Assembly: GCA_964461135.1 (NCBI GenBank)
Contig: CAYWTB010000001.1
Location: 8,082 to 72,081, forward strand
Direction of reading: 5' to 3'
DNA length: 64,000 bases
Source: an uncultured Caldithrix sp.
GTDB lineage: Bacteria; Calditrichota; Calditrichia; RBG-13-44-9
Shown here: positions 1 through 64,000 of the stretch, piece after piece
Numbering within the stretch: position 1 is the first letter of the stretch
Layout of the letters: each line of letters opens with the position of its first letter
Position numbers and translations under genes: made by a program
The notes under the pieces: model-generated
What the model was told of the DNA's origin: nothing
The model's input: only the letters and a program-made list of their open reading frames with translations
Database searches by the model: none

Positions 1-708
1 CACCTTGACGTTAAAATTTCCAATAAATCCGGACACATGCTCAATTTCACTGTAAGCTAAAAGCTTTATTCGGGGATGTCGACCGACATCCATCATCTTC
101 GGTCCCAGAATTCATATGGAACAATCCATGGTCGGATAAGTCTTATCCAGTGCCGCCATTATACCACCGATGCTGGGTTCTTTTTCCACCAGGTAAACCT
201 GATGCCCTGCATCTGCCAGATCCAGCGCCGTCTGAATGCCCGCCACGCCTCCACCCACCACCAGCGCGCTTTTTGTCACCGGTACCTCTGCCTCAGTTTG
301 CGGTTCCAGAACCCGGGCGCGAGCCACTGCACTTTTTACCAGATCTTTGGCTTTGGCAGTAGCTGCCTCTCTTTCGTTCTGATGCACCCAGCTACAGTGT
401 TCCCGGATATTGGCCATTTCATACAGGTAGGGATTTAAACCTGCATCCGCCACGCATTGCCTGAAGGTGGGTTCATGAATTTTAGGTGTACAGGAAGCCA
501 CAACCACACGATTCAGTTTGTGTTCCATGATGGCCCGCTTGATTTCATTCTGGCCCGGATCAGCACAGGTGTATTTGTTGCGTACCACTACTACTACATC
601 ATCCAGCGTCTCAGAATATTTTGCCACCTCAGCGCAATCCACCGTGCCGGCAATATTCAGACCGCAATCACATACAAATACACCGATTCGTAATTTTTCT
701 TCATTCAT
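1..708 (-). CDS. hdrA: Heterodisulfide reductase subunit A (HdrA) paralog. Selenoprotein with in-frame UGA at 112..114. 5'-proximal part only; the CDS continues past the window start.
   Basis: Starts [21 protein letters not shown] (HdrA N-terminal 4-Cys domain). An FAD-binding GxGxxG domain follows ([18 protein letters not shown]), ending ...[33 protein letters not shown]. The frame stays open through position 1 after the TGA. The TGA replaces the second Cys of the conserved HdrA DCxxC(I)L(A/G)PK motif. Confidence 0.8.
61..111 (-). promoter_or_regulatory. Candidate SECIS hairpin immediately 3' of the UGA (mRNA GGAUG-UCGGUCGA-CAUCC)
   Basis: An 18-nt stem-loop at 74..91 lies about 20 nt downstream of the UGA. 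The hairpin segment is nucleotide-identical to the one after the second hdrA UGA apart from one loop base. The codons between UGA and hairpin differ at wobble positions. Confidence 0.35.
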
Positions 709-764
709 GGATTAGTTCTCCCGGTTAAGCCCGTATTATTTATTTTAAAGGTAAAACCCGTTTT

Positions 765-1532
765 TTAAATGGGACCCTCCGGATATTGGGTAAATTCGGA
801 AATGGAATCGATCATCTTCCGGACGCGCTTATCATACGGATTTAATTCCAGAGCTTTATTAAGACTGTAGAGCGCCTCATGGTGTCTTTCCAGATTGTTA
901 TAAGCCTTGCCCAGGTGATAATAAGCCGCTTCGTGATCCGGATGAACTTTCAGAAGCCTTCGCAGTACTTTTATGGCCTCTTTATTCTCTCCCATGGTTA
1001 AATAAATGATTGCCAGGTCATATAAGGTAATGAAGGACTGCGGGTCCCTCTTCAGTGAATTCAGCAAAGATTCGATTGCCTGGTGTGTATGGCCTGCCCG
1101 GTAATTCATGAGGCCCAGCCAGTAATATGCCATGCTGAATTCCGGGTCAATTTCCACCACGTGGTGCATGGATTTTATAGCCTGGTTTAGCTGAGCAGAC
1201 CGGAAATAACACAGACTCAAATGATAATGAGCAAGTGCAAAATTGGGATCGATTTCCAGGATTTCCTCAAATGTTGAAATTGCTTTCTTAATGTGGCCTT
1301 TTAAATAATACAGGTGTCCCAGATCATGACGGTATGATATATTTTCAGGTTCCTGGCTGATTTTCTTCTTTATTTTCTCAATTGCATCCTGCAGCTTTAC
1401 GGTATCCGAAAATTTTTCGTTGCCAATTTTAAATTGAGATGATTTTACAGTTTTTTTTGAACTTTTCTTGGCATCAGACAATTTTTTAATCCCCTTTTCC
1501 TTTATCTCAACACAGTCTACAACGGAACACAT
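765..1532 (-). CDS. Tetratricopeptide-repeat (TPR) protein
   Basis: Multiple 34-aa TPR-like repeats (AxxYYxLGxxYxxxGxxxxAIxxFxxALxLxP pattern repeated). Lys-rich C-terminus. Confidence 0.7.
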   Translation of the reverse strand: MCSVVDCVEIKEKGIKKLSDAKKSSKKTVKSSQFKIGNEKFSDTVKLQDAIEKIKKKISQEPENISYRHDLGHLYYLKGHIKKAISTFEEILEIDPNFALAHYHLSLCYFRSAQLNQAIKSMHHVVEIDPEFSMAYYWLGLMNYRAGHTHQAIESLLNSLKRDPQSFITLYDLAIIYLTMGENKEAIKVLRRLLKVHPDHEAAYYHLGKAYNNLERHHEALYSLNKALELNPYDKRVRKMIDSISEFTQYPEGPI

Positions 1533-1906
1533 TTATATCCGTAATGGATAATTCCTGCCGCACCGTCCTCCGAAATACGGCGGAATTCTATTCTTAAGGG
1601 CATTCCGGTGGCCAGTTTTTTCAAATCGCAATCCGAAATCTGTGAAAGAATCTTTACGCCTTCTTTTAAACGCACAATTCCAATGGCATAGGGAACCTGG
1701 TCTGAAAACCGGGAAGGAGCTACATGAATGATGGTATAGGTTTCCAGATTCCCTTCCCTGGAAAGGGTAATGGTTTCAAATTTCCGTTCTCCGCATTCTG
1801 CACAAACCAGCCTTTTCGGGAAATGAACATTTCCGCACTTCCGGCATTTTCCGGCTTCCATTCGGTAGCGATGAGGCATTTCGCGCCAATATTTTGAGAC
1901 TGACAT
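1517..1906 (-). CDS. DUF35 / Zn-ribbon + OB-fold protein (thiolase-HMGCS scaffold partner)
   Basis: CRKCGNVHFPKRLVCAECG zinc-ribbon followed by an OB-fold-like segment, about 129 aa. Translationally coupled to the upstream thiolase by a start/stop overlap at 1906. Confidence 0.75.
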   Translation of the reverse strand: MSVSKYWREMPHRYRMEAGKCRKCGNVHFPKRLVCAECGERKFETITLSREGNLETYTIIHVAPSRFSDQVPYAIGIVRLKEGVKILSQISDCDLKKLATGMPLRIEFRRISEDGAAGIIHYGYKCVPL

Positions 1907-3066
1907 TACACCACCTCCAAAATATGAACAAGAGTACTTCCCCCGCTTCCTCCCATGTTCTGGGAAAGGCCGGTTCGGGCGTTTTCCACCTGCCGGGCAC
2001 CGCCCTCCCCCCGCAGCTGAGTGACAATTTCCACAATCTGAGCAACTCCGGTAGCTCCCACCGGATGACCTTTCGATTTCAATCCTCCGCTCACATTTAC
2101 CGGGATCTTACCTCCCAACCGTGTTGCGCCTGAGGCTGTAGCGTCCCCGCCCTTCCCCCGGGCTGCAAAGCCCAATTCTTCAATCACACATATTTCTGCG
2201 ATGGTAAAACAATCATGAACCTCACACAGGTCAATTTTTTCCGGGGAAGTTTCTGCCATTTTGTAGGCCAGTTGTGCTGCTTTTGCGGTTGCCGGCAGGG
2301 AGGTCAGATCGGATCGGTTGTGTAACGCTATGCTGGCTGTGGCATGACCGAAGCCTTTTATTCTTACCGGAGGTTTTTTGGATATCTTTTTAGCCAGATC
2401 CAGCGGGCACAGGATTATGGCGGCAGCTCCATCGGTTATGGGTGAGCAATCCAGGATTCGGAGGGGATCGGCAATCATAACCGAATTCATAACCTGTTCT
2501 AGGGTTATTTTCTGAGGGTACTGAGCCAGCGGATTCATTGAACCGTGGTAGTGATTTTTCACCGCCACTTCGGCCAGCTGTTCACGGGTAGTACCGTATT
2601 TCAGCATATGAGATCTGGCCATCATAGCGTACAGTCCCGGAAAAGTGATGCCATGATAAACCTCGTAATCCTGGTCGGCAGCGGTAGCCAGTGCATAGGT
2701 AGCTTCATCCGTACCCACATCAGTCATTTTTTCCACCCCACCCACCAAAACCACGTCGCTTAATCCCAGGGCAACATCCATATAACCCATTTTTACAGCC
2801 AGGCCTCCCGATGCACAAGCGGATTCCACCCGGGCTGCCGGAATGGGGGTTACTCCCAGGTAATCTGCCATAAGGGCAGCCAGGTGTTCCTGGCCGGTAA
2901 AAATTCCCGCTGTCATATTACCAATATACATGGAGTCGATCTTATCCACCCCGGCATCATCAATAGCGGATTGTGCAGCCTCCACAAAAATATCCCGCAG
3001 AGAACTCTCCCATAATTCCCCCCATCTGCTCAAACCAATGCCAATCACTGCTACATCACGACTCAC
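1906..3066 (-). CDS. Thiolase family protein (acetoacetyl-CoA thiolase-like, SCP-x/archaeal type)
   Basis: [11 protein letters not shown]...ESACASGG (active-site Cys) ...GHPVGATG. 386 aa, thiolase fold signatures. Confidence 0.85.
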
Positions 3067-3105
3067 ATTCCGCTCCTTGTTTTTGCCTGCTCATATTTAT
3101 TGCCA

Positions 3106-4152
3106 TCAACTGTTTTTAATTATTTTTCGCCGGTATTTCGAATAAAGACCATAATCGAGATATATTTTTTCACCCTGAATGAGATCCCACGTTTTAGGAG
3201 CAGCGTCCCTCACCCTGCTGATTCTGTCGGTAATCTTCCAGATAAAGCCGTCGCTTCCCGCACCCGAGCCGTAAGATACCATAAAGATCAAATCCCCGGG
3301 ATTTGACACATCCAGGATGGCGGTTAGTCCCAGGGGCGACGAACCGGAGTAGGTATTTCCGATTTTAGGGCAGAGTAATCCCTGTGAAATCTGATCCTTG
3401 CTGAAACCCAGCATTTGTCCCACCTTGGTGGGGAATTTTCCGTTGGGCTGATGGAACACGGCATAAGCAAAATCGGATGGTTTCAATCCCGATTTATCCA
3501 GCATTGTTTTACCACACTGATATACGTGCTTAAAATACGCGGGCTCGCCGGTAAAACGGCCACCATGTTGCGGATAGAACTGGTGTTCCCGGCGCCAGAA
3601 GTCCGGTGTATCACTCATGAAGGAAAAGGTGAGTTCACAGCTAGCAATCAAATTATCTTTTCCCATGATAAAAGCCGCCGCACCGGCCGAGGCTGTATAC
3701 TCCAAGGCATCGCCGGGCGCGCCCTGGGAAGTATCCGCCCCCACCGCCAGGGCGTATTTCATGCTGCCGGCCTTTACCAACTGCAGGGCAACAAACATTG
3801 CCTCCGTTCCCGCTTTACAGGCAAATTCAAAATCGGCGCAATGGGCGTCCGGAGTGGCACCGATAGCTTCTCCCAGGGTTGTCCCGCTGGGTTTAACGGC
3901 ATAAGGGTGCGATTCAGAACCCACATAAACCGCTCCGATATCCGAGGCCCGGATACCTGCTCTGGCCAATGCCCGGCGGGACGCTTCCACAGACATGGTA
4001 ATGGTATCCTGATCGGGAGCAGGCACGGACTTTTCCTCTACCATTAATCCCTTACGGTAACTTTCCGCATCTGCCCCCCACTGGCGGGCGATTTCTTCAA
4101 CCCGGATCCGATATTTTGGAACATAACTGCCATATCCAACAATACCAACCAT
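3106..4152 (-). CDS. Hydroxymethylglutaryl-CoA synthase-like condensing enzyme (archaeal type)
   Basis: MVGIVGYGSYVPKYRI...ADFEFACKAGT... 348 aa. Initiation-condensing-enzyme fold with catalytic Cys. Typical of the HMGCS that partners with thiolase and DUF35. Confidence 0.75.
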   Translation of the reverse strand: MVGIVGYGSYVPKYRIRVEEIARQWGADAESYRKGLMVEEKSVPAPDQDTITMSVEASRRALARAGIRASDIGAVYVGSESHPYAVKPSGTTLGEAIGATPDAHCADFEFACKAGTEAMFVALQLVKAGSMKYALAVGADTSQGAPGDALEYTASAGAAAFIMGKDNLIASCELTFSFMSDTPDFWRREHQFYPQHGGRFTGEPAYFKHVYQCGKTMLDKSGLKPSDFAYAVFHQPNGKFPTKVGQMLGFSKDQISQGLLCPKIGNTYSGSSPLGLTAILDVSNPGDLIFMVSYGSGAGSDGFIWKITDRISRVRDAAPKTWDLIQGEKIYLDYGLYSKYRRKIIKNS

Positions 4153-4215
4153 ACCATTCTCCTTGTCTTAAATACAGCCCTGACCAAAGAACTTCAATCT
4201 CTTTGGACCTGAATA

Positions 4216-5469
4216 TCAGGCGATTGCCGGTTTAAAAATAAATGTGGCAACGGTTTTGTCATCGCCGCCCATATTGATCATCATCCCATAAGGTCTCCCG
4301 GATGTTAACGGAACCTGGTACTCCTCCGCCCTTCCGGTCAGTTGCTGCCAGAGATCTACCGCCTGGCGGACACCCGTCCCGCCGGTAGGATGACCAAATC
4401 CGATAAGTCCACCGCTGGCATTTACAGGTATTTGGCCGCCTATAGCCGTCTTTTTTTCACTGATAAAATCCGCAGCTTCCCCTTCCTCCACTATGCAGGC
4501 GGCTTCCAGGGCAAGTAACGCCGTTATGGTAAAACAATCATGAATTTCCATGACACCGATGTCGGACGGTTTCAATCCTGCGCTTTCATAGGCTTTTTCG
4601 ACTGCTTTCTGAGTGGTGGTCAATCGGGTAAGATCTTTTGGCGGTTGCTTAATATCATCAACGGCGATTCCCAGAGATACCAGTTCAATGGCATCCCTGC
4701 GATCAATATTCAGTTTTTTTAAGCCGTCTTCAGAAGCGACAATCAGGGCAGAACCTCCGTCAGTCACTTTGGAGCAATCAAAAACGTTTAAATGCTCAAC
4801 AAAATACTTGGGATTGGGTGGAGTCATACCAGAGGCAAAAAGATCGTCAGTGGAATTATGATATTCCTGGGCCTTGGGATTTTTCCGGGCATTTTGAATC
4901 GCCTGTTCATACCAGTGTGCCATGGCAGTCCGTATTTTTTCCTGGCCGTACTTCCGGTAGCAGGCACCCGCCCTCTGAGAAAATTTGTCAGGAAAGAAAT
5001 GCGCATGACCTTCTTTTCTTTCTCCCTCATAGTACCCTGCCCCGGCCAGAAAATCTGCCCCATATACCGCTTTTACCGAGTTCTGTACCTCAACTCCCAC
5101 TGTCAGGACAACATCGGAAATTCCGGAGAGAACACTTTTTATGGCGGTATAGACACCTAATCCACCCGAACCACAGGCTCCTTCAATACGGGAGCATGGT
5201 TTATACAATAAGGACGGATCAATGGAGGGAATGAAAGCGGCCAGATTGCCCTGACGGTTGAAACGTGCAGCCATAAAATTTGATACCACACCTTCATCGA
5301 TCAGGTCAGCCCGGTTATTAATCCGGGCAATTGCCCCTTTCCCGGCTTCAATGATGTAATAATCAATTCCCGGCCGCGGTTTTTTAGGATGAAATTCTCT
5401 TCGTCCCGATCCTAAAAATACCGTATTATAACCAGCGGTCAGAAATACAGGTTTAGTTAATTTATTCAT
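4216..5469 (-). CDS. Thiolase-like protein (acetyl-CoA C-acyltransferase family)
   Basis: 417 aa. ...CSRIEGACGSGG ... GHPTGGTG ... thiolase N- and C-domain motifs. Confidence 0.75.
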   Translation of the reverse strand: MNKLTKPVFLTAGYNTVFLGSGRREFHPKKPRPGIDYYIIEAGKGAIARINNRADLIDEGVVSNFMAARFNRQGNLAAFIPSIDPSLLYKPCSRIEGACGSGGLGVYTAIKSVLSGISDVVLTVGVEVQNSVKAVYGADFLAGAGYYEGERKEGHAHFFPDKFSQRAGACYRKYGQEKIRTAMAHWYEQAIQNARKNPKAQEYHNSTDDLFASGMTPPNPKYFVEHLNVFDCSKVTDGGSALIVASEDGLKKLNIDRRDAIELVSLGIAVDDIKQPPKDLTRLTTTQKAVEKAYESAGLKPSDIGVMEIHDCFTITALLALEAACIVEEGEAADFISEKKTAIGGQIPVNASGGLIGFGHPTGGTGVRQAVDLWQQLTGRAEEYQVPLTSGRPYGMMINMGGDDKTVATFIFKPAIA

Positions 5470-5515
5470 ATTATCCCCGGTTTTTTAATCACAACTGTAG
5501 CACCTGATATTTTCA

Positions 5516-6856
5516 TTAAATATATTGATTTATGGGTCCATACAGATGATAGAACCCATTGAGCAACACCCCATTTACATCATCTTCCGAGCGGGCGACT
5601 CCGCTCTTCACCAGATTCCCGGCAATTTCCTTACTGTTCCGGAGATAATCCCTGGCCAGCACGGCACCCGGAGTGCCATCGGATTTAAGATTCCGGAAAT
5701 ATTGGGCAAGCTTTTCCTCCTTTTGAGGATCGCTCAGCAGTGCCCTCCAGGGAACAAATCCCAGCGGAGGATTTCCGGTTTTTTCTTCTGTTTTTTGCTT
5801 CCAGTCTCCTTCCTCAAACAGACGGTACCCGGATTTATCCGGATCATATACTCCGGATGGCCGGTTCTTTTCATACTTTAAGAATCCGTCTTTCTGGCTT
5901 CCCTCCGGATTCTGACCTCCCAGAACTTTCTGTTCGACCAGTTCATCAACTACCTTACTGTGCAGCTTCTCCTTTGGAAAATGAGGATTCATGGTTCGGA
6001 GAATACATTGAAACACATCAATTCCCACGTAATCAATTAGTTGAAAAATACCCATGGGGCGGATGAGAAAATCCTGACTGATTCGATTGAGAATATAAAC
6101 CCCCTCTACAAAACCGTATTCTTTCTGCAATTTTTCTACCTGATCCAGAGCATACAACCCATCGCGCATGAAGTGCCCGTTGCCAATAAAACCAGCCACA
6201 TCATTGGATGGAATGAGAGTTTTTCGTAGCCGTTTTCCGAGCTCCAGTCCCAATTCATGAAGCTCCGGATTTAATCCAACGGGCGAAATCACCTCTACCA
6301 GTTTCTGGACTGCCGGCGGATTGTAGAAATGATAACCGATGATTCTGCCACCTAATCCTGCCTGCTTATCCAGGAAACCTATGGGAATTGAGGAGGTGTT
6401 GGTGAGAAAGAACGCATCGTCTGAGCAAATCTTTTTTACTTTTTTCAGCAGAGATATCTTTAAATCCGCATCTTCCAGAACTGCTTCGAATATCATCCGT
6501 GAATTTTTCAACTGGCTCATATCAGTACTGATCCGGATATTCAGGAAAAAATCATTCACAAACTGGTTAATGAACTCATGATTTTCCACCAGTTCCTGAT
6601 GATCCTGGTATGCTTTCCGTAACATCCCGATATTTCTTTCCGCATGCTTGACAGCCTGGGTTCGGAGGTACTGCAGCAATCCTTCCAGCCTGGCGGCATC
6701 AGTATCAATGAGGTGCAATTCGCAGGTATCGTTTTTATGTTCGGGTGACAGACGCTGCATGGTCATTTCCTGGCCCATCAAAAGAGCAATTCCGCTTCCC
6801 ATTTTGCCGGCAGCACCTATTACACCCACATTACAAAGACGTTCATTCAATGTCAT
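5516..6856 (-). CDS. 3-hydroxyacyl-CoA dehydrogenase (long form, NAD-binding)
   Basis: VGVIGAAGKMGSGIA Rossmann motif and HBD-family C-terminal domain. 446 aa. Confidence 0.75.
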   Translation of the reverse strand: MTLNERLCNVGVIGAAGKMGSGIALLMGQEMTMQRLSPEHKNDTCELHLIDTDAARLEGLLQYLRTQAVKHAERNIGMLRKAYQDHQELVENHEFINQFVNDFFLNIRISTDMSQLKNSRMIFEAVLEDADLKISLLKKVKKICSDDAFFLTNTSSIPIGFLDKQAGLGGRIIGYHFYNPPAVQKLVEVISPVGLNPELHELGLELGKRLRKTLIPSNDVAGFIGNGHFMRDGLYALDQVEKLQKEYGFVEGVYILNRISQDFLIRPMGIFQLIDYVGIDVFQCILRTMNPHFPKEKLHSKVVDELVEQKVLGGQNPEGSQKDGFLKYEKNRPSGVYDPDKSGYRLFEEGDWKQKTEEKTGNPPLGFVPWRALLSDPQKEEKLAQYFRNLKSDGTPGAVLARDYLRNSKEIAGNLVKSGVARSEDDVNGVLLNGFYHLYGPINQYI

Positions 6857-6923
6857 GCTCTACCTTTCTGGTATAAAGATTCTGGTATTACAGTTTCATA
6901 CACTTCTATGCAATCTGATTATA

Positions 6924-8066
6924 CTAATTCAGGTTTTCGGCAATAATCTCTGTCAGATCTTTAATTTTAAAGGATATCTCTTCTTTTAACTGCTTATCCA
7001 GAAGAGCACACTGAAAGTGTATCTGGCACTTGGGACAGGAGGTCACCAGAATATCTGATCCGGTTGCCTGAGCTTCCCTTAAACGCCGGGCCTGAATCTG
7101 TTTTGAAATCTGCGAACAGTTCATCCAGCTGCTTACCCCGCAACAGATGGCTCGTTTATGATGGTGAGCCATCTCGGTCAGTGAAAGCCCTTTCAGCTGA
7201 GACAATGCCTGCCGGGGAGCATCATAAATACCCATATGCCTGCCCAGGCGGCAGGGATCCTGAAAACAGGCGGTAAGCGGTTGACCTTTCAATGAAACAG
7301 TGGTTTCGGGGAGCCGTTGTGCTAAAAACTCACTCACATGCTGCACTTCAAAATCAAGCTTTCCGAATAGTCCGGCGTATTCGACTTTCAGGGTGCGATA
7401 ACATTCGGGGCAGGCGGTAATGACGTATTTGGCTCCCGATTTTTTAATCTGTTCAATGTTCTGTTCAGCCAGTTTTCGAAAATTCTTTAAATCCCCGTTC
7501 CAGTAAAAATCATGTCCGCAACATTTTTCATTGGGCAATACCTGGGGTTTAATATCGAAATGATTCAAAATTTTCATCATACTGCGGGCAATATTTAAAG
7601 GCTGGACCTCAAGATCAGAAAACAGCGCCTCATAGTAAGGCAGGCAACCCACAAAGTATAAATAATCTCCAGACGTTGATGTCTGGTATTCTTTGCTTAG
7701 CCAGTCCAGCCGCTGCTGTTTGAGATCGGGTGAGGTCATGATTTTTAGAATTGAATCCAGAATGCCGCCATGGGAGCAGGTACCTTCGCGGTTCTCCACG
7801 CCCATAAATTGCCGCATCAGCTGAATAAACTCGATATATTTTATATGAGACGGGCAGATGGTATCACATTGCTGACAGGTTAAACAGGACCACAAATCCG
7901 CTCCCTTCAGTCCATCAGGATGAGTATTCCTTATGGATCTGATCAGGATAAGCCGTGGAGAAAAAGTCTTCGAATGACGGGAAACCGGGCACACACCGGT
8001 GCATTTGCCACATTCCAGACAGGCAAAGGCATTGGTTTCCTGAATTTGTTTAAAATTAAATTCCAT
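6924..8066 (-). CDS. hdrD: HdrD-like (fused HdrC+HdrB) Fe-S / CCG-domain protein
   Basis: Two 4Fe-4S ferredoxin motifs (CLECGKCTGVCP, CLTCQQCDTICP). Two cysteine-rich CCG domains follow (CCGHD...CPECY; CCGVSS...CPKCQ). Confidence 0.75.
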   Translation of the reverse strand: MEFNFKQIQETNAFACLECGKCTGVCPVSRHSKTFSPRLILIRSIRNTHPDGLKGADLWSCLTCQQCDTICPSHIKYIEFIQLMRQFMGVENREGTCSHGGILDSILKIMTSPDLKQQRLDWLSKEYQTSTSGDYLYFVGCLPYYEALFSDLEVQPLNIARSMMKILNHFDIKPQVLPNEKCCGHDFYWNGDLKNFRKLAEQNIEQIKKSGAKYVITACPECYRTLKVEYAGLFGKLDFEVQHVSEFLAQRLPETTVSLKGQPLTACFQDPCRLGRHMGIYDAPRQALSQLKGLSLTEMAHHHKRAICCGVSSWMNCSQISKQIQARRLREAQATGSDILVTSCPKCQIHFQCALLDKQLKEEISFKIKDLTEIIAENLN

Positions 8067-8092
8067 GTCGAAATTCCACTTTCATTTAATAT

Positions 8093-8572
8093 TTAAGCAT
8101 TGGCGGCAATTTTATCTTTTTGTGCGGAGACGCTGTCTTCCTTAATGGATTTCAGGGGAGTAGGTCCCAGCTTCCTCACCTCTTCCACCATTTCCTTAAC
8201 AACTTTTACAAACTTGGGAAATTCAGCTGCAGAGATGAATTCCTGCCGTATTCTTTCCTTCTCAAATCCCAGCATTCTGACCACTGCCTTCAGTTTTTTA
8301 TATTGTTCCGCCGCCTTGCGGGCACCGAAACTGTAATGGCAATCCTCAAAGTGGCAGCCGGATACCAGTACTCCGTCCGCTCCCATCTCCAGCGCTTTCA
8401 GGACATGTGCGGGATTGACCCGTCCCATGCACATGGTACGAATGATCCGGATATTGGCAGGATACTGCATCCGGTTAATCCCGGCGGAATCAGCCGCGGG
8501 ATAACTGCACCAGTTACAGGCGAATACGACAATCCTCGGTTCAAACTCTTTCTTTGCAGCTTTTCGGGTCAT
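8093..8572 (-). CDS. mvhD: MvhD-like hydrogenase iron-sulfur subunit (HdrA electron-transfer partner)
   Basis: IVVFACNWCSYPAADSAG ... VSGCHFEDCHY: the MvhD signature. Confidence 0.85.
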   Translation of the reverse strand: MTRKAAKKEFEPRIVVFACNWCSYPAADSAGINRMQYPANIRIIRTMCMGRVNPAHVLKALEMGADGVLVSGCHFEDCHYSFGARKAAEQYKKLKAVVRMLGFEKERIRQEFISAAEFPKFVKVVKEMVEEVRKLGPTPLKSIKEDSVSAQKDKIAANA

Positions 8573-8621
8573 GTGTTAGTCTTTCTCCTGTCCGGTTGAA
8601 CTCTCCTGCGGGACTGCATTT

Positions 8622-11600
8622 CTAAACGGCCTCCTCTTCCAGTAAAAATGCCCTGAGCATGGATTCAATCTGGCGATCCCGGAAATGCTGAATGTCAATG
8701 GCACTGGTGGGACAGAAGGTTGCGCAGGTTCCGCATCCTTTGCAGAGGGCTTCATTAACTGTTGCCAGCATAATTCCACCCCTATCCTGCAGAGAGAGTG
8801 CACCGAATTCACACACTTCCACACAGGTACCGCATCCACGACACAAATCCTCCCTCACAGACGAAACCAGTGGTTCCATCAGAATTGTGGATCTGGCCAG
8901 CAAAGCATCTATTTTTGCGGCCACCGCATTAGCCTGTCCGATGGAATCGGAAATATCCTTGGGGCTCTGTACGCATCCGCAGATAAATACTCCTTCAATA
9001 TTGGTTTCCACCGGACCAAACTTGGGATGCTTTTCCAGTAAATATCCGTCCATACCCACCGGAACTTTTATGAACTGCTGGATATGTTCGATTGAGCCGG
9101 AAGAGGGACGCATGCCGACCGACAGGATCAGAAGATCAACCGGAACTTCTATATCGGTTTTCAAAGATGGTTCCCAAAACCGAAGAGTTTCCACATTCTT
9201 ATGGCCGGTCAGCCGCGGAAGATCCTGCGGCGTAAAGCGTACAAACCTGACTCCCAGCTCCCGGGCCTGCCGGTACATGGTTTCAGCTTCATGGTGATAT
9301 ACCCGGATATCACGGTTAAAAACGGTAACTTCTATTCCCCGCTGCCGTAAAGCAATCGACTGCTTAATGGCCGCCTGGCAGCAATATCTTGAACATTCGG
9401 GCAATCCTTCCGGCCCGCGGGACCCCACGCACTGGATAAATGCCACCTGTTTGATTTCTTTTCCGTCAATGGCCAGCAACTGCTCCTTCTTCAAACGATT
9501 TTCCAGTTCCATGTTGGTGATGACATTTTTATATTTGCCATACCCGAACTCATTCTTGACGGGTTCATATAAACTGAATCCGGTTGCCAGAACAATAGCA
9601 CCCACCATGAACGGTTTATTCTCAGACTTTCCGTTAGTGGATTTCAGAGTGACTTCAAAATTCCCCACGAAACCTTTAATATCCTCAATATCGGTATCTG
9701 TAAATATTTTTACTTTGTCTTTATTTAATTCCTGCACTTTACTCCGGATCAGTTCTTTACCGGACATTCCGCTGGGATAAAGGATCTCCAGCTCTTTTAC
9801 CCATCCTCCCAGGGCCTTGTCTTTTTCCACCAGCAGGACGTTGTAATCCCGTTTTCCCAGCTGAAGCGCCGTTTCAATGCCCGAAATTCCGCCACCGATA
9901 ACCAGCACGTCATGTCCGATTTCCATCTCCTTCGGCTCCAGCGGTTCCAGCTGCCGCACCCTGGCCACCGCCATGCGGAGCAGGTCTTTTGCCTTACGCG
10001 TGGCCGCATCCGCAGCCTGCCCATGAACCCAGGAACATTGATCCCGGATATTAGCCATCTCCAGCAGATAAGGATTAAGGCCCACCTTGCGCAAGGTTTC
10101 CCGGAATATCGGTTCATGAGTACGAGGAGTACAGGCAGCCACCACCACCCGGTTAAGACGGTTAGATAATATTTTTTCCTGTATATTCCTTTGAGTACTC
10201 TCGGCACAGGCGAAGAGGAGATCTTCGGAGAATACCACATCCGGCAATCCGAGCGCATAATCCTTGAGAGTTTCCACATCCAGAACACCGGCGATATTGG
10301 ATCCGCAATGGCACACAAAGACGCCTACCCTCGGAGATCCGCTATAGTCGTATTCCGGGATTTCCTCTTTGATTTCGGGCATTTTATGGTGGGTAAGAAA
10401 CTGGGCGGCTCTCACTGCCGCACCCGAAGCCTCTGCAATAGAATCGGTAATATCCTTGGGACCGGTGGTGCATCCACACAGATAAATGCCTTCACGCCGG
10501 GATGATATGGGATCTCCGCAACGGTCTCTGGGAAGGAAAAATCCGCGGCTATCGGTTTTGATCTCCAGAATTTCCGCCAGGCTGTGGGACTCGGCAGCCG
10601 GTACCACCGCTTCCGATAAAATAACCATGCCGGTGCGCAATTTATCCGTCTGTCCGGTTTCCACATTTTCATTGAGAATGACCAGATCTCTGCTGCCGGG
10701 GTCTTCCACAATGCGGGACGGTTTTCCTCTGATAAAATGAATATTTTTATCGTGTAACGCTCTCTGATAAAATTGTTCAAATCCTTTACCAAATGCACGG
10801 ATGTCAATATAAAAAATATCAACACTGGTCTTGGGATACATTTCGCGTATCAGCAGAGCACTTTTTATGGCGTTCATGCAGCATATTCTGCTGCAGTAAG
10901 GTATATCCCGGCGGATACACCGCGATCCCACGCATTGAATGAATGAGACCCGCTTCGGTGGTTTCTGGTCGGTAAACCTGACTAATTGTCCCCCGGAAGG
11001 GCCGCTGGGACTGAGCAGCCGTTCAAGTTCGATGCTGTTTACCACATTTTCGAAACGTGTATATCCGTATTCGCTGGCCTCCCGCGGATCATAATAATCA
11101 ATACCGGTGGCAATAATGACTGCCCCCACATCAATCTCTTCCGTTCTATCCGGCATATCCAGATCAATGCAATTTTTCTGGCAGACGTCCACGCATTTTC
11201 CGCAGGCAATGGGATTGGTACCAAGACAATCATCGGCAGACCGGATATAGGCGGATGGAACGGCTTGTGAAAATGGAGAGTAAATAGCTCGCCGCAGGCA
11301 TAATCCTTCATCAAACTCATTGGGCTGAACTACAGGACAGACGTCCGAACAATCTCCGCAGGCGGTACATTCCGCTTCATTTACAAATCTGGCTTTACGA
11401 AGAATTTTTGCTCGGAAATTTCCGGCCTTGCCTGAAAGTCTAACAAGTTCTGCATTGGTATACAACTGAATTCTGGGATGCCGACCGACATCCATCATCT
11501 TGGGACCGAGAATTCAGATAGCGCAGTCCATGCTGGGAAAAGTCTTGTCCAGCTTGGCCATGGTTCCACCAATACTGGGCTGCTTTTCCAGCAGGTATAC

Positions 11601-11699
11601 CTGGAATTGGGCATCAGCCAGGTCCAGCGCCGCCTGAATTCCGGAAATACCTGCCCCCACAATCAAAGCACCCTTGGGTCTTTCTGATCTGGAAACCAT
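8622..11699 (-). CDS. hdrA: Tandem-domain heterodisulfide reductase subunit A (HdrA). Selenoprotein with in-frame UGA at 11514..11516. About 1024 aa.
   Basis: The ORF track splits it into 11514..11699 and 8622..11498, but ...[27 protein letters not shown]... is in frame. Architecture: FAD domain ([19 protein letters not shown]), then 2x[4Fe-4S] ferredoxin and a 4-Cys [10 protein letters not shown] domain. A second FAD domain ([15 protein letters not shown]) lacking the Cys/Sec motif and a C-terminal 2x[4Fe-4S] ferredoxin follow. Confidence 0.85.
11463..11513 (-). promoter_or_regulatory. Candidate SECIS hairpin 3' of the UGA (mRNA GGAUG-UCGGUCGG-CAUCC)
   Basis: Stem-loop at 11476..11493. The same element is found after the UGA of the hdrA paralog at 112. 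Confidence 0.35.
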
Positions 11700-11809
11700 A
11701 CTTCCCTTTCCATTTGGAATTTACGTTACGTATATGGATAATTATTGGCTATCCGCAAATTTCAAATTTCAGATTTATGATAAATGACAACCAATAATCG
11801 AGCTTTACA

Positions 11810-12379
11810 TCAGGCAACACTTTTTTTAGGAGACTCCAGCAGACTTTTTCCGTATTGAAAACCGGTTTCAAAGGCTTTTAGATTGAGCTCTTCCGTTCCC
11901 GGAGGAACAGATGTTTCAACGGCTTTTTTGGTAGCCTCATAGGACGTAATCCCGGTAACGGCGGAGAAAAATCCCACCATAATAATATTGGTAACAATCT
12001 TGCGGCCCATTTCTTCCGCCAGGCGGGTGGCCGGAATGGCATAGGTGGAGACTTTTTTTGAATTCTTTGCAAGGTGCACCAGATCCTTTTCCACCAGTAA
12101 TATACCATCCTCCGGAATTTCTCCGCTGAATTTGTCATGCGCATCCCGGGACAGGAGGACTCCTATATTAGGTTGAATAAGGTAGGGGTAAAGAATCTGC
12201 GACTCGGAAATGATAACCTGGGCTGAACAGGAACTCCCGCGCGCTTCAGGTCCGAAACTCTGAATCAGGGTGGAATATTTATTATCATAAATAGCTGCTG
12301 CTTTCCCGATAATATAACCCGCCAGGATAATTCCCTGCCCGCCAAATCCGGCGATACGAATTTCACTGTTTTTCTTCAT
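11810..12379 (-). CDS. 2-oxoacid:ferredoxin oxidoreductase, gamma subunit
   Basis: EIRIAGFGGQGIILAG... Por/Vor/Kor gamma family. 190 aa. Confidence 0.8.
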   Translation of the reverse strand: MKKNSEIRIAGFGGQGIILAGYIIGKAAAIYDNKYSTLIQSFGPEARGSSCSAQVIISESQILYPYLIQPNIGVLLSRDAHDKFSGEIPEDGILLVEKDLVHLAKNSKKVSTYAIPATRLAEEMGRKIVTNIIMVGFFSAVTGITSYEATKKAVETSVPPGTEELNLKAFETGFQYGKSLLESPKKSVA

Positions 12380-13286
12380 GCACAACCCCGTAAGGTTTAA
12401 ATTTGTTCCCTAATTTCTTCTGCAGATATTCATTGTACTGATCCAGATAGGAGGGTTTATCTATATCAATAAATTTCCCAACCTTTATTTCTTCCTGAAA
12501 CTGGATAGAAACATCACGAACATCGGCACCATGTGCTATGACAGAATTATCATGATAAAATTTCATCAGATCCAGACCGCTTCCCAGGCGGTTTTTGCGG
12601 GCGTAGAGAGTTGTACAGGGGCAGATTATTTCCACAAAGGAAAAACCCTTTTTATGCAAGGCTTCATTTATAGAGTTGGTGAGCCGCCTGACGTGCAGGG
12701 CGGTCCAGCGGGCCACGTACACCGCACCACAGGAGGCTGCCAGCAACGGAAGATTAAAGGGATTTTCATAACTCCCATAGGGAGCGGTAGTGGCAATTGC
12801 AGTAAGCGGAGTGGTTGGTGCCAGTTGACCACCGGTCATGGCATATATAAAATTATTAATACACAATACAGTGATATCAAGATTGCGCCTGGCGGTATGG
12901 ATGAAGTGATTGCCTCCGATGGAAATCAGGTCACCATCCCCACTAAAAACCACTACCTTCAGTTTTGGCTTGGCCAGTTTCAGGCCCACGGCAAACGGAA
13001 TGGCACGGCCGTGAGTGGTATGAAAGGAATCCAGTTTAATATAACCGGCGATTCGTCCGCTGCAACCGATCCCGGACACAACACTGATATCCTCCTTTGG
13101 AATCTGTGATTTTTTCACTGCTTCAATAAAACAGGTTACCGCTGTTCCAATTCCGCAGGTCGAACACCAGATATGAGGAATCCGATCCATCCGCAGCCAT
13201 TCCGAGAGAGGATGTTCCGCACCGTTCTCCTGTTCTTTTTTAGTTTTTGTCCCGGGCTTGACTTTTTCGATAACTTCGGCTTTCAT
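12363..13286 (-). CDS. 2-oxoacid:ferredoxin oxidoreductase, beta subunit (TPP-binding)
   Basis: WCSTCGIG...GIGCSGR...GDGD TPP-binding motifs. Start ATG overlaps the alpha stop (ATGA). Confidence 0.85.
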   Translation of the reverse strand: MKAEVIEKVKPGTKTKKEQENGAEHPLSEWLRMDRIPHIWCSTCGIGTAVTCFIEAVKKSQIPKEDISVVSGIGCSGRIAGYIKLDSFHTTHGRAIPFAVGLKLAKPKLKVVVFSGDGDLISIGGNHFIHTARRNLDITVLCINNFIYAMTGGQLAPTTPLTAIATTAPYGSYENPFNLPLLAASCGAVYVARWTALHVRRLTNSINEALHKKGFSFVEIICPCTTLYARKNRLGSGLDLMKFYHDNSVIAHGADVRDVSIQFQEEIKVGKFIDIDKPSYLDQYNEYLQKKLGNKFKPYGVVHEEKQ

Positions 13287-14443
13287 TTATGTGCCTCCTT
13301 AATTGCCTCTTGGATACATTCCGGCCTGTGAACCGTTCCACCGCCATGGGGGACAAGTAAAGTCTTACATTGTCCGCCTGTACACCGTTCAACCTCATAA
13401 ACAATCTGGCCGTAATTCATCTCCGGTACCACAAACGCCTTTATTTTGGGAGCCAGCTTCCGAATCAGATTTTCCGGAAACGGCCATACAGTAATGAGAC
13501 GGACATGACCGATTTTTTTAATTCCATCCTCCTGCGCCAGCTGAATTCCTCGCAGCGCAACCCGGGAAGTTATACCATAAGAGATCACCACAATTTCAGC
13601 ATCATTCAGATTTTCTTCTTCGTAAATATAAATATCATCAGCGTTCTTTTTAATTTTATCTATCAGGCGGTGAACACATTTCTCCTGAGTCTGCCAGCTC
13701 ATGTCAGGATATCCCCGTTCATCATGAGTCAGTCCGGTCACATGAAAAAAGTGGCCGCGACCCGCCTCTACCATATCGGGTACCAGGTCTTCTCCCGCTT
13801 CGAAGGGCAGATATTGTCCAGGCTTTTTACTGGTAAATCGACGGGGAAACAACTCAATTTTTTCGGGTTCCGGAATCACCACTTTTTCAGTCATATGGCC
13901 GACGCATTCATCCATCATGAATAAAACCGGTACCCGGTATTTTTCAGATAAATTAAAGGCGGTAATGGTAAGATCGAAGCATTCCTGCGGTGAATTGGGG
14001 CAGAGGGCAATAATTTCGTAGTCTCCGTGTGATCCCCAGCGGGCCTGCATCATATCCGCCTGGCCGGGAAGTGTAGGCAATCCGGTTGAGGGTCCGCCCC
14101 GCTGAACGTTCACCACCACGCATGGAGTTTCCAGCATGACCCCCAGGCCAATATTCTCCATCATTAGTGAGAATCCCGGACCTGAGGTTACCGTCATGGA
14201 TTTTGCCCCTGCCCATGATGCTCCCAGGATAGCCGCCATGGAAGCAAGTTCATCCTCCATCTGAATGAACATACCACCTACCATGGGAAATCGTTCGGAT
14301 ATCCGCTCGGCGACTTCGGTTGAGGGAGTAATCGGATATCCCGCAAAGAACCGGCAGCCTGCCGCCAGACCACCTTCCGCACAGGCCTTATCACCATCCA
14401 GATAATGCATGCCGGTTAATACCCCTGCCGAATCAGCTTTCAT
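13283..14443 (-). CDS. 2-oxoacid:ferredoxin oxidoreductase, alpha subunit
   Basis: GYPITPSTE...VTSGPGFSLM family motifs. Start placed at the internal ATG (MKADSAG) preceded by AAGGAG. The upstream extension in the ORF track overlaps the delta gene. Confidence 0.85.
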   Translation of the reverse strand: MKADSAGVLTGMHYLDGDKACAEGGLAAGCRFFAGYPITPSTEVAERISERFPMVGGMFIQMEDELASMAAILGASWAGAKSMTVTSGPGFSLMMENIGLGVMLETPCVVVNVQRGGPSTGLPTLPGQADMMQARWGSHGDYEIIALCPNSPQECFDLTITAFNLSEKYRVPVLFMMDECVGHMTEKVVIPEPEKIELFPRRFTSKKPGQYLPFEAGEDLVPDMVEAGRGHFFHVTGLTHDERGYPDMSWQTQEKCVHRLIDKIKKNADDIYIYEEENLNDAEIVVISYGITSRVALRGIQLAQEDGIKKIGHVRLITVWPFPENLIRKLAPKIKAFVVPEMNYGQIVYEVERCTGGQCKTLLVPHGGGTVHRPECIQEAIKEAHK

Positions 14444-14714
14444 GTGCTCGCTCCTTTTCGTTCTGAAGTACACAATATATCGCAAATTCCGGGCATAACA
14501 TCTCACACAGCTGACAATGAACACAGATAGTCCCATTCTTTACAATCGGGGGATGGTAACCTTTGGAATTGAATTCTGTGGAAAGTTCTAGAACATCTTT
14601 GGGGCAATATTCCACGCAAAAACCACACCCTTTACATCGTTCCCATAGAATATGAAGCTCTCCGTGAGGAATTTTTACCCGGTCGATATCCAACGGTTTA
14701 CGCCAATATTTCAT
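14433..14714 (-). CDS. 2-oxoacid:ferredoxin oxidoreductase, delta subunit (2x[4Fe-4S] ferredoxin)
   Basis: CKGCGFCVEYCP and CVHCQLCEMLCP motifs. 93 aa. Confidence 0.85.
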   Translation of the reverse strand: MKYWRKPLDIDRVKIPHGELHILWERCKGCGFCVEYCPKDVLELSTEFNSKGYHPPIVKNGTICVHCQLCEMLCPEFAIYCVLQNEKERAHES

Positions 14715-15064
14715 ATATTCCTCAAGCGCTATTTTATTTATTTTGATCTATATTAAGATTTAAAATTAAAATAACATGGTCCAGAAAATTTGGATACTTC
14801 TAAAACCGGTAAAGCCCTTCCAGATGCTGTCCAAAGAGAATTCGCCAGGAACGGGAGTGTGATCTGCGATACTCAGATTGAGAGAGAATTTTTTCCATAG
14901 TCATAAATAATTTATTGAAAAAATGTTCATTACAATCTGAAAATTCAGGATTATTAGAAACAAACAAAATATCCTAATAATCCCGTTTAAAACTTAATAT
15001 CTTTGAGTAAGATTGTCAACACCTTAGTTTTTTCGCCATTGCCGGAAAATGATAGTCTACTTGT

Positions 15065-15088
15065 GTTTTGGACAGTAACCTGTCCAAA
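15065..15088. promoter_or_regulatory. Perfect 10-4-10 palindrome TTTTGGACAG-TAAC-CTGTCCAAAA in the 5' region of the VOR-Hdr supercluster
   Basis: Exact inverted repeat. Related TGTCAAC half-sites occur at about 15014 and about 15102. Confidence 0.3.
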
Positions 15089-15176
15089 ATTTACATGAAA
15101 CCTGTCAACCAAATATACTCTAAGATTGAAAGACGAATTTGGAGGCTGCGGTGGTCGATTAAAAAATGTTCCGCGA

Positions 15177-15761
15177 TCAGTGTGTATCTGCAGTCTTTAA
15201 ATAAAAAACCAGTCTCAGTCGCACCACTTTTTTCATGGAGGTAAAGAGAAACTTTGGCTGGTTAATGTTGAAATCCGTGATATTCAGTTCGAAATTGGAG
15301 GATATTCGATATATATCCCCCATCAGCTGAATTGTTTCTTCCGGGGAAAACTCCATTTCCACCCCATGGATTTTTAACATTCCGCTGGCGGTCACTTCGC
15401 TGCCGTTCTGATCAATTATCCTCCATTGCGAAAGCCTTCCCTCAAAGACCGCCATGGGATATTCAGCAGTATCCAGATACTTATCACGCATATGTGTATT
15501 CCTGAGGCCGATGCCGGAATCCATTGTCCGGAGATCAACTTCAAAATGCACCCTGCCGGTACCCAGTGTATCATTATCCTCCCTGGAAATATATCCTTCA
15601 ATCTCGCTGGTCTTTCCTTCAAAATTTCCCATTGTTGAACCGGCATAAAAAACAACAGAATTATCACGGGTTAAGTCTACTTCCAAAAGTGCAGCATTAC
15701 CCATACCTGACCAAAAGAATAATCCCAATATTATGAATAGTCTGGTCATAATTATGATCAT
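15177..15761 (-). CDS. YceI-like periplasmic (polyisoprenoid-binding) protein
   Basis: Signal peptide followed by YceI-family beta-barrel-like sequence. 194 aa. Confidence 0.6.
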   Translation of the reverse strand: MIIIMTRLFIILGLFFWSGMGNAALLEVDLTRDNSVVFYAGSTMGNFEGKTSEIEGYISREDNDTLGTGRVHFEVDLRTMDSGIGLRNTHMRDKYLDTAEYPMAVFEGRLSQWRIIDQNGSEVTASGMLKIHGVEMEFSPEETIQLMGDIYRISSNFELNITDFNINQPKFLFTSMKKVVRLRLVFYLKTADTH

Positions 15762-15994
15762 AAAGTATAATTCCGTATTTTATTATTGCCCATTCACAAC
15801 CGCCCGGGCACCGGATTCCAAAATTAAAGATAAGAACAGGTTCTCGAAATTTGGACTTCTCCCTGATTAAACAAAATTGGTATTAATTTCATCATAACTT
15901 ACAATTTCTCGGTGCCCCGGAACCTTTGTGGTAAAATTAATGAATTACTCTGGTTAAAAATTTCTTAGGTTTGTTTATACGACCCCAATTCCAT

Positions 15995-17041
15995 TTAATA
16001 TAACTGTTCCCTTGGTGAAACCGGACCTTCCAGGGCTTCCGGTTTTATTTTTCCGGTCAGGGATTTCAGAAAGGCCACAATATGATTTGCTTGGTCGGAG
16101 GACAACTCTTTTCCCAATTGAAGTCTGGCCATCATGGGAACTACCCGGTGCAGGTTATCCACGCTGCCATCGTGGAAATAAGGTGCGGTCATTTCCACAT
16201 TCCGCAGGGGGGGTACCTTGAATACATACAGGTCCGCCGTATCCCCGGTAACAGCAAACCTGCCGGAATCGATTTCGGTACTTCCGATCAGTTTCCAGTA
16301 GGGCTCAATAATGCCAAATTTTTCATACTGCCCGCCACCCACCAATACTCTGTTATGACAATCTTTGCATCCGGTATCCATAAATATTTTCAAACCCTTC
16401 TGTTCTTTTTCCGTAAGGGCATTGGGATGCCGCTTCAAAAACTGATCAAAGCGGGAAGGAGTTACCAGGGTTCTTTCCCAGGCACCAACGGCCAGCCCGA
16501 AATTTCTGGCATTTAAAGGGACAGAGTCATTGGGAAACGCTTCTTTAAACAGTCCCTGATAACCGGCAATGAAATTCATTTTTTCTTCTGCCTGTTCATA
16601 GGATTCCAGACCATAGGAGCCATGTCCCAGCAAAGCTTTCTGTGCCTGATCCTCCACAGATTTACGGTTGCCGATCCAGTGCTGGGATATCTGCAGAGCT
16701 GAATTCAGAACGGTGGGAGCATTTCTGGGATTGAGCCGGTAATTATTCCCGATCGATTTTTTTAATCCGTCGGTGCCATACAGGTTCATCCAGTGACATT
16801 TGAAACAACTGGTTGTACCATCGATGGAAAGGCGGGTATCATAAAACAGCATCTTCCCCAGTTTGGTTTTTTCGGGGGTTATGAGATTATCGCCCGAAAT
16901 CATTTTCCCCGGAAGAACCTGGAAATAATTCCGGGCTTCGCTGACCAGGGAGTTCTTCTTCCCGCAGGTTAATAAAACGCCACTCGAAATGATAAGTACC
17001 ATCATAAAAAGGTAAAAGGTCTTCATCTCGGTTGCCTCCAT
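15995..17041 (-). CDS. Di-heme cytochrome c peroxidase (CCP/MauG family)
   Basis: Two CxxCH heme motifs (CFKCH, CKDCH). Signal peptide. 348 aa. Confidence 0.85.
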   Translation of the reverse strand: MEATEMKTFYLFMMVLIISSGVLLTCGKKNSLVSEARNYFQVLPGKMISGDNLITPEKTKLGKMLFYDTRLSIDGTTSCFKCHWMNLYGTDGLKKSIGNNYRLNPRNAPTVLNSALQISQHWIGNRKSVEDQAQKALLGHGSYGLESYEQAEEKMNFIAGYQGLFKEAFPNDSVPLNARNFGLAVGAWERTLVTPSRFDQFLKRHPNALTEKEQKGLKIFMDTGCKDCHNRVLVGGGQYEKFGIIEPYWKLIGSTEIDSGRFAVTGDTADLYVFKVPPLRNVEMTAPYFHDGSVDNLHRVVPMMARLQLGKELSSDQANHIVAFLKSLTGKIKPEALEGPVSPREQLY

Positions 17042-17134
17042 TAAATGTTATCCCCCAAAAAATTTATGCCGTTCGGCCCGTTCTAGCTTTTTTCACCATA
17101 ATAGCGGATTTTATTTCCAGAATATTATGAAGCT

Positions 17135-19225
17135 TTATTTCTCAACTTTCAGAAACCTGGCATTTACCGCCACAATCACGGTACTCATGGTCATCAGCAC
17201 TGCTCCCATGGCCGGACTCAACAGGATACCCACGCTATAGAGTGCACCCGCTGCCAGAGGAATAGCAATGGCATTGTAACCGGTGGCCCAGACCAGATTC
17301 TGCACCATTTTGCGATATGTTGCTTTCGCGAGCGCAATAATATCCACCGCATCCTGGGGATTACTGCGAACCAGCACAATGTCCGCTGTTTCCACCGCTA
17401 CGTCTGTCCCGGCACCGATGGCAATTCCCACATCGGCCTGTGCCAGCGCCGGTGCATCATTCACACCATCACCGGTCATGGCCACTACCAGCCCGCGGGA
17501 CTGTACTTCTTTAACTTTCGCTGCTTTCTGTTCCGGCAGCACCTCCGCAAAATAATCATCCAGGCTAAGTTCCGCCGCCACATATTCCGCCACCCGTTTA
17601 TTATCCCCGGTAAGCATCATGACCTGGATGCCCATTTCCTTCAGACGGGAAATAGCCTCTCTGGATTCATCGCGGATAATATCTGCCAAAGCGATGGCAC
17701 CCTGCGGTTTATCATCCAGCAGTAAAAATACAACTGTTTTCCCCTGAGAATTCAGTTCCTCTACCTTTCGGTTTTTCACCTCAATACTTTTCTCCTGCAG
17801 GTAGCCGGGACTCACCACCTTTACCAGCTTCCCATCCACCTTTCCCTGTGCTCCTTTTCCAGGGATAGATTTGAAATCAGACACTTTTTTTATATTCCCG
17901 GCCGATTGAACAATTCCTTTGGCGATGGGATGTTCTGAGTTCTGTTCCACCGCTGCGGCATAGGCCAGTATCTGCAAGTCATTCAGGTCCTCCGCCAGCG
18001 CCACTGTATCAGTCACCCTGAAATTACCCTGAGTGAGCGTACCGGTTTTGTCGAAGATTATAGCCTGCAGATTGCGTGCTTTCTCGAAGGCCGCCCGGTT
18101 GCGGATCAGCAGTCCGTTGCGGGCGGAAATGGCGGTTGAGACCGCCACTACCAGCGGTACTGCTAAACCCAGAGCATGTGGGCAGGTAATGACCATCACC
18201 GTTACGGTGCGTTCCAGGGCAAACACAAAATCCTTATGAACAATCACCAGCCACACGAACATGGTTATTGCACCGGCAGAGAGGGCAATAATCGTCAACC
18301 AGAAAGCGGCCCGGTTGGCCAGATCCTGAGTCTTCGATTTGCTTTCCTGGGCCTGGCGAACCAGCTCAACTACCTGCGAAAGATAAGAGTCCTTGCCTGT
18401 TTTTTCCACTTCAATGGTTAGGGATCCTTCACCATTAATGGATCCACCGATTACTTTCCTGCCCGTTTTCTTTGAGACCGGTCTGGATTCACCGGTTATC
18501 ATGGCTTCATTTACCGAACTTTCTCCTTCCACCACTTTTCCATCGGCCGGAATCTTCTCACCCGGTTTGACCAGTACCCGGTCACCTGAGACTAATTCAT
18601 CCAGGGGTACATCTTTTACACTATCATCTTTCATGATTTTATGTGCCTCGGAAGGCATCAGTTTGGCCAGTTCTTCCAGGGCCCGCGAAGCCCCCATAAC
18701 CGATTTCATTTCGATCCAGTGACCGAGCAGCATAATATCAATCAGGGTGGCCAGTTCCCAGAAAAAGATTTTACCTTTTACCCCGAATACCACTGCCGAA
18801 CTGTAGAAATAAGCAACGGCAATGGCCAGCGCAATCAGGGTCATCATCCCCGGATTTTTTTGTCGCAGTTCATCGAATAAACCCTTCAGGAAGGGCCAGC
18901 CCCCGTAGAAAAAAACAGCAGTGGAGAACAGGAAATTGAGAAAAAGATCACCCGAAAATCGGATGCTTTCACCCAAGCCCAGAAATCCCTGAATCATGGG
19001 AGAGAGCAGCAGAATCGGTATGGTAAGAATCAATGAAATCCAGAAACGTTTGCGGAAATCAGCCACCATGTGAGCATGGTGGCCGGCATGATTAGCGTGT
19101 CCGCCATCGCCGGTATGCTCCTCATGCATCACATCATGACCATGATGACTGACATGGCCATTGGGTTTTGTTTTCTCTTTCGCCTGGGTATCCTCTGCCG
19201 GGTGATGATGGTCCTGTTCGGGCAT
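17135..19225 (-). CDS. copB: Copper-translocating P1B-type ATPase, CopB-like (His-rich N-terminus, CPH motif)
   Basis: N-terminal HHHPAEDT...[11 protein letters not shown]...[15 protein letters not shown] motif ([12 protein letters not shown]), DKTGTLT and GDGVNDAP. Confidence 0.85.
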
Positions 19226-19566
19226 TGAAAGTTCCTCCTAAGATGAAAAGATTATTTCAAATCATTCAGTTTTTATCTGACCTCATGCCAGAGTTTTTAT
19301 ACACATAATTATTTTAGCCTTTAGACCATATTTTCAGAAACAGAATTGACAAAAAAGTGAACTGTTTTTATTTAAGGCTCACCTCTCATGCAATTTGCTC
19401 TTTTATTTTCGCGGCTTCACAGAGTATGCTGTTTGAACCTGCATATTATTCAATCCGCAACAATCCATACGTCTTTTCCCATAGCGTTTTTCATTTCTGC
19501 GGGCTATTTCTTCCAGCCATTTTTTTTTACCAAGCATGATAATTATACTCCCAACTGGTGTTGAAA

Positions 19567-20034
19567 CTAACCTCCAGAATTTTTGATTATTTTGCCCATA
19601 AGTAACATACCGGTTGCGGGAGCCCTGCCGGAGATACGGGGTGAAAACCATTTCGACCGTTCTATCCATCTGTTCAGAATATACAGAACCGGTACAGACA
19701 GAAGAAACCCCGCAACCGCTCCCCAGATCCCGCTATTCTGAGATCTGACGATACCTGTCCCTGCAAAATAGCCTGCAATAATAAATAAAATCGGCAACAG
19801 GAATACAATCAATGAGGCCATAATTCTTGGGCTTTCTTTGTATTCCAGGTAAACCATTTCTCCCTGCCGGATACCCTCCACGGTGGGTACTTCAATAAAA
19901 CGGTAATTCGAATTCGGCCCCGCAAACACACAGGCAGTTTTGGCAGCACAGACACTGCATTGTTCTCCCGTATGCAGCTGCACAGTTGTACTTTTTCCGT
20001 CTATTTCGGTAATTTTGCCAATCTCGCGACCCAT
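19567..20034 (-). CDS. RseC/MucC-like protein (Cys-rich N-terminal domain plus 2 TM helices)
   Basis: CSVCAAKTAC motif followed by two hydrophobic helices. 155 aa. Confidence 0.45.
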   Translation of the reverse strand: MGREIGKITEIDGKSTTVQLHTGEQCSVCAAKTACVFAGPNSNYRFIEVPTVEGIRQGEMVYLEYKESPRIMASLIVFLLPILFIIAGYFAGTGIVRSQNSGIWGAVAGFLLSVPVLYILNRWIERSKWFSPRISGRAPATGMLLMGKIIKNSGG

Positions 20035-20481
20035 GTTTTCAACCTCTACTTATTACCCGTCTTTAAACTATATAAACACAAAAATGATGCCATTATCAAT
20101 AATGTTTAAGATTTTATATAATTATTAAAATCCGATTAAATATTCACTTTTTTCCTGTTGAATATTCTACAAAATCAACACGAATCGTAGAATTTTCATC
20201 AGGCATCCCCGGATAATCTTCACAAGGCTTCTTCTTTCAGGCATCTCCACGAATAATAAACGAGAAGCCGGCATATAACTACTTCACCTGAACATTTTGG
20301 AGACTTTCCCTGAATGCCCGGTAAACGTTCTCCCAGGGATGCAGTTTGATATGCACTTCAGTGACTCCGAACGGTTTGACAATGGGCAGGACTACCGGTC
20401 AGAGACTGGCAAACCGGTTAGACGGTAATTTCAAATCCAGCACTACCCAGTGTTTCCCTGCCGCCAGCGAACGGCCGCTAT

Positions 20482-23400
20482 TTATAACGATGCTGCCGAT
20501 ATCCCCTTTACTTCCCGGCTCTTCCACAGGTAGTAGATGGCTGGAATTACCACCAGCGTGAGGATAGTAGAAGTAATCATGCCGCCCACCATGGGCGCAG
20601 CAATACGCTTCATCACCTGCGAACCGGTACCGGTTCCCCACAGGATGGGCAGCAGACCGGCCATAATGGCCGTGACTGTCATAATTTTGGGGCGAACCCG
20701 CTCCACGGCGCCTTCGATGACCGCCGCGTAGAGGTCTGTCATGCTGCGCATCTTTCCGGCAAATTTCCGGTTGTTGTAAGCATGATCGAGATAAATCAGC
20801 ATCACCACACCGGTCTCCGCCGCCACCCCGGCCAGTGCAATAAAACCGACTCCTACCGCCACGCTGAAATTGTATCCCAGGATATACAGAAACCAGATAC
20901 CACCCACCAGCGAGAAGGGCAGGGAAAGCATCACGATCAGGCTTTCCTGGATGTTCTTGAAATTGAAGTACAGCAACAGCAAAATGATCAGCAATGTTAC
21001 CGGAATGACAATACGCAGGCGCTGCTGGGCCCGCTGCATGTATTCGTACTGCCCGCTCCATACAAGGCTGTAACCTTCGGGAAATTTCACCTGTTCATTC
21101 ACAATTTTCTTGGCATTTGCCACGTAGGTTCCTACATCAATGTTCTTGATATCCACATACAGCCAGGCGCTTTTGCGGGCGTTCTCACTTTTGATTACCG
21201 GCGGCCCTTTTTTAATATGCACATCCGCGATATAACTTAAGGGAATCTGTGCGCCTGTCGGGGTGGGAATCAGCACCCGGTTCAGGGAATTTATATTGTC
21301 CCGAAGCTCCCGCGGGTAACGCACGTTCACCGGGTAACGCTCCAGCCCTTCCACCGTGCTGGTCACATTCATTCCACCAATGGCGGACATGATCACATCC
21401 TGCACGTCGCCCACCGTCAACCCGTAACGGGCTGCTTCTTGCCGTTTAATGGTATAATCGAGATAATTTCCACCGACGGTTTTGTCCGGGAAAACACTCA
21501 ACGTTCCCTTCACACCTTTCACTACTGCAGCGATTCGCTGGCCGAGATCGGAAAGCGTCTGCAGGTCCGGTCCCATCAACTTAATTCCCACCGGCGTTTT
21601 AATGCCAGTGGAAAGCATGTCAATCCTGGTTTTTATTGGCATTGTCCAGGCATTGGTTAGTCCCGGAAACCTGATGGCATTATTCAGCTGATCTATTAAT
21701 TTATCCATGGTCATACCTGGACGCCATTCGTTTTCCGGTTTCAGGGTAATCGTCGTCTCAATCATGGACAGAGGCGCCGGATCGGTGGCGCTTTCCGCCC
21801 GCCCGATTTTCCCGAATACATCTTTTACCTCCGGAAAACTCTTGATAATTTTATCAGTCTGCTGCAACAGTTCTTTTGCCTTGGTGATGCTGATGCCCGG
21901 ATCCGTCGTAGGCATATAGAGCAGGTCGCCCTCGTTCAACGGCGGCATAAATTCCGAGCCGATATGCTCCACCGGGAAAATGGAAATGAACAGAATCACC
22001 ACCGCTATAATGATAGTCGTCCATTTGAATCGCAGCACAAGGTTGATCGCCGGGCGGTAAACCCTGATCAGGAAACGGTTGATGGGATTCTTCTCCTCCG
22101 GAATGATTCTTCCCCGGATGAAATAGCCCATCAGCACCGGTACCACGGTGATGGCTAACAAGGCTGAGGCGGCCATTGCATAGGTTTTTGTAAAAGCCAA
22201 TGGTTTGAATAATCGTCCTTCCTGCGCCTGCAGAGTAAAGACTGGAAGAAAGGACAGCGTTATGATAAGTAAGGAGTAGAAAAGCGCCGGGCCAACCTCC
22301 TTCGATGAATCGATTATGATTTGCCAGTGATCTTTTTTGCCGGCGTCACGCTCGATGTGCTTGTGAGCATTCTCAATCATCACGATGGCGGCATCCACCA
22401 TGGCCCCGATGGCAATGGCAATTCCGCTCAATGACATGATATTGGCGTTCAGTTCCTGGAAATACATCACCAGGAATGACATGAGGATGCCCATCGGAAG
22501 TGTAAAGATCGCCACGAAGGCACTGCGGAAGTGCAGCAGAAAAATGATGGTGACCAGGGCCACGATAATGCTTTCTTCTAGCAGCTTATGCTCAAGGTTT
22601 TTAATCGCCCGTTCAATCAGCGATGAGCGGTCGTAGGCCGTTTTGATGGTGACCCCTTCCGGCAAACCCTTTTTCAGTTCTTCGATCTTTTCCTTCACCG
22701 CGTGAATGGTTTTCAGGGCATTTTCACCATAGCGCATAATAATCACACCTCCAACCGTTTCACCCTCCCCGTTCCAGTCCGCCAGACCGCGGCGCAGTTC
22801 GGGACCTATATGCACATTCGCAATGTTTTTAATCAGGACAGGAGTTCCGTTTCCGTCAACACCCACCGGTACATTTTCCACGTCTTCAATGGATTTGATG
22901 TAGCCCAGTCCGCGCACCATAAATTCGGTCTCGCCGGACTCCACCAGGCGGCCTCCCACATCATTGTTACTGCGCTTTATGGCCATTCTGACTTTTGAAA
23001 GCGAAATGTTGTAGGCATCCAGTTTGTTGGGATCGACCTCCACCTGATATTGCTTGACATAGCCGCCAATGCTGGCCACTTCGGATACACCGGGTACGCT
23101 GGTTAATTCATAGCGAAGATACCAATCCTGAATAGAACGGAGCTGCTGCAAATCATATTTATCGCCTCCGTCCAGAGTATATTCATACACCCAGCCCACA
23201 CCGGTGGCATCCGGTCCCAGGGTTGGCGTTACTCCCTGCGGTAAGCGATTGGCGACGTAGTTCAGGTATTCGAGCACCCGGCTGCGCGCCCAGTAAAGGT
23301 CGGTTCCGTCTTCAAAAATGATATAAACAAATGAAAGACCGAAAAAAGAATATCCCCGTACCACTTTGGCGTACGGTACGGCAAGCATCGCCGTGGTGAG

Positions 23401-23637
23401 CGGGTAAGTAACCTGGTCTTCCACCACCTGCGGGGCCTGTCCGGGATATTCCGTGAGTATTATTACCTGAACATCACTCAAATCGGGGATAGCGTCGACT
23501 GGCGTCCGGAACATAATATACAGGCCGGCTAAACCGATAATTACCGTAAAGATGATGATCAGGAATCGGTTGTTCACCGAAGCTTCTATGATTCTTTCTA
23601 ACATGAAATTATCTCCATCTTCCTTTTCATAAATCAA
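20482..23637 (-). CDS. cusA: CusA/CzcA-family heavy-metal efflux RND pump
   Basis: 1051 aa, 12-TM RND architecture. The N-terminus matches CusA. The true start is probably the internal Met at about 23604 (MLERIIEASVNNRFL). Confidence 0.9.
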   Translation of the reverse strand: MIYEKEDGDNFMLERIIEASVNNRFLIIIFTVIIGLAGLYIMFRTPVDAIPDLSDVQVIILTEYPGQAPQVVEDQVTYPLTTAMLAVPYAKVVRGYSFFGLSFVYIIFEDGTDLYWARSRVLEYLNYVANRLPQGVTPTLGPDATGVGWVYEYTLDGGDKYDLQQLRSIQDWYLRYELTSVPGVSEVASIGGYVKQYQVEVDPNKLDAYNISLSKVRMAIKRSNNDVGGRLVESGETEFMVRGLGYIKSIEDVENVPVGVDGNGTPVLIKNIANVHIGPELRRGLADWNGEGETVGGVIIMRYGENALKTIHAVKEKIEELKKGLPEGVTIKTAYDRSSLIERAIKNLEHKLLEESIIVALVTIIFLLHFRSAFVAIFTLPMGILMSFLVMYFQELNANIMSLSGIAIAIGAMVDAAIVMIENAHKHIERDAGKKDHWQIIIDSSKEVGPALFYSLLIITLSFLPVFTLQAQEGRLFKPLAFTKTYAMAASALLAITVVPVLMGYFIRGRIIPEEKNPINRFLIRVYRPAINLVLRFKWTTIIIAVVILFISIFPVEHIGSEFMPPLNEGDLLYMPTTDPGISITKAKELLQQTDKIIKSFPEVKDVFGKIGRAESATDPAPLSMIETTITLKPENEWRPGMTMDKLIDQLNNAIRFPGLTNAWTMPIKTRIDMLSTGIKTPVGIKLMGPDLQTLSDLGQRIAAVVKGVKGTLSVFPDKTVGGNYLDYTIKRQEAARYGLTVGDVQDVIMSAIGGMNVTSTVEGLERYPVNVRYPRELRDNINSLNRVLIPTPTGAQIPLSYIADVHIKKGPPVIKSENARKSAWLYVDIKNIDVGTYVANAKKIVNEQVKFPEGYSLVWSGQYEYMQRAQQRLRIVIPVTLLIILLLLYFNFKNIQESLIVMLSLPFSLVGGIWFLYILGYNFSVAVGVGFIALAGVAAETGVVMLIYLDHAYNNRKFAGKMRSMTDLYAAVIEGAVERVRPKIMTVTAIMAGLLPILWGTGTGSQVMKRIAAPMVGGMITSTILTLVVIPAIYYLWKSREVKGISAASL

Positions 23638-23752
23638 TAGTCATTCATTCAATGTCTGGTGTCGGTTGTTTGCGATCCGCAGCCGGCTTCCTTTCAATCA
23701 CCGCTTCAAAATCGGCAATCCGGAAGGGCCGGGACTACGGACCCTATAAAAC

Positions 23753-25327
23753 TTACATTTTCATACCCTGCTTCTGATCATGCTGCATGTCCGGCATTCC
23801 CTGCCCGGCTTCATGATCTTTGCCCGGCATCGCTTCTTTCTGGTTCTTCTCGGGCGTTTCCATGGACCGGGGCTTTTGCTGCCGTTCTTTCAACATTTTC
23901 TGAATCGCTTCCTGCAAGCGGCTTTCACTGTCCAGCATGAATTGACCGGAAGTCACAATCTTTTCGCCTTCCAGGAGACCGGATAGAACCTGCACATAAT
24001 CGTTCCCGGGACCGCCGGTTTCCCCTGTTTTTATATCGCGCGGTTCAAATTTTCCTTCACCCCGCGTAACAAAAACCACATTCCTGCTGCCGGTCCTGAT
24101 AATCGCTTCATTGGGAATGACCAGCGCATTGGGAACTGTCTTCCCTTGCAAATAAACATTGGCATACATGCCCGGCTTCAAATCCAGGTCGGGATTGCGA
24201 AATTGCAAACGGATTTTGACTGTGCGAGCTTTTTCATCCAGATAGGGATAGACATACGAAACTTTTCCCTCATATTTCTTATCGGGGAGATAAGAAAGTT
24301 CAGCATTGGCCTTCTGCCCCTCCTGTATCCACGGTAGTTCATAATCGTAAATGCTTGCTTCAATCCACACCGTGGAAAGATCGGCAATTTTGTAGAGATC
24401 CATCCCAGACAGCACATGCAATCCATCAACCGCATTTTTGTGCACTACCACACCGGTGGCCGGTGCATCCAGACGCAATGTTTTTCTCACTTCTCCGGTG
24501 CTCTCCAGGCGCTCAATTTCGGACGAGGGTATGTCCCAGTAATCTAGTCGTTGCCGGGTAGATTTTAAGAGCGACTCTGCGCTCTCGCGTATGGACTCAA
24601 ACTTGCTCTGACTCACTGCTTTTTTATTGTTGAGAGCTAACAGGTATTCTTCCTGTGTCGTGACCAGGTCAGGTGAGTAAATTTCCAGCAGCGGCTGTCC
24701 TTTTTGCACCATTTGACCGGTAAAATCAACATACAGTTTTTCGATCCAGCCGGAAATTTTAGTGTTCACGGTATACAGATTCTCTTCGTTATAATCAATA
24801 AGCCCGACCGCCCGGATTTCCCGGCTGAAATCCATTCGCTGCACAGTGGTGTAACGCACATTCATGTTCTGGACCGTTACCGGATCGATGACCACGCTCC
24901 CGCCCTCCCCGGCTGCTTCATCGTCATATACCGGAACCAGGTCCATGCCCATTCTGGATTTACCGGGATGGTCATAAATTTCGCTGGGATCCATAGGAGC
25001 CTTCCAATAGAGAATTTTGCGATCCTTTTGCTTCCCTTCTATACCTTGCATATCTCCGTGATCATGTTCCTGCACTATCGCGGTTTGCTTCACCGGAACT
25101 AGGTCCATACCGCACTTTGGGCACTGGCCGGGTTCCTCCATAATTACTTCAGGATGCATACCGCATGTCCAGAGTTGGGAATCCAGTCCTGCAGAGCCGG
25201 ACGAAACAGATTTATCTGGGTCACCGGATCCTTTCAACAGTAAAAATCCAACCACGAGGGCGATAATCAGTACTACACCAACGGTTATATTGAGACCCGC
25301 TTTTCGATTCATGTTATTCCTCCACAA
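23753..25327 (-). CDS. cusB: CusB-like RND efflux periplasmic adaptor with N-terminal CxxC heavy-metal-binding motifs
   Basis: CGMHPEV...CPKCGMDLVPV and a second MDLVPV repeat. Membrane-fusion-protein domains. Met/His-rich C-terminal tail. Confidence 0.8.
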   Translation of the reverse strand: MWRNNMNRKAGLNITVGVVLIIALVVGFLLLKGSGDPDKSVSSGSAGLDSQLWTCGMHPEVIMEEPGQCPKCGMDLVPVKQTAIVQEHDHGDMQGIEGKQKDRKILYWKAPMDPSEIYDHPGKSRMGMDLVPVYDDEAAGEGGSVVIDPVTVQNMNVRYTTVQRMDFSREIRAVGLIDYNEENLYTVNTKISGWIEKLYVDFTGQMVQKGQPLLEIYSPDLVTTQEEYLLALNNKKAVSQSKFESIRESAESLLKSTRQRLDYWDIPSSEIERLESTGEVRKTLRLDAPATGVVVHKNAVDGLHVLSGMDLYKIADLSTVWIEASIYDYELPWIQEGQKANAELSYLPDKKYEGKVSYVYPYLDEKARTVKIRLQFRNPDLDLKPGMYANVYLQGKTVPNALVIPNEAIIRTGSRNVVFVTRGEGKFEPRDIKTGETGGPGNDYVQVLSGLLEGEKIVTSGQFMLDSESRLQEAIQKMLKERQQKPRSMETPEKNQKEAMPGKDHEAGQGMPDMQHDQKQGMKM

Positions 25328-25356
25328 ATAAAATTATATTTTAAAATTCTCTTTTT

Positions 25357-26655
25357 TCATTTCTGATTTAAATTGACGCCGGTTGCAGCTTCCAGTTCGG
25401 CTTGCTCTTTGCTGAAGTCGGACAAAAACCGGTAATAATCCAGTTCGAAATTGAACAGTGAAATTTCATTATTCAGAAGTGTTAGAAAATCGACCTTATC
25501 AGTCTGGTAACCCGCAATGGCCGAGTTCAACGACTGGGTTGCCTGGGGAATGATGCCATTTTCATACAATTGGATCAGGTGTAAATTTTTGGTCACATCA
25601 CTCAACGTTTTGTCCAGGTCAGAGTACACCTGGTTTTGCACATTCCGGTAACTCTCCTGCACCATCTCATGAGTATAACGGGATTCTTCCACATTTTTGT
25701 TCTGCTTACGCCAAAAATAGAGCGGAACATCCACCGTAACCAGACCGGATAGGAAATCCATTCCGCCGGTGCCATTCTGAAGTCGATCCCGCTGGGTGTA
25801 AGCCACTCCAAGCCTGAAATCCGGTAAATACCCTTTCTTTGCCAGGCTGATTTTCTTATCGCTCTGCTGCAGCATGGCCTGCCAGGCTTTGAACAAAGGG
25901 CGGTTCTGATCCGCCATCTCCTTTACCTGCGGCAAATTGTATTGCAAAGAATCAATTACCGGTTCCACTGTTTTTCCCACCGGCGTGCCGACCGGACGGT
26001 TCAGCAGGGAATTCAACCGGGCAGCAATGGCATCTCGTTTTTGCTGCAGGGTTACCGACCGCTCTTCCATTTTGGACAATTCCACCTGCGCCTTTAAAAC
26101 ATCCTGCTGCAAGCCTTCCCCCACCGAGTAACGGGATTCCGCAATGCGGGTAAAATCCTTCAGAATACCGGTGTTCTTCTCGACTGTCTCTAAGGATTTA
26201 TCAATAAAAAAAATATCGTAGTAGGACAATTTTATATTTTTAATCAATTGATTTTTTAGTTCCTGGTATTTTGCTTGCGAAATCCCGGCACCTGCGACGG
26301 CAATATCTTCACGCAGACCCAATTTCCCGGGAAATGGGAACATCTGCATCAACGCTACCTGCTTTCCCGTCATCGGTTCCTGATCGAAAGCAAAACTATT
26401 TACCGGGAGGTTTAGAAGATTTAAACTTAACTGGGGATCCGGCAATGCACCGGCCTGCGGAATTTTAGCCCGGTCAGCCTGCCAGTTTTCAAAACCGGCC
26501 TTTAAATCGGGATTATTCGATAAACCTTCCTGGATGATTCTGGCTAAATCTTCAGTTGAACCCGCCTTCTGCCCTGTAAGCAATGAGGGTATTGCCAGAA
26601 ATATCAGTATGAGACTTAATAATCTTGTTTTCTTCATCTTGTAGAAATCCTCCAA
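25357..26655 (-). CDS. cusC: TolC-family outer-membrane efflux protein (CusC-like)
   Basis: Signal peptide, two OEP repeats, 432 aa. Co-oriented with cusBA. Confidence 0.8.
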   Translation of the reverse strand: MEDFYKMKKTRLLSLILIFLAIPSLLTGQKAGSTEDLARIIQEGLSNNPDLKAGFENWQADRAKIPQAGALPDPQLSLNLLNLPVNSFAFDQEPMTGKQVALMQMFPFPGKLGLREDIAVAGAGISQAKYQELKNQLIKNIKLSYYDIFFIDKSLETVEKNTGILKDFTRIAESRYSVGEGLQQDVLKAQVELSKMEERSVTLQQKRDAIAARLNSLLNRPVGTPVGKTVEPVIDSLQYNLPQVKEMADQNRPLFKAWQAMLQQSDKKISLAKKGYLPDFRLGVAYTQRDRLQNGTGGMDFLSGLVTVDVPLYFWRKQNKNVEESRYTHEMVQESYRNVQNQVYSDLDKTLSDVTKNLHLIQLYENGIIPQATQSLNSAIAGYQTDKVDFLTLLNNEISLFNFELDYYRFLSDFSKEQAELEAATGVNLNQK

Positions 26656-26684
26656 ATTTTCTCAGGGAAAATTCCATTCCCGGA

Positions 26685-27083
26685 TTATGGATCTGTCTTG
26701 TTAAATTTATGAGTTGCTTTTTTTCGGTTTTTCATCACAGAAAAATAGACAATCAAGGCACATAAGAAGAGACTTCCCCACCAGAAAAAAGCATAATGCT
26801 GCAAATATATATCGATTAACCCTGCGGAATCGGAGCGTTCATCCACCGGTTCTCCATCAGATTCATCTGTCATTTCAGTGACTGTTTGGTTAGCGTTTTG
26901 ACTCCCGGTAAATATTTGAGGGTAAAAATCTCCACCGTCAAATAACTTGTGATAAAGACAGGTATAATACGAATTAATCTTTACCGGAAAAAACAACACT
27001 GTTCCTGCAATTCCCAAAATAGTAATGACTAATAATACTGGTTTTGTTATTCTCATCCGATTATACAATTTTAATAATTTCAT
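26685..27083 (-). CDS. Hypothetical membrane protein
   Basis: Two predicted TM segments, acidic central region. No recognisable domain. Confidence 0.4.
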   Translation of the reverse strand: MKLLKLYNRMRITKPVLLVITILGIAGTVLFFPVKINSYYTCLYHKLFDGGDFYPQIFTGSQNANQTVTEMTDESDGEPVDERSDSAGLIDIYLQHYAFFWWGSLFLCALIVYFSVMKNRKKATHKFNKTDP

Positions 27084-27428
27084 GCCACTATTTCATTTCA
27101 TTTTTTATAGACAATTATCATACCAGAATTATAAACCCATTTACTCATACAACATAACCCACGTGTATCTAATTGATTATTAAGCAATTAGAAAATAATT
27201 GTATCACAAAATTAATTTACTTTAGTTTTTAAAATCAGAAAATATTCGGAGTATTGTAGAATATCCTACAATAAATGGTGTAGAATATTCTTCATTTTTT
27301 CTTTTCCCCTCCGAAGAATCAGGCCGGATATCCGATGAACACCAATCAGTTTTGTTTTTTATATTGTGAAAAACAGGCGGCTTTTCTTATTTTTAGTATC
27401 TGGAATTCACAAAAAGGAGAGCAGATAG

Positions 27429-28217
27429 ATGAATCTGGGTTTGAAAGGTAAAAATGTGCTGGTACTGGCCTCCAGTGATGGTATCGGCAAGGGAATAGCC
27501 CTGGAATTCGCACGTGAGGGGTCAAATGTGATGCTGTTCGCCAGGCGGGAGGATAAACTTAAGGAAGTAAAAAAAGAAATTGAGGATCAGAACGGCGGAA
27601 AAGCCGAGTATATGGTGGGAGACATCACAAACCCGCAGGATATAGAGCGCGTGGTAGATAAGATATTGACCGAATTCGGGTCTATTTTTGTCCTGATCAA
27701 CAATACCGGCGGACCTCCCGCCGGCACATTTGATAAATTTGATGACGACGCCTGGTTGCAGGCTTTTAACCTCACTCTGTTAAGTTACATCCGCAGCATC
27801 CGGGCAGTCCTTCCATCCATGCAGAAAAATAAACAGGGTCGCATTGTAAATATTGCCTCCTCTTCCGTCAAAATCATCCTGGACAATCTAATACTATCCA
27901 ATACCTTTCGCATGGGCATTGTGGGACTGTCTAAGACCCTGGCCAGTGAACTCGGGCCTTATAATATTATGGTTAATGTGCTGGGACCCGGTAAAATTCT
28001 GACGGACCGGGTGGAGCACCTGGACGGTATCCGTGCCGGGCGGGCGGGTGTCTCAAAAGTTGAATACCAGAAAAAAGTACAGGATGGTATCCCGCTGGGC
28101 CGCTATGGTTTACCTGAGGAATTTGCAAAAATGGCTGTTTTCCTGTGTTCGCAGGCCAACACCTACATCACCGGACAGACCATTATGGTTGACGGCGGAC
28201 ATATCAGGGCTTATTAA
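27429..28217 (+). CDS. SDR-family oxidoreductase (FabG-like)
   Basis: VLVLASSDGIGKGIA Rossmann motif. YxxxK-type SDR core. 262 aa. Confidence 0.8.
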   Translation: MNLGLKGKNVLVLASSDGIGKGIALEFAREGSNVMLFARREDKLKEVKKEIEDQNGGKAEYMVGDITNPQDIERVVDKILTEFGSIFVLINNTGGPPAGTFDKFDDDAWLQAFNLTLLSYIRSIRAVLPSMQKNKQGRIVNIASSSVKIILDNLILSNTFRMGIVGLSKTLASELGPYNIMVNVLGPGKILTDRVEHLDGIRAGRAGVSKVEYQKKVQDGIPLGRYGLPEEFAKMAVFLCSQANTYITGQTIMVDGGHIRAY

Positions 28218-28707
28218 ACCGGGACCGGATACAGAAGGATTGGACAGCTGAAATCCGAAAAAATTCCGCTTTATAAGGTTTCCGGCAGCCAAAGTTTCCT
28301 GTTTTACTACCACTCCGGAGGATTTTACCTTAGAGGTATTGCACAAGACAAGTTTCAATACTCACAATGCTAAAACACAAGATCCGATTCATCATACCCC
28401 GGCAAACCGGTAAAAAATGATTTTCTCATTAAATATATTATTTCACAAATCCGAATTATCTTGCCTCGTCAGTAAAATTACACTAATTTTACCGACGTTT
28501 TAGAGAAGGATGGTGACGCCAAAAATCCTAACGGTCAATAAATGAATTATCATGGCCAGACGGATGTAATATAAAAGACAGACATTTCTTTAAACCTTTC
28601 ATATAAAATTTTTGCAACTCAAACAGATGAGATGTGTCCCTGCCACCCGAAAAGGATAGCGCAGTCAACATTTAAAACAATGTTCATAAAATAAAAGGAG
28701 AATCCAT

Positions 28708-29575
28708 ATGAATAGAATATTAATATTTTTCACTGGCCTGGCTATGGTTGTGATGATATCGGCCGCTTTCAGTCAGATTCCTAATTCCGGCTTCGAACAA
28801 TGGGCAGCCGGCAATCCGGTGGGTTGGGCAACTCCCAATTCACCCGGCTTTTTTGTTCCCATTACTCAATCCACTGATGCCCACTCAGGAACATATGCCG
28901 TTAAGGGGCAAGTGGTGAATTTTGTTGGACTGGCCATTTCTCCCAGCCTGGTATCCGGTGATTCTCTCGGAGGTTTCAGCTTTAACCAGCGGCCGGCAGC
29001 ATTGCAGGGTTATTACAAGTACTCTCCGGTGGGGGGAGATCTTTTCTTTGCCACTGCCATATTTTATTCACAGGGGATGGGGATTGCCTTTGGCGAGATA
29101 TTAATTTCCAATACTGCCACAGGTTATACTCAGTTTACGGTCAATCTCGATTATTTCAGTAATGACCTCCCGGACACCTGCTACCTCCATATTCTTTATT
29201 GCAGATACAGCCACGGGTGAATCCCACGTAGGATCCACCTTCTGGCTGGATGACCTTTCGTTCTCCGGGACGGTGGGTATTGCTGATAACCAGCCTGCGC
29301 CGGTACCTGCCGGGTATGTTCTTTTCCAGAACTTTCCTAACCCGTTCAATCCCTCCACTACCATCTCTTTTAATCTGCCGGAGCCGTCAAATGTGACTCT
29401 GGTAATCTATAACAGCATCGGTCAGGAAGTAAGCCGTCCGATCAATCACGAAATACTTGGCACGGGAAACCATTCCGTCAATTGGTCTGCCCAGGATTTA
29501 CCCAGTGGAATCTATTTTTACCATCTGATCAGCGAAGCAGGCATGCTCAACCGCAGGATGATTCTGATGAAATAA
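28708..29575 (+). pseudogene. Secreted protein with T9SS C-terminal sorting domain, split by a +1 frameshift near 29185-29200
   Basis: Signal peptide at 28708. Frame 1 ends at 29220 and frame 2 continues from 29162 through FQNFPNPFNPSTTISFNLP...GIYFYHLI (T9SS CTD). Confidence 0.6.
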
Positions 29576-29735
29576 AAAAATTATTAACTCTGAATACGGA
29601 TTTTGATGTCCTGTGAGCGGCTGTTTTTAAGAATCGTTTCGTCTGTAGTTGATAAACGATCGCATGAAATCCCTGACCTGAATCTCTTGTGCGAGTGAGA
29701 TATAATCCTTTTCCCGGGGATTTGAAAAATATGGG

Positions 29736-30422
29736 TTACAATGGCTCAATTTCCCTGGTGAGAAATCCGGAAGTGCTCACTAATACCACGTACTGTTTGG
29801 CATCATCCGATGCCTGAAAAACGGCATTTCCATAAACGCTGTTTACGAACGGTAATTCCGGTCCATATTCATAAAGATATCTCCACAGGGGATCATTTTC
29901 CTTTTTAACCAGCGAATAAATAGTCGGTTGCCGGTTGATTTCATCTTCCGTACTAAGATACCTGCCACGAAGCCGGGTTAAGCGGTAGCGTGTCCCCAGA
30001 CCCATGAAATTCATCCAGTTATCCCATTTCAAAATATCACCTTCCAGAACCCATTGATCTCCCCGGATTAAGTACTGGCTGGTGATCTGGGAATCGGGAG
30101 AAAAGTACTGGATAAGCGTTAAACGGCTGGTGTGGTCATCAGTTACCGGTTCAACGATTACCCGGGCAACCGCCCTCTCCAATGTAAACGAATGGTAGGC
30201 CTGCAGAAAAAATCCGGCGAACATCACTACTGAAAAAACTGAAATCCAGAGAACCAGCAGGATTAAATTCCGAAAGCCGGCCAGTATTTTGGGGGAACCA
30301 GCTTTTTTCCTTCGAATTACCTTCAACATCCATCTTAATCGCCGGTACAACAGAAAAAATATGGATAATACTCCCAGAAGCAAACCGGCCATTCCGATAT
30401 AAACATAATTATCTGGAGCCAT
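29736..30422 (-). CDS. Hypothetical membrane protein
   Basis: N-terminal TM helix plus a second TM. No recognisable domain. Confidence 0.4.
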   Translation of the reverse strand: MAPDNYVYIGMAGLLLGVLSIFFLLYRRLRWMLKVIRRKKAGSPKILAGFRNLILLVLWISVFSVVMFAGFFLQAYHSFTLERAVARVIVEPVTDDHTSRLTLIQYFSPDSQITSQYLIRGDQWVLEGDILKWDNWMNFMGLGTRYRLTRLRGRYLSTEDEINRQPTIYSLVKKENDPLWRYLYEYGPELPFVNSVYGNAVFQASDDAKQYVVLVSTSGFLTREIEPL

Positions 30423-30573
30423 GATATGTATAATCCTATATTTAAATAACTTTCGAAAATATATCCTCCGGATTAAAGCCGGTTAATTCATCCGGAAGAC
30501 GAACCTGCAAGAAATTTTGTTATTACAAAATTACATTGATTTCTATTATAAGCAATAATAAATTTTCTTTACA

Positions 30574-30738
30574 CCGTTGGGGGTGGGAGTGACTGATTCT
30601 ATTAAGGATAACAATGACTCCAGGTATTAACTCGGTTTGAAGGTCCCCGCTTGGAAATAAATCCTGACTTTTGCATCAGTCTCCCCTGAGAAAATACCCC
30701 TCGAACCTGATCCGGATAACACCGGCGGAGGGAAACGG
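30574..30738 (+). promoter_or_regulatory. TPP (THI-box) riboswitch with extended P3 stem
   Basis: CCGTT P1 strand, GGGGGTG, long P3 insert, ...CCCTGAGAAAATACCCCTCGAACCTGATCCGGATAACACCGGCGGAGGGAA, AACGG closing P1. Confidence 0.8.
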
Positions 30739-30768
30739 GCATCGTTTACCGATTTTCCCGATAAATGA

Positions 30769-30799
30769 AACCGTTCCCGGCCATGAACGGTTTTTTTGT
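30769..30799 (+). terminator. Intrinsic terminator (riboswitch expression platform)
   Basis: AACCGTTC-ccggccat-GAACGGTT followed by TTTTTTT. Confidence 0.75.
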
Positions 30800-30825
30800 T
30801 TTATAAAAAAGAGGAGGAAGAAGTG

Positions 30826-31884
30826 AAACAGCTACCGGATATCGGCAAGGTCTCTTCGGAGATTTTTGACGAAATCATCTTACCACAGCTGGGACGCAAG
30901 CGTCCCGAGGTAATAGTAGGCCCCAGGCATGGGGTGGATGTCGGCGTCACGGATCTGGGCCATAATCAGGTAATGGTTACCACCACCGATCCTGTATTTG
31001 TGGTACCTCCTTACGGATGGGAACGCTCGGGGTGGTTTGCAATTCATATTCTGGCTTCGGATGCCGCCACATCCGGCTTACCCCCCCGATACATCACCAT
31101 GGATCTCAATTTGCCCTTATCCATAACCCGCAATGAATTCGAGTCCCTGTGGCAGGTGATGCACCGTGAGTGTGACAAGATCGGGATGGCGGTAATTTCC
31201 GGACATACCGGGCGCTACGAGGGCTGTGATTACCCGATGATCGGGGGGGCTACCGTCATATGTACCGGGCCCAGAGAAGGCTATGTCACTCCCGAAATGG
31301 CCCGGACGGGAGATCAGATTATCGTTACCAAAGGGGCTGCCATCGAAGCCGCAGGATTATTTGCAGTTACTTTTACAGAAAAAGTGGCTCAAAAATATGA
31401 CCAGCAAACAGCCAGAGAGGCAGAGGACATCTTCTGGCAGATGTCGGTGGTGGAAGATGCGCTCACTGCCGTTCAGGCTGGAGTGCGGGAAAAGGGCGTG
31501 ACGGCAATGCATGATGCCACCGAATGCGGCGTATGGGGAGGGCTGGTGGAAGTTGCCCAGGCATCAAATGTGGGGATGGTGATAGACAAAGATAAAATCA
31601 TTGTGCAGGATGTTGTGAGGAAGGTATGCAATCTGTTCGCTATAGATCCTTTCAGTTCCATCAGTGAGGGAACACTGATAATTACCTGCAGGCCTGAGAA
31701 AGCCAGGGAAGTGGTGGATCGCCTGGCGGACCGCAATATCATCTCCAGCATTATCGGGGAAATCGTTGAACCGCAAAAGGGACTTCATTATTATCAACAG
31801 GGAAAAGAACATGAACTGGTCCATCCCCGGGTAGATCCGTTCTGGTCAGCGTTTGGCAAGGCTGCCTCTCAAGCTGGCAAGTAA
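30826..31884 (+). CDS. AIR-synthase-related (PurM-like) protein of unknown function. First gene of the thiamin operon.
   Basis: PurM-like N- and C-domains (GVDVGVTDLG..., ...GHTGRYEG...). GTG start placed after AAGAGGAGGAAGAA, since the upstream MFYKKEEEE extension overlaps the RBS. Confidence 0.6.
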   Translation, partial: KQLPDIGKVSSEIFDEIILPQLGRKRPEVIVGPRHGVDVGVTDLGHNQVMVTTTDPVFVVPPYGWERSGWFAIHILASDAATSGLPPRYITMDLNLPLSITRNEFESLWQVMHRECDKIGMAVISGHTGRYEGCDYPMIGGATVICTGPREGYVTPEMARTGDQIIVTKGAAIEAAGLFAVTFTEKVAQKYDQQTAREAEDIFWQMSVVEDALTAVQAGVREKGVTAMHDATECGVWGGLVEVAQASNVGMVIDKDKIIVQDVVRKVCNLFAIDPFSSISEGTLIITCRPEKAREVVDRLADRNIISSIIGEIVEPQKGLHYYQQGKEHELVHPRVDPFWSAFGKAASQAGK

Positions 31885-31924
31885 GAACAAATTAAATTTT
31901 TCATATTCCATATTGGAGGCAAGC

Positions 31925-32614
31925 ATGAGTAATGCAGAGTATTACCAGCAGATTCGTAAACGATCCGATAAATTATGGCAGGCCATATTCAGCCATCCCT
32001 TTGTCCGGGGGATCGGAGACGGTTCCCTGTCCCGGAAACGCTATGAGTTCTATCTGAAACAGGATTATGTTTATTTGATTGATTTCAGCCGGGTTTTTGC
32101 CCTGGCCAGCGCCAAGGCCTGGATTCTGGAGGATATGGGCTATTTTGCCACCTTGCTGAATGCCACACTCACCATGGAAATGGATCTGCATCGCAAAACC
32201 TGCGCTTCTTTCGGCATTTCTTCAGGAACTCTTGAAAAAACAGAAAAGAGCATGATCACCTCTGCCTATTCCAATCTCCTGGTACGGACCTGTTATGAAG
32301 GAAACATGGCAGATATTTTAGCGGTTTTGTTACCCTGTGCCACTGGTTATATTGAGATTGGTAAGCAGCTGAATGCCGCAGGGCTTTCGGAGAATGAATT
32401 TTACCGGAACTGGATTCTGACCTATTCTTCACAGGAATTTGAAGATCTGACCAACTGGCTGATAAACAGAATGAATCAGTTTGCAGTAGCGGCCCCGCAA
32501 AACAGGAAAGAATACTGGTATAAGCTCTATCGGGCCAGCACGCGATTCGAATATCTGTTTTTTGACATGAGCTGGAATATGCATTTATGGCCGAAGGCAA
32601 TTATCAGCGATTAA
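31925..32614 (+). CDS. tenA: TenA-family thiaminase II / aminopyrimidine aminohydrolase
   Basis: TenA/THI-4 family helical bundle sequence. ATG preceded by GGAGG. Confidence 0.7.
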   Translation: MSNAEYYQQIRKRSDKLWQAIFSHPFVRGIGDGSLSRKRYEFYLKQDYVYLIDFSRVFALASAKAWILEDMGYFATLLNATLTMEMDLHRKTCASFGISSGTLEKTEKSMITSAYSNLLVRTCYEGNMADILAVLLPCATGYIEIGKQLNAAGLSENEFYRNWILTYSSQEFEDLTNWLINRMNQFAVAAPQNRKEYWYKLYRASTRFEYLFFDMSWNMHLWPKAIISD

Positions 32615-32626
32615 TATCATACTAAA

Positions 32627-33292
32627 ATGAATTACGGAAATAATATTTCTGCTTTCGTGCGAACCTGGCACCTCTATGTCATCACCGATGAACATCTCGG
32701 CCAGGGGAAATCACATCTGGAAATCGCCCGGGAATCCCTGGCGGGTGGAGCGGATGTCATCCAATTGCGCGATAAATCCGCCGGTGGATTACAACTGTAC
32801 CAGACCGGTAAGGCACTGAGAGATTTAACCCGCCGTGTAGGAGCCCATTTTATTGTGAATGATCGCATTGATATTGCCCTGGCCACCGATGCCGACGGTG
32901 TGCATGTGGGACAGGCCGATCTGCCGGCCCGGGTTGCCCGCCGATTGATTGGTCCCGGGAAAATCCTGGGAGTATCCGCATCATCACTGGAAGAAGCTCT
33001 TCGGGCCAGGGATGATGGTGCAGATTATCTGGGCGTAGGTCCGGTCTTTGAGGCCAGGAGTACAAAATCAGATGCCGGGAATCCACTGGGATTGTCCCTT
33101 ATATCCAGTATCCGGCAACAGTGTGATCTGCCCATCGTTGCTATTGGAGGTATAAATGCGGATAACCTGCCCGATGTGCTGCAGGCAGGTGCTGACGCGG
33201 TTGCTGTAGTTTCCGCTGTGGTTGCTTCGCAGGATATCCCGGAAACCGCCCGCAAACTTAAAGAAATCATTCTCTCCTGGAAAGGCCGATGA
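32627..33292 (+). CDS. thiE: Thiamine-phosphate synthase
   Basis: HLYVITD...GADVIQLRDK...GVGPVF...IGGI ThiE TIM-barrel motifs. Confidence 0.85.
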   Translation: MNYGNNISAFVRTWHLYVITDEHLGQGKSHLEIARESLAGGADVIQLRDKSAGGLQLYQTGKALRDLTRRVGAHFIVNDRIDIALATDADGVHVGQADLPARVARRLIGPGKILGVSASSLEEALRARDDGADYLGVGPVFEARSTKSDAGNPLGLSLISSIRQQCDLPIVAIGGINADNLPDVLQAGADAVAVVSAVVASQDIPETARKLKEIILSWKGR

Positions 33293-34329
33293 TGAAATTA
33301 CTGAACAAACCGGTATCCAGCATGGGTGAATTTACGCTCATCGACCGAATTAAGAAAATCCTTCCTGAGGTGGATAGTCCGGAAATCCTTCTGGGGATGG
33401 GAGATGATTGTGCAGTGATCCGCCTTGACGATAACAGGGCCATGCTTCTTACCTGTGATATTCAGATGGAAAACCGGCATTTCCGGCGGCAGTTCATTAC
33501 CTTTTATCAACTGGGACATCGGGCCGTGGCGGTAAATCTCAGTGATATTGCCTCCATGGGAGGAAGGCCTACTTACGCGCTGGTGTCCCTGGGCCTGCCG
33601 CAGGATATGACCGTAAAAGAGTATGATATGCTTTTCCAAGGAATGCGGGATGAGCTTGAAACTTACCATACCATAATCGTGGGCGGAAATCTGGCTCAAT
33701 CGGAAAACGGACTCATCATTGATATTACCCTGCTGGGAGAAGTACGGGTATCCCAATATGTAACCAGAAGCGGTGCCAGGCCGGGAGACAAAATATATAT
33801 TACCGGCCAAACCGGCGCCTCCGGGGCGGGACTCATTATCCTTCAGAGATACGGTAAAAATTACCCCGTAAAATATAAAGATCTGGTGGCTGCCCATTTG
33901 AATCCACGGCCACGGGTGGAGATTGGTCAGGTCATCGCCAGACTGGGACTGGCGTCCGCCATGATTGATGTGAGCGACGGCATTGCCGGTGACCTCCACC
34001 ATATCTGCAGCATGAGCCGAACAGGGGCTGATATTTATCAGGAAAAACTGCCTTTTGCCGACATATTAAATGAGGTTGCCGGAGAAACCGGCCATTCTGT
34101 CCTGGATATGGTGCTGCACAGCGGTGAAGATTATGAACTGCTGTTTACTGCCAACCCGGACCAGTCAGATAAAATCCAAAACCACATTTGTAAACCATTC
34201 TCCATTCCTGTTACCGAGATCGGACAGATTCTGCCCGCAGACAATGGCTATTGTATTGTTACCCCGGATAATCAGCGACATGATCTGGAAGCAAGAGGAT
34301 GGGATCATTTCAAGGCCAATCAAGGCTGA
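33289..34329 (+). CDS. thiL: Thiamine-monophosphate kinase
   Basis: GEFTLIDRI...GDDCAV ThiL N-terminus. PurM-like fold. Confidence 0.8.
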   Translation: MMKLLNKPVSSMGEFTLIDRIKKILPEVDSPEILLGMGDDCAVIRLDDNRAMLLTCDIQMENRHFRRQFITFYQLGHRAVAVNLSDIASMGGRPTYALVSLGLPQDMTVKEYDMLFQGMRDELETYHTIIVGGNLAQSENGLIIDITLLGEVRVSQYVTRSGARPGDKIYITGQTGASGAGLIILQRYGKNYPVKYKDLVAAHLNPRPRVEIGQVIARLGLASAMIDVSDGIAGDLHHICSMSRTGADIYQEKLPFADILNEVAGETGHSVLDMVLHSGEDYELLFTANPDQSDKIQNHICKPFSIPVTEIGQILPADNGYCIVTPDNQRHDLEARGWDHFKANQG

Positions 34330-34345
34330 GAAGGGAGAAGTGAAC

Positions 34346-35146
34346 ATGATAAAAAAAGCATTGACAATTGCGGGATCAGACAGCGGCGGAGGGGCCGGGA
34401 TACAGGCGGATCTGAAAACGTTCACGGTCTTCGGTGTCTATGGCATGTCCGCCATAACCGCTTTAACGGCACAAAACACAGTGGGAGTACAAGGAATTTT
34501 TGAAATTACCCCTCAATTTGTGCATGAACAGATCAAAAGCATCATGACGGATATCGGCACCGATGCAGCCAAGACCGGCATGCTCTCCAGCGAGGAAATT
34601 GTTCACACAGTCGCCAAAGCTGTCAAGAAATTTAATATTCCCAACCTGGTAGTGGATCCGGTGATGGTCGCCAAGAGTGGTGATTCCTTGCTTTCCGAAA
34701 ATGCCCGGAAAGCCGTTTACCAGGAACTTCTGCCCCTGGCCAGAGTAATTACACCCAACATTTTTGAGGCTGAGGCACTTCTGGAAAAGAAAATTGAGAA
34801 TCTGGAAGCGATGAAGCAGGCCGCCGCCGATCTGAAAACCGTTGGTTGTGAATGGGTTGTGTTGAAAGGGGGGCATCTTGATATTCAGTCCCAGGCGATT
34901 GATGTTGTCTATAACGGATCGGAATTCAATCTGCTTAAATCCGTCCGTTTTGATTCCAAAAATACTCACGGTACCGGTTGTACCTTCGCTTCTGCCATTG
35001 CAGCGGGGCTGGCAAAAGGCAAAGAACCATTGCAAGCCATAAAAACAGCCAAAGAGTATATTACCGAAGCCATACGTAGCGGATTGCCCCTGGGAAAAGG
35101 CCACGGACCCGCCAATCATCTGGTGGGGATTAAATCCCGCTGGTAA
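34346..35146 (+). CDS. thiD: Hydroxymethylpyrimidine/phosphomethylpyrimidine kinase
   Basis: ALTIAGSDSGGGAGIQADLKT ThiD signature. ATG at 34346 after AAGGGAGAAG. Confidence 0.85.
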   Translation: MIKKALTIAGSDSGGGAGIQADLKTFTVFGVYGMSAITALTAQNTVGVQGIFEITPQFVHEQIKSIMTDIGTDAAKTGMLSSEEIVHTVAKAVKKFNIPNLVVDPVMVAKSGDSLLSENARKAVYQELLPLARVITPNIFEAEALLEKKIENLEAMKQAAADLKTVGCEWVVLKGGHLDIQSQAIDVVYNGSEFNLLKSVRFDSKNTHGTGCTFASAIAAGLAKGKEPLQAIKTAKEYITEAIRSGLPLGKGHGPANHLVGIKSRW

Positions 35147-35198
35147 TACAGGATGATAGAACATCCGGAAGACTTGTCACACTGGAGAGATCATTACA

Positions 35199-35894
35199 AT
35201 GAAAAACCGTTCTGCATTGCTTGCCGGCGCTACTGGCCTTGTGGGCGGCCACTGTCTGACTTTCCTGCAGGAAATGCCCGATATTGCAGAGATCAGGGTT
35301 CTCACCCGCCGGCCGTTAACCGTTAATCATCCCAAAATCAGGGAACATGTAGTCGATTTTAACCATCTGGATCAATACAGAGACATCATTACGGCAGACC
35401 ATATCTTCTGCTGCCTGGGAACTACCATAAAAAAGGCTGGTAGCCGTGAAGCATTCCAACTGGTCGATTATGATTATCCCTACCGGATAGCGGAAATTGC
35501 TGCCAAGAATGGTGCCGAAAATTTTCTGCTGGTATCAGCACTGGGTGCAAATCCGAAATCAAAAATTTTTTACAACCGGGTAAAGGGGGAACTGGAGAAG
35601 GCTGTTTCCTCTTTACCGTTTGCCGGTATTTTGATCTTTCACCCTTCTCTTCTACTTGGCCAGCGGGAGGAGTTTCGTGCCGGTGAAAAAGCGGGGGCAT
35701 TTCTGTTCAGGCTGGTCAGTCCCTTTCTGGCCGGAAAACTGACAAAATATCGTCCAATCCAGGCGCAAGCGGTTGCCAAAGCCATGGTTTATATGGCTCC
35801 GACACGATTAAAGGGCGTGCATATTTTTGAATCCGACCAGATTAAGTTCTTTGCAAATCGATTAAGCAATGCGCAGAGAATGGAACACCGTTAA
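35199..35894 (+). CDS. NAD(P)H-binding atypical SDR / HTATIP2-like oxidoreductase
   Basis: LLAGATGLVGGH Rossmann motif. 231 aa. Confidence 0.6.
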   Translation: MKNRSALLAGATGLVGGHCLTFLQEMPDIAEIRVLTRRPLTVNHPKIREHVVDFNHLDQYRDIITADHIFCCLGTTIKKAGSREAFQLVDYDYPYRIAEIAAKNGAENFLLVSALGANPKSKIFYNRVKGELEKAVSSLPFAGILIFHPSLLLGQREEFRAGEKAGAFLFRLVSPFLAGKLTKYRPIQAQAVAKAMVYMAPTRLKGVHIFESDQIKFFANRLSNAQRMEHR

Positions 35895-36146
35895 TATTCT
35901 TCCATTCTTTTCCGATTCCAAAAGATTGACCCGATTTTTCATTCGGTACAAATATTTTCTAATCTGCTTAGTTCATAAAAAACCAAATCGTGAATATAAG
36001 TTATTATATCCTGATGCCCTGCCCTTCAGGTCAGGGGAATAAGGAGCCCAATATTTGCAGGCTTTAGCCCCGGCCCGTGAATAAAGCAGGCTAACAGACA
36101 TTCAAATTCGCGCCCATATTTCCGGAATACGATAATATACATCCGG

Positions 36147-36407
36147 TTATTTGTCCGGTCCTTCAGATTTCAGTTGCTTCACCGGCCCGGCGGAAGGTTT
36201 TTTTGACATATCTTCCTCGAATACCTGTTTAATATCAGACAAATTAGTATTTACTGCCTTTTTGAACTCGAAAATGCTGTTTCCCATGGCACGGGCGATT
36301 TCAGGTAATCTTTTTGCACCGAAAAGTAATAAAATGACCAGCAAAATAACCATCATTTCACCAATACCTATTCCACCGATCATAGCTGTTATCTCCTTAA
36401 TTGTCAA
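36147..36407 (-). CDS. tatA: Twin-arginine translocase subunit TatA/E
   Basis: MIGGIGIGEMMVILLVILLLFGAKRLPEIARAMG: TatA TM helix plus amphipathic helix. Confidence 0.8.
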   Translation of the reverse strand: MTIKEITAMIGGIGIGEMMVILLVILLLFGAKRLPEIARAMGNSIFEFKKAVNTNLSDIKQVFEEDMSKKPSAGPVKQLKSEGPDK

Positions 36408-36416
36408 ATTCGGAAT

Positions 36417-36737
36417 TTAATCCGGGTAAAATCGCCGAAAAATAAAGTCTGTGAATAGAAACGCCTCATGATCCCTGAGGTTTATATTTTGCTTATTGAA
36501 TTCTTCCTCAATCATCCTAAAAGAATCTGTCCAGTTTCCGATGCTGTCCAGTTTCTGAAGGAATTTCCGGTAGTGTTCTGTATTATCATCAAACAATTTC
36601 TTTATGAAGATCTTTTGCTTTTTACCGGAAATCAAAGAATTGACAGAAGGCATCTGAACCATTTTCCTAACTGTATTTTTTTTCTTCTCAGAATAAATTT
36701 CAAATTCCGGATCAGAGCGTCTCTCCAAAAATCTCAT
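36417..36737 (-). CDS. Hypothetical protein
   Basis: 106 aa. No recognisable motif. Immediately upstream of tatA. Confidence 0.35.
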   Translation of the reverse strand: MRFLERRSDPEFEIYSEKKKNTVRKMVQMPSVNSLISGKKQKIFIKKLFDDNTEHYRKFLQKLDSIGNWTDSFRMIEEEFNKQNINLRDHEAFLFTDFIFRRFYPD

Positions 36738-36870
36738 GATATAACCCCCGGGCTTTTCCTAAGTTTTTAAAATATTTACATTCATTTTACTTAAAATGTT
36801 AATTCAGTCGAGGAGTGGAACACCAGAATCATCAGCAACAGGTGAACCATTCACTCACATTCAACAAACC

Positions 36871-37056
36871 TCAGTTCTGGCCTGCCAGCTTCGATTTGGA
36901 ACCTTTCTTTGATAGTTTCTTTCCGGAATCTCCCGGGTCCGGCTTTTTATAATGTTCATCCTTGGAGGTAAGAACCAGATAAAAACTATATACCAGCATG
37001 CCGAGCAATAATCCTCCCAAAACTATTATCGCAACATATGAAAACAGGGATGTCAT
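36871..37056 (-). CDS. Small membrane protein (hypothetical)
   Basis: Single TM helix and a Lys-rich tail. 61 aa. Confidence 0.3.
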   Translation of the reverse strand: MTSLFSYVAIIVLGGLLLGMLVYSFYLVLTSKDEHYKKPDPGDSGKKLSKKGSKSKLAGQN

Positions 37057-37187
37057 ATAATATCCTCATTTCCTTTAATTGTGTTATAACCTGATCAGCG
37101 GAAAGAACCGCTGATTGTAAATTTTTAAACCAGTTAATTAATAAGGACGCCGCTTATCCTTCAAGCGGCTGTTCTGAAGGGAGGTTA

Positions 37188-37586
37188 TCAGCCCTCTTCG
37201 CTGAGTTCAGTGAGGGGAGACTTATAACAAAGATGAGGGAAATTAAAGTGTAAAAAAAGATTATTTTGCAGATAAGTGCGCACAGATTCCCTTGAGACTT
37301 GTGACTCTGGTAATGCCTTATTAAGGTAACCTGTCTGAACCATTTGAGAAATATTCTGGTTAATGCCACTCAGTTGTTTCGTATTTAAGTAGAAAATGTC
37401 CTGAAATTCATCGGCAGACACCCAGAAATAAGAATGTGATGATTCGTTAAAGGTTAGTGCTGAAACTTCGTGCTGGAAGGAAAAAAATAGCAAAACCAGA
37501 TAAAGAAACAGAAAAAGTATATTTCTAAATTTAAAACAGTTTTTCATAAAGCCGGAAAACCTCTGCATGGATAATCCATACAACAC
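37188..37586 (-). CDS. Hypothetical secreted protein
   Basis: Signal-peptide-like N-terminal region. 132 aa. Confidence 0.35.
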   Translation of the reverse strand: MLYGLSMQRFSGFMKNCFKFRNILFLFLYLVLLFFSFQHEVSALTFNESSHSYFWVSADEFQDIFYLNTKQLSGINQNISQMVQTGYLNKALPESQVSRESVRTYLQNNLFLHFNFPHLCYKSPLTELSEEG

Positions 37587-38127
37587 AATTTAAAACTGAT
37601 TTTTACATTTTAAAAGCTAAATTTATCAACATATTTACACAATATTATACATGTGTGCTCACAAAATGTATTAAGAAATTATCTTTACTGAAAGTTTGCA
37701 TATCTTTTCTGAATCGAACCATCCGGGCGGTACAGAAACACCTCACTGGATATCAATTCATCGATGTAGACATGAGCAGCTTTCTCAGCATCTTCACGGC
37801 TGTAAAAGATCTTCAATACTTCGCCATTTTTTAGGATATGCCATTTTTCCCTCCTTTCCTTTACTTGATTATTGTGCGGATCTTTTATTACATTCTCATG
37901 ACACTGTTGTTACATTTAAAAGTTTTTTTTTTAGCGGTCTGGCATTAATGGCCGCCATTTCATCTTTAAATTTATGAAAATCTTCTTTTAATGCCGGGGG
38001 CTATCCAAAGCCGTTCGGACCTTAAAATTTGTACCGTGTTGACCGGAGTTTGCCCTCTTTTTTTCCGCTTGATTACATTTTCTAAAATTCTTAAATTTTA
38101 TAAATATTTATAAAATAATAAATAAAG

Positions 38128-39135
38128 TTGTTTTTTATGCCGGAACTCCGCAAAGACCCAGTTATTGGAAGATGGGTTATCATTTCCACCGAAAGAGGTA
38201 AAAGACCATCAGATTTCGCTGACACCCAGGTAAAGAAAGAAGGGGGATTCTGTCCGTTCTGCTATAATAACGAAGACAAAACACCTCCGGAGATATTTGC
38301 CATTCGCCCTGATAAATCCCAGCGCGATAAACCGGGATGGACCTTGCGTGTTGTGCCTAATAAATTCCCGGCTTTACGCGTGGAAGGTCAGCTCAACAGA
38401 CAGGGTGAAGGAATTTACGATAAAATGAATGGTGTTGGAGCTCATGAAGTGGTGATTGAGACACCCGATCATTTCAAGGATCTGGAAGATCTTGAAATCC
38501 CGACCATCCGCGATGTCTTCTGGGTTTTCCGCGAGAGGATGCTGGATTTGAAGAAAGATATCCGTTTAAAATATGTAATGGTCTTCAAAAATTATGGCCA
38601 GGCAGCCGGAGCATCTCTGGAGCATACTCATTCTCAGCTGATTGCTACTCCCATCATTCCAAAGACCGTCATCGAAGAAATGGAAGGATCAAGAGCATAT
38701 TTTGGTTTTAAGGATCGCTGTATTTTCTGTGACATTATTCGCCAGGAGATTACATCCAATGCACGGGTGGTATGCGATGATGAATTTTTCATTGCCCTGG
38801 AACCTTATGCTCCGCGTTTTCCATTCGAAACATGGATTTTACCCAAACAACATTTTTCTCATTATGAAACTATTTCCGATGACCTACTGCAACACCTGGC
38901 CCTGATCATGAAAGAAATACTCGGCCGGATAAACATGGCATTGAATCATCCGCCTTATAATTTTGTGATTCATACCTCGCCCTTACAGGACGAACCGGAT
39001 GAATCCTATCACTGGCATATTGAATTTATGCCGAAACTTACCCGTGTGGCCGGTTTTGAATGGGGTACCGGATTTTATATCAATCCCACCAGCCCGGAAG
39101 ATGCCGCTCAGTATTTAAAACAGATTACTCTTTAA
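38128..39135 (+). CDS. galT: Galactose-1-phosphate uridylyltransferase (HIT family, type 1)
   Basis: CPFC zinc motif. HTHSQL (HxHxQ) active site. Confidence 0.85.
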   Translation: MFFMPELRKDPVIGRWVIISTERGKRPSDFADTQVKKEGGFCPFCYNNEDKTPPEIFAIRPDKSQRDKPGWTLRVVPNKFPALRVEGQLNRQGEGIYDKMNGVGAHEVVIETPDHFKDLEDLEIPTIRDVFWVFRERMLDLKKDIRLKYVMVFKNYGQAAGASLEHTHSQLIATPIIPKTVIEEMEGSRAYFGFKDRCIFCDIIRQEITSNARVVCDDEFFIALEPYAPRFPFETWILPKQHFSHYETISDDLLQHLALIMKEILGRINMALNHPPYNFVIHTSPLQDEPDESYHWHIEFMPKLTRVAGFEWGTGFYINPTSPEDAAQYLKQITL

Positions 39136-39149
39136 TCTCGAGGTAAATA

Positions 39150-40628
39150 ATGAGACAATTAAAAATATGTTATGTTTCATCGGAAGTCGTGCCATTTGCC
39201 AAGACCGGGGGATTAGCCGACGTGGCAGGGGCACTTCCCGTCGCTCTCAAAGATATGGATCTGGATATCCGTGTGATGATGGCAAATTATAAATCAATAA
39301 ATGAACGAAAGTTCGTATTGCGTGAAGTGATCCGCTTGAAGGAGGTAAAAGTAAGCCTCAATGATGACACAAAGATAATTGATGGTAAGACCGCTTTTTT
39401 ACCCAATTCAAAAGTCCATGTCTATTTTTTACATATTCCCGATTATTTTGACCGCAAAGAACTTTATGTGGATCCCGCAACCGGCAAGGATTTTGAAGAT
39501 AATGCGGAAAGATTTGCATTTTTTAGTAAAGCCACACTGGAAACTTTAAAACTTCTTTACTGGCAACCCGATATTATTCACTGCAATGAATGGCAAACCG
39601 CTCTTATCCCCTATTATCTTAAAACCCTTTATAAAGATGACGAGTTTTTTAAAAATAGCCGGACTGTCCTCACACTTCATAATCTGGCCTACCAGGGCAG
39701 TTTCCCGCTGGAAAAAGCGAAAAAAATAGGGATTAGTGATGAATATTTAAAACCCGGAAGAGAATTTGAATTTTACGGAAACCTGAATCTGCTTAAGGGT
39801 GGTATTCTGTTTTCAGATGTATTGAATACAGTCAGTGAAAAATATGCAGAAGAAATCACCGAGAGTCCCGAATTCGGCTTTGGATTTGAGAAAATCCTGG
39901 CCAGCCGTAAACAGGATCTTGTGGGTATATTGAATGGGGTGGATTATGAGCAATGGAATCCGGAGACGGATAATCTGATTGCAAAGAATTACTCACCAGA
40001 CTCCCTGGAAGAAAAAAGTAAAAATAAAAAAGCCCTGTGTAAACAAAATAATCTGACCTACCGGGAAGACGTTCCGGTTATTGGGATAATTTCACGCCTG
40101 ACGGATCAGAAAGGATTTGATCTGATTGCCGAAGCAGTAGACGATATTATGAAAATGAACCTTCAGTTGGTTATACTGGGAAACGGGGAACCCCGGTATC
40201 ACAGACTCCTGGAGAAACTGGCTAAAAACTCTCCCGAGAAACTGGCGGTAAATTTGCGTTTCGATAATAAACTGGCACACCTTATTGAAGCGGGTGCTGA
40301 TATGTTTTTAATGCCGTCTCATTTCGAACCCTGCGGTTTAAATCAGATGTACAGTCTGAAATACGGAACCGTTCCCATTGTAAGGGAAACCGGGGGATTG
40401 GCAGATACCATTGAGAACTATGATCCCAAAACAGGATCCGGAACCGGTTTCACATTTAAAAAATATGATGCCAAAGAAATGCTCAAAGCCATCCGCAGGG
40501 CTGTCAAGACTCTCCAGGATAAAAAATCCTGGAGAAAAATTCAGAAAGCGGGCATGGCAAAAGATTTTTCATGGGCCCAATCCGCCCGCAAATATCACGA
40601 ACTTTACGAAAAGGCTTTAAAAAAATAA
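39150..40628 (+). CDS. glgA: Glycogen/starch synthase (GT5)
   Basis: ICYVSSEVVPFAKTGGLADV N-terminal signature. 492 aa. Confidence 0.9.
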   Translation: MRQLKICYVSSEVVPFAKTGGLADVAGALPVALKDMDLDIRVMMANYKSINERKFVLREVIRLKEVKVSLNDDTKIIDGKTAFLPNSKVHVYFLHIPDYFDRKELYVDPATGKDFEDNAERFAFFSKATLETLKLLYWQPDIIHCNEWQTALIPYYLKTLYKDDEFFKNSRTVLTLHNLAYQGSFPLEKAKKIGISDEYLKPGREFEFYGNLNLLKGGILFSDVLNTVSEKYAEEITESPEFGFGFEKILASRKQDLVGILNGVDYEQWNPETDNLIAKNYSPDSLEEKSKNKKALCKQNNLTYREDVPVIGIISRLTDQKGFDLIAEAVDDIMKMNLQLVILGNGEPRYHRLLEKLAKNSPEKLAVNLRFDNKLAHLIEAGADMFLMPSHFEPCGLNQMYSLKYGTVPIVRETGGLADTIENYDPKTGSGTGFTFKKYDAKEMLKAIRRAVKTLQDKKSWRKIQKAGMAKDFSWAQSARKYHELYEKALKK

Positions 40629-40696
40629 GAGTCTACTTCACCTAATCCACAGGCCTCCAATGATACTGACGGAGGCTTTTCATCTACTGACGAAAT

Positions 40697-41290
40697 ATGA
40701 TTTACGAAGGTAATGCCGGGAAATCTGCTTTTTTTCTTGACCGTGACGGTACAGTTTGCGAAGAGGTGGGATATATAAAAGATGTGGACCAACTTCAGCT
40801 TATTGAGGGCTCAGCCGAGGCCATACGGATCATCAACCGGCACGGGTGGAAAACCATCATCATCAGCAATCAATCGGGGATTGCCCGAGGCTTCATGGAT
40901 GAAAGCGATGTAGATGCGGTCAATAATGCCCTGCTTGCCAGGCTCAACCATCAAAATGCTTATATAGAGCGAATTTATTATTGCCCCCATCACCCACAAG
41001 GTAATGCACCGTATAACATATCCTGTGATTGTCGCAAACCGGCCGGGGGCATGCTTCTTCAGGCAGCAACAGAACTGGATATAGATCTGAAGCAATCCCT
41101 GGTAATAGGGGACAAATTAACCGATGTTGAGACCGCTAACCGTCTGGACATTCCGGGCATCCTGGTACTGACCGGTTTCGGTGCCGAAGAAAGCAAATCC
41201 ATGCATAATCCGATTCTGACCAGGGCACCGGCACATATCGCTAGGAATTTATTGGACGCTGTACGCTGGTGGTTTTCACATAATAATTAA
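40697..41290 (+). CDS. gmhB: D,D-heptose 1,7-bisphosphate phosphatase (HAD, histidinol-phosphatase-like)
   Basis: FLDRDGT ... CxH...CxC Zn motif (CPHHP...CDCRKP). Confidence 0.8.
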   Translation: MIYEGNAGKSAFFLDRDGTVCEEVGYIKDVDQLQLIEGSAEAIRIINRHGWKTIIISNQSGIARGFMDESDVDAVNNALLARLNHQNAYIERIYYCPHHPQGNAPYNISCDCRKPAGGMLLQAATELDIDLKQSLVIGDKLTDVETANRLDIPGILVLTGFGAEESKSMHNPILTRAPAHIARNLLDAVRWWFSHNN

Positions 41291-41419
41291 GCGGACCCTT
41301 AAACAGCGGACTTTAAACAATGTTTCTAAATACCTAATCCCAAACTGCTTGATTTTTTTTAAGGTAATTATTACTTTAGATTCATAAAATACCCAGCGTA
41401 GAACAAGAGCTAATGATAA

Positions 41420-42169
41420 ATGAAAACCATTACGTATGAAAAAATACTTTCATTTGCCCGGGAAAAACGGGCCGGATTTATAATGCTTATGGACCCGGAC
41501 CGCCTGCCTCTGGACCAGGTAAGTTCCACCGTTATCCAGGCCAGGGAAAACGGGGTAGACATATTTTTTGTGGGGGGCACACTGCTTTTGAGCCGCAATT
41601 TCGATGATTTCGTCCGCCTGGTAAAAGAAGCTGCCGGAGATATACCGGTGATTCTCTTTCCGGGAAGTGTCTTCCAGGTATCCAAATTCGCCGATGCTAT
41701 TCTGTATTTGTCCATCATCAGCGGAAGAAATCCGGCCTATCTTATCGATAACCAGGTTCTTGCAGCACCCATTGTATGGCAGCTTCAGGTGGAGGCCATA
41801 TCCTGCGGATATATGCTGATAGAGTCCGGACAAATGACCAGTGCGGAATTCATGAGCAATTCACATCCCATTCCCCGCCATAAACCGGATCTGGCGCTGG
41901 CTCATGCACTGGCCGCCCAGTACCTGGGATTTAAAGTGGTTTATCTGGAGGGGGGCAGTGGCGCCCAGCTGTCTGTACCGGAAGAAATGATTATGGCTGT
42001 CAGTAAAACTATTTCCATTCCCGTAATTGTCGGTGGAGGTATCCGGACACCGGAAATGGCACAGAAAAAAGTTCAGGCGGGAGCGTCCTTCGTGGTTATA
42101 GGCAATCATTTTGAAGATCCCGACAATTTTGAAAAAATCAAAGAATTCGCCGAGGCTATTCATCAGTAA
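41420..42169 (+). CDS. Geranylgeranylglyceryl-phosphate synthase / PcrB-family prenyl-glyceryl phosphate synthase
   Basis: IMLMDPD, GVDIFFVGGT, ILFPGS, GRNPAY, YLEGGSGA, VGGGIRT: all hallmark GGGPS/PcrB TIM-barrel motifs. Confidence 0.8.
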   Translation: MKTITYEKILSFAREKRAGFIMLMDPDRLPLDQVSSTVIQARENGVDIFFVGGTLLLSRNFDDFVRLVKEAAGDIPVILFPGSVFQVSKFADAILYLSIISGRNPAYLIDNQVLAAPIVWQLQVEAISCGYMLIESGQMTSAEFMSNSHPIPRHKPDLALAHALAAQYLGFKVVYLEGGSGAQLSVPEEMIMAVSKTISIPVIVGGGIRTPEMAQKKVQAGASFVVIGNHFEDPDNFEKIKEFAEAIHQ

Positions 42170-42194
42170 TCTCGGGCAAAGACTGGATTCAGGT

Positions 42195-42803
42195 ATGAAT
42201 AATTCAAAACGAAATGCAGACTGGCACAAGATTCTGGAACAGAATGTCCAGGAAAATATCGAAGTTAAGATGGAACTGCTGGCCCACACCGAAGAGACCA
42301 TCCTGCATGCCATCCATCAACTGAAAAAAACCATAGAAAAGGACGGGAAAATTCTGTTGTGCGGTAATGGCGGCAGTGCAGCCGATGCCCAGCATATTGC
42401 CGCTGAACTGGTAGTCCGCCTGAAAAGCACTTACGACCGGCCTGCTATTGCGGCTCAATCACTAACTGTTGATACCTCTATCATTACGGCCAGCGGAAAT
42501 GATTACGGTTTTCGATTTATATTTGCCAGACAGATTGAAGCACTGGGAAGACATGGTGATACTCTAATCGCTATCAGCACCAGCGGAAATTCCGAAAATG
42601 TAATCGAGGCCGTCAACATGGCACATGAAAGGGGGTTGTATGTCATCGGGCTGCTGGGCCGTGACGGTGGGAAACTGCATGAGCTTGTAGATCTGGCAGT
42701 AATTGTTCCTTCTAAAAATACCGCCCGGATTCAGGAATGTCATTCCCTGATCGGGCACATTATCTGCGAAATTCTGGAAAAAGAACTCTTTCCTCTGCAA
42801 TAA
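42195..42803 (+). CDS. gmhA: Sedoheptulose-7-phosphate isomerase (SIS domain)
   Basis: LLCGNGGSAADAQHIAAEL ... AISTSGNS motifs. Start taken at the ATG at 42195, since the longer ORF overlaps the previous gene. Confidence 0.8.
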   Translation: MNNSKRNADWHKILEQNVQENIEVKMELLAHTEETILHAIHQLKKTIEKDGKILLCGNGGSAADAQHIAAELVVRLKSTYDRPAIAAQSLTVDTSIITASGNDYGFRFIFARQIEALGRHGDTLIAISTSGNSENVIEAVNMAHERGLYVIGLLGRDGGKLHELVDLAVIVPSKNTARIQECHSLIGHIICEILEKELFPLQ

Positions 42804-42967
42804 AATCCGAATAAATCTCTTTCCCTTACATTCAATTGCATGATGCCGGGATCCTGCAGGTGGCCTGATTCATCTTAATTAACAGCAACCTATGCTCCGG
42901 CAATTTACGGCATTTATTTCAGAACAGACAGACAACGAATTAGGGATCGACCCGCATCTTTTTCAGG

Positions 42968-44095
42968 CTATGAGGCAATTATTTTGTCTATCACCTGAAT
43001 ATGTTGCTGTGCGGACTCCTGCCAGTTAAAATGAGCCGTTCGATGGAGCCCTTTTTCTTTTAATTCACTACAGAGTGCACGATCCGAAAGCAGTTTACCT
43101 ATGCTATCCGCAATAGCATTCACATCAAGAGGATCCGCATAGTATGCGGCGTCCTCACAAATTTCCCGCATGATATCAATATCGGATACCAGCGCCGGAC
43201 AACCGCAGGCCATGGCTTCCAGGGGGGGGAGTCCGAATCCCTCATAAAGGGAAGGAAAAATAAAAAGGGTTGCCAGATTATAAAGCAGGGCCAGATCCTG
43301 TTCAGGCAGCCAAGAGGTAAATATCACCCGATCTTTTAAAAAGGGATCATCTTTGATAAGTACGGCTGATTCCCGGTCCGTCGTGATCAGCCCTTCTTTC
43401 TTTCCCGCCAGAAACAACTTAATATCCTCTCCATCCTGCAGGAATTTTCGGAAAGCCAGTAACAGGCGTTTCAAATTTTTATGCGGTTTGATGCTTCCCA
43501 CGGAGAGGATATATCGTTCCGGTAATTGATATTTGTTCCGGATTTGCTTAAGAACACCACCGTTACTTTCAATCCTGAATAATTTCCTGTTCACGCCGTT
43601 GTAGATCACCGCAATATTCTCCCGGGAAGCACCGGTATAGCGGCAAATCTCCTCCCGGGAGGTGTTTGAAACGGTTATAATCTTATCTGATTTTTTTACC
43701 GCCCGGCGAAACATGTACCGCGCATATAGTTTTTGCATCAACGGTAACAGATCATAAAAGGCGAGGTGATAGACATCATGAATGGTAACGATGCGTTTTT
43801 TTGCCCGCACCGGTAAAAGAGGAATATTAAAGTGGGGAGACCAGAAAACGTCAGTTCGGGGTATTTTGCGGGACAGTTCCAGCTGCTCACTGACCGAGTA
43901 AATGGAGCTTCCGGTTTCAATAATTTCCACCTGATTTATCCAGTTAAATTCCTGCAGATTTTCTCCGGAGGCCAGCAGAAATACTCTATAATGGTCCAGA
44001 ATCAGCGGAATAAGATTTCGGATATAAGTACCAATCCCGGCATGGTGAATCATCCGGACATCAACCGTCAGTATTTTTTTTGAGGGTCTGCTCAA
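42968..44095 (-). CDS. Glycosyltransferase family 4
   Basis: GT4 C-terminal domain (EGFGLPPLEAMACGCP). Confidence 0.8.
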   Translation of the reverse strand: MSRPSKKILTVDVRMIHHAGIGTYIRNLIPLILDHYRVFLLASGENLQEFNWINQVEIIETGSSIYSVSEQLELSRKIPRTDVFWSPHFNIPLLPVRAKKRIVTIHDVYHLAFYDLLPLMQKLYARYMFRRAVKKSDKIITVSNTSREEICRYTGASRENIAVIYNGVNRKLFRIESNGGVLKQIRNKYQLPERYILSVGSIKPHKNLKRLLLAFRKFLQDGEDIKLFLAGKKEGLITTDRESAVLIKDDPFLKDRVIFTSWLPEQDLALLYNLATLFIFPSLYEGFGLPPLEAMACGCPALVSDIDIMREICEDAAYYADPLDVNAIADSIGKLLSDRALCSELKEKGLHRTAHFNWQESAQQHIQVIDKIIAS

Positions 44096-45114
44096 AGTTG
44101 TTTCCCCATTTTGCCCCTGAAGCAGTCGGATATTCCCCGGATGCCGGCCAGAAATCCCCTGAAATGTAAATTTATTATTCTTTTCAATATACGCAGGCAG
44201 ATATACAGGAAATTGAACGGTAAATACTTTCTGAAATATTTAAGATTCAAAAAAAGATTATTGCGAATACCATAATAATCTTTCAGAATGCTGGAGGCCG
44301 CCTGCCCTTCACGGTGAAAAACAACTGAATCCAGAGCTGCAGCTACTCTAAAACCATGGCAGGCGGCATTTAAACAGTAATCCACATCATCTGAATAAAC
44401 AAAAAAATCTTCACTAAGAAGCCCGGTTTTTAGAATACACTTTTTCGAGATCAGAAATGAAGCTCCCACAATATAATTCATCTTCACAAGGTCTTTTTCT
44501 TTCAGCACATGACGGCTGCTACCCCACACCGGACTGACAATACCGCCACCCAGCGCCTGAAATATCTCCGGATGGTTATAGGTCATCAGACTGGAACCAG
44601 TAATGCCGATTTTATCATCACCATTCGCTTTCTCCACCAATCTGGTAAGAGCATCCTCCGCCACCACCGTATCATTATTCAACAACCAGATAAAATCGTA
44701 ATTATTGTAGTGCATGGCAAAACGTATGCCCACATTATTTCCACCCGTGAAACCCAGGTTTTCATCCGACCTGATCAGAATAAAGTTGTTTTTATTCCGG
44801 ATTTTCAGTTCCGGTTTATTTTTCCTGGTTTCCGGGGAATCGAATTTCTTAAATCCTTTGGCAGATAAATGCATATATTTCAGTGGTTTTTTTAAGGGGG
44901 GTTGCGTAAGGTACCTTAAGGGATTAGAAGGACTTAACCAGTGATCCAGTTTCCCTTCAGCCCAGTTTCTGATAAGTTCCGGCGAGTTGTCAGCAGAGCC
45001 ATTTTCCACCAGTACTACTTCAAAATCAGGATAATCCATTCTCAGAAGGCTCTCCAGGCATTCGATGGTATCGGCCCAGCCGTTATAATTCAGAATGATA
45101 ATACATACCTTCAA
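44092..45114 (-). CDS. Glycosyltransferase family 2
   Basis: CIIILNYNGWADT...DFEVVLVENGSAD GT2 motifs. Confidence 0.8.
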   Translation of the reverse strand: MKVCIIILNYNGWADTIECLESLLRMDYPDFEVVLVENGSADNSPELIRNWAEGKLDHWLSPSNPLRYLTQPPLKKPLKYMHLSAKGFKKFDSPETRKNKPELKIRNKNNFILIRSDENLGFTGGNNVGIRFAMHYNNYDFIWLLNNDTVVAEDALTRLVEKANGDDKIGITGSSLMTYNHPEIFQALGGGIVSPVWGSSRHVLKEKDLVKMNYIVGASFLISKKCILKTGLLSEDFFVYSDDVDYCLNAACHGFRVAAALDSVVFHREGQAASSILKDYYGIRNNLFLNLKYFRKYLPFNFLYICLRILKRIINLHFRGFLAGIRGISDCFRGKMGKQL

Positions 45115-45143
45115 TCTATTCTCTTCACCGGATTTAAATTATA

Positions 45144-45980
45144 CTATTCTATGGCCTTGTTCATAAAAACTGGAAATAACAGTGATTGCCTGTGGACGGC
45201 AACAACATTTTGATACCCAAAAATTTCACGATAAACCGGATGGCTGTTATCCAGCAGAACCCATCCGTCGGTCAGTAATCTGTAAAAGGAATACTGTGGC
45301 AACAGTTTCATGAAATCGTTCATGAAAACCTCACTGACAGCATTAAGCTCACCGAACTCAAACTGGATGCACTGTATCCGCCCTTCACTTAACGTCTTAC
45401 GGGCCCCCTTCAATACATTTAGTTCATTCCCCTCCGTATCGATTTTTAACAGATCAATTTGCCTGATCTGATGTTCCTTCGCAAAATGATCGATAGTATC
45501 TATGTCTACCAGGTGTCTGATCGCTTTTCCGTGATGAATATTCTCAATTACCTCCCTGTAGAGGGAAGCATGGGTTGAACCATCCTGATTGATATAGTCA
45601 TACAGGGCCGATTGCTTTTCTTCTTCTCCAAACCCGATGTTAAATGATTCAAACTGATACCTCTCGGCGACTTTTTCTAATTTTTTATAGGTTTTGGGAT
45701 GGGGTTCAAACGCGTAGATCTGCATACAGGTGGATACGCTTTTTATCATTTTGGCATAAAATCCCTGATTGGCACCAATGTCAAAAACCACCGCTGCCGG
45801 TAAATGTTTGCAAACGGTTTGCAGGAAAAATTTTTCACCACTGGCCCCGGGAGTGATGGAATTAAACATTCCCATGCCATGAAGACTGAGCATATAGATT
45901 CTCCGGTTGAAGCGATAAAATTTTCGATTGCCAAAAAAAGAGACATACCATTCTAACAAACGATGCTTTAATTTCTCCAT
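45144..45980 (-). CDS. FkbM-family methyltransferase
   Basis: FDIGANQGFY...YAFEP motifs. Start trimmed to an internal Met to avoid overlap with the upstream GT4. Confidence 0.7.
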   Translation of the reverse strand: MEKLKHRLLEWYVSFFGNRKFYRFNRRIYMLSLHGMGMFNSITPGASGEKFFLQTVCKHLPAAVVFDIGANQGFYAKMIKSVSTCMQIYAFEPHPKTYKKLEKVAERYQFESFNIGFGEEEKQSALYDYINQDGSTHASLYREVIENIHHGKAIRHLVDIDTIDHFAKEHQIRQIDLLKIDTEGNELNVLKGARKTLSEGRIQCIQFEFGELNAVSEVFMNDFMKLLPQYSFYRLLTDGWVLLDNSHPVYREIFGYQNVVAVHRQSLLFPVFMNKAIE

Positions 45981-46011
45981 GACAGTTTTTCTCAATAACT
46001 TGTTCTCAGGG

Positions 46012-47118
46012 TTAACGGAGATGTCTGCCAAGTATATCATCCCACTTTTCAGACAACTTTTTTGCAGTATAATTTTGTGCAAGTTGAATCGACTTTTTCT
46101 TCCTCTCAATCAGTTCAGAGTGGTTTTCAAACAAGTCCTTAAGAATAATAGAGGCATCCCGGCAGAATACCGTTTCATTCAATAAGAAACCTGTCCCACT
46201 ATTCTGCAGAATCTCCCGGGGCCCGGCAAGACTGCTGGCAATGACAACCGTTCCACAGGCCATTGCTTCGATGATAACCATGCCGAAAGTTTCTTCCCAA
46301 CGGGGAGTTTTCCGGCTGGGCAGCAAAAGAACATCACTCTCCCGGTAAATACCCGCCAGTTTTGCGGGATCATCAATGAAACTTTGCCAGTGCACATTTT
46401 TGCAATGCCGGGTTTTTTCAATGATATGCGGTTTTAAATTACCTTCCCCGATAAACCAGAAATCAAAATTATCCTTCGGCAGCCGCTCGGAAAGGGTCAA
46501 AATATCATCAATTCCTTTTTCTTTGACCAGGCGTCCCACATATAAACAGTTTAACTTGGATTTACCTGCCTCAGAATAAAGCTGTTGGTTATCCGTATGG
46601 AATATTTTTTCTTCAAATGAATGCATTACAACAGTGGCAGGACATGATATCCGGTATTTCTGCCGAAGACTGTTTAAGGCTGTTTGTGTAATGGCGAAAA
46701 GACCGGCAACCTCTTCCTCCAGAAAACGTTTCCAGGTATTCTGCACAAGTCTGATTCCTCCCAATCGCGGTTTCGGGAAGTGAGTACCCTGCCAGTTTGC
46801 CCAGGAGGTAAAATAAAACACTTGGTGGTGTTTCAATATTCCGCAAAGATCCAGCATACGAAAATCATAAGGCGCCATTCCCAGTATAACAACTTTGTTT
46901 TTAGAGAAGAAAAGCCAAAAAAAAGTATAAAGGTTCTTCGGCACCTTTTTTAAGGAGCGAAAAGATTTTTCTTTAATGATCCTCTTAAAAAAGCCGGACA
47001 GGGAATATTCACGGTAATACAAACGGACCTGCGGGTATCTTTTTTTCAGCAGATATTCCAGAGCCCGGAAGTGACGTTTCTCACCATATTCATGTAAAAC
47101 GATCAGTTCTTTACTCAT
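46012..47118 (-). CDS. Glycosyltransferase family 4
   Basis: GT4 C-terminal EX7E-type region (ETFGMVIIEAMACGT). Confidence 0.75.
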   Translation of the reverse strand: MSKELIVLHEYGEKRHFRALEYLLKKRYPQVRLYYREYSLSGFFKRIIKEKSFRSLKKVPKNLYTFFWLFFSKNKVVILGMAPYDFRMLDLCGILKHHQVFYFTSWANWQGTHFPKPRLGGIRLVQNTWKRFLEEEVAGLFAITQTALNSLRQKYRISCPATVVMHSFEEKIFHTDNQQLYSEAGKSKLNCLYVGRLVKEKGIDDILTLSERLPKDNFDFWFIGEGNLKPHIIEKTRHCKNVHWQSFIDDPAKLAGIYRESDVLLLPSRKTPRWEETFGMVIIEAMACGTVVIASSLAGPREILQNSGTGFLLNETVFCRDASIILKDLFENHSELIERKKKSIQLAQNYTAKKLSEKWDDILGRHLR

Positions 47119-48413
47119 ATCAATTCCGGAGCTGACAACATGTTTATTTTGTGTTTTTGAAGAGTGAGATATCCCAGGCTGATAATGGTTGTCTGGGCTA
47201 ATACATTGGAAAGTGCAACACCATTGGCCCCAAAATGAAAAATGACCAGGAAGAGGAATAGCATCACAAAATTTGTCAGCGCCCCGCTGACGTAAATGGC
47301 TGAAAAATATTTATCCAATTTAAATGAGAGCAGTGCCACATTAAAAACAAGGTAAGACAACGGCGTAATAACGACCAGAAAGGAAAAAATCCGGAAGATG
47401 GGCACTGCCGGGAGATATTCGCTCCCCAGTACCACCAGTACGATTTGCTTTGCACCGCCAAAAATGACTATCCATCCCAGCACGGCGAATATCAGGGTAT
47501 AACGATTAATTTTACGTATGAATTCGATGGCCTTTTGCCGGGCAGTCTCCGCCAGCTGGGCACAGTGAGGATAAATGGCCTGGTAAAGGGGATTGGGCAT
47601 AAATTTAATGGCCTGAATAATTTTTTCCGCCGAGGTATAATAACCGACGATGGTATTAGTGGTAACCAGTCCCAGAATAAGAGTATTTGTAGTGGTGTAC
47701 AGGCTGATGGAAATCTGGCTGATAAAAATATACCAGCCTTCCCTGAACTGCCTTTTAACTATTCTTAGGGCCGGAAAATGAAATTTCACTTTAAAGCGTG
47801 CCAAAACCGTAATAACCGCAATCACTCCACCGCTGATGAAGCCCAGAGAATTCAACAGCGGGACATAAATGTAATCTGACGGTCTTGTAATAAATATAAA
47901 AATAGATAACGTAAACAGCAATTTGGCAGTCAGATTGATGACGGTCTGATATTTCATTTTTTCAATCCCCTGGAAAAACCACAGCGGGAATAAAACCTGT
48001 CCGATCACAATTCCAAATGTCAGATAATAGAGCGGCCAATCCGGGGAGAATCTTTCAAATCCGAATACAATAATGGTCATAATCCCTAAAGATAAGAGAG
48101 TTAAAGTGAGTTTGATGAGCATTACGCTGCTGTATATCTGAGAGAGACGATTCCGGTCATTTCGAGCCAGGGAAATGGCCCGGGTAGCTGAAAGGTTAAA
48201 TCCGAAATCAGTGACCACAATAAAATGCCATATAAATGCCTGAGCAAACATTACCAATCCGAATTTTTCCACTCCCAGCACACGTACCAGGTAGGGGAGC
48301 GTAATGAGGGCCAGCAGGTAGTTGGCACCCTGTAAAAAGGAAAGAGAAAAGAAATTTTCGGCTATTTTTTTCTTATTCCTGTCCTGGAAAAAATTTTGCA
48401 GCCGTTTTTTCAT
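47115..48413 (-). CDS. wzx: Polysaccharide flippase (Wzx/MOP superfamily)
   Basis: About 12 predicted TM helices. N-terminus typical of O-unit flippases. Confidence 0.75.
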   Translation of the reverse strand: MKKRLQNFFQDRNKKKIAENFFSLSFLQGANYLLALITLPYLVRVLGVEKFGLVMFAQAFIWHFIVVTDFGFNLSATRAISLARNDRNRLSQIYSSVMLIKLTLTLLSLGIMTIIVFGFERFSPDWPLYYLTFGIVIGQVLFPLWFFQGIEKMKYQTVINLTAKLLFTLSIFIFITRPSDYIYVPLLNSLGFISGGVIAVITVLARFKVKFHFPALRIVKRQFREGWYIFISQISISLYTTTNTLILGLVTTNTIVGYYTSAEKIIQAIKFMPNPLYQAIYPHCAQLAETARQKAIEFIRKINRYTLIFAVLGWIVIFGGAKQIVLVVLGSEYLPAVPIFRIFSFLVVITPLSYLVFNVALLSFKLDKYFSAIYVSGALTNFVMLFLFLVIFHFGANGVALSNVLAQTTIISLGYLTLQKHKINMLSAPELI

Positions 48414-48886
48414 GGGATACCGGATTCTTGCTGGCGGTTTCTTCTTCTGATTTCACATATTTAACGCGCTAAAATAACAAATTCGTTTAACAAAACCAAC
48501 GCCGAAACCATATAAACGCCTTTCTGCCTGATAATTGACAGGTCATTCTCCCTGTTCCGAGAAAGGAAAGATTAACGTAAAGCAGGAATCCGACGCAAGT
48601 ACAAATATTTGATCCTGAATTGACACTCAGCCACTGCCAGCTGAAACAATAACAGGATAAATTAGAAAATGGAACATCAGCAGATTTCGAAAACGGTATC
48701 TAAATAAGGGCAGACGACAGACTACCAGTGGGAATATAATTAGAAGCGATATAAATTTACAGGATGGCTGTAGAAACGATAACTATTCCAGCCTTCACAA
48801 GACAACTTTCATAACCTGATCCTGGACAAAAATTCAGGTGGAATTTCTCATTTTCCGGGACGCAGTACCTCTGAAGCGGGCTATTT

Positions 48887-49921
48887 TTATTTCGCCAGAT
48901 TGGACAGATTGTAACCTTTCAGGGAAATTTCATTCAGGTGTTCTTTTATAAAATCTTGAATATTTTCCGAGGAGACAATGAAGGTAATACCATAGTTAAT
49001 ATTTCTGTCCAGGTTTATATAAACATCGCCATTATAGGGAATACGGGGATCATAACCAAGCCGGGTGACATCTTCCGGAGGAACAATCGTATAATCAAAA
49101 TCTGCTGAGGCTGAACTGGCCAGTCCCACCAGTTCAAAATTCGGTACACCGTCTTTAATGGCCAGCACAATACCGCCGCTGAATCCCCGGTTAAATAGAG
49201 CATCCACCAGGAACGATCCGTTTCTATCCCGGTCAGGCTGACTGACAATACCACGGGTTACCATTTCATATCCCTTAGGATATCCCATTAAGTAAACAAA
49301 TGAGCCCCATTCCAGATTTTTAGCTTTCCCCAATGGATAATCAAAAACCGGGATAGGAAAGCGCGTATTACCGTTAAATGTCTTACCGAGGAGGGTAATA
49401 TCAAGCTCCGTGTCTACGGCCAGAATCTCAAGCTCACCCTTTTCCGGCAGATCAGCCACAAAATTGTTCTGTTTTTCTTTAAAAGCGACACTCTGCAAAT
49501 AAGTGGTGGGGTTGCGGTTCTCATCTGTATAATAGGTATAGAGTGTATCGTCGAAATCAATGATATGAGCACAGGTGAGTAAAACCAGCTGTCTTCCCGA
49601 ATAGCTGACTACTGTGGCAGAACCAATCACCGAATTGTTAAAGAAAATTTCCTTTTCCGCCAAATTGCGGTACTTTTTGCTCGTTATCTTATCTCTGGTC
49701 ACCATCTTTTCCCTGGGAAAAACATAGGATTTGTAGTAGGCAATAGCCGACAGTTTCCTCACCGTCTGAGAAATTTTATTCAATTCAGCAGAACAACTTT
49801 TATAGGGAAACTCGGTGTCATACTTGCCGTCGTTTAAAGTGGGATACGCCACCTGATAGATGCGACGGGAACAGCCGGTAAAAAGAAGGAATAGAAGCAA
49901 AGTTAAAATATATTTTTTCAT
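48887..49921 (-). CDS. Trypsin-like (S1) serine protease lipoprotein
   Basis: Lipobox LLFTGC. TCAHII (His) ... GFSGG (Ser). Start taken at the internal Met (MKKYILTLLLF). Confidence 0.65.
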   Translation of the reverse strand: MKKYILTLLLFLLFTGCSRRIYQVAYPTLNDGKYDTEFPYKSCSAELNKISQTVRKLSAIAYYKSYVFPREKMVTRDKITSKKYRNLAEKEIFFNNSVIGSATVVSYSGRQLVLLTCAHIIDFDDTLYTYYTDENRNPTTYLQSVAFKEKQNNFVADLPEKGELEILAVDTELDITLLGKTFNGNTRFPIPVFDYPLGKAKNLEWGSFVYLMGYPKGYEMVTRGIVSQPDRDRNGSFLVDALFNRGFSGGIVLAIKDGVPNFELVGLASSASADFDYTIVPPEDVTRLGYDPRIPYNGDVYINLDRNINYGITFIVSSENIQDFIKEHLNEISLKGYNLSNLAK

Positions 49922-50314
49922 AGTATGAATCCAGTATTTTTTAATCTGTTTAATATTAGAAAAAAATAAAAATTTTTTCAAGTTATACTTAATCCGGATA
50001 ATCAGATTATTTAATCTGAACTTATGCCGGATTATTTCCTCAAATTAAATCTCATGTCTGTTCTTACGGTCTGAAACTCTAATAGATTCAAGGCAGATAT
50101 TATTTTATGATGCGACTTTAAAGAGAAGTTTGAACCCATATCAGGAAATAAAAAATAAAAATTATTGAATAGCAAAATAATTATTCTAAATTGACGGTCT
50201 GAATTTAACTAGCTGAGACCTGTAAGACTGAGTTAACAGATTCATTCTGTTCCTATATTATAAGATAATGGTTCTACTTTTCAAAAAGCATATTGAAGAT
50301 AATCAGGAGTATTC

Positions 50315-52432
50315 ATGAATCTGGACGGATTCCTTTATCCTTCTTCCATTGCTATTATCGGGGCATCCCGCAGAGAAGGAAGCCTGGGTCGTGTATTTTT
50401 TGATAAATTAGTGAATTACGGATATACCGGCAAGATATGGCCGGTAAATCCTCAGGCAGCCGATATAAATGGAATTCCCTGCTATCCCTCGATTGAGGAC
50501 CTTCCCGGAACACCTGATCTGGGTGTTATAATGGTTAGAAAAGACCTGGCAGTTGAAGCAGCAGAGTTGTGCGGAAAAAAAGGTATCAGGAATATTATCA
50601 TGATCACGGCGGGATTTCGCGAGGTTGGGGGAGAGGGAATAAAACGGGAGAAGGAACTCATGAAGGTCGTCAGGAGATTCGGCATGAAGCTGGTCGGTCC
50701 GAATTGTATGGGTATAATCAATACCGATCCGCAAGTCAGCATGAATGCCAGCTTTTCTCCAATCGATCCTTTCCGGGGGAATGTGGCATTTCTTTCTCAG
50801 TCCGGGGCACTGGGCGTGGCGGTGCTGGAGATGAGCAAATCTCTGCGCCTTGGATTTTCCGTATTCATCAGTGAAGGAAACAAGGCAGACCTGGTGGATC
50901 ATCATTTTCTTGACTATCTGGCCACCCATAACAACACTCGGGTTATCACTCTTTACATGGAAAGTATTGAAGATACGGCCAAATTTCGTAAGAGTGCTTC
51001 CCGCCTGGGCAGACAGAAACCTGTTATTGCGTTGAAGGCTGGTACCAGCGAGGGGGGTGCGAAAGCGGCTTCCTCCCACACTGGAGCTCTCGCCAGCCCG
51101 GCCCGGGCAACCAGTGCCTTATTCAAGCAGTGTGGTATTATCCGGGCAGAAACCGTGGAGGATATGTTTAATTTCGCACTGGCATTTTCGAATCAGCCCA
51201 CGCCAGGAGGAAACCGGGTGGCCATTATCACCAATGCCGGAGGGCCTGCCATTCTGGCCACCGATGCCGTGGAAAAATTCGACCTTAAAATGGCGTCATT
51301 ATCAGACAAAACAAAAAATCAGCTTCAGACCTTTCTGCCGGAAGAAGCATCTGTAGATAATCCGGTGGATATGATTGCCAGTGCTAATGAAAAAACCTAT
51401 CAGAAAACTCTGGTAACAATTCTGAAAGATCCCGGCGTGGATGCGGTATTTGTCATCATTGTAAGACCACCGGTAAACACCACCCCCCAAATGATTGCCC
51501 GGGAATTCGGGGAGGTATTATCCGGGGAACGGCCCGGAAAACCCGTCTTCATCGTCCTGATGGCAGAAAAAGATGAAAATTGCGGTCTGACGTTATTCCA
51601 GGAACTCAGGCTCCCTGTATATGCCTATCCCGAAGCTGCTGTCAACAGTTTAGCCGCCATGCTCCATTATGAGCAATGGCGCAAAAAATCCCTAGGCAGG
51701 ATTATCAAGATCAATGCGGACCGTGCTGGCTTGAAGCATATCTTTGAAGCCGCACGGGCAGAGAAAAGGGAATATCTTGCCATTCAGGAGGTGCTGAATA
51801 TTCTGTATGCTTACGGATTTCCCATGGCGAAGGGAAAAGTGATTCAATCTACCGCCGAAGCGGTGACATTTTTGCGGGAAGTCTCCGGGCCGGTTGCCAT
51901 GAAAATAGAATCTGAGGATATAATCCATAAATCAGACAGTGGTTGTGTACAGATAAATCTGCAAGAACCAGAACAAATAGCCGCAGCATATGATAAAATC
52001 ATGGAAAATGCGTTACGCGTAACCACTCCTGACAGGATTTCCGGGATGTTTGTACAGGAAATGATTATCGGCGAACATGAATTAGCCCTTGGCATGAAAA
52101 GGGATTCCAACTACGGACCCATAATTATGTTCGGAATGGGGGGTATTTTCATCGAAATTTTTAATGATACCAGCTTCAGGATCGCTCCCCTTACCGATAA
52201 AGATGCGCGGGAAATGATACAGGACATCAGAGGATTTTCGGTGCTAAAAGGATTCCGGGGACAATCCGGTGCTAATCTTGAGATTATTGAGGAGGCTCTG
52301 CTCAAATTATCACAGCTGGCTTTGGACTTTCCACAAATTTTTGAACTGGACCTTAATCCCTTTATTGTTGCGCCTGATAGAAAAAATTGTAAAATTGTAG
52401 ATGCAAGAATGAGGATTAATTTAAAAAAGTAG
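50315..52432 (+). CDS. ADP-forming acyl-CoA synthetase (fused alpha/beta; CoA-binding plus ATP-grasp)
   Basis: SIAIIGASRREGSLGRVF CoA-binding N-terminus, succinyl-CoA-synthetase-like domains, C-terminal ATP-grasp. 705 aa. Confidence 0.85.
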   Translation: MNLDGFLYPSSIAIIGASRREGSLGRVFFDKLVNYGYTGKIWPVNPQAADINGIPCYPSIEDLPGTPDLGVIMVRKDLAVEAAELCGKKGIRNIIMITAGFREVGGEGIKREKELMKVVRRFGMKLVGPNCMGIINTDPQVSMNASFSPIDPFRGNVAFLSQSGALGVAVLEMSKSLRLGFSVFISEGNKADLVDHHFLDYLATHNNTRVITLYMESIEDTAKFRKSASRLGRQKPVIALKAGTSEGGAKAASSHTGALASPARATSALFKQCGIIRAETVEDMFNFALAFSNQPTPGGNRVAIITNAGGPAILATDAVEKFDLKMASLSDKTKNQLQTFLPEEASVDNPVDMIASANEKTYQKTLVTILKDPGVDAVFVIIVRPPVNTTPQMIAREFGEVLSGERPGKPVFIVLMAEKDENCGLTLFQELRLPVYAYPEAAVNSLAAMLHYEQWRKKSLGRIIKINADRAGLKHIFEAARAEKREYLAIQEVLNILYAYGFPMAKGKVIQSTAEAVTFLREVSGPVAMKIESEDIIHKSDSGCVQINLQEPEQIAAAYDKIMENALRVTTPDRISGMFVQEMIIGEHELALGMKRDSNYGPIIMFGMGGIFIEIFNDTSFRIAPLTDKDAREMIQDIRGFSVLKGFRGQSGANLEIIEEALLKLSQLALDFPQIFELDLNPFIVAPDRKNCKIVDARMRINLKK

Positions 52433-52436
52433 AATA

Positions 52437-54698
52437 ATGTTTAAAATCTTTTTTTATCCATACAGAATTGCCTGTCTAGTCTTTTTCATATTGTTCAGCT
52501 CCCCTTTCTCAGGAAAAAGTCAGAACTATCTCTGGCCGACAGATGCCAGTAAATTGTTAACCAGCAGCTTTTGTGAATTTCGTCCGCGTCACTATCATGC
52601 GGCAATCGATATTAAGACCTGGAACCGCACAGGTTATCGCATATATGCCATTGAAGATGGGTATATTATGCGCGCACGGATATCCGCTTTCGGTTACGGA
52701 AAGGCTGTTTATCTCAAATTGAAAGACGGTAACATTGTAATCTATGCACATCTCAACAGGTTCTGGCCGGAACTGGAAAACTACCTGGATAACATCCGGC
52801 GAAAAAATAAAACTTACCAGCTTGATTTACAATTTCCCGGCACACAATTCCCGGTAAAACAGGGACAAGTATTGGGATATACCGGAAAAACAGGTATTGG
52901 TTATCCTCACCTTCATTTTGAAATCCGAAATTCCCGTAATATGCCCATTAATCCGCTTCAGTTTTATCCCGGCCAGGTTAAAGACAATATCCCTCCGGGT
53001 TTATATGACGTCGCACTTTTTCCCATGGATTACCAGTCCCTTATCAACCAGCACTGCGATACTCTCTTTCACTCCCTCACGGGACATACTTTTACATTGC
53101 CTGATACACCTGTGGTTTCAGGCAGGATTGGTGTGGCCGTAAAATCATACGACCAGGCGGAAGGTGCCGGAAACCAGTATTCTTTCTATCAGGCTCACAT
53201 GTGGATCGATGACTCCCTGGTGTATTCAGTGAAATATGACCGTTTCTCTTACGCCCGATCAGATAAAGTGGAACTGGATAAAAATTTTTCCCTGTGGCGA
53301 AAAGGCGACGGTATCTTCCATAATTTTTTCCTGCATCCGGAAAATCACCTGCCCCACTATGAGGATACCCCGGCGAATGGCGGGATACTCAACAGTGATT
53401 TGTTAAGAGAGGGAATTCATCATTTGAAGATCGAACTGGATGATTACTCCGGAAATCAGGCCCTGTTTGAAATGAACTTCCGCTCCGGGAATATGCTCAA
53501 ACTGAATTATGACCTGTTCAGGTGGCTCGATGAAGATCTGTATCTTCGCGTGGAAACAACTGAAAATCTCGACACCCTGTTCATTGAGAGTACGGGAGAC
53601 GGAAAAAACTGGACACAAGAACCTGTACGGCGTGGTATCGCTGCCTCAAATCATGATGGGATCTATCAGTATACCTTTTCGGTGTCTCCCGGGGCTACGG
53701 AGGCAAAGTGGTTGAAAATCCTGGGTAAAAGATCTTGCGGAATTCCCACTCTCCCGCTTTTCCTTCCCCTTTCGAAGGAAGCGCAATCACGGCAGGAATC
53801 CCGCCTGATAGTACTTCACAGTATTCAGTTAAAAAAAGACTGGCTTGAGTTTGTATTTGATCTGAACTTCGCTCAGCCGTTGAAGTTTTTTTCTCGACTG
53901 AAGGAAGAAATTCCCCAGATATTCTGGTTTCCGCGCGGGGAGCGGACATTTCAGATTAACTGGCCTATTGAAGTTGCTTTGTCCCAGCAGTTGGTTCTGG
54001 AAAAACTGTTCCAGCTGGATCTCCAGAATAATGCTTTCATTCGGAAGAGTCAGGAAACCACAATCTCCTCTGATGATGGTTTTTTCAAAGCATTTTTTCC
54101 GGAAAATGCCTTTTATGATGATATGGCTGTCAGTGTCAGAACCGAACAGCATATCCCCGAGGAAATAGCAGTACCACCTCCCTATCAGGAGGTGGGGAGT
54201 ATTTATGAAATGCAGCCTTTTGACCAGCCCGTGAATGAAGGTGTATGGATAACACTTATACCGTCCGTTGAAGCACCTTCGGCAGAGGGAACAGGCTTAT
54301 ATTACTGGGATAATAAAAAAGGATGGCTGTTTATACCCACCCATAATCGTGACGGAGAAGGGGCATATTCTGCACGGGTAACCAGCCTTGAAAAATTCAT
54401 CCTCATCCGGGATACCATACCTCCTGTTATGCTACCTTTACAGCAGATTACGGGGAATGTCATTAACAGTCAAAATGGATTTCTTTCTTTTCAGATAAAG
54501 GATGAAATGTCCGGAATACAAAAAGAATCACAAATTAATGCATACATAAACGGAGAATGGCAGCTGTTCGAGTTTGATCCGGAGGAGGATCAGCTTACCA
54601 TCAGATTACCTGAAAAATCCGTCACACCGGCTGCACTGTTAATCACAGCGGAAGATAATGTGGGAAATTCTGTTACAAAAGAATACATGATAAAGTAA
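52437..54698 (+). CDS. M23-family metallopeptidase with a large (about 570 aa) C-terminal region of unknown function
   Basis: HYHAAID (HxxxD) and GYPHLHFE (HxH) M23 motifs near the N-terminus. Signal peptide. Starts 5 nt after the ACD stop. Confidence 0.7.
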   Translation: MFKIFFYPYRIACLVFFILFSSPFSGKSQNYLWPTDASKLLTSSFCEFRPRHYHAAIDIKTWNRTGYRIYAIEDGYIMRARISAFGYGKAVYLKLKDGNIVIYAHLNRFWPELENYLDNIRRKNKTYQLDLQFPGTQFPVKQGQVLGYTGKTGIGYPHLHFEIRNSRNMPINPLQFYPGQVKDNIPPGLYDVALFPMDYQSLINQHCDTLFHSLTGHTFTLPDTPVVSGRIGVAVKSYDQAEGAGNQYSFYQAHMWIDDSLVYSVKYDRFSYARSDKVELDKNFSLWRKGDGIFHNFFLHPENHLPHYEDTPANGGILNSDLLREGIHHLKIELDDYSGNQALFEMNFRSGNMLKLNYDLFRWLDEDLYLRVETTENLDTLFIESTGDGKNWTQEPVRRGIAASNHDGIYQYTFSVSPGATEAKWLKILGKRSCGIPTLPLFLPLSKEAQSRQESRLIVLHSIQLKKDWLEFVFDLNFAQPLKFFSRLKEEIPQIFWFPRGERTFQINWPIEVALSQQLVLEKLFQLDLQNNAFIRKSQETTISSDDGFFKAFFPENAFYDDMAVSVRTEQHIPEEIAVPPPYQEVGSIYEMQPFDQPVNEGVWITLIPSVEAPSAEGTGLYYWDNKKGWLFIPTHNRDGEGAYSARVTSLEKFILIRDTIPPVMLPLQQITGNVINSQNGFLSFQIKDEMSGIQKESQINAYINGEWQLFEFDPEEDQLTIRLPEKSVTPAALLITAEDNVGNSVTKEYMIK

Positions 54699-54866
54699 CT
54701 CTCTCTTATTATCCCCCATAATCGAATTAAAAAAACCTATTGTTATTCAATGTTTTATTCAAATCGAGAGGGAATCAAAAAGTCACTAATGAATCACCAT
54801 GTTAAACCGATAATTTTTATAATCTGAACGGTCCATAGTTAATAATTGAAAGTTACGAGTGTCTAA

Positions 54867-56948
54867 ATGCGTTTCATTAATATACTTCTGCTGGTTTCTT
54901 TGTTTTTCATATTTTCCCTGAATTGTACTATTGACAAACCGGTCCTTCCACGCTGGACAACCCATATTCTGGTACCATTGATTAAAGAAAAAATTGAATT
55001 TGCGGACAGGTTCGCCAATGACAGTACTATTGTTGTGAAAGGAGACAGCCTGTTTCTGGAGCTGTCCGGTGATTTTGATCCGGATACCCTTACATCCGCA
55101 GATCTGAATCTGCCGGGAGTAGATTCCACCACCAGTTTTTCACTGAAAAAAATTCAACTCGATTCACTGAATACTATCTCAACCGGGGAGATCAATGTTA
55201 CCGAACTGTTGCCTTTCCTGAGCATGCGGATAGGGCAGACCGTAACCGTTCCCGATACCACCATCGGATCCGACATCATCCTTAATGACTCCAGCGCCTT
55301 TAAATCCATGAAGGTGAAGAACGGAACCGTTACACTGACCATTTATAATAATCTTCCGATTACCATCGCTCCAACATCACCCTCCGGAAGCAGTATTGAT
55401 ATTGCAGTCTACAATGCGGCAACCGGGACGCATGTGACTGACATTTCCATAACCGATACCATACCACCGGGCGGCTCTGGCAGCGGGACGGGGCCCCTGG
55501 GATCCGGGGATGGCTGGATTCGCATCCCTTTGAGGCTGGATTACCAGATTCATTTATTGTCCGGTACAATATTTATTTCCCAGAGCGCCCTCGATTCCTG
55601 GAATTTTCAGGTGGATCTGTCCTTTAGAAACCTGGAAGTAGAAGAAATTACCGGGCGGGTTACCTCCCAGTCCTTTGACAATACCCTCCGTATCGGGGTG
55701 GAACAGGAAGACCAGGTGATTGAAGCGGTTATTGACAGCGGTTCAATTGAGCTGAAATTCTATAATCAGTTACCGATTGTTGCCCGGGTTACCTGCACAG
55801 TTCCTGACATCCGCAATGAAAATACCGGACTACCCCTGCAAAAAACACTAGAAATACAACCCAATGACAGCAGTATTCAAAATATTCAGAATTTGCATGG
55901 TTACCGAATTTACAACTCCCGGAATCACGGGCAGCCTATAGACACATTAACTATTATTACGCAAGCTTCATCTGATACCGGATATGTTACATTAAAAGAA
56001 ACCGATGAAATTGCCGTAAGAGTACAGGTGTCCAAAATCCTTTTCAGCTACCTGAAAGGGATTTTATCGCCGGACTCCCTGGCACTGGATCCTCTGGTAG
56101 TGAATGACATTGTGGATTACGATGGATTTAATCAGGGGTTTGAACTGAAAGGCGTTCAGCTAATTCTGGGGTTGCAGAACGGTTTAAATATAGAAAACCT
56201 CGTTTTAACCGGCAGAATTGCAGGCTACCGGAAAGATGCTGCCGGCCAGTATGTTGACTCTGCATTTGTGACCATCGATCCCGAGAGAATTATTTTTGGA
56301 AATAATTCCATTTTACTGAGCGGACCGGCGGTAGATGCACTGGTAAATCTCCTTCCCAATGATCTGAAGGCGGAAGCAAATCTTGCATACAGTGGGCAGG
56401 CAGAGGTGGCCGGCGGCGACCGCATTGCCGGAAATTATCTGTTTACTTCACCCTTCCAGGTCCGCATATCCCAGCCGACAAGCATTGAACTTGACCCCGA
56501 TACTTTAAGTGAAGTGGATCCGAATTTCCGGGAAGCTGCCCGCGAAAATATTCAGCAGGCACTGCTGAGCGCAACAGTATTAAATGCTGCTCCTCTGAAT
56601 GGACAATTTCAGCTGTTTGTCAGCCGGAACTTCACCCGAAAAGACCTTTATGATACCACCGGAAATTTTAACCCAAATCTGGAATTCATAAAAGAAATTG
56701 ACATACCCCCGGCCCAGGTGGATCCGGCGACTGGTTTTGTCATACAACCTGCCGAACAGGAATTCAGCTTTCCATTGAGTCAGGAAGAAATTGCTCTGTT
56801 CGGCCATCCACCTCTCCGCCTGGGATTACTTTTAAAACTGGATAATACCAACGGTTTTGTGGTTTTACGGGGAAGTGATTATGTGGAATTTTCCGGTAAT
56901 ATTATAACTGAACTGTTAATTAAAGACAATTCCTATGAGTACAAATGA
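54867..56948 (+). CDS. Large hypothetical secreted/lipoprotein (693 aa)
   Basis: Signal peptide with possible lipobox (FSLNC). Gly/Ser/Thr-rich segments. No recognisable domain. Confidence 0.45.
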   Translation: MRFINILLLVSLFFIFSLNCTIDKPVLPRWTTHILVPLIKEKIEFADRFANDSTIVVKGDSLFLELSGDFDPDTLTSADLNLPGVDSTTSFSLKKIQLDSLNTISTGEINVTELLPFLSMRIGQTVTVPDTTIGSDIILNDSSAFKSMKVKNGTVTLTIYNNLPITIAPTSPSGSSIDIAVYNAATGTHVTDISITDTIPPGGSGSGTGPLGSGDGWIRIPLRLDYQIHLLSGTIFISQSALDSWNFQVDLSFRNLEVEEITGRVTSQSFDNTLRIGVEQEDQVIEAVIDSGSIELKFYNQLPIVARVTCTVPDIRNENTGLPLQKTLEIQPNDSSIQNIQNLHGYRIYNSRNHGQPIDTLTIITQASSDTGYVTLKETDEIAVRVQVSKILFSYLKGILSPDSLALDPLVVNDIVDYDGFNQGFELKGVQLILGLQNGLNIENLVLTGRIAGYRKDAAGQYVDSAFVTIDPERIIFGNNSILLSGPAVDALVNLLPNDLKAEANLAYSGQAEVAGGDRIAGNYLFTSPFQVRISQPTSIELDPDTLSEVDPNFREAARENIQQALLSATVLNAAPLNGQFQLFVSRNFTRKDLYDTTGNFNPNLEFIKEIDIPPAQVDPATGFVIQPAEQEFSFPLSQEEIALFGHPPLRLGLLLKLDNTNGFVVLRGSDYVEFSGNIITELLIKDNSYEYK

Positions 56949-58210
56949 AAAAATATAATCTTATATCACTGCTATTATTGATTTTGATACCTGGATATCT
57001 TGTATTTGGTCAGGATATTTATAACGCCCGCAGTCTGGGCATGGCGGGAAGTAATGTAGCCATTACAGAAGCCAATGAGTATATAGGGAATAATCCGGCC
57101 GTTCTTGCTCTCAAAAACAGCTTTAATTTCGAGCTTCAACTGGCTTCGGCACATATTATGCTCCATAATAACAGTTACTCATTAACCGAATATGACAAAT
57201 ATTTTACCACCGGAGACTCTCTTACCCAGACGGATATAAATAATATTTTCTCCAAAATTCCCGATAAAGGATGGCGGGGGGATTTTATGCTGGGAGCCCG
57301 GGCATTATCCATTTATTCCCGACCCTTCAGCCTGACGGTGGGAGGTGGAGGCAACGGCTATCTGAATTTCCCCAAGGACCCTCTCAAATTCCCTTTTTAT
57401 GGTAACGCCACAGGCGAGGTATATAAAATTGATGACCTGGAAAGCGAAGCCTGGGCTGGAGGTTCGGTCGATTTTGGCTTCGCTCTTCCGATAACTCAGT
57501 GGACACCCGCTGAATTCGATTTCTTTTCCGTGGGCATCACTGCAAAATATATTGTGGGTGTGGAATATTTTAATATAGAACATTCGGAAGGCACGGTTAT
57601 AACCACAAGTGACTATCTACTGGCCGATGCCCGGGTGGAGAGCCGCAGAAGTGAGGGAGGGAGAGGTTTCGGAATCGATGTAGGTATCCTGGGAATCTAT
57701 GAAAAAAAATGGAACATATCATTTCACCTGACAAATGTGCTGGGAAATATCAGCTGGAACCGTAACAACGAAATGAATATTTTTTATTATAAATCTGATT
57801 CTCTATTTAAACTGAATGATATCGGAGATCTTTCTCAGGCGGATATGGACACAACTTTTTCCATCACTAAATTCCATACAGCATTACCCCGCAAGGCAAC
57901 TTTTGCCGTGGGTTACCTGTATGCACCCAACCTGGTTTTCACTGCCGCATACAAACAGGGATTGAATGAGGCATATGGCAACAGTATTGTTCCCCTGCTG
58001 TCGGCAGGAACAGAATATTCACCCCTGCCTTATCTTCCCCTGAGAGCGGGCATAGCGGTGGGTGGCAAATATGGATTTGCCCTGGGTCTGGGACTGGGGT
58101 TGGATCTCAAGTACTGGCAATTGAATCTGGGTTATCTCAATCACAACTTCCGCTGGTTCCGGGGCGCAAGGAGTATTGATTTAGCCCTCACAACCCAACT
58201 CCGATTTTAA
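56945..58210 (+). CDS. Outer-membrane beta-barrel protein, FadL/PorV-like
   Basis: Signal peptide. N-terminal A..A....NPA motif, C-terminal aromatic (…QLRF), alternating amphipathic pattern. 4-nt overlap with the upstream gene. Confidence 0.45.
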   Translation: MKKYNLISLLLLILIPGYLVFGQDIYNARSLGMAGSNVAITEANEYIGNNPAVLALKNSFNFELQLASAHIMLHNNSYSLTEYDKYFTTGDSLTQTDINNIFSKIPDKGWRGDFMLGARALSIYSRPFSLTVGGGGNGYLNFPKDPLKFPFYGNATGEVYKIDDLESEAWAGGSVDFGFALPITQWTPAEFDFFSVGITAKYIVGVEYFNIEHSEGTVITTSDYLLADARVESRRSEGGRGFGIDVGILGIYEKKWNISFHLTNVLGNISWNRNNEMNIFYYKSDSLFKLNDIGDLSQADMDTTFSITKFHTALPRKATFAVGYLYAPNLVFTAAYKQGLNEAYGNSIVPLLSAGTEYSPLPYLPLRAGIAVGGKYGFALGLGLGLDLKYWQLNLGYLNHNFRWFRGARSIDLALTTQLRF

Positions 58211-58305
58211 TATCATTTCCCGTGAATTCACATCAATAAAGACCAGCTGACAGTTCTCCCCGCCGGCCTTATCTTTAATGCTCAGGAAGGTAAGATTGTC
58301 TGATT

Positions 58306-59511
58306 TTACCCAACTTCTCTTCTGCCGGGATAAACCTTTAACGCTTCCCGCAGAATTTGCATGGAACGTCTCATGGATTCCACATTCAGAACGAAGGCTA
58401 TTCTCACTTCATCCATACCTTTTCCGGGTGTTGCATAAAATCCATTTGCCGGAGCCAGCATGATAGTTTCCCTGTCAAGATTAAAATCTTTAAGAAGCCA
58501 GACCGAAAATTTATCCGCATCATCCACCGGCAGTTTTACAATAGTATAAAACGCCCCCTGCGGTTTCAGTGCAATCACACCGGGAATATCAGAAAGTTCC
58601 TCAAAAACCGCATCCCGCCGGGCTCGGTACTCCTGCACTACCTCATCAAAATACGAAGCCGGAGTATTTACTGCAGCCTTGGCTGCAATCTGTTCCATGG
58701 TAGGTGGACAAAGGCGAGCCTGCCCCAGCCTGAGACCGGCATCCAGTATCTTTTTGTTATGCGTTACCAGACAACCGATCCGCGCCCCGCATACGCTGTA
58801 TCTTTTGGAGATACTATCCAGTAATATCGCACGATCTTCAATTTCCGCCAGGTGCATCACAGAGGTATAAATGGCATCATCATAAATGAACTCCCGATAC
58901 ACTTCGTCGGAAAATAAAAAAAGATCATAATCCCTCACCAGATTCTTCAGGTCCAGCATTTCCTGCTTGGTATACACATAGCCAGTTGGATTATTGGGTG
59001 TGCATATCATAATGGCTTTGGTACGGGGACTCATTTTGTGTTCTATCTCTGAAGTAGGAGGCAATTTAAAACCATTCTCGATGCGACTGGTAACCGGTAT
59101 TATCTTAACTCCGGCTTCCCGTGCAAAACCATTGTAGTTGGTATAAAATGGCTCAGGTATGATGATTTCATCTCCCGGGTCCATGGTAGTCATCATGGCA
59201 AAGATAATCGCTTCACTGCCCCCATTCGTTACCAGAATTTCATCGCTGGCCACATGAATATCAAAGCGGGTATAATATTTTACCAGTTCCTCCCGGTAAT
59301 CCCACAAGCCGGCAGAATGACCATAGGGCAGAATGTCAAGTGTATGATTCCGGAAAGCATCGAGAAAAGCCCGGGGCGAATGGATGTCCGGTTGACCGAT
59401 ATTAATATTATAGACATGAATCCCCATCCGGTTTGCTTCCTCCGCAAACGGTACCAGTTTGCGAATGGGAGAGGAGGGCATCAGGTGCGCACGTTCTGAT
59501 AAATCAGGCAT
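58306..59511 (-). CDS. Class I/II PLP-dependent aminotransferase (aspartate/aromatic type)
   Basis: 401 aa. SPIRKL N-terminal motif. SxSKxxxxxGxR-type Lys region (SISKRYSVCGARIG). Confidence 0.8.
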   Translation of the reverse strand: MPDLSERAHLMPSSPIRKLVPFAEEANRMGIHVYNINIGQPDIHSPRAFLDAFRNHTLDILPYGHSAGLWDYREELVKYYTRFDIHVASDEILVTNGGSEAIIFAMMTTMDPGDEIIIPEPFYTNYNGFAREAGVKIIPVTSRIENGFKLPPTSEIEHKMSPRTKAIMICTPNNPTGYVYTKQEMLDLKNLVRDYDLFLFSDEVYREFIYDDAIYTSVMHLAEIEDRAILLDSISKRYSVCGARIGCLVTHNKKILDAGLRLGQARLCPPTMEQIAAKAAVNTPASYFDEVVQEYRARRDAVFEELSDIPGVIALKPQGAFYTIVKLPVDDADKFSVWLLKDFNLDRETIMLAPANGFYATPGKGMDEVRIAFVLNVESMRRSMQILREALKVYPGRREVG

Positions 59512-59530
59512 TCCATTCTCCTTATTTGCT

Positions 59531-60568
59531 TTAATACTTCGACATGCCGTTTAGTTCTACCGGTTCCAGATATCTCTTTACTTCCTCAGGGCTGGCATAC
59601 ACATAGCTTAACCACTGATTATATTGAGGGTCTTTTCCCCGGACAACATCCGAATATTTGGCCGAAAGCTGCCGAGTGATTTTGCCGGGCCGGCCATTAC
59701 CCATTTTATATTCCTTCCACTGGGAAGGATTCTTGTTCTGATCCCGGCCATCAGTTACGCAACAGATAGGGGTAACTTCCGCCGCCGTACCGGTAAAAAA
59801 CAGTTCATCGGCATTCAGAAATTCATCCAGAGTAACAGGCCCTATGGTAACATCATAACCCAGGTCTCGGGCCAGTTCCATTATGGTCCGACTGGTAATC
59901 CCCGGTAAAACAGATTCTGTTTCATCATTCGTTTTCAGTTTATTATTTTTCACGGCGATGATATTTTCTCCCGGTCCCTCAGCCACACGTCCTTCCAGAT
60001 TCAGAAAAATCGCCTCATCATATCCCAAGGAGCGGGCATAACTTCCGGCGATATTGGACTGGGCATACATTCCACCGATCTTGGCTCTCATGTCGATCTG
60101 GGTGGGATGGATTCTCTTACTGGTAACAATAAGGGTGCGTACACCTTTTTCCTGGCTTTCTTCACCCAGATACGCACCCCAGGCCCAGCAACCAACGGTC
60201 AACTCAACTGGTGATGCCTTGGGGACCAGTCCCAGATTACCATATCCGAAAAACAGATTCGGCCTGATGTAAGCTGCTCTCAGACGGTTTTCCTTCATCA
60301 CCAGTTTTATGCTATCAATTATTTCTCCTTTGGTATATGGGGCTTTCATATTGAGAACCATTGCCGAAATAAAAAATCGATCGATATGATCTTTTAACCT
60401 GAAAACAGCCGGACCGGCTTCGGTGTCATAAGCACGGATTCCTTCAAAAACAGAGCTACCATAGTGCAGTGCATGGCTCATTACATGTATATTAGCAGTA
60501 TCCCAATCATACATTGTTCCCATGTGCCAGAATTTCTTTGCACCCGGAAAAAACTTGGTATCAAACAT
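59531..60568 (-). CDS. ilvE: Branched-chain amino acid aminotransferase (class IV)
   Basis: SSVFEGIRAY ... class IV fold. Start taken at the internal ATG preceded by GGAGGTG. Confidence 0.8.
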   Translation of the reverse strand: MFDTKFFPGAKKFWHMGTMYDWDTANIHVMSHALHYGSSVFEGIRAYDTEAGPAVFRLKDHIDRFFISAMVLNMKAPYTKGEIIDSIKLVMKENRLRAAYIRPNLFFGYGNLGLVPKASPVELTVGCWAWGAYLGEESQEKGVRTLIVTSKRIHPTQIDMRAKIGGMYAQSNIAGSYARSLGYDEAIFLNLEGRVAEGPGENIIAVKNNKLKTNDETESVLPGITSRTIMELARDLGYDVTIGPVTLDEFLNADELFFTGTAAEVTPICCVTDGRDQNKNPSQWKEYKMGNGRPGKITRQLSAKYSDVVRGKDPQYNQWLSYVYASPEEVKRYLEPVELNGMSKY

Positions 60569-60829
60569 TACCACCTCCGCCAGTTTTCTTAAATTCAAAA
60601 GATAAAAAAACCCGGCGTGCCAACCGGGTCCAGAAAAAATTATAGTCTTGGTAAAGTCAATAAATACAAGAATAACATTCTGCTTCCCTATTAAAATCAC
60701 ATAAAAATTTTACTTAGGGTGCCATATGAAGTCAAGACAAATAAAAATTTGTAGAGATGCTGAGCGTATGATTGGCACTCTGCCAATTTCTATTGAAGGT
60801 AAGGAAAATCTGGAAATTAAACCGATGCC

Positions 60830-61669
60830 TCAGATGGATTTTTTCTTTCCTGATTCCCGTAATTCTGCAAATTGATCAATAAAATCCAGTGCTCTTCCGA
60901 TGCCTTTGCCCAGCCAGGCACCTCCATCAATGGTCAGACATTCGCCGGTAATATAAGACGCGTAAGGAGATAAGAGGTAAATAACAGCATCCGTCACCTC
61001 ACTGGTAGTGGCAAAGCGCCCCATGGGAATTTCTTCTATAATTTTTTGGGCAATTTCGGTGGTGGGCCATAACCTTTGCCGGGCACCGGGTGTATCAAAA
61101 GGCCCTGGTGCAACTGCATTGATTCTGATACCATAGCGGGCCCATTCCACTGCCAGAGTTCTGGTCATAGCCAGGACACCCGCCTTGGCACTGGCACTGT
61201 GAATGGTACCCGGTCCACCCGTCCAGGCATAAGTGGCTAGAATATTCAAAATGTTTCCCCGTTTCTGCCTGATCATCTCCAGTCCGAAAATCTGGGAACA
61301 ATAGAAAGATCCATTCAACACAATATCTATTACCGATTTCCAGCCACGCAGGGGTAGTTTTTCTGCAGGATAGATAAAATTTCCGGCGGCATTATTTATC
61401 AGAATATCGATTTGACCGTACATCTCCAATATCTGTGCCTTCACACTTCTGATCTGATCGGGCTCCCGGATATCACAAGTCTTGCTGATGACATCAGGAG
61501 TAATCTGCCTGATTTCTTTCTCCCCCTCCTGCAGATGTTCTTGATTGCGGCTTATGATCGCAATTTTTGCTCCCAGGCCGGCCAACTTTTTTGCGATTTC
61601 CTTACCCAAACCGGTTCCACCACCGGTGATGACCGCCACCTTCTGTGAAAAAATTTTATTCTGAAACAT
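60830..61669 (-). CDS. SDR-family oxidoreductase (2,4-dienoyl-CoA reductase-like)
   Basis: VAVITGGGTGLGKEIA Rossmann motif. SDR core. 279 aa. Confidence 0.7.
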   Translation of the reverse strand: MFQNKIFSQKVAVITGGGTGLGKEIAKKLAGLGAKIAIISRNQEHLQEGEKEIRQITPDVISKTCDIREPDQIRSVKAQILEMYGQIDILINNAAGNFIYPAEKLPLRGWKSVIDIVLNGSFYCSQIFGLEMIRQKRGNILNILATYAWTGGPGTIHSASAKAGVLAMTRTLAVEWARYGIRINAVAPGPFDTPGARQRLWPTTEIAQKIIEEIPMGRFATTSEVTDAVIYLLSPYASYITGECLTIDGGAWLGKGIGRALDFIDQFAELRESGKKKSI

Positions 61670-62033
61670 AACCCCTCACCATAATTATTTTGTATATTGT
61701 TTAAAATGAATTATTGTCAAACTGAAGAGTTTTAATTATTAAAATTTATTGTATGATAATATCAATTTAAAAAATCAAATTTCAAAATATTACCCTAATC
61801 TGGCACAATTTTATTTACAAAATATACTTCAATATTTATGAAAAAAATCATTTAAGCACAGAAGAATGCTCAAAACATAAATAAAGTAAGTGTTTTTGAC
61901 ATTTTTAATTTTCAAAAATTCATTGACATTTCAAGCTTATTTTATTAAACTTTTCATTATCTTTACCTGATTTTACGCCATGTAAGTCTAAAAAAATTGG
62001 AAACTTACAAATATTAAATCATGCGGAGGCAAA

Positions 62034-63731
62034 ATGGCTGCTAAAGGTTCTAAAGGGTCTATTATTCTGGAGATCCTTATTATTCTGATGGCCTTATTGT
62101 TGGTAGCGGTGATTATTGTGCCCAATCAGATCTGGGAGAAGGAAAATCGGATTACATCTGGGTGCAGACACAACATGAATTCACTTTATGAAGCGGAACG
62201 ATTTTATTATCAGAAAAATAATATATATACAGATTCTCTCTCAAAAGTGTTAAACTTTATTCAAGCGGATTCGGGGCTCAATAGACTGCAGACTCTTGTT
62301 TCATTAACCAACAGTTTTACCAAAGTACTTAACAATATTCTGACCATCCCAAGTATTGAAAATATTTCCATAATTTCGCAGGCGTCATCGGAAATCAGGC
62401 AGGATCTGATCGGTAATGAAAGATATTTTCGTAAATACGCGGATATTGATTCCACCAGCAGTCAAATAGTGCGTGAAATATCCAGGCTGGATTCCAGCAG
62501 CATTCTTCCGAATTTCTCACGAGTCAAATTGTTTGTGGATTCCTTGAGAGATCTCAAAGAATCCGTAAGTGACCATTCGTTGCAGGTAGCCATTTTAAGA
62601 GCCATAAACTCGGTTGATTCATTATCACTTTACTATCCCAAAATTGAAAAAACCGCATTTAATGAATTCTGGCAGGGAGAAAATAACAAGATAAACAACT
62701 TCATCAGCAGAATCCGGACAACAGACATCAGTACCGTATCCACTGTACCGGAGCGGTTAAAAAAATTCATTGAACAAATTAATAACAACGAAAAGCTTCT
62801 GAATACGTCAAATGAGCAAAATGACAAGGAAAAACTGGATGTGGAACGGCAAAATCTGACTGAACTGCATCAGAAATTCCTTTCACCTGAATATTTCATG
62901 ATTACAAAACGGTACAGTCTAACCAAACTTAACGAGACCGATTCAATCTTAATTAATCTCTCCCAGGAAAACTTCACCTGCCCGGATGCCAAAACCATTT
63001 ATATGATTGACACCACCAACAACCGGTTGACGGTTGAATGTCCGAACTTACTGAATACCTTTCATGAATGGTTCATGAATGATGTAGAACCTATTCGGAA
63101 CAGGCCGGTATATGGTCAGATGGACAGCATCAACTCCATCATTCAGCAAACCAAGGCTGTTCTTGATCAAAACAGAGGATTGTTAAGGAGGTATACTGAA
63201 GTACTTTTAATGATTAAGGAGCTATCAGTTGAAATGGATCAGATGGATGATGTTACTTTTTACCGCTATGTCATTACCACCCAATCATTCATTCAGCTGG
63301 TGGAAAAAGATAAACGGTTATCCATTTTGAAATCGTCAATTGAAGACATGTTGAATCCACTGGACACTCTGGCTGCAAGGATCCAGCACAGAAACATCTC
63401 TGACCTGGAACAACAGCTGAATTATTTCAAGGGTAAACTTCAGGCTCTGGATTCCACTATTAACGATATGAGGTTACCGGCAAGTATCCGTAGACGGGTT
63501 GTGAGCAACGATGAGCCTTTCCAACCGGTTTTCGGTATTATGACCGAGATGAAGAACGGTTTCGATCCCGCCCATGGTGCAGTTTATGCACAGGTATCTG
63601 ACAAACTTGAGAAAGATCTGTTGCACGCCATGGAAGGAATAAGTGAATCGGTATATGTCATTTTTAAAGAAGTACACATAAATCACGGTTATATATTCAA
63701 TAGCGAAAAGAGCTGGGAACAAGAGCAATGA
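62034..63731 (+). CDS. Prepilin-type N-terminal cleavage/methylation domain protein with large C-terminal domain (565 aa)
   Basis: MAAKGSKG|SIILEILIILMALLLVAVIIV: basic leader ending in Gly, Glu at +5, about 20-residue hydrophobic helix. Confidence 0.55.
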   Translation: MAAKGSKGSIILEILIILMALLLVAVIIVPNQIWEKENRITSGCRHNMNSLYEAERFYYQKNNIYTDSLSKVLNFIQADSGLNRLQTLVSLTNSFTKVLNNILTIPSIENISIISQASSEIRQDLIGNERYFRKYADIDSTSSQIVREISRLDSSSILPNFSRVKLFVDSLRDLKESVSDHSLQVAILRAINSVDSLSLYYPKIEKTAFNEFWQGENNKINNFISRIRTTDISTVSTVPERLKKFIEQINNNEKLLNTSNEQNDKEKLDVERQNLTELHQKFLSPEYFMITKRYSLTKLNETDSILINLSQENFTCPDAKTIYMIDTTNNRLTVECPNLLNTFHEWFMNDVEPIRNRPVYGQMDSINSIIQQTKAVLDQNRGLLRRYTEVLLMIKELSVEMDQMDDVTFYRYVITTQSFIQLVEKDKRLSILKSSIEDMLNPLDTLAARIQHRNISDLEQQLNYFKGKLQALDSTINDMRLPASIRRRVVSNDEPFQPVFGIMTEMKNGFDPAHGAVYAQVSDKLEKDLLHAMEGISESVYVIFKEVHINHGYIFNSEKSWEQEQ

Positions 63732-63740
63732 GGTAAAACA

Positions 63741-64000
63741 GTGTCAGATATTGCCGCTATTTCTTTAAGAGAGGACTCCCTCCTGTGGGCGGAGATCTCA
63801 CACAGCAACCATATAATTCAGATTAAAAAGGCAGTGTTTGAAACACTGCCTGTATTTATAAATCACAAGACTATCCAGGAGAGAAGTACTCTCCCCACTC
63901 TGGTTTCTTTCCTGAAAGAGCTGGTAAAAAAAAACAACCTGACTACCGGTATAGTTCATCTAACTATACCCGGTCGCTTCGCCATTATTAAAAAAATTGC
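63741..64000 (+). CDS. PilM-like pilus assembly protein, N-terminal fragment (runs off the window)
   Basis: GTG start after TGAGGT. DIAAISLREDSLLWAEI and VHLTIPGRFAIIKKI resemble PilM N-terminal motifs. A weak call. Confidence 0.3.
   Translation, partial: MSDIAAISLREDSLLWAEISHSNHIIQIKKAVFETLPVFINHKTIQERSTLPTLVSFLKELVKKNNLTTGIVHLTIPGRFAIIKKI

Follow-up and report, generated by a model that had tools for sequence, protein, structure and literature searches.

A predicted selenocysteine insertion hairpin within two HdrA genes of a probable Calditrichota-like bacterium

The window, i.e. the whole stretch of 64,000 nucleotides that was analyzed, carries two genes for HdrA-type proteins on its minus strand. 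Each contains an in-frame UGA codon, which we read as a predicted selenocysteine (Sec) codon, followed by a short hairpin within the coding sequence (Table 1).

Table 1. Coordinates of the two HdrA genes, their in-frame UGA codons and the associated RNA structures in the window
Feature	Position	Strand	Description	Basis
Gene 1, 5′ part	1..708	-	codons 1-236	translation, phmmer vs PDB, Pfam
In-frame UGA of gene 1	112..114	-	predicted selenocysteine 199	aligned to Cys197 of 5ODC_A
Hairpin of gene 1	74..91	-	5′ arm 91-85, GGUC loop 84-81, 3′ arm 80-74	conserved core 75-90
Gene 2, fused double HdrA	8622..11699	-	1025 codons	translation, 5ODC_A matches, Pfam
In-frame UGA of gene 2	11514..11516	-	predicted selenocysteine 62	aligned to Cys197 of 5ODC_A
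Hairpin of gene 2	11476..11493	-	5′ arm 11493-11487, GGUC loop 11486-11483, 3′ arm 11482-11476	
Lower helix, gene 2 only	11466..11517	-	9 bp, around the hairpin	MFE and centroid structures

Gene 1 lies at the edge of the window, where a second Sec-HdrA paralog had already been proposed by an earlier reading based on the sequence only. This proposal was supported by the minus-strand translation, which starts with the ATG at 708 and, once the UGA at 112-114 is read through, stays open as far as position 1, with uninterrupted homology to HdrA. As the window edge cuts the gene, its remainder was taken from the JGI contig Ga0315555_1001999 (locus L001), which showed 0 mismatches to the window across an overlap of 1142 nt. 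The full-length gene comprises 818 codons and encodes an HdrA-MvhD fusion, in which an N-terminal Fe-S domain is followed by a FAD (thioredoxin-reductase-like) domain with the predicted Sec199 and, after the HdrA part, by a closing C-terminal MvhD/FlpD domain. A phmmer search against PDB matched the product to HdrA of Methanothermococcus thermolithotrophicus (5ODC_A, E = 1.6e-239) in a single stretch covering residues 4-655, and this alignment was unbroken through the UGA. The public annotation of the same contig splits the gene at the TGA into products of 198 aa and 614 aa.

Gene 2 extends from the ATG at 11699 to its true stop at 8622 and encodes two fused HdrA modules (E = 4.2e-202 against 5ODC_A). 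Residues 10-350 match residues 145-480 of 5ODC_A, with Sec62 at the position of Cys197; residues 455-615 match residues 3-163, i.e. the N-terminal domain; and residues 850-1015 match residues 482-646 of the C-terminal part. Module 1 thus consists of a FAD domain with an inserted ferredoxin and Sec62, and is devoid of the N-terminal domain. Module 2 comprises an N-terminal Fe-S domain, a FAD domain without an equivalent of Cys197, and a C-terminal ferredoxin. Pfam detected FlpD, Fer4, and FAD domains, and both genes correspond to HdrA in architecture as well as in sequence.

HdrA is an established selenoprotein of bacteria and archaea with Sec at a position of about 200 (PMC1794560, PMC4989117). 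The cysteine replaced there, Cys197, acts between protomers in the crystal structure, where one HdrA chain contributes it as the ligand of the other chain's N-terminal Fe-S cluster (PMC9012536). The HdrA genes of the window have their UGA at this canonical position, in alignment with the conserved Cys, and both Sec and Cys forms occur among their orthologs. When the window was scanned for TGA codons flanked on both sides by open segments of 50 codons or more inside a recognizable gene, only gene 2 was returned. The TGA of gene 1 was missed by this filter because the window ends 37 codons past it. Besides the Sec-HdrA genes, the scan detected no further TGA-interrupted genes in the window. Since TGA terminates 15 of the 47 long ORFs, the genetic code is standard.

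After each UGA, 18-nt repeats are present on the minus strand (GGAUGUCGGUCGACAUCC at 74-91 in gene 1 and GGAUGUCGGUCGGCAUCC at 11476-11493 in gene 2), as the sequence-only reading had reported. The two copies differ in a single base, which was correctly noted at the time but placed in the loop; it is a stem base opposite U, giving U-A in gene 1 and U·G in gene 2. Also, the stem of 5 bp with a loop of 8 nt that had been described was not reproduced by folding. Both copies form a stem of 7 bp closed by a GGUC tetraloop, with energies of -10.2 kcal/mol for gene 1 and -9.6 kcal/mol for gene 2. UGA and hairpin are separated by 20 nt in both genes, or 6 2/3 codons (I-L-G-P-K-M-M), and not by four codons as had been proposed, although the three wobble differences noted there (CUG/CUC, GGA/GGU, and CCG/CCC) were found again. 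With the 20-nt spacer and the 7-nt stem arm, the loop begins 27 nt past the UGA.

The GATGYCGGTCGRCATC pattern occurs in the window at these two sites only; allowing two mismatches, 0.1 matches would be expected. When the peptide M-D-V-G-R-H-P was encoded by random synonyms drawn from the codon usage of the window, a hairpin arose at p of about 0.008 per gene. Around the site, the paralogs use the same codon in 17 of 40 identical degenerate positions. Inside the hairpin, four of five codons are common to both, and the change in the fifth preserves pairing. Judged from the two window copies alone, selection on the hairpin is only suggestive. Shuffling gave z-scores of only about -1.6 for the isolated 26-nt hairpins, and those of 56-76-nt folds were unremarkable (-0.2 to -1.6), so that single-sequence thermodynamics alone is insufficient to establish the element.

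An additional lower helix was predicted around the hairpin, strongly in gene 2 (9 bp) and weakly in gene 1. In gene 2, CUGAAUUCU (11517-11509, including the UGA) pairs with AGAAUUCAG (11474-11466). This helix was dropped as a defining part of the element, as it was 71.5% paired among orthologs and missing from the RNAalifold consensus.

At the level of sequence comparison, the orthologs made the decisive case for selection on the hairpin. A scan with one genome per species yielded 80 loci; the site was placed in frame in 76 of them plus the window, with TGA in 66 and TGT/TGC in 10. All 66 TGA sequences, which come from more than ten phyla (including Calditrichota, KSB1, Chloroflexota, Zixibacteria, Gemmatimonadota, Planctomycetota, Acidobacteriota, and Desulfobacterota), keep the motif GAUG[U/C]C-GGU[C/A]-G[A/G]CAUC. 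Among them, 49 have seven pairs with a GGUC loop, 14 have six pairs with GGUC, and three have seven pairs with GGUA. The alignment was ungapped, the distance from UGA to the loop was 27 nt in every ortholog, and the RNAalifold consensus consisted of the 6-bp core and nothing more.

Whether Cys orthologs carry the same downstream nucleotides had been set beforehand as a test to which the RNA-signal interpretation was to be exposed, and the outcome favors an RNA signal. None of the 10 Cys orthologs retained the full hairpin (Fisher p = 1e-12 versus the TGA set), although partial stems with six of the seven pairs were present in some (L048 and L075). In L006 and L016, two of the Cys orthologs, the peptide MMDVGRHP is unchanged but is written with other codons (GAC, GUG/GUA, GGC/GGA, CGU/CGG, and CAC). 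The mean energy of the imposed hairpin was -10.1 in Sec orthologs versus -3.1 in Cys orthologs.

Selection at the RNA level, as suggested by the sequence-only reading, was further indicated by compensatory change and by invariant wobble bases in the 66 TGA orthologs. One of the seven stem pairs varies, namely pair 29:36, and it covaries (CG 38, UA 21, UG 7, CA 0; Fisher p = 1.3e-11). Wherever Val is replaced by Ala (GUC to GCC), the Arg codon has changed synonymously from CGA to CGG, and the CA combination was observed 0 times versus 12 expected. The 236 residues that follow the hairpin gave an approximate NJ tree on which pair 29:36 switched its state at least 19 times, so the pattern does not represent one single inherited event. 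As only one pair varies, classical covariation consists of this single pair together with the missing synonymous change at the others. In Sec genes, the third-base entropy was 0-0.11 bit at the codons Asp+8, Val/Ala+9, Gly+10, and His+12, versus 0.65-1.9 bit for all remaining degenerate codons between -20 and +30. For Cys genes, the entropy at codons +8, +9, +10, and +12 was about 0.9-1.9 bit. Asp+8 is GAU in 65 of 66 Sec genes, whereas the two remaining Asp codons show a preference for GAC.

We also searched in the reverse direction, using the bare 17-mer GATGYCGGTCGRCATCC against a metagenome collection, which yielded 120 loci. In HdrA-type context, 58 matches were detected, and in 57 of these a TGA is located exactly 24 nt upstream of GATG; the other matches were in unrelated high-GC contexts. 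The single HdrA-context match preceded by TGT (L172) plausibly reflects a Sec-to-Cys conversion that happened recently and left the signal behind, a situation known from other families (PMC1794560). A covariance model (R1) was built from 64 orthologs, with the window rows left out. Its significant matches in the window were exactly the two hairpin sites, at 71-94 (40.6 bits, E = 2.6e-8) and 11473-11496 (40.3 bits, E = 3.2e-8), while the third-best match reached 13.9 bits. A search with existing covariance models, which had been proposed as a check, was of no help: Rfam 15 gave 0 matches in the whole window at gathering thresholds and thus none at either site, and at E up to 10 it returned only chance miRNA and snoRNA matches for positions 1-200.

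Taken at the sequence level, each hairpin is very probably a bacterial SECIS element inside the coding sequence of a gene for selenoprotein HdrA. The bSECIS model requires a loop of 3-9 nt, an upper stem of 4-16 bp, an MFE of at most -7.5 kcal/mol, a distance from UGA to loop of 16-37 nt, and a G at loop position 1 or 2, usually followed by G or U (PMC13188914). The window hairpins agree with this model in all four of its criteria (PMC13188914). They lie within the coding sequence 3′ of an in-frame UGA and have a loop of 4 nt on a stem of 7 bp (6-bp core in the 66 orthologs). The loop reads GGUC in the two window copies and, counted over the whole set, in 63 of 66 sequences, with GGUA in three. 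The distance from UGA to loop is 27 nt, and the energies are -10.2 and -9.6 kcal/mol. The folding check put forward with the original observation therefore ended in its favor, with stable stem-loops and a loop well inside the allowed range.

Other explanations of the two sites have to be weighed against this interpretation. Conservation of MDVGRHP together with codon bias could produce the hairpin as a by-product devoid of RNA function, and indeed the bases of five of the seven stem pairs are set by the amino acids M, D, V, H, and P, the Cys orthologs L048 and L075 retain partial stems, and the z-scores of the 26-nt hairpins are modest. However, the same-peptide Cys orthologs L006 and L016 carry five or six synonymous differences and no longer form the structure, the wobble invariance in the 66 Sec genes is confined to the hairpin, GAU is used at +8 against the preference for GAC elsewhere, the Arg codon follows the Val/Ala codon, and synonymous coding would rarely yield the hairpin by chance (about 0.008). 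As the hairpin nucleotides are tied to TGA and missing in same-peptide TGY orthologs, we regard the by-product explanation as already refuted and give it very little probability. Even less probable is that the TGA is a real stop, making the genes pseudogenes or two separately translated genes each. The break of public gene calls at the TGA (198 aa and 614 aa) and the start of 55 of 120 homologs at M(M)D[VA]GRHP, with an ATG shortly past the TGA, would fit such a stop, but the TGA is found at the identical codon in 66 orthologs from more than ten phyla with the frame intact on both sides. It takes the place of a Cys that is essential to the structure and sits midway in the FAD domain, a split would sever the Rossmann fold, and the conserved hairpin would be left unexplained.

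The UGA could also be decoded outside the Sec system, either by a reassigned code (Trp or Gly) or by near-cognate read-through with the hairpin as a generic stimulator. Downstream structures stimulate read-through in other systems, and Sec machinery was not seen within the window. This explanation is nevertheless highly unlikely, as TGA ends 15 of 47 long ORFs with no other gene interrupted by it, as the site corresponds to Cys and is otherwise occupied in orthologs by TGT/TGC only (the pattern typical of Sec/Cys exchange), and as the G-G/U loop motif and the spacing match the SelB-type SECIS model. Finally, the palindrome might act as DNA, e.g. as a protein-binding, recombination, or restriction site; GATGTCGGTCGACATC is close to a perfect DNA palindrome, and the gene 1 copy holds GTCGAC, a SalI site. 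Against this speak the U·G pair at 29:36 in seven orthologs and gene 2, which can form in sense-strand RNA only because the antisense strand would have a C·A mismatch, the GGUC loop, which is invariant though non-palindromic, and the score of only 11 bits that R1 assigns to the antisense strand. Together, these three observations exclude a role at the DNA level for practical purposes, and the element is moreover strictly tied to an in-frame upstream TGA.

The predicted SECIS element can be compared with known examples of this signal. The SECIS of E. coli fdhF, a SelB-binding hairpin defined by experiment, is alike in having a short upper stem-loop with G-U in the apical loop, and its loop is GGUC, too. 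Its conserved loop residues are G23 and U24, and its 17-nt stem-loop, starting 11 nt past the UGA, contains a bulged U17 in the 5′ arm (PMC8659212). By contrast, the HdrA element has a perfect stem that starts 20 nt past the UGA, and its loop G-U is located at 32-33 instead of 23-24. The absence of a bulged U and the 20-nt spacer assign it to the general bacterial SECIS type and not to the fdhF sub-type. With the elements described by the bSECIS model (bSECISearch), it shares the position in the coding sequence and a small loop starting with G-G. Such elements show little mutual sequence resemblance (PMC13188914), whereas the HdrA element has 16 nt that are invariant across phyla except for one covarying pair; a conserved lower helix is absent from the HdrA element.

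As for the genes themselves, Sec-HdrA proteins of Deltaproteobacteria, Clostridia, and Methanococcales likewise have a single Sec at about position 200 that replaces a conserved Cys. In archaeal Sec-HdrA genes the SECIS is located in the 3′ UTR, whereas it is within the coding sequence in the window genes. HdrA ranks among the commonest selenoprotein families of bacteria. A study from 2006 counted as many as seven Sec-HdrA genes in one genome and also recorded hdrA-hdrA fusions as well as gene clusters that include FrhD/MvhD and GlpC-type genes (PMC1794560). The window resembles the Syntrophobacter and Syntrophus cases of that work, with several paralogs per genome, hdrA-hdrA fusions, and MvhD/FrhD and HdrBC/GlpC-like neighbors. 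It differs from known Sec-HdrA loci in that MvhD and the CCG protein are Cys forms and in that the neighbors are a 2-oxoacid:ferredoxin oxidoreductase and beta-oxidation-type enzymes instead of a hydrogenase. In fused HdrA proteins, Cys197 and the N-terminal domain are typically complementary (PMC9012536). Gene 2 is similar to the fused or tandem HdrA of ANME archaea and Moorella thermoacetica, as its module with the Cys197 position is without the N-terminal domain (PMC9012536). Compared with HdrA3/4 of ANME, the order of the modules is reversed in gene 2, with the Sec-bearing module first, and the ligand is Sec.

Following the established bacterial Sec pathway, SelB·GTP·Sec-tRNA(Sec) would bind the apical hairpin 20 nt 3′ of the UGA. 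With the UGA in the A site, the tethered SelB would deliver Sec-tRNA(Sec) in competition with release factor 2, and translation would go on. Selenocysteine would then be inserted at residue 199 of the gene 1 product and residue 62 of the gene 2 product, taking the place of Cys197 of methanogen HdrA. In the methanogen structure, the N-terminal [4Fe-4S] cluster ligated by Cys197 belongs to the ferredoxin branch of flavin-based electron bifurcation. As the MvhD-fused gene 1 product is predicted to have both the N-terminal domain and Sec, it is expected to function as a homodimer, in the manner of the methanogen enzyme. For gene 2, in which Sec would be provided by one module and the N-terminal cluster domain by the other, this complementarity implies that cluster ligation would take place within one polypeptide. 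Since the signal overlaps codons, it fixes both the residues D-[V/A]-G-R-H-P and the codons used for them. The exchange of Val for Ala is the sole amino acid change tolerated under the hairpin and can be compensated by the synonymous Arg change.

The genes surrounding the HdrA genes include (i) a 2-oxoacid:ferredoxin oxidoreductase, MvhD, an HdrBC-like protein, and a DUF35 protein, as well as (ii) 3-hydroxyacyl-CoA dehydrogenase and thiolase-like and HMG-CoA-synthase-like enzymes. The organism is a bacterium, and the window also carries an efflux system of the CusCBA/TolC type. The closest HdrA ortholog (87% identity) is found in a Calditrichota MAG. A tblastn comparison of synteny with the closest ortholog locus, L005, revealed no upstream genes in common, so that the probable placement as a Calditrichota-like bacterium is based solely on the best HdrA match. 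ARAGORN detected 0 tRNA genes, tRNA-Sec included, in the 64-kb window, and NCBIfam scans of the remaining window ORFs found no SelA, SelB, or SelD; sub-threshold matches to the SelD model corresponded to thiamine-phosphate-kinase and AIR-synthase-family proteins. We infer the Sec-decoding trait of the genome.

Bacterial Sec-HdrA has been on record since 2006, fused and multi-copy variants included, and the hairpin, though correctly recognized, is ordinary, being a well-known kind of selenocysteine insertion signal. The findings in the window leave the understanding of selenocysteine decoding unaltered. The host lineage, probably Calditrichota, is not named in the papers cited here. The near-invariance of the 16-nt signal over more than ten phyla, the coupling of the Val/Ala replacement to a synonymous Arg change, and the gene context around Sec-HdrA may each be a new, if unsurprising, detail.

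A more far-reaching and rather doubtful interpretation is that the HdrA SECIS forms a distinct, sequence-invariant class of bacterial SECIS, in which the 16 nt are kept across more than ten phyla and diverged HdrA subfamilies. If this were true, it would point either to a uniform recognition code of SelB or to a Sec-HdrA cassette that has spread horizontally time and again, carrying its signal along. In that case, the paralogs could belong to an undescribed selenium-dependent Hdr/MvhD module for electron bifurcation. Such a module would be coupled to the 2-oxoacid:ferredoxin oxidoreductase and the beta-oxidation-type enzymes in a Calditrichota-like bacterium, with Sec as an inter-domain ligand of an Fe-S cluster.

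For annotation, recognition of the predicted SECIS matters in several ways. In automatic gene calls, both genes are broken at the UGA; taking the signal into account restores proteins of 818 aa and 1025 aa and points to an organism that uses selenium. Of the closest homologs in the database, about half (55 of 120) begin at the Met right past the Sec codon, within M(M)D[VA]GRHP. Since 57 of the 58 hairpins in HdrA context follow TGA, the hairpin can be used as a tag to find and repair Sec-HdrA genes in metagenomes. The series of Sec and Cys orthologs also offers a clean natural example of an RNA signal that constrains protein sequence, with TGA and an intact hairpin, one case of TGT with an intact hairpin, and decayed hairpins in older Cys forms.

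Gene 2 (8622-11699, minus strand) encodes a fused double HdrA whose two modules complement each other. Module 1 carries Sec at the position of Cys197 of methanogen HdrA and has no N-terminal Fe-S domain; that domain is found in module 2, which has no Cys197. Such a pattern of complementary parts has been described for the fused HdrAs of ANME and Moorella (PMC9012536), although the order of the modules is reversed in gene 2.

Between positions 765 and 14714 every gene is located on the same strand, and these genes may constitute one or more operons. The composition of this gene set suggests an Hdr-type electron-bifurcating module linked to acyl-CoA metabolism, not to hydrogenase. On the public contig L001, which is identical to the window over their overlap and extends gene 1 (the HdrA-MvhD fusion), gene 1 is separated from a Transposase_mut family gene by a zinc-ribbon ORF, by genes for a POR-gamma-like protein and a GlnD-like protein of 978 aa, and by another HdrB/C-like pair (CCG plus Fer4).

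Features in and next to the window
Feature	Position	Strand	Remark
Lower helix, 9 bp, CUGAAUUCU/AGAAUUCAG	11466-11517	-	gene 2 only; predicted fold
Gene order: 2-oxoacid:ferredoxin oxidoreductase delta/alpha/beta/gamma, double HdrA (gene 2), MvhD (Cys form), HdrC/B-like Fer4+CCG protein, 3-hydroxyacyl-CoA dehydrogenase, thiolase-like, HMG-CoA-synthase-like, thiolase-like, DUF35/ChsH2 OB-fold protein	765-14714	-	
Gene order, end: TPR protein, HdrA-MvhD (gene 1)		-	follows DUF35/ChsH2 OB-fold protein
Transposase_mut family gene	L001:9209-10456		~8 kb past left edge of window; downstream of gene 1 on extended contig
Metal-efflux cluster: MauG/MbnH-like di-haem enzyme, CopA-type copper P-type ATPase, small membrane protein; CusA/CzcA RND pump, CusB-like adaptor, TolC-like outer-membrane protein	15995-26655	-	

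The predicted SECIS hairpin was also matched in metagenome loci. Two of these (L110 and L151) contain two matches each and thereby resemble the window, with a pair of hairpin-bearing Sec-HdrA sites on a single contig. The two sites of L110 are identical over the 44 nt from the TGA through the hairpin, which suggests either that the site was duplicated recently or that both belong to a double-HdrA fusion with Sec in each module. A single one of the 58 matches in HdrA context combines TGT with an intact hairpin: in the HdrA ortholog of L172 (4303-4350), this Cys codon occupies the Sec position and the hairpin GAUGCCGGUCGGCAUCC is still complete. This locus looks like a recent Sec-to-Cys conversion in which a remnant of the SECIS was kept.

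In gene 2, the hairpin is surrounded by the predicted lower helix, which sequesters the UGA itself and includes two GAATTC sites. This helix is not conserved across orthologs (71.5% of cells paired).

Of the 120 nearest homologs in the database, 55 (among proteins P0005-P0112) were without the Sec/Cys site motif. Nearly all of these 55 start at M(M/T)D[V/A]GRHP, indicating truncated gene calls that begin at the first Met past the Sec codon. Public protein sets contain widespread mis-annotation of Sec-HdrA.

Elsewhere, the window contains a metal-efflux cluster and an ORF (41420-42166, plus strand) that matches the geranylgeranylglyceryl/heptaprenylglyceryl phosphate synthase family (NCBIfam NF003198; 271.5 bits, above the cut-off of 247 bits). 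This family comprises archaeal-type ether-lipid enzymes; the remainder of the window is bacterial.

Follow-up and report, generated by a model that had tools for sequence, protein, structure and literature searches.

The closest described system is the thiolase/HMG-CoA synthase (HMGCS)/DUF35 complex of Methanothermococcus thermolithotrophicus, whose structures (PDB 6ESQ and 6ET9) are reportedly the work of Vögeli et al. in 2018. In this assembly the DUF35 protein holds the two condensing enzymes together and one CoA arm serves both active sites, the chemistry being 3 acetyl-CoA + H2O ⇌ HMG-CoA + 2 CoA. Two bacterial systems are also relevant, namely the Liu (leucine/isovalerate utilisation) cluster of Pseudomonas, composed of IVD, methylcrotonyl-CoA carboxylase (MCC) alpha and beta, methylglutaconyl-CoA hydratase and HMG-CoA lyase, and the alternative isovaleryl-CoA pathway of Myxococcus xanthus, composed of MvaS, LiuC, AibA/B and AibC. 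The Methanothermococcus complex is described in PMC12960953, where the defining residues are the E-C-H-N tetrad of the synthase (E82/C114/H238/N270), the CxS, HDxF and GHx motifs of the thiolase and four zinc-binding cysteines, and where HMG-CoA synthesis is the only demonstrated activity of the fold with an intact tetrad. In the same paper the three domains were found together at 1,030 bacterial loci, 1,001 of them without secondary-metabolism neighbours, and leucine or carboxylase neighbours are not mentioned.

The window analyzed here is a 64-kb stretch of DNA from a diderm, sediment-type Calditrichia bacterium. The genome is identified as bacterial by TolC, CusA/CusB, GmhA/GmhB and GlgA, all recovered in family scans of the window, and by nearest named homologs in Caldithrix/Calditrichia MAGs (76–85% identity). 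The ORF list contains three adjacent, co-directional genes on the minus strand, in the order HMGCS (3106–4152, 348 aa), thiolase (1906–3066, 386 aa with a GTG start) and DUF35 (1517–1906, 129 aa). HMGCS and thiolase are separated by 39 nt, whereas the thiolase stop and DUF35 start share one base (GTG TAATG TCA), which bears out both the adjacency and the translational coupling proposed in the original prediction. Each gene is preceded by its own Shine-Dalgarno sequence (AAGGAG, AAGGAG and GGAGG, respectively). Two plus-strand ORFs inside HMGCS (3415–4047 and 3617–3904) were rejected as antisense by-products. The arrangement is not due to chance, because the same gene order was found in all 69 species-level loci compared.

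The HMGCS protein scored 537.7 bits against the NCBIfam archaeal HMG-CoA synthase model TIGR00748 (cutoff 353) and 542.6 against PRK04262 (cutoff 244). The SCP2-type acetoacetyl-CoA thiolase scored 552.4 against the subfamily model PRK06064 (cutoff 420) and 533.8, slightly below the cutoff of 600, against NF053570, the M. thermolithotrophicus equivalog. The DUF35 protein, a zinc ribbon followed by an OB fold, matched the Pfam families zf-ChsH2 (PF12172) and OB_ChsH2_C (PF01796) and no equivalog model in the NCBIfam profile search. The best PDB matches of the three proteins were the three subunits of 6ESQ (chain I for HMGCS, 466 bits; chain A for the thiolase, 386 bits; chain E for DUF35, 123.6 bits), with 62%, 50% and 45% identity to the respective M. 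thermolithotrophicus proteins. An archaeal-type trio is thus present in a bacterium, as had been claimed. The assignment of the condensing enzyme as HMGCS rather than FabH/KAS-III also stands, since the fabH model TIGR00747 gave only 86 bits (cutoff 292) and the PDB entry of E. coli FabH reached 69.5 bits, compared with 466 for the archaeal synthase.

The trio retains every catalytic and every zinc-binding residue of the Methanothermococcus complex. The HMGCS tetrad is intact (E80/C112/H234/N266) and invariant in 70 of 70 relatives. The thiolase carries Cys84 in CAS, His284 in HDCF and the GHx motif at GH333-P, its Cys, Ser, His, Asp and Phe positions being kept in 61 of 61 relatives, and the DUF35 zinc ribbon retains Cys21, Cys24, Cys35 and Cys38. 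On the basis of 45–62% identity to the crystallized complex, the three proteins are predicted to form a complex of the same kind, with a fused CoA-binding site and the ability to make HMG-CoA from acetyl-CoA. A zinc-ribbon/OB DUF35 protein with an HDxF SCP2-type thiolase is also found in the BbsAB benzoylsuccinyl-CoA thiolase, in ChsH2/Ltp2 and in the Sulfolobus fatty-acid synthase complex; however, scores to these were much lower (BbsA 53 bits, cutoff 250; BbsB 227 bits, cutoff 750) and those assemblies lack an HMGCS partner. The locus resembles the M. thermolithotrophicus system in its three adjacent genes, catalytic tetrad, thiolase motifs and zinc ribbon, but differs in its diderm bacterial host, in having acyl-CoA and electron-transfer genes as neighbors, with MCC in sister genomes, and in lacking recognized isoprenoid genes nearby.

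Bacterial copies of the trio are nothing unusual. When one genome per species was scanned, at least 593 relatives were recovered; of these, the top 80, taken as species-level loci, span more than 10 phylum-level lineages; together with the 1,030 loci already published, this contradicts the rarity that the original prediction had implied. Among 55 informative loci, defined by at least 2.5 kb of downstream sequence, an MCC-beta ortholog was present in 41, directly downstream in 32 of them, and MCC-beta, a LiuC/AtuE-like methylglutaconyl-CoA-hydratase-like gene and biotin carboxylase occurred together in 36, from phyla other than that of the window. The fetched locus lacked a close MCC-beta ortholog in the other 14, two of which (L084 and L087) have a divergent carboxyltransferase with hydratase and biotin carboxylase. 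The 535-aa carboxyltransferase of the relatives scored 738 bits against MCC-beta of P. aeruginosa (3U9R) and at most 290 bits against entries that group with PCC-beta, while an adjoining 516-aa paralog showed the reverse pattern. The top match of the 535-aa protein, 9tps (768 bits), carries the deposited name propionyl CoA carboxylase beta but groups by score with the MCC-type entries. The best family of the relatives' hydratase was PRK05674, at 286 bits against a cutoff of 426. Other recurrent neighbors were PCC, methylmalonyl-CoA mutase, acyl-CoA dehydrogenase, thiolase II and a dehydrogenase, a set that fits a branched-chain catabolic island. In some loci and lineages, for example in Aminicenantes (L005), the trio stands alone in a housekeeping context, as expected for a biosynthetic role.

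Upstream of the trio in the window, on the same strand, are a second thiolase (4216–5469, 417 aa) with Cys, HDCF and GHP motifs, which recurs beside the trio and best matched the trypanosomatid SCP2-thiolases 4BI9 and 3ZBG in the PDB (about 250–260 bits), and a 3-hydroxyacyl-CoA dehydrogenase family protein (HCDH; 5516–6856, 446 aa) with 3HCDH_N and 3HCDH Pfam domains and an insertion in the NAD domain. Every NCBIfam match of the dehydrogenase was below cutoff and its PDB matches did not exceed 86 bits; the two genes are paired in L004, L007, L008, L090 and L093. Farther upstream, again on the minus strand, family matches identified an HdrBC-like CCG protein (6924–8066), MvhD (8093–8572) and an HdrA-like selenoprotein (8622–11,699) that starts at an upstream ATG at 11,699 and contains an in-frame TGA at 11,514–11,516 within the sequence MDCAI*ILGPK. 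Still farther upstream are the gamma, beta and alpha subunits of a 2-oxoacid:ferredoxin oxidoreductase (OFOR; 11,810–14,536, minus strand), of which alpha scored 575 bits against PRK08659 (cutoff 411) and beta and gamma scored below the cutoffs of their families. The run from these genes to the trio, including HCDH and the second thiolase, has gaps of 26–110 nt. The fermentative acyl-CoA cluster of the original prediction fits only in part; the second thiolase and HCDH give way upstream to an HdrA/MvhD/HdrBC-like set and OFOR.

Directly after DUF35 lies a TPR-family protein (765–1532, minus strand, 255 aa as called) whose ATG at 1532 has no Shine-Dalgarno sequence and whose homologs of 233–252 aa (cluster c37) adjoin the trio in L004 and L007. 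Beyond it is the N-terminal part of a second HdrA-like selenoprotein (112–708, minus strand), which matches HdrA2 profile positions 1–192 and ends at the TGA at 112–114; the protein reading goes on past this TGA, and the frame runs on to the left edge of the window. Family scans also found a branched-chain aminotransferase, a second aminotransferase and an ADP-forming acyl-CoA synthetase in the window, which together with OFOR count in favor of the proposed peptide-fermenting lifestyle.

Four sister Calditrichia-like loci (L004, L090, L092 and L093) show HCDH, the second thiolase (truncated in L092) and the trio thiolase, then MCC-beta, biotin carboxylase and BCCP. The carboxylase genes come directly after DUF35 in L004, L092 and L093, with a small gene homologous or equivalent to the TPR gene behind them, while L090 contains MCC and has neither HMGCS nor DUF35 among its called genes. 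The HdrA, MvhD and CCG genes are also present upstream in L004 and L093, in the same order as in the window. The carboxylase genes are missing after DUF35 in this window and in L010, and no hydratase adjoins the trio in the Calditrichia sister loci. Because a tblastn search of the window (E ≤ 1e-10) found no MCC, biotin carboxylase, hydratase or acyl-CoA dehydrogenase, the leucine link suggested for this particular genome rests on the synteny of its relatives.

We consider it about an even chance (roughly 0.5) that, in a Calditrichia bacterium living by peptide fermentation, the trio serves as the HMG-CoA node of leucine and branched-chain acyl-CoA metabolism, with HMG-CoA cleavage as the likeliest direction. 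It is placed at this node because the bacterial unit is usually followed by MCC and a hydratase-like gene with no HMG-CoA lyase nearby, and it probably functions here in the metabolism of amino-acid carbon, since the bacterial trio usually lies beside genes of leucine breakdown rather than of isoprenoid synthesis. Of the functions initially put forward, the leucine/HMG-CoA option is thus favored, both by the 41 loci with MCC-beta, 36 of them with hydratase and biotin carboxylase, and by the four sister loci. As in the Liu cluster, the relatives have MCC-beta, biotin carboxylase, BCCP, a LiuC/AtuE-like hydratase and often an acyl-CoA dehydrogenase, here beside the trio. Unlike in that cluster, MCC is split into biotin carboxylase and BCCP instead of one alpha subunit, the trio sits at the place of the lyase gene, and the window itself has no MCC genes, hydratase or lyase motif. 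The canonical lyase motif E.G.RDG.Q was found neither in the window nor in the 1.37 Mb of neighborhoods of about 90 loci, and the annotated recurrent neighbor clusters contained no match to an HMGL-like family.

MCC and methylglutaconyl-CoA hydratase would turn leucine-derived 3-methylcrotonyl-CoA into HMG-CoA, which the trio could then convert to acetoacetyl-CoA and acetyl-CoA and finally to three acetyl-CoA. The trio would thereby stand in for the lyase, and all carbon would be conserved as thioester that can drive ATP synthesis. Under physiological conditions the HMG-CoA synthase reaction is regarded as irreversible, and no thiolase/HMGCS/DUF35 complex is known to cleave HMG-CoA. Of the two steps, condensation by the thiolase is strongly endergonic and the HMGCS reaction exergonic, so by our own estimate their sum may be near equilibrium, and the in vivo reversal of citrate synthase provides a precedent. 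We put forward the cleavage direction only tentatively. A lyase or a reductase could also be encoded outside the window and the loci scanned.

A start of the mevalonate pathway as in archaea, with HMG-CoA made from acetyl-CoA for HMG-CoA reductase (HMGR) and for isoprenoids such as undecaprenol, quinones and possibly the substrates of GGGPS, is a less probable explanation that nevertheless deserves weight. The orthology and the intact catalytic residues match the only characterized complex of this type, some lineages have the trio by itself among housekeeping genes, and the MCC and hydratase of the relatives could be a feeder line from leucine to HMG-CoA. Leucine-to-mevalonate routes exist in haloarchaea, trypanosomatids and myxobacteria. 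However, scans with canonical motifs found no HMGR, and no GHMP kinase motif was present, in the window or in the 1.37 Mb around the trio in about 90 loci; family scans found no mevalonate-pathway families among the large ORFs of the window, and the dominant neighbors of the trio are catabolic enzymes. One genome with both trio and MCC (L059) has an IspD gene at a distance of 9 kb, and PMC11129491 describes complete MEP pathways in MAGs of Ignavibacteriaceae and Planctomycetota. The GGGPS homolog predicted at 41,420 is real (41,420–42,169; 271.5 bits against PRK04169.1-2, cutoff 247) and could be counted for a mevalonate role, but it lends the proposed link no support, since GGGPS/DGGGPS orthologs were reported for every one of the 12 FCB-group phyla in a survey that included Caldithrix (PMC6431249). 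Judged from gene neighborhoods, the bacterial module mostly does not appear to be a stand-alone mevalonate starter.

The common intermediates and the hydratase neighbor would also suit an anabolic route from acetyl-CoA through HMG-CoA, 3-methylglutaconyl-CoA and 3-methylcrotonyl-CoA to isovaleryl-CoA, analogous to the MvaS/LiuC/AibAB pathway of M. xanthus. The isovaleryl-CoA would prime iso-branched fatty acids or, through reductive carboxylation by OFOR, give leucine; the window encodes this OFOR as well as a branched-chain aminotransferase. FCB bacteria commonly contain iso-C15 lipids, and the myxobacterial pathway sets a precedent for tying an HMG-CoA synthase to 3-methylglutaconyl-CoA chemistry outside isoprenoid synthesis. 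Nevertheless, this route is improbable: in the myxobacterial system MvaS is of the bacterial type and has no DUF35 partner, and the decarboxylase resembles a CoA-transferase, whereas the partner here includes a biotin carboxylase subunit that depends on ATP, a hallmark of catabolism in the carboxylating direction. The annotated recurrent neighbor clusters showed no likeness to an AibA/B-type decarboxylase or reductase, and the PCC and methylmalonyl-CoA mutase neighbors point to catabolism. Somewhat less credible still is a locus that mainly handles acetoacetyl-CoA between acetyl-CoA and 3-hydroxybutyryl-CoA, with the HMGCS step secondary and the two thiolases and HCDH forming a butyrate- or PHA-type electron sink linked to the Hdr-like module. 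The close spacing of HCDH, second thiolase and trio directly behind HdrA/MvhD/CCG and OFOR would fit, as would the DUF35 proteins that scaffold thiolase-reductase assemblies in archaea (bioRxiv 10.1101/2024.07.05.601840), but the window contains no crotonase or butyryl-CoA dehydrogenase, and the invariant HMGCS tetrad of all relatives argues for selection on HMG-CoA chemistry. Finally, the tripartite architecture is shared with PhlACB of Pseudomonas, MucABC of Streptococcus and the P. fluorescens ACAT/HMGS-DUF35 complex, and PhlA, PhlC and PhlB were the next-best PDB matches after 6ESQ for HMGCS and DUF35 and lower-ranked ones for the thiolase. A repurposed Friedel-Crafts C-acyltransferase of secondary metabolism is still hardly conceivable, as the Phl scores were less than half those to 6ESQ and no PKS or NRPS gene lies near the trio. 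All three of these systems have lost the HMGS tetrad, and Phl and Muc also HDxF (PMC12960953); the trio keeps both, so its membership in the PhlACB/MucABC type is effectively refuted by this residue test.

For the leucine reading, the wider implication is that in many bacterial phyla HMG-CoA lyase may have been supplanted, at the final step of leucine/isovalerate catabolism, by an archaeal-type complex running backwards, a proposal that we regard as possible but on balance doubtful. If true, converting HMG-CoA and two CoA to three acetyl-CoA would save one thioester, and potentially one ATP, per leucine, and a supposedly irreversible synthase would be reversed in a manner comparable to citrate synthase. 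The Calditrichia version would in addition be connected with an HdrA/MvhD module that contains selenocysteine and with a 2-oxoacid:ferredoxin oxidoreductase.

Three adjacent genes on the minus strand of the window correspond to the HMG-CoA synthase (HMGCS), thiolase, and DUF35 proteins of archaea. The HMGCS gene (3106-4152, 348 aa) lies above both curated archaeal HMG-CoA synthase cutoffs, at 537.7 versus 353 for TIGR00748 and 542.6 versus 244 for PRK04262, and the fabH model reaches only 86 bits on it. It is followed by an SCP2-type thiolase (1906-3066, 386 aa, GTG start), which scores 552 bits against PRK06064 (cutoff 420) and 533.8 bits against the Methanothermococcus equivalog (cutoff 600), and by a 129-aa DUF35 protein with a ChsH2 zinc ribbon and OB fold (1517-1906). 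The top PDB match of each product was the respective subunit of 6ESQ, the thiolase/HMGCS/DUF35 complex of Methanothermococcus thermolithotrophicus, with 466, 386, and 124 bits and identities of 62, 50, and 45% for HMGCS, thiolase, and DUF35, respectively. The original prediction of such a trio in a bacterial genome was therefore confirmed, and the translational coupling that it proposed is seen as TAATG, in which the thiolase stop overlaps the DUF35 start. A Shine-Dalgarno sequence precedes each of the three genes.

Liao et al. 2026 (PMC12960953) distinguish the HMG-CoA–forming complex from repurposed bacterial descendants by three thiolase motifs, CxS, HDxF, and GHx, together with the HMGS tetrad (E-C-H-N). 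In the window, the tetrad is intact (E80/C112/H234/N266), as are the thiolase motifs C84 (CxS), H284-D-C-F (HDxF), and G-H333 (GHx), and all four zinc-ribbon cysteines of DUF35 are present. Because the tetrad and the thiolase motifs are all retained, a Phl/Muc-type acyltransferase, excluded by the intact tetrad and HDxF, and the dead-HMGS form found in the Pseudomonas fluorescens complex were both ruled out; unlike the latter, the window HMGS keeps its tetrad. A FabH/KAS-III identity was excluded by the family and PDB scores. The locus specifies an ortholog of the channeling complex that is complete in its catalytic residues. The trio is reportedly present in some bacterial genomes according to work by Vögeli in 2018, and 1,030 bacterial loci have been reported (PMC12960953). 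The window trio, a textbook-grade ortholog, adds only one more bacterial member.

The source of the window is a diderm bacterium, as TolC, CusA/CusB, a copper P-type ATPase, GmhA/GmhB, and GlgA are encoded in it; an archaeal origin of the contig was ruled out by GlgA, TolC, CusCBA, and the genes for LPS heptose. Among named HMGCS homologs, the nearest belong to Caldithrix/Calditrichia MAGs (76-85% identity), with which the window sequence clusters in a quick neighbor-joining tree. The GC content of the window peaks (0.515 versus 0.37-0.50 elsewhere) in the 2-kb bin 2001-4000, which takes in the greater part of the thiolase and HMGCS genes, but the excess is too small to argue recent transfer. 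A copper/silver resistance block (17135-26655) combines a CopA-type P-type ATPase with a CusC/CusB/CusA-like RND system, and a similar CusCBA set adjoins the trio in L002 and L003, two loci from MAGs labeled Caldithrix abyssi. These same two loci carry a 113-aa gene of the 23S_rRNA_IVP family (PF05635) between HMGCS and thiolase (11087-11428 and 5691-6032, respectively).

A scan with HMGCS, one genome per species, returned at least 593 relatives, of which the best 80 (65-83% identity; best matches rather than a random sample) were compared. By title these span more than 10 phylum-level lineages, namely, Calditrichota, Zixibacteria, Ignavibacteria/Chlorobiota, Aminicenantes, Acidobacteriota, Eisenbacteria, Planctomycetota, Coatesbacteria, Glassbacteria, Cytophagia, Myxococcia, and others, with the proviso that MAG titles can be wrong and that "Eubacteriales," for example, may be unreliable. 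The HMGCS-thiolase-DUF35 order was found in 69 of 69 loci, the HMGS tetrad was unchanged in all 70 sequences, and the Cys, Ser, His, Asp, and Phe positions of the thiolase were unchanged in 61/61. In an alignment of 60 trio-associated DUF35 sequences including the M. thermolithotrophicus reference, 10 were missing one or more of the four zinc-ribbon cysteines, replaced among others by Phe, Ser, Asp, or Thr; the partner enzymes of these 10 keep every catalytic residue. Among the close HMGCS matches, a single sequence carried an archaeal label (P0088, Candidatus Hadarchaeum, 72% identity), but it was rejected as a sign of recent interdomain transfer; since it is nested inside a bacterial Zhuqueibacterota-like subclade of the quick neighbor-joining tree and lies on a 6.3-kb contig, it is probably a misbinned bacterial contig.

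To characterize the surroundings of the trio in relatives, about 1,300 neighboring ORFs were clustered and then searched by tblastn with reference proteins, on which the counts rest because the ORFs of the relatives had been called only roughly. Among the 55 informative loci, those with at least 2.5 kb beyond DUF35, 41 harbor a 535-aa carboxyltransferase that shares 60% identity or more with the protein from L004, a Calditrichia-like locus, and in 32 of those 41 it lies directly downstream of the trio on the same strand. This protein is the β subunit of methylcrotonyl-CoA carboxylase (MCC): it scores 738 bits to Pseudomonas aeruginosa 3U9R and 730 to human MCCC2, whereas geranyl-CoA carboxylase reaches 479 and entries grouping with the β subunit of propionyl-CoA carboxylase (PCC) no more than 290, and its homologs bear the NCBI name methylcrotonoyl-CoA carboxylase. 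Its top match, 9tps (768 bits), was deposited as "propionyl CoA carboxylase beta" and scores with the MCC-type set. A distinct 516-aa carboxyltransferase of several loci is PCC-β (737 bits to 3N6R) and sits with methylmalonyl-CoA mutase. MCC-β occurs together with an enoyl-CoA hydratase and a biotin carboxylase in 36 loci; the best family of the hydratase is the LiuC/AtuE-like PRK05674, with a score below the cutoff. Often next in these loci are a thiolase II, a dehydrogenase, and an acyl-CoA dehydrogenase. Motifs of HMG-CoA reductase, GHMP kinases, and HMG-CoA lyase were absent from 1.37 Mb of loci, a scan that detects canonical enzymes only and that, like all absences reported here for the relatives, covers up to 10 kb on either side of the trio. 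Overall, the relatives' loci read as an island for branched-chain acyl-CoA catabolism that contains the trio but lacks the HMG-CoA lyase gene usual in such a setting.

Genes of the AtuA family (PF07287, acyclic terpene utilization) were also observed in five loci from Ignavibacteria, Chlorobiota, and Zixibacteria, adjoining the trio or MCC in four of them: beside the trio in L048 and L058, just before MCC-β in L088, and between the trio and MCC-β in L070, with L031 carrying the gene farther downstream.

That the trio goes together with MCC and the hydratase emerged from the comparison of relatives and is no property of the window, in which tblastn (E ≤ 1e-10) found no MCC, hydratase, or acyl-CoA dehydrogenase. 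Among the sister Calditrichia-like loci L004, L090, L092, and L093, the arrangement is clearest in L004 and L093, where the order is HdrA, MvhD, HdrBC-like CCG protein, 3-hydroxyacyl-CoA dehydrogenase, second thiolase, HMGCS, thiolase, DUF35, MCC-β, biotin carboxylase, its carrier protein BCCP, a small TPR-like gene, and HdrA. It is visible only from a truncated second thiolase onward in L092 (CP070707.1, a 4.06-Mb chromosome), and the genes called in L090, whose contig stops after BCCP, include neither HMGCS nor DUF35. The window and the compared locus L010 show the same locus minus MCC-β, biotin carboxylase, and BCCP; in the window, the DUF35 gene runs straight into the TPR ORF (1517-1532). 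The presence of the MCC genes in the sisters and their absence here points to their loss or relocation in the lineage of the window. None of the Calditrichia loci compared has a hydratase adjoining the trio.

Upstream of the trio, genes on the same strand follow one another with gaps of 26-110 nt. A second, catalytically complete thiolase (4216-5469, 417 aa) is closest to the trypanosomatid SCP2-thiolases 4BI9 and 3ZBG, and next to it lies an unusual 446-aa 3-hydroxyacyl-CoA dehydrogenase with an insertion in the NAD domain (5516-6856). These two genes are always paired, and the pair recurs near the trio in five Calditrichia-like and Zhuqueibacterota-like loci (L004, L007, L008, L090, and L093). 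Farther upstream are the CCG protein, MvhD, an HdrA-like protein, and a three-subunit 2-oxoacid:ferredoxin oxidoreductase, and downstream of the trio the TPR protein is followed by a second HdrA-like gene. Each HdrA-like gene is interrupted by one in-frame TGA on the minus strand (11514-11516 and 112-114), past which the frame stays open; both lie within a motif containing MDC(A/S) and are probably selenocysteine codons. With readthrough, the first HdrA-like gene would start from an ATG at 11699 and comprise 1026 codons (8622-11699), whereas the ORF called has 958 aa. Promoter-like sites (24 versus 24.5 expected from shuffling) and terminator-like sites (26 versus 17.2 ± 4.3) were near expectation and none was placed between cluster genes, so that these scans mark no operon boundary; no tRNA or Rfam element was found in the window. 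Together with the oxidoreductase, an ADP-forming acyl-CoA synthetase (50315-52432), a PLP aminotransferase (58306-59511), and a branched-chain amino-acid transaminase (59531-60700) outline amino-acid fermentation with substrate-level phosphorylation, which fits an amino-acid fermenter.

On the basis of synteny, the bacterial module may work at an HMG-CoA node that MCC and the hydratase supply, in the flow of leucine or isovalerate carbon. For the source organism, we give roughly even odds (about 0.5) to a role at this node of leucine/acyl-CoA metabolism rather than as a dedicated mevalonate starter. The ATP-dependent biotin carboxylase and the catabolic neighbors suggest that HMG-CoA would be produced from leucine, and with neither lyase nor reductase in sight, its conversion to three acetyl-CoA by the trio would be the simplest fate. 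By homology, DUF35 would clamp the thiolase and HMGCS, and a shared CoA site would couple both reactions. Thiolase condensation is strongly endergonic and the HMGCS reaction exergonic, so that the sum is estimated to be near equilibrium and could go either way with the CoA/acetyl-CoA ratio; citrate synthase run backward offers a precedent. No HMGCS is known to cleave HMG-CoA, and this direction is proposed tentatively, as a possibility with the odds against it.

A start of the mevalonate pathway, which is the only demonstrated role of the complex, is rated the less likely reading here. Stand-alone trios in housekeeping contexts in some lineages, such as L005 beside YggS/YggT/DivIVA, would suit that role; however, no mevalonate-pathway gene lies within 10 kb on either side of any trio. 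Moreover, the Ignavibacteria locus L059, which has both trio and MCC, encodes a bona fide IspD 9 kb away (TIGR00453, 218.5 versus a cutoff of 181.3), and MAGs of Ignavibacteriaceae and Planctomycetota have been described as having the full MEP pathway (PMC11129491). This IspD was the sole match when Escherichia coli Dxs, Dxr, IspD, IspF, IspG, and IspH were searched by tblastn against 1.43 Mb of loci, as expected given how little of the genomes these loci sample. Family and motif scans recognized no isoprenoid-precursor genes within the window. Its GGGPS-family gene (41420-42169, above NCBIfam cutoffs), originally pointed out alongside the trio, is of no help to a mevalonate link, since a survey of 12 FCB-group phyla, Caldithrix among them, reported GGGPS and DGGGPS orthologs in every one (PMC6431249), and the gene is wedged between GmhB (40697-41290) and GmhA (42111-42803). 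This placement among LPS heptose, glycosyltransferase, and flippase genes suggests a cell-envelope role. The literature searched contained nothing relevant on Calditrichota or Caldithrix with mevalonate, HMG-CoA, or isoprenoids.

The pattern of interest is the catalytically intact complex in operonic association with MCC and a methylglutaconyl-CoA-hydratase-like gene across these lineages, with neither lyase nor reductase nearby, a combination mentioned neither in PMC12960953 nor elsewhere in the literature searched. If the trio feeds a mevalonate pathway, it would represent a widespread archaeal-type pathway entry in bacteria. If the complex cleaves HMG-CoA, it would add a second case of an "irreversible" synthase that is in fact reversible, and the energetics of leucine fermentation would have to be modeled differently for abundant sediment bacteria, Calditrichota, Zixibacteria, Aminicenantes, and Ignavibacteria among them.

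Follow-up and report, generated by a model that had tools for sequence, protein, structure and literature searches.

The question raised by this locus is what is done by the Hdr-type genes lying between those of a ferredoxin-dependent 2-oxoacid oxidoreductase (OFOR) and those of acyl-CoA enzymes, which the initial annotation took for a module bridging the two. Analysis of the window (the whole 64-kb stretch of DNA) and of related loci indicates that the region consists of two things of different origin, namely an OFOR/Hdr cluster found in multiple phyla and an inserted acyl-CoA cassette. The OFOR and Hdr pairing probably makes up an uncharacterised electron-bifurcating system.

Gene content of the locus

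14433..14714, minus strand: OFOR delta, ferredoxin-like, 93 aa, two CX2CX2CX3CP motifs (Fer4/Fer4_7)
13283..14443, minus strand: OFOR alpha, 386 aa (POR_N, PFOR_II)
12363..13286, minus strand: OFOR beta, 307 aa, TPP-binding (TPP_enzyme_C)
11810..12385, minus strand: OFOR gamma, 191 aa, TTG start (PF01558 POR)
8622..11699, minus strand: fused double HdrA, 1025 aa, with Sec62, translated through an in-frame TGA
11514..11516, minus strand: the in-frame TGA, Sec at residue 62, motif DCAI-U-ILGPK
11476..11493, minus strand: SECIS-like hairpin, 7-bp stem GGAUGUC/GGCAUCC, GGUC loop, starting 23 nt from the U of UGA
8093..8572, minus strand: MvhD-type [2Fe-2S] adaptor, 159 aa (PF02662 full length, 173.7 bits)
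6924..8066, minus strand: HdrD-like fused HdrC/HdrB, 380 aa (Fer4_8 and two CCG stretches)
5516..6856, minus strand: 3-hydroxyacyl-CoA dehydrogenase family, 446 aa, first cassette gene (3HCDH_N, 3HCDH)
4216..5469, minus strand: SCP-x-type thiolase, 417 aa (Thiolase_C_1)
3106..4152, minus strand: archaeal-type HMG-CoA synthase, 348 aa (NF003274, TIGR00748)
1906..3066, minus strand: archaeal-type acetoacetyl-CoA thiolase, 386 aa (NF004720)
1517..1906, minus strand: DUF35 zinc-ribbon/OB-fold protein, 129 aa (zf-ChsH2, OB_ChsH2_C)
765..1532, minus strand: TPR-repeat protein, 255 aa, with which the insertion ends
1..708, minus strand: second HdrA (HdrA2 type: N-terminal and FAD domains), running off the window edge

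The genes from the OFOR to the dehydrogenase share the minus strand and lie close together (gaps of -11, -4, -23, 110, 49, 26 and 67 nt, gene by gene from 14714 to 5516). All those named by the initial annotation are present, co-oriented and closely spaced, with the correction that the thiolase is not inside 5516-14714 and is found at 5469-4216. The co-oriented run of fifteen genes extends for 7 genes more, up to a second Sec-containing HdrA at 708-1, and no terminator-like site was found in any of its intergenic gaps. A sigma-70-like match within the 110-nt gap between the gamma and HdrA genes makes separate transcripts possible, although such matches occur no more often than by chance. Genes for mid-potential donors (hydrogenase, Flx, NuoEF-like) were not found within the 64-kb window. 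CusA-like and outer-membrane efflux (OEP) genes, and aminotransferases along with an ADP-forming acyl-CoA synthetase, are also encoded in the window.

The oxidoreductase had been named a VOR, an assignment that the profile scores do not sustain. Of the equivalog models, the alpha subunit reaches the cut-off only for the generic 2-oxoacid one, NF006412 (575 bits, cut-off 411), and fails the VorB model (287 bits, cut-off 399); among solved structures it comes nearest to 1yd7 (P. furiosus 2-keto acid:Fd oxidoreductase alpha), the next relatives being the 2-oxoglutarate synthases 8ys5 and 6n2n. The best NCBIfam matches of the beta and delta subunits are the 2-oxoglutarate:Fd oxidoreductase beta subunit (239 bits) and OGOR_delta (69 bits), both under their cut-offs, and gamma yields 211 bits with NF006323. 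The enzyme scores as a generic/2-oxoglutarate (KGOR/OOR-type) OFOR rather than a VOR.

The double HdrA and its partners

HdrA scores just under the cut-off of the HdrA2 model NF040770 (1096.8 bits, cut-off 1100), and its alignment to M. wolfeii HdrA (5odc_A) falls into three pieces. Unit 1 (approximately residues 10-440), with a TrxR-like FAD domain and an inserted ferredoxin domain, matches residues 145-480, keeping the Cys197 position and lacking the N- and C-terminal domains; unit 2 matches residues 3-163 and 482-646. By these alignments, the double HdrA is internally asymmetric with complementary units, as has been proposed earlier for fused HdrA proteins (PMC9012536). A Lys is conserved in both TrxR units (K279 and K779), as is a 4-Cys cluster, and seven [4Fe-4S] clusters and two FAD are predicted for the whole protein. 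The Sec of the initial annotation is confirmed, and what was taken for a single HdrA unit is two of them fused into one protein of 1025 aa.

Sec62 sits at the position equivalent to Cys197 of M. wolfeii HdrA, where Sec is also found in Sec-using methanogens. Across the fetched loci, TGA is present at 68 of 87 such motif sites. At 67 of the 68 TGA sites, versus 1 of the 19 sites with a Cys codon, the codon is followed by a hairpin of 6 bp or longer whose loop lies at +30, the loops after TGA being GGUC in 55 and GGUA in 10. HdrA2 also carries a Sec (TGA 112-114, SECIS-like hairpin 74-91); its full-length orthologues consist of about 200 + 610 aa and end in an MvhD domain.

MvhD has cysteines at positions 19, 22, 48, 73 and 78 and yields 133 bits with the VhuD model. 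The HdrD-like protein, which matches HdrC and HdrB in the PDB, has two ferredoxin-type 4-Cys motifs and two complete CCG motifs, with C141, C182-C183, C219, C272, C308-C309, C344 and C347 invariant and C222 nearly so; its best NCBIfam match is TfrB (142 bits, cut-off 385). The proposal that HdrA, MvhD and the HdrD-like protein form a non-methanogenic module of the type used in flavin-based bifurcation is supported.

Conservation of the cluster and origin of the cassette

For comparison, 81 related loci representing more than 12 phyla were used, the OFOR and HdrA2 genes being counted on those with enough flanking sequence (informative loci); a relative of the HdrD-like protein is encoded in at least 595 genomes. 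Most of the hosts belong to heterotrophic lineages of sediments, and Methanoperedens contributes one fetched locus (L074). What is conserved is the series OFOR–HdrA–MvhD–HdrD-like–HdrA2: MvhD is directly upstream of the HdrD-like gene in 75/81 loci, and HdrA2 (66-88% identity) is the next gene after it in most other loci (46 of 65 informative ones). The OFOR alpha and beta genes are upstream on the same strand in 36/50 informative loci of many phyla, so that the linkage of the Hdr module to a ferredoxin-dependent 2-oxoacid oxidoreductase, as the initial annotation had it, is not accidental. The gamma and HdrA genes overlap or are at most 30 nt apart in 12 of 35 loci. Cluster-linked OFOR alpha orthologues (385-386 aa) share 58-87% identity across phyla, as compared with 51% for second OFOR copies (L004, L013), and the delta orthologue upstream of Hdr in other loci is 59-91% identical. 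About a quarter of the informative loci, mostly from Dehalococcoidia/Chloroflexota, have the Hdr genes without the OFOR, implying that the Hdr module can work without an adjacent one. HdrC/HdrB genes accompany the HdrD-like gene in only some loci. In 12 loci the HdrA ORF exceeds 1100 aa, and all five such ORFs scanned contain a GltD/NfnB-like NAD(P)-binding domain, three passing the NF009410 cut-off.

The cassette behaves differently. It is found at the Hdr cluster only in relatives from the Calditrichaceae (L005, L006, L007, L087), between the HdrD-like gene and HdrA2, whereas in other Calditrichota (L008, L009) these two genes adjoin. The same dehydrogenase-thiolase(-HMGCS-thiolase-DUF35) cassette is present without any Hdr genes in WOR-3 and Zixibacteria, and its content varies, an acyl-CoA carboxylase being included in L005/L087 and absent in the window. 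The dehydrogenase belongs to a conserved family (444-446 aa, without Hdr in L085 and L086) and is always the partner of the SCP-x-type thiolase in the contexts examined. HMG-CoA synthase passes NF003274 (542.6 bits, cut-off 244) and TIGR00748 (537.7, cut-off 353); the acetoacetyl-CoA thiolase passes NF004720 (552, cut-off 420) and falls short of the M. thermolithotrophicus-type model (534, cut-off 600). An orthologue of the TPR protein precedes HdrA2 in L005; at that place L087 has a 240-aa protein. The acyl-CoA genes are a local insertion in Calditrichaceae and not part of the conserved unit.

The gene-order profiling in related genomes suggested with the initial annotation gives a divided answer: linkage to the OFOR recurs, and linkage to acyl-CoA genes is, among the related loci, confined to the Calditrichaceae. 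Such orthologous clusters are what the initial annotation had itself named as speaking against its bridge. Amino-acid fermentation is not indicated either, the orthologous clusters in other phyla being flanked by TCA-cycle genes (citrate synthase, malate dehydrogenase, SucCD). What survives of the earlier interpretation is a bifurcation-type module linked to an OFOR; the acyl-CoA bridge, the VOR and the fermentation lack support.

Proposed electron transfer path and alternatives

We favour, with moderate confidence, a Hdr-type bifurcating/confurcating complex with the OFOR/ferredoxin couple as its low-potential partner, the cassette being a separate insertion. The sequences show which genes are present, the Sec, the motifs of domains and cofactors and the conserved synteny; from these we infer complex formation, substrates and direction as follows. 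The Hdr module is a BamEFD-like set, with a double HdrA carrying Sec62, an MvhD and a HdrD-like protein with two intact CCG sites. The branch point would be the FAD of HdrA unit 1, beside the C59/U62 pair and K279; with the Lys and the 4-Cys cluster in both TrxR units, this choice of the bifurcating FAD is made only by analogy to BamE. On the low-potential side, electrons would drive the reductive carboxylation of an acyl-CoA, most likely succinyl-CoA, or, in the alternative direction, be taken up from 2-oxoacid oxidation. The high-potential branch would lead from the TrxR-domain cluster through the two non-cubane clusters of the HdrD-like protein to some disulfide or docking flavoprotein. The conserved neighbours among the related loci include no thiol carrier, ETF or fumarate-reductase flavoprotein. 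The third substrate is probably NAD(P)H or H2, from a module encoded outside this cluster; judging from the long HdrA ORFs, it may be NAD(P)H, with the corresponding domain fused into HdrA in some lineages.

An Mvh-type H2-dependent Hdr-like enzyme, with the hydrogenase encoded elsewhere and the OFOR adjacent only through a shared ferredoxin pool, is unlikely. In its favour, MvhD serves methanogens as the adaptor to MvhAG, six loci (Dehalococcoidia and Chloroflexia among them) have a [NiFe]-hydrogenase small-subunit-like gene after the cluster, Hdr genes lie upstream of a group 3c hydrogenase in Caldithrix abyssi, and MvhADG-HdrABC has been reported for Cloacimonadota clade B. However, no hydrogenase gene was found in the 64-kb window or, in most loci, adjoining the cluster; the OFOR-HdrA gene overlaps and the order kept across phyla speak for a closer tie than a shared pool, and the NAD(P)-binding domain fusions of other lineages point to pyridine nucleotides. 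We regard as still more doubtful a role of the Hdr module in linking the redox reactions of the OFOR to those of the acyl-CoA enzymes, in which reduced Fd would be balanced against NADH and an acyl-CoA/ETF couple during (branched-chain) amino-acid degradation. The restriction of the gene linkage to Calditrichaceae, with HdrA2 directly after the HdrD-like gene in other Calditrichota and in most loci overall, weighs against it, as do the variable content of the cassette, its occurrence without Hdr, the NAD-dependent type of its dehydrogenase, which has no need of Hdr, the absence of acyl-CoA dehydrogenase and ETF from the window cluster, and the TCA-cycle rather than amino-acid genes at the clusters of other phyla. 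In its favour are the co-orientation of fifteen genes, closely spaced and uninterrupted by terminator-like sites, and the aminotransferases and ADP-forming acyl-CoA synthetase of the window; in other places the cassette is accompanied by Leu/Val dehydrogenase, acyl kinase, acyl-CoA dehydrogenases and enoyl-CoA hydratase, a pathway that needs an OFOR, and in BCRII the HdrD-like BamD passes electrons to ETF, the partner of acyl-CoA dehydrogenases.

The subunit types are also those of BamEFD of class II benzoyl-CoA reductase, and HdrA is co-linear with BamE (C59/C62, Lys at approximately 280, seven clusters). A role in anaerobic aromatic degradation is nevertheless very improbable and contradicted already by gene content: aldehyde-oxidoreductase-type BamB, BamC and NuoEFG/HydBC-like BamGHI are absent among the ORFs scanned across the window. 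Moreover, MvhD is of canonical size with Cys19 (BamF is extended, with Sec19), both CCG motifs are intact unlike in most BamD homologues, and the second FAD site keeps the Lys where BamE has Gln768. Although the best sequence matches are methanogen HdrA, HdrC and HdrB, a genuine methanogen-like CoM-S-S-CoB heterodisulfide reductase is hardly credible at all, with every methanogen equivalog model under its cut-off, no methanogenesis genes in the window, CusA-like and OEP genes in it, closest relatives from Calditrichota MAGs and a family spanning a dozen bacterial phyla.

Comparison with known systems

MvhADG-HdrABC of hydrogenotrophic methanogens (PDB 5ODC and relatives) shares the HdrA domain set, cofactor motifs, MvhD and HdrC-/HdrB-like parts, and differs in that here the host is bacterial, hydrogenase genes and the CoM/CoB context are absent, HdrB and HdrC are fused and HdrA is an asymmetric pseudo-heterodimer. 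The fused/tandem HdrA of ANME also exceeds 1000 aa with two complementary units (N-terminal domain versus Cys197), and HdrD-like genes are occasionally present in its clusters (PMC9012536); however, the unit order is inverted here (Cys197/Sec unit first, N-terminal-domain unit second) and the partner is an OFOR instead of a FdhAB-like module.

The cassette contains the HMGCS-thiolase-DUF35 trio of the archaeal thiolase/HMG-CoA synthase/DUF35 complex, reportedly described by Vögeli et al. in 2018, in the same order and with curated models passed. It differs in its bacterial host, in the 446-aa dehydrogenase and second thiolase that precede the trio, and in the acyl-CoA carboxylase that follows it in relatives of the window.

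A korDABC-hdrA-flxD order is known from rTCA clusters of tubeworm symbionts and Thioflavicoccus mobilis, for which direct bifurcation by Hdr to the OFOR and to a high-potential thiol-dependent reductase was hypothesized (PMC6315080). As in those korDABC-hdrA-flxDCBA/hdrCB/tfrAB clusters, hdrA and an MvhD-like gene come directly after those of a four-subunit OFOR, in the same directionality, with TCA-cycle genes near several orthologous loci. By contrast, the FlxABC NADH-dehydrogenase, TfrA/FrdA and ATP-citrate lyase are absent here, the HdrD-like protein is fused, the Sec-HdrA doubled and a second HdrA2-MvhD present, and those hosts are sulfur-oxidising autotrophs rather than mostly heterotrophic sediment lineages.

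In BamDEF of Geobacter metallireducens, as seen by cryo-EM, the inserted ferredoxin domain feeds a low-potential catalytic module and the HdrD-like BamD hands the high-potential electron to ETF (preprint 10.64898/2026.04.10.717634). Both systems have a fused HdrA dimer beginning directly with the TrxR domain, an MvhD adaptor, a HdrD-like HdrBC fusion, seven [4Fe-4S] sites and two FAD, Cys59-Cys62 and Lys280 of BamE corresponding to C59/U62 and K279. Differences are found in the absence of BamBC and BamGHI genes, in the short MvhD (159 aa) with Cys rather than Sec at 19, the Sec being in HdrA instead, in the completeness of both non-cubane cluster motifs, and in K779 at the second FAD site in place of Gln768. 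The gene order is E-F-D here and D-E-F in bam, and the adjacent catalytic enzyme is the OFOR.

Gene organization

The region 5516-14714 falls within a run of fifteen co-oriented minus-strand genes of a Calditrichota bacterium, in which the genes from the OFOR delta subunit to the dehydrogenase were assigned through Pfam and NCBIfam matches:

14714-14433, minus strand: delta subunit of a four-subunit 2-oxoacid:ferredoxin oxidoreductase (OFOR), 93 aa, two-cluster ferredoxin-like
14443-13283, minus strand: OFOR alpha subunit
13286-12363, minus strand: OFOR beta subunit
12385-11810, minus strand: OFOR gamma subunit
11699-8622, minus strand: HdrA, 1025 aa
8572-8093, minus strand: MvhD, 159 aa
8066-6924, minus strand: HdrD-like (fused HdrC/HdrB) protein, 380 aa, HdrC-like N-terminus and two CCG domains
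6856-5516, minus strand: 3-hydroxyacyl-CoA dehydrogenase family protein, 446 aa
5469-4216, minus strand: thiolase
1-708, minus strand: second HdrA, HdrA2 type, with an in-frame TGA at 112-114 and a GGUC-loop hairpin at 74-91, extending off the window

All the genes placed in this region by the initial annotation were found there on the minus strand, with the exception of the thiolase, which lies outside it. No membrane protein is encoded in the run. The intergenic gaps are small or negative, except for the 110 nt that separate the gamma and HdrA genes, and a promoter/terminator scan returned no terminator-like site within them. The overall promoter- and terminator-like counts were near or modestly above the shuffle expectation, with promoter-like matches no more frequent than in shuffled sequence, and do not define the transcription units.

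Conservation of the cluster

A scan of one genome per species, queried with an alignment of the HdrD-like protein, revealed relatives in at least 595 genomes, and the best 80 loci of these, together with four metagenome look-ups, gave the 81 non-redundant loci that were analysed. By record title, they belong to Calditrichota, Zixibacteria, KSB1, Marinimicrobia, WOR-3, Gemmatimonadota, Eisenbacteria, Ignavibacteria, Aminicenantes, Phycisphaerae, a deltaproteobacterium, Chloroflexota/Dehalococcoidia, Methanoperedens and a Halobacteriota archaeon. Mapping of the window proteins onto the loci and independent clustering of all the ORFs found in them agree on a conserved unit that comprises OFOR delta-alpha-beta-gamma, HdrA, MvhD, the HdrD-like protein, HdrC and HdrB in some loci, and a second HdrA (HdrA2), in which an N-terminal domain and a selenocysteine (Sec) at the Cys197 position are combined with an MvhD domain at the C-terminus.

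The MvhD gene lies directly upstream of that of the HdrD-like protein in 75 of the 81 loci, OFOR alpha and beta are present upstream on the same strand in 36 of the 50 loci having at least 7.5 kb of upstream sequence, and HdrA2 is found within 2.5 kb downstream in 46 of the 65 having at least 3 kb downstream. The loci without an upstream OFOR, approximately a quarter of the informative ones, are mostly from Dehalococcoidia/Chloroflexota. The gamma and HdrA ORFs overlap or are at most 30 nt apart in 12/35 loci, and the apparent gap of 150-400 nt observed in 15 more has the size expected of a short pre-Sec fragment. Across phyla, the OFOR alpha encoded with the Hdr genes shares 58-87% identity with that of the window, compared with 51% for the second OFOR copies present in two loci (L004 and L013). 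The link between the Hdr module and an OFOR, proposed in the initial annotation from the window, is thus real and broader than was then apparent, extending to many phyla.

A conserved Cys-rich ORF of approximately 89 aa, with no Pfam match, was also detected directly upstream of OFOR delta in six loci (including L037, 4477-4746), two Neomarinimicrobiota genomes being among them.

HdrA architecture and selenocysteine

The 1025-residue HdrA consists of two fused, complementary HdrA units. Unit 1 (residues approx. 10-440), which aligns to residues 145-480 of Methanothermococcus wolfeii HdrA, contains the FAD-binding TrxR-like domain, a 4-Cys cluster, K279, the C59/U62 pair and an inserted two-cluster ferredoxin domain, and lacks the N-terminal domain as well as the C-terminal ferredoxin domain. 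Unit 2 (residues approx. 455-1025) contributes the N-terminal cluster domain, another TrxR-like domain that has its own cluster and K779, and a C-terminal two-cluster ferredoxin domain, and is devoid of both the Cys197 motif and the inserted ferredoxin domain. The core typical of HdrA, namely a TrxR-like FAD domain with GxGxxG, a 4-Cys cluster (CVGSR...C...CC) and the equivalent of Lys409 beside the flavin, is therefore present twice (G15-G20, C256/C269/C273/C274 and K279 in unit 1; G601-G606, C757/C769/C773/C774 and K779 in unit 2), and the Cys197/Sec position and the inserted ferredoxin, N-terminal cluster and C-terminal ferredoxin domains are present once each, divided between the units. 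This architecture predicts a built-in heterodimer with two FAD and seven [4Fe-4S] clusters. The score with the curated HdrA2 model NF040770 was 1096.8 against a cut-off of 1100, and that with NF041778 was 831 against 1400.

The HdrA frame continues across a TGA at 11516-11514, in the motif DCAI-U-ILGPK, at a position that aligns with Cys197 of the solved M. wolfeii protein. A 7-bp hairpin with a GGUC loop begins 23 nt from the U of the UGA. Among the sites with the same motif in the fetched related loci, 68 of 87 carry TGA, and a hairpin of at least 6 bp with the loop at +30 was found at 67 of these 68 sites, whereas only 1 of the 19 Cys-codon sites has one. This SECIS-like element was detected only through such direct comparison of TGA and Cys-codon sites, the minimum-free-energy z-scores of both regions being unremarkable and an Rfam search of positions 1-16000 (E ≤ 1) giving no match, SECIS family included. 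A tRNA scan of the window returned no tRNA, hence no tRNA-Sec, and neither it nor selA, selB or selD is encoded within the window. An in-frame UGA that stands in place of a conserved Cys codon and has a SECIS hairpin after it is the signature of bacterial selenoproteins, and the alignment with Cys197, along with the distribution of the hairpin between TGA and Cys-codon sites, makes a good case for decoding of the TGA as selenocysteine.

The upstream HdrA takes different forms in different lineages, namely a single unit, a unit fused to MvhD or the fused double unit found in the window, and the Cys197 motif is present in 0/33 of the single-unit proteins. In 12 loci the upstream HdrA ORF is longer than 1100 aa. 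Five of these long forms were scanned, and each contains a GltD/NfnB-like NAD(P)-binding domain, with the curated model scoring above cut-off in three; in a WOR-3 example (L016, 5210-9421) this domain interrupts the inserted ferredoxin domain. The NAD(P)-domain HdrA, a two-flavin protein of 1100-1440 aa, occurs in WOR-3, Zixibacteria and Chloroflexota (L016, L019, L076, L029, L030, L051 and others).

MvhD and the HdrD-like protein

On the basis of their defining motifs, the Hdr-type proteins of the window are assigned to the HdrA, MvhD and CCG/HdrD superfamilies. MvhD matches PF02662 (MvhD/FlpD) with 173.7 bits against a cut-off of 22.3 along the entire profile (1-123 of 123), and its Cys residues are at positions 19, 22, 48, 73 and 78. 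The HdrD-like protein, which is matched twice by PF02754 in addition to Fer4_8, contains the two CX2CX2CX3C motifs and two complete CXnCCGXmCXXC motifs expected of HdrD/HdrBC. Of its 20 motif Cys residues, 19 are invariant and C222 is nearly so across 12 sequences that extend to 49% identity. Among solved structures, it is closest to the 'iron-sulfur-binding reductase' 9ojn, HdrC and HdrB, and the best curated model is TfrB, at 142 bits against a cut-off of 385. The HdrD-like gene is flanked by those of MvhD and a soluble dehydrogenase; no gene for HdrE, the membrane cytochrome b subunit, was found there, ruling out a Methanosarcina-type HdrDE.

Identity of the oxidoreductase

The delta-alpha-beta-gamma subunits and their gene order are those of KorDABC/OorDABC. 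With the NCBIfam models, OFOR alpha passes only the generic 2-oxoacid one. The 'VOR' label of the initial annotation was not borne out, and this identity is rejected, by taking into account the scores with VorB NF005507 (287, cut-off 399) and Vor beta NF008818 (61, cut-off 405). The 2-oxoglutarate-specific models outscore the VOR ones and also remain below their cut-offs (alpha, 367 versus 579; beta, 239 versus 364; delta, 69 versus 125). The closest solved alpha subunit is that of Pyrococcus furiosus 2-keto acid:ferredoxin oxidoreductase, followed by 2-oxoglutarate synthases. The enzyme is thus classed by similarity as a four-subunit KGOR/OOR-like oxidoreductase with no specific curated assignment. 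As to the substrate, 2-oxoglutarate is a candidate favoured indirectly by the genes that flank the orthologous clusters in other phyla, which include those for citrate synthase, malate dehydrogenase, succinyl-CoA synthetase (SucCD) and malic enzyme.

The acyl-CoA cassette

The beta-oxidation link attributed to the Hdr module by the initial annotation turned out to be a lineage-specific insertion. Calditrichaceae relatives (L005, L006, L007 and L087) are the only ones in which homologues of the dehydrogenase, two thiolases, HMG-CoA synthase (HMGCS) and DUF35 protein adjoin the Hdr genes, and in other Calditrichota (L008 and L009) the HdrD-like gene is followed directly by HdrA2 without any insertion, the gene order after HdrA2 being HdrC, HdrB. 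The content of the insertion varies, with a three-gene acyl-CoA carboxylase found in L005 and L087 and absent from the window. The same cassette is encountered at loci with no Hdr genes: in a WOR-3 genome, a Leu/Val-type dehydrogenase, an acyl kinase and an enoyl-CoA hydratase precede the full dehydrogenase-thiolase-HMGCS-thiolase-DUF35 series, and in a Zixibacteria genome the dehydrogenase-thiolase pair is followed by two acyl-CoA dehydrogenases, a hydratase, an amino-acid dehydrogenase and a kinase. The 446-aa dehydrogenase belongs to a conserved family. Because of its Hdr adjacency only in Calditrichaceae, its variable content and its Hdr-free occurrences, the cassette is, as judged from gene neighbourhoods, a module in its own right that entered the Hdr cluster in a single family. 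Co-transcription with the Hdr genes is quite likely in Calditrichaceae, but the cassette does not establish what the Hdr proteins do, and the beta-oxidation neighbourhood should not serve to infer their acceptor.

The carboxylase genes, a biotin-dependent trio of carboxyltransferase, biotin carboxylase and BCCP, lie between DUF35 and HdrA2 (L005, 16204-19855; L087, 15539-19190), and together with HMG-CoA synthase hint at a leucine/isovaleryl-CoA-type metabolism. The adjacent genes for HMGCS (542.6 versus a cut-off of 244), the second thiolase (552 versus 420) and the DUF35 protein (zf-ChsH2 and OB_ChsH2_C) form a trio of the archaeal type. The same window contains a PcrB-family (geranylgeranylglyceryl-phosphate-synthase-like) gene at 41420-42169, a co-occurrence that recalls the archaeal-type ether-lipid genes reported in FCB-group bacteria.

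Other genes in the window

The OFOR operon is separated from a short-chain dehydrogenase gene (27429-28217) by a block of approximately 12.7 kb (14715-27428) encoding YceI, a MauG/MbnH-like di-heme peroxidase, a copper P-type ATPase, RseC-like, CusA-like and CusB-like proteins and an outer-membrane efflux protein. The block looks like a metal-resistance insertion since the dehydrogenase orthologue (73% identical) is only approximately 0.4-0.7 kb upstream of OFOR delta in L005 and L087. An ADP-forming acyl-CoA synthetase of 705 aa and two aminotransferases (class I/II and class IV), encoded at 50315-52432 and 58306-60700, are of the type found in OFOR-using peptide fermenters. A thiamine biosynthesis/salvage cluster (30796-35146) comprises two AIR-synthase-related ORFs, TenA, thiamine-phosphate synthase and phosphomethylpyrimidine kinase. 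Two large ORFs of 693 and 565 aa (54867-56948 and 62034-63731) gave no Pfam match at E ≤ 1e-8.

Proposed electron transfer pathway

By analogy with the BamDEF module of class II benzoyl-CoA reductase and with the rTCA cluster of sulfur-oxidising symbionts, three routes would leave the flavin of HdrA unit 1, the proposed branch point. The high-potential one would lead through the two non-cubane clusters of the HdrD-like protein to some disulfide or to a docking flavoprotein. NAD(P)H is a candidate donor because of the NAD(P)-binding domain fusions of other lineages, and H2 would be the alternative, given that a hydrogenase-like small subunit is encoded downstream of the cluster in six loci, including some from Dehalococcoidia and Chloroflexia, and that Caldithrix abyssi has an Hdr-hydrogenase cluster. 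Genes for a donor module are not encoded within the window, and ORF clustering of the related loci revealed no thiol carrier, ETF or fumarate-reductase flavoprotein as a conserved neighbour. On standard potentials, NADH-driven reduction of a high-potential acceptor coupled to reductive carboxylation is exergonic and the reverse confurcation to NAD+ is not, so that we lean slightly towards the reductive, bifurcating direction. Both of these observations, and the adjacent OFOR missing from about one informative locus in four, count against the mechanism.

A more demanding version, which we regard as possible and rather doubtful, is that from Calditrichota to Chloroflexota OFOR and Hdr proteins are physically joined in a single supercomplex, in which 2-oxoacid synthesis or oxidation would be connected, by way of the delta subunit, straight to the inserted ferredoxin domain of a bifurcating HdrA, as in Fmd-Hdr of methanogens and in BamBC-BamE. 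Reductive carboxylation could in that case be powered by a mid-potential donor, for instance NAD(P)H, with no need for a pool of free low-potential ferredoxin, and the high-potential electron would pass from the HdrD-like protein to a disulfide or to a flavoprotein (for example fumarate reductase or ETF).

Hdr-like complexes are plentiful in anaerobic bacteria, with substrates established for few. The present cluster, which is kept in many phyla that are common in sediments and uncultivated or seldom cultivated (Calditrichota, Marinimicrobia, Zixibacteria, KSB1, WOR-3 and Chloroflexota), brings a complex of this kind together with a defined enzyme, the four-subunit OFOR, and so offers a concrete and testable low-potential partner. 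If the coupling is real, models of ferredoxin balance, of reductive carboxylation and of the direction of the TCA cycle in these lineages would change. Moreover, the single, fused double and MvhD-fused forms of HdrA, along with those with an inserted NAD(P)-binding domain, represent a natural series for the study of bifurcation wiring.

Comparison with known systems

Hdr-type bifurcating complexes, fused HdrA, Sec in HdrA and the association of OGOR with Hdr are already known or proposed. A published description of the OFOR-HdrA-MvhD-HdrD-like-HdrA2 cluster was not found in the literature searched (Hdr, oxoacid and candidate-phylum papers), where the papers on C. abyssi, Aegiribacteria, Cloacimonadota and anaerobic digesters refer to Hdr solely in different contexts. 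A methanogen CoM-S-S-CoB reductase is rejected, the host being bacterial and the curated cut-offs not being reached. For the fused HdrA of ANME archaea, Chadwick et al. (PMC9012536) inferred the same complementary two-unit arrangement, with the units in the opposite order to those of the window protein.

As judged from its published description and from motifs, the closest characterised machine appears to be the BamDEF module of Geobacter metallireducens class II benzoyl-CoA reductase. In a 2026 cryo-EM preprint (10.64898/2026.04.10.717634), BamE is described as two HdrA units fused into a dimer, in which a Cys59-Cys62 pair, a bifurcating FAD beside Lys280, a second, non-bifurcating FAD and seven clusters are present and whose inserted ferredoxin domain feeds the low-potential catalytic module BamBC; BamF is the MvhD adaptor, and BamD is the HdrD-like subunit that passes the high-potential electron to ETF. 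By comparison through the residue numbers of the preprint, C59/U62, K279 and the seven predicted 4-Cys clusters of the window HdrA match those of BamE. However, the window MvhD has 159 residues and Cys19, whereas BamF is extended with Sec19, and both CCG motifs of the HdrD-like protein are intact, whereas the distal non-cubane cluster of BamD is disrupted. No BamB (AOR-type tungsten), BamC or NuoEFG/HydBC-like BamGHI was found among the ORFs scanned across the window. Because of the lack of BamB/C/GHI-type domains in these scanned ORFs, the canonical size of MvhD and the intact CCG sites, a class II benzoyl-CoA reductase is rejected.

With respect to the oxidoreductase, the precedent is the rTCA cluster of tubeworm symbionts and Thioflavicoccus mobilis, in which the order is tfrAB, hdrCB, korDABC, hdrA, flxD(MvhD-like)CBA, and for which the authors put forward a direct bifurcation of NADH electrons by Hdr, to the four-subunit OGOR on one side and thiol:fumarate reductase on the other (PMC6315080). 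The cluster described here would extend to heterotrophs an idea proposed so far only for that rare rTCA cluster of sulfur-oxidising symbionts.

Follow-up and report, generated by a model that had tools for sequence, protein, structure and literature searches.

A UGA codon at the selenocysteine site of HdrA

What does the TGA encode that interrupts an HdrA-family gene in this genome? In the window, the whole 64-kb stretch of DNA analysed here, two minus-strand open reading frames, 11514..11699 (61 amino acids) and 8622..11498 (958 amino acids), share one frame and together form 1025 codons with TGA 11516-11514 as the sole internal stop, as the initial annotation had claimed. The codon lies in the context GAC TGC GCT ATC TGA ATT CTC GGT CCC AAG ATG ATG (D-C59-A-I-U62-I-L-G-P-K-M-M), and the residues around it read SMDC59-A-I-U62-ILGPK. 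That annotation had also placed the UGA at the known selenocysteine (Sec) site of HdrA, the second cysteine of the DCxxCILxPK motif, an assignment that our alignment bears out: U62 pairs with Cys197 of the Methanothermococcus thermolithotrophicus HdrA 5odc_A (phmmer against the PDB; query position 10 matching chain position 145), residue 197 is Sec197 in Methanococcus maripaludis HdrA (PMC13518236), and CxxU is the published motif of the HdrA selenoprotein family (PMC13188914). Aligning the read-through product with HdrA families, as had been suggested, recovered 5odc_A at E = 4.2e-202, in three rearranged stretches, and the NCBIfam family HdrA2 (NF040770) at 1096.8 bits, slightly below the cut-off of 1100. 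Assignment to the methanogen CoB-CoM HdrA equivalogs was rejected (NF041778, 830.8 against a cut-off of 1400; NF041891, 746.5 against 1300); the matches to all three NCBIfam models fall in three permuted stretches and are not collinear. The features of the locus are collected in Table 1.

Table 1. Features of the HdrA locus, by position in the window; residue numbers refer to the read-through product.
Feature	Position	Strand	Basis
Fused (tandem) HdrA-family gene, predicted selenoprotein; complete, 1025 residues	8622..11699	-	ATG 11699 to stop 8622
UGA codon predicted to be read as selenocysteine, U62; CxxU pair with Cys59	11514..11516	-	Homology; TGA in homologues
Candidate bacterial SECIS hairpin GGAUGUC-GGUC-GGCAUCC	11476..11493	-	Fold and conservation
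FAD-binding Rossmann beta-alpha-beta (GAGISG), TrxR-like domain 1, residues 10-48	11556..11672	-	Pfam NAD_binding_8, DAO and others at 12-48
Inserted 2x[4Fe-4S] ferredoxin domain of TrxR-like domain 1, residues ~104-180	11160..11390	-	Pfam Fer4_2, Fer4_16 at 104-176
Mid-protein copy of the HdrA 'N-terminal' [4Fe-4S] domain (VCHCG; AACTPR; DQCSW), residues 455-590	9930..10337	-	5odc_A alignment
TrxR-like FAD domain 2, residues 596-940	8880..9914	-	Pfam Pyr_redox_2 at 596-920; alignment of the two halves
C-terminal 2x[4Fe-4S] ferredoxin domain, residues 947-1004	8670..8861	-	Pfam Fer4, Fer4_7, Fer4_21
MvhD-like [2Fe-2S] adaptor subunit, Cys form, intact ORF, 159 residues	8093..8572	-	Pfam FlpD, 1.9e-51
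HdrD/BamD-like subunit, 2x[4Fe-4S] and two CCG domains	6924..8066	-	Pfam CCG x2, Fer4_8
2-oxoacid:ferredoxin oxidoreductase (OFOR) genes	11810..14714	-	Directly upstream of the Sec-HdrA gene, co-oriented; Pfam POR_N, TPP_enzyme_C, POR
OFOR delta	14433-14714	-	NCBIfam score below cut-off
OFOR alpha	13283-14536, likely start near 14443	-	NCBIfam, 575 bits against a cut-off of 411
OFOR beta	12363-13286	-	
OFOR gamma	11810-12385	-	NCBIfam score below cut-off
Second Sec-HdrA gene (predicted), 5' part, canonical order (N-terminal cluster domain first), continuing past the window edge	1..708	-	Translation and DNA

Does the same codon recur in related genes? All 35 Sec-type homologous genes that we read carry TGA at the U62 codon. 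They comprise 22 fused and 13 canonical genes, two from the window, 17 from Calditrichota and 16 from other loci. The more distant, Cys-type homologues from archaea, Planctomycetota and others all have TGT or TGC there (~45 loci). The window itself holds a second HdrA gene with a UGA at 114-112, the same codon position as in the fused gene, and a canonical-order paralogue with TGA also occurs in nine further loci (L004, L006, L008, L022, L024 and L058-L061). Since the codon is TGA in this second gene and in 33 of 33 further Sec-type genes, its presence inside the frame is not due to chance. Judged from sequence, selenocysteine is almost certainly what the apparent stop codon specifies, and the gene product is then a double-length, electron-bifurcating flavoprotein of the HdrA type.

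The public protein sets tell a different tale from the DNA. An N-terminus with the FAD-binding segment and the Cys/Sec pair is present in none of the 120 best database representatives (53-100% identical), 115 of which start at MMD[VAT]GRH: the fused-HdrA clade as a whole is cut off at the UGA. Owing to this truncation, metabolic reconstructions of Calditrichota and their relatives will contain a broken key redox enzyme and miss a use of selenium.

A hairpin conserved downstream of the UGA

Bacterial selenocysteine insertion calls for a SECIS element, and a candidate lies within the coding sequence. Its 7-bp stem, closed by a GGUC loop, begins 20 nt after the UGA, with the loop 27 nt after it; the minimum free energy is -9.6 kcal/mol, with a z-score of -2.2. 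In its energy and spacing, as in its loop and stem, the hairpin satisfies the constraints published for bacterial SECIS elements (PMC13188914). The second HdrA gene has a hairpin of the same design, GGAUGUC-GGUC-GACAUCC, at 74-91 (-10.2 kcal/mol).

Across 29 aligned hairpin sequences, 98% of cells are paired. At pair 29-36 we find UA in 21 sequences, UG in five and CG in three, the Val-to-Ala change at this pair coming with a G at the partner position; covariation proper is confined to this single pair, the hairpin otherwise being too conserved. Synonymous sites are frozen within the hairpin and free beyond it: the third codon positions in columns 27, 30 and 39 are invariant and column 36 admits only pair-preserving bases, whereas flanking third positions show an entropy of 1.0-1.9 bits, except for a two-fold Lys site (column 18, 0.48). 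Part of this conservation could be due to the conserved peptide MMDVGRHP. Folding the 67 nt after the UGA also yielded a long outer stem (UGAAUUCU/AGAAUUCA), which we dropped because it is not conserved in homologues; the z-score of this whole region is only -0.95. Rfam returned no SECIS family, either in the whole window (gathering threshold) or in 11380-11580 (E up to 10), its matches being one miRNA and one lncRNA, chance hits only.

Where is the decoding machinery encoded? We found no selA, selB, selD or tRNA-Sec within the 64-kb window, and ARAGORN found no tRNAs, whether in the window or among 18 related loci. An ORF of the AIR-synthase family (30796-31884) was considered as SelD and rejected: it falls well short of the cut-offs for SelD, HypE and ThiL and lacks an upstream in-frame extension. 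SelB and SelD, both above their NCBIfam cut-offs, are encoded inside the HdrA cluster of one relative (L062), and SelB inside that of another (L064). Putative UxxU variants occur in the same two loci. Queried by tblastn against the related loci and the window, the L062 proteins gave no match outside L062, and a SelB homology search returned many SelB proteins, none of them named as Calditrichota; several come from contigs equal in length to those of Sec-HdrA matches, which is no more than suggestive.

Alternative readings of the UGA

Could the UGA simply be a stop? In such a genuine split it would end a peptide of 61 residues, and a second protein, 958 residues long, would start from the ATG at 11498, the two chains either assembling non-covalently or the small one being non-functional. 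This is the model adopted by gene callers and found in every database entry, an ATG does lie 15 nt past the stop, and the window has yielded none of the Sec machinery. The codon is TGA in all 35 genes, however, never TAA or TAG, and it falls precisely where Cys-type homologues invariably encode Cys. The stretch that leads from the TGA to the ATG, five codons for ILGPK, is conserved and keeps the frame, and the 61-residue piece, which encodes only the first, GxGxxG-bearing beta-alpha-beta of the FAD fold plus Cys59, is better conserved than the remainder: in the 11 Calditrichota loci with a match, the first 61 codons are 77-91% identical to those of the window, as against 70-82% for the part after the UGA. 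With a conserved SECIS-like hairpin downstream and SelB embedded in the clusters of relatives, we regard a genuine split as very improbable; the initial annotation had asked whether a two-polypeptide arrangement is the norm among homologues, and the invariable TGA and the well-conserved first segment lead us to reject this.

Two further readings dispense with selenium. UGA might stand for a standard amino acid throughout the genome (for instance as in code 4 or code 25), or a near-cognate tRNA, for Cys or for Trp, might read through it; either way the protein would be full-length and free of selenium. What speaks for this is that the part of the genome searched, the 64-kb window, shows no Sec machinery. 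UGA is nevertheless a normal stop in the window, since 11 of the 35 ORFs that reach 250 amino acids terminate in it, the OFOR alpha gene included. A scan of the 64 kb for further Sec-candidate in-frame TGAs found none looking real beyond the two HdrA sites: the remaining matches either run past the end of a gene into what follows or fall beneath opposite-strand ORFs, as does a rejected candidate at 41863, beneath plus-strand genes (PcrB/SIS). The dedicated hairpin, and SelB and SelD adjoining HdrA in relatives, likewise point to canonical Sec decoding, and we give reassignment or read-through as small a chance as a genuine split. Least credible of all, to a degree that makes it barely worth entertaining, is a pseudogene or an assembly or sequencing error in a Cys-type gene. 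One base change would turn TGT or TGC into TGA, and the window probably derives from a metagenome-assembled genome, given that its closest relatives all do; yet the same TGA stands in two paralogues of the window and in 33 independently assembled genes from various samples and phyla, and no other disruption of the frame occurs in 1025 codons. We thus consider it very likely that 8622-11699 encodes one 1025-residue HdrA-family flavo-iron-sulfur protein, in which UGA 11516-11514 specifies Sec in a SelB-type, SECIS-directed manner, and we infer insertion at position 62.

Domain architecture of the predicted protein

What kind of protein would read-through produce? Two GxGxxG motifs, at residues 13-20 and 599-606, mark two TrxR-like FAD domains in one polypeptide, whose halves are 32% identical over 247 residues, with a lysine kept in both FAD domains by this internal alignment, so that either flavin may be the one that bifurcates. 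The Rossmann beta-alpha-beta of the first domain lies 5' of the UGA, on the piece left out by gene callers. The inserted and the C-terminal ferredoxin domains align with their counterparts in 5odc_A, and residues 455-615 align with residues 3-163 of that chain with every aligned cysteine kept. The second TrxR-like domain is devoid of both the Cys/Sec pair and an inserted ferredoxin domain; it retains the CVGSR...C..CC cluster motif and the Lys after CC.

Much of this had been anticipated by the initial annotation, which was right in placing the four-cysteine domain mid-protein, where it matches the N-terminal domain of 5odc_A, and in describing a second FAD domain without the Cys/Sec pair. Its two ferredoxin inserts are indeed two ferredoxin domains, of which only one is inserted, the other being C-terminal. 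The protein does begin with the FAD/TrxR-like domain, as stated, but this order, which had been called unusual, is not novel: it is known from ANME archaea and Moorella (PMC9012536) and from BamE.

The losses in the two halves are complementary, the C59/U62 pair being found only in unit 1 and the cluster domain only ahead of unit 2. In architecture the protein is a pseudo-heterodimer, two HdrA units fused in one chain. Unit 1 comprises the TrxR-like FAD domain, with Cys59 and the predicted Sec62, and the inserted ferredoxin domain, and it has no cluster domain itself. In analogy to HdrA and BamE, whose structures are solved, Cys59/Sec62 would adjoin the single mid-protein cluster. Structures from 2026 discuss the Cys194/Cys197 site as an unresolved thiol-selenol relay beside the bifurcating flavin, and Sec62 may play a comparable role.

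A possible link to a 2-oxoacid oxidoreductase

With which partners might the protein operate? The MvhD-like ORF also matches NCBIfam VhuD and the HdrA2 C-terminus, and the HdrD-like ORF has TfrB, LdhH and GlpC as its best NCBIfam matches, each below its own cut-off. Downstream of the HdrA module lie genes for a 3-hydroxyacyl-CoA dehydrogenase, a thiolase and an HMG-CoA synthase. The order OFOR delta-alpha-beta-gamma, Sec-HdrA, MvhD, HdrD-like is kept in 15 loci, namely all Sec-type loci compared that hold enough upstream DNA: 11 from Calditrichota plus L058-L061, three of which bear the names Acidobacteria, Neomarinimicrobiota and Eisenbacteria. In L058 the cluster adjoins a GcvH-like gene.

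Together with the MvhD-like and HdrD-like subunits, the protein would form a flavin-based electron-bifurcating (or confurcating) module of the HdrABC-MvhD or BamFED type. Its low-potential partner is probably the OFOR encoded directly upstream, a coupling suggested by gene order alone, which could run in either direction. A bolder proposal, which we hold to be possible though rather unlikely, is that the products of the seven-gene cluster (OFOR delta-alpha-beta-gamma, Sec-containing fused HdrA, MvhD and HdrD-like) make up a physically coupled supercomplex. The OFOR would then be wired straight to the low-potential arm of a bifurcating flavoprotein of the HdrA type, whose low-potential relay would include Sec62; free ferredoxin would not be needed to couple the oxidation of 2-oxoacids (or reductive carboxylation) to a thiol/disulfide couple. 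Analogous wiring is known for Fwd, within the Hdr-Vhu-Fwd assembly of methanogens, and for BamBC, within BCRII. If this holds, peptide-fermenting sediment bacteria would possess an HdrA-based bifurcating enzyme of a new class.

Significance and comparison with known systems

Both the HdrA selenoprotein family and the fused pseudo-heterodimer architecture are known already, and the gene adds one member to them; the existing view of Sec decoding and of HdrA architecture is left unchanged. HdrA is an established bacterial selenoprotein family, with a Sec-HdrA in Moorella thermoacetica, and Sec-HdrA as well as hdrA-hdrA fusions have been reported from Deltaproteobacteria and Clostridia (PMC1794560). 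What is new is the phylum (the literature searched describes no selenoproteins from Calditrichota), the conservation of the OFOR-Sec-HdrA-MvhD-HdrD-like cluster across several phyla, and the systematic database truncation. Selenium-dependent HdrA would thus extend to Calditrichota, and the strict conservation of the OFOR link suggests a new physiological partner of HdrA-type bifurcation, a lead that can be put to the test.

Compared to the HdrA proteins of methanogens (M. maripaludis with Sec197; M. thermolithotrophicus and M. wolfeii with Cys197; PDB 5ODC and related entries), the FAD/TrxR-like core shows ~50% local identity. The DCxxC/U-IL-x-PK motif, the N-terminal-type cluster domain, the inserted and C-terminal ferredoxin domains and an MvhD partner are common to both. 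Methanogen HdrA, however, is a symmetric homodimer, whereas the Calditrichota protein would carry two TrxR-like units in one chain with the cluster domain mid-protein; its host is a bacterium, its candidate SECIS lies inside the ORF, its context is not one of methanogenesis, and its partner is HdrD-like instead of HdrB and HdrC.

The pattern of complementary losses matches that of the fused HdrA proteins of ANME archaea and of the M. thermoacetica MetFV-HdrABC-MvhD complex, described as a built-in heterodimer whose halves have or lack Cys197 and the N-terminal cluster domain in complementary fashion (PMC9012536). The ANME-2 homologues L013-L023 share the order and length of the Calditrichota protein at 39-40% identity, with Cys (TGT/TGC) in place of the predicted Sec; in ANME HdrA3 and HdrA4 (PMC9012536) the halves stand in reverse order. 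The gene context in ANME is HdrD, HdrA, MvhD, without an OFOR.

BamE, from the class II benzoyl-CoA reductase of Geobacter metallireducens, is a solved fused HdrA dimer (bioRxiv 10.64898/2026.04.10.717634). As compared through its published description, its TrxR1 Cys59-Cys62 and Lys280 near FAD N5 correspond to C59/U62 and K279 here, with Gln768 in TrxR2 where the Calditrichota protein has a Lys. Both proteins start with TrxR1, followed by a second TrxR, and both have inserted and C-terminal ferredoxin domains; the neighbours, MvhD-like (BamF) and HdrD-like (BamD), are alike too. We rejected an assignment to the class II benzoyl-CoA reductase itself (BamB-I): the neighbouring genes are those of the OFOR and of the 3-hydroxyacyl-CoA dehydrogenase, thiolase and HMG-CoA synthase, with neither BamBC (tungsten AOR) nor BamGHI at the Calditrichota locus. 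The Bam system has its selenocysteine in BamF (Sec19), a cysteine at BamE Cys62 and BamBC as its low-potential module, whereas in Calditrichota the Sec would reside in the HdrA subunit, next to a Cys-form MvhD, and the OFOR would take the place of BamBC.

An in-frame UGA in the fused HdrA gene

What joins the two open reading frames? Both are minus-strand entries, 11514..11699 (61 aa, ATG) and 8622..11498 (958 aa, ATG), and the DNA around the stop reads ATG GAC TGC GCT ATC TGA ATT CTC GGT CCC AAG ATG ATG GAT GTC. Translated in a single frame, 8622–11699 comprises 1025 codons with one internal stop, at codon 62 (C59-A-I-*62), bearing out the coordinates and motif of the initial annotation, which had called a tandem HdrA selenoprotein split by the ORF caller. 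Of the window's 35 ORFs of 250 aa or longer, 11 terminate in TGA; UGA is therefore not generally reassigned here. Because the fragment upstream of the TGA shares 77–91% identity with its counterpart in the 11 Calditrichota loci with a match (downstream part: 70–82%) and encodes the GxGxxG beta-alpha-beta unit needed for a complete FAD domain, its sequence argues that it is coding.

Searched against solved-structure sequences with U written as C, the joined protein matches the crystallised HdrA of M. thermolithotrophicus, 5odc_A, in three rearranged stretches (E = 4e-202). Query residue 10 aligns with chain residue 145, so U62 equals Cys197, the residue that one HdrA protomer gives to its partner's N-terminal cluster (PMC9012536). 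The second cysteine of the motif is indeed a known Sec site, as the initial annotation stated: in M. maripaludis the position is Sec197, and cryo-EM showed cluster A3 and FAD with a Cys-Sec bridge between them (PMC13518236). CxxU selenoprotein families include HdrA (PMC13188914), and bacterial Sec-HdrA has been known since 2006 from Deltaproteobacteria, Clostridia and Moorella (PMC1794560).

A genome-collection scan assigned the window to Calditrichota (top match Caldithrix sp. RBG_13_44_9, 82%). The U62 codon is TGA in all 12 Calditrichota loci containing that part of the fused gene, and also in L058–L064, loci of other lineages fetched through database matches; three of the non-Calditrichota TGA matches carry the names Acidobacteria, Neomarinimicrobiota and Eisenbacteria. 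Homologues from ANME-2, Theionarchaea, Planctomycetota, Acidobacteria, Chloroflexota and deltaproteobacteria (31–41% identity) have TGT or TGC. Among the Sec-type genes examined, 35/35 use TGA and none (0/35) TAA or TAG. With the Cys197 position, this constancy, a bSECIS-type hairpin and UGA otherwise serving as a normal stop, the earlier reading of codon 62 as selenocysteine is very well supported.

The split is systematic. All 120 best database representatives (53–100% identity) lack the N-terminus: 115 start at MMD[VAT]GRH, the Met just past ILGPK and hence beyond the UGA, and five are fragments. In the fetched contigs, the upstream piece is a separate gene call of 55–58 residues annotated solely by FAD-binding Pfam hits. 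The mis-split suspected for the window, where both ORFs lie in one frame, thus recurs across the database.

SECIS hairpin and selenocysteine machinery

A candidate SECIS, GGAUGUC-GGUC-GGCAUCC, lies 20 nt 3' of the UGA (MFE -9.6 kcal/mol, z = -2.2; -10.2 kcal/mol for the copy in a second HdrA gene). It satisfies all constraints of the published bacterial SECIS model (loop of 3–9 nt starting G[G/U], stem of 4–16 bp, UGA-loop distance of 16–37 nt, MFE <= -7.5 kcal/mol), its UGA-loop spacing being 27 nt. Across 29 aligned sequences, paired cells amount to 98%, as compared to 23–58% with the partner strand slid. Pair 29-36 is U-A in 21, U-G in 5 and C-G in 3 of these, the last a Val-to-Ala replacement with G at the partner every time. 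Of the hairpin's third codon positions, columns 27, 30 and 39 have an entropy of 0 and column 33 of 0.22, and column 36 holds A or G only, both pairing; flanking third positions range from 1.0 to 1.9 bits, except for a two-fold Lys site (column 18, 0.48). In distant relatives the loop also reads GGUA or GGCA, and there is one internal A-C mismatch. Since the hairpin is nearly invariant, covariation is modest; synonymous-site constraint is clear.

No tRNA was found in the window, nor SelA, SelB or SelD upon scanning its remaining ORFs and in tblastn searches with SelB and SelD. An AIR-synthase-like ORF neighbouring ThiL was rejected as SelD, scoring under the cut-off. In L062, SelD (335 bits, cut-off 125) and SelB (340, cut-off 242) both exceed the NCBIfam cut-offs; they flank the canonical Sec-HdrA gene (807-1796 and 4381-6285, respectively) and precede the fused one. 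SelB of L064 (2389-4311) matches this position, between canonical and fused genes. A 17.5-kb stretch of L064 also contains four HdrA genes split by UGA.

Architecture of the fused protein and its paralogues

Features of the fused Sec-HdrA protein (residues) and of neighbouring genes (window coordinates)
Feature	Position	Strand	Remark
TrxR-like FAD domain with inserted ferredoxin domain	residues 10-350		5odc_A 145-480
[4Fe-4S] "N-terminal" domain, reaching into second FAD motif	residues 455-615		5odc_A 3-163
FAD/Rossmann regions	residues 12-48 and 596-920		Pfam
Ferredoxin regions	residues 104-176 and 947-1004		Pfam
OFOR delta	14433-14714	minus	co-directional cluster
OFOR alpha, beta, gamma	down to 11810	minus	co-directional with fused Sec-HdrA
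MvhD	8093-8572	minus	co-directional with fused Sec-HdrA
HdrD-like, 2x[4Fe-4S] and two CCG domains	6924-8066	minus	co-directional with fused Sec-HdrA
Second selenoprotein gene, canonical-order HdrA (N-terminal cluster domain first)	708-1	minus	cut by window edge
TGA of second HdrA gene	114-112	minus	same codon as in fused gene
SECIS hairpin of second HdrA gene	74-91	minus	as in fused gene, one pair-preserving change (CGG to CGA)

The domains follow one another as TrxR1 (with Cys59/Sec62 and the ferredoxin insert), cluster domain, TrxR2 (neither pair nor insert) and C-terminal ferredoxin. Every aligned cysteine of 5odc_A is kept in the cluster domain. Internal alignment of the halves finds the Cys pair and the inserted ferredoxin domain missing from the second FAD domain, which retains the CVGSR...C..CC cluster motif as well as the Lys after it. 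The fused protein is a built-in heterodimer, with losses complementary between its halves. The 5odc_A, Pfam and internal alignments agree with the initial annotation on the TrxR-like start, mid-protein cluster domain and pairless second FAD domain; of its "two ferredoxin inserts", both regions exist but one is C-terminal rather than inserted, and the domain order is not new, hdrA-hdrA fusions and the pseudo-heterodimer architecture having been published. The read-through translation aligns to HdrA families: besides the 5odc_A match, it scores 1096.8 against NCBIfam HdrA2 (cut-off 1100) and 830.8 against HdrA (cut-off 1400). By homology, we place it in the HdrA superfamily, below the curated cut-offs; identity as a methanogen CoB-CoM heterodisulfide reductase was rejected on these scores.

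The canonical paralogue carries TGA in relatives too, with ~610–630 codons beyond the Sec codon and ~810–835 residues in all. For L061, L062 and L064, the C-terminal end of this paralogue is recorded as an MvhD/FlpD domain, and domain content therefore identifies it as an HdrA2-type HdrA-MvhD fusion. In L062 (2462-2473) and L064 (494-505), this gene reads ATG GAC TGA GCG ATA TGA (D-U-A-I-U), with UGA in place of both pair cysteines, suggesting a UxxU diselenide pair with one hairpin serving both; we found no description of such a pair in HdrA-MvhD in the literature searched. Fused Sec-HdrAs of ~1400 residues occur in L062 (6563-10762) and L063 (6158-10414). Their NfnB/GltD-like module (Fer4_20 and NAD(P)-binding), inserted past the Sec region, suggests a pyridine-nucleotide-linked variant.

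Gene context

The seven-gene order OFOR delta, alpha, beta, gamma, Sec-HdrA, MvhD, HdrD-like is kept in every Sec-type locus with enough upstream DNA among those of the genome-collection scan and the contigs fetched up to L061: 11 Calditrichota loci and, from other lineages, L058–L061. Cys-type homologues lack it: ANME-2 loci have HdrD, HdrA and MvhD without OFOR, and in Planctomycetota and similar groups MvhD precedes two separate HdrA half-genes. Synteny and homology make a BamFED/HdrABC-MvhD-like bifurcating or confurcating module, with OFOR as its low-potential partner, the best-supported reading; a physically coupled OFOR-Hdr supercomplex is less likely than not. The window also codes for aminotransferases and an ADP-forming acyl-CoA synthetase, which fits amino-acid fermentation with OFORs yielding low-potential electrons. 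In L058, an Acidobacteria locus, a GcvH-like (lipoyl-carrier) gene (3273-3659) sits directly upstream of OFOR delta, and its product might act as disulfide carrier to the HdrD-like subunit; we saw no counterpart in the window.

Genes downstream of the cluster differ between loci, being HdrB/C-like elsewhere. In the window, the HdrD-like gene is directly followed by a gene pair (4216-6856, minus), one encoding a 3-hydroxyacyl-CoA-dehydrogenase-like protein of 446 residues, whose NAD domain bears a large insertion, and the other a second SCP-x-type thiolase. The pair is kept there in several Calditrichota loci (L001, L003, L007 and L011) and may be part of the Hdr operon. Beyond it lies an archaeal-type mevalonate entry trio (1517-4152, minus) of HMG-CoA synthase (TIGR00748, 538 bits), thiolase and DUF35/ChsH2 OB-fold scaffold. 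Together with a PcrB-family (GGGP-synthase-like) gene (41420-42169, plus), the trio resembles sets of archaeal-lipid genes that have been reported from bacteria of the FCB group. A heavy-metal efflux block (17135-26655, minus) combines a P-type ATPase with an RND system of the CusA/CusB/CusC type (HMBD domains). Close to it are genes for a di-haem cytochrome c peroxidase (15995-17041) and a YceI-like protein.

Comparison with known HdrA systems

The Sec site, selenoprotein family, bacterial Sec-HdrA, hdrA-hdrA fusions and pseudo-heterodimer architecture are already published. Added here are the phylum (Calditrichota), a candidate SECIS of very high conservation, the OFOR linkage kept across loci and the systematic mis-annotation. 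We found no paper describing the seven-gene cluster in the literature searched, and the C. abyssi genome paper says nothing of selenoproteins and reports Hdr genes solely next to a group 3c hydrogenase.

The logic of complementary loss was inferred earlier for fused HdrA of ANME and Moorella (PMC9012536). The cryo-EM structure of BamE from Geobacter metallireducens, itself a fused HdrA dimer, has since shown it. The N-terminal TrxR1 of BamE bears Cys59-Cys62 together with Lys280 at the bifurcating FAD; in one state these two cysteines are 3.4 A away from cluster E3, and a relay of the flavin's low-potential electron was proposed (bioRxiv 10.64898/2026.04.10.717634). Given this proposal, and that of a thiol-selenol shuttle for the Cys-Sec197 pair of M. 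maripaludis (PMC13518236), Sec62 would serve the low-potential branch, from unit 1 FAD via the single mid-protein cluster to the inserted ferredoxin domain. The likeness to BamE, another fused HdrA dimer, extends to C59/U62 and K279, the counterparts of its Cys59-Cys62 and Lys280. In contrast, BamE has Gln768 in TrxR2, where our protein keeps Lys; with Lys in both units, either FAD may be the bifurcating flavin.
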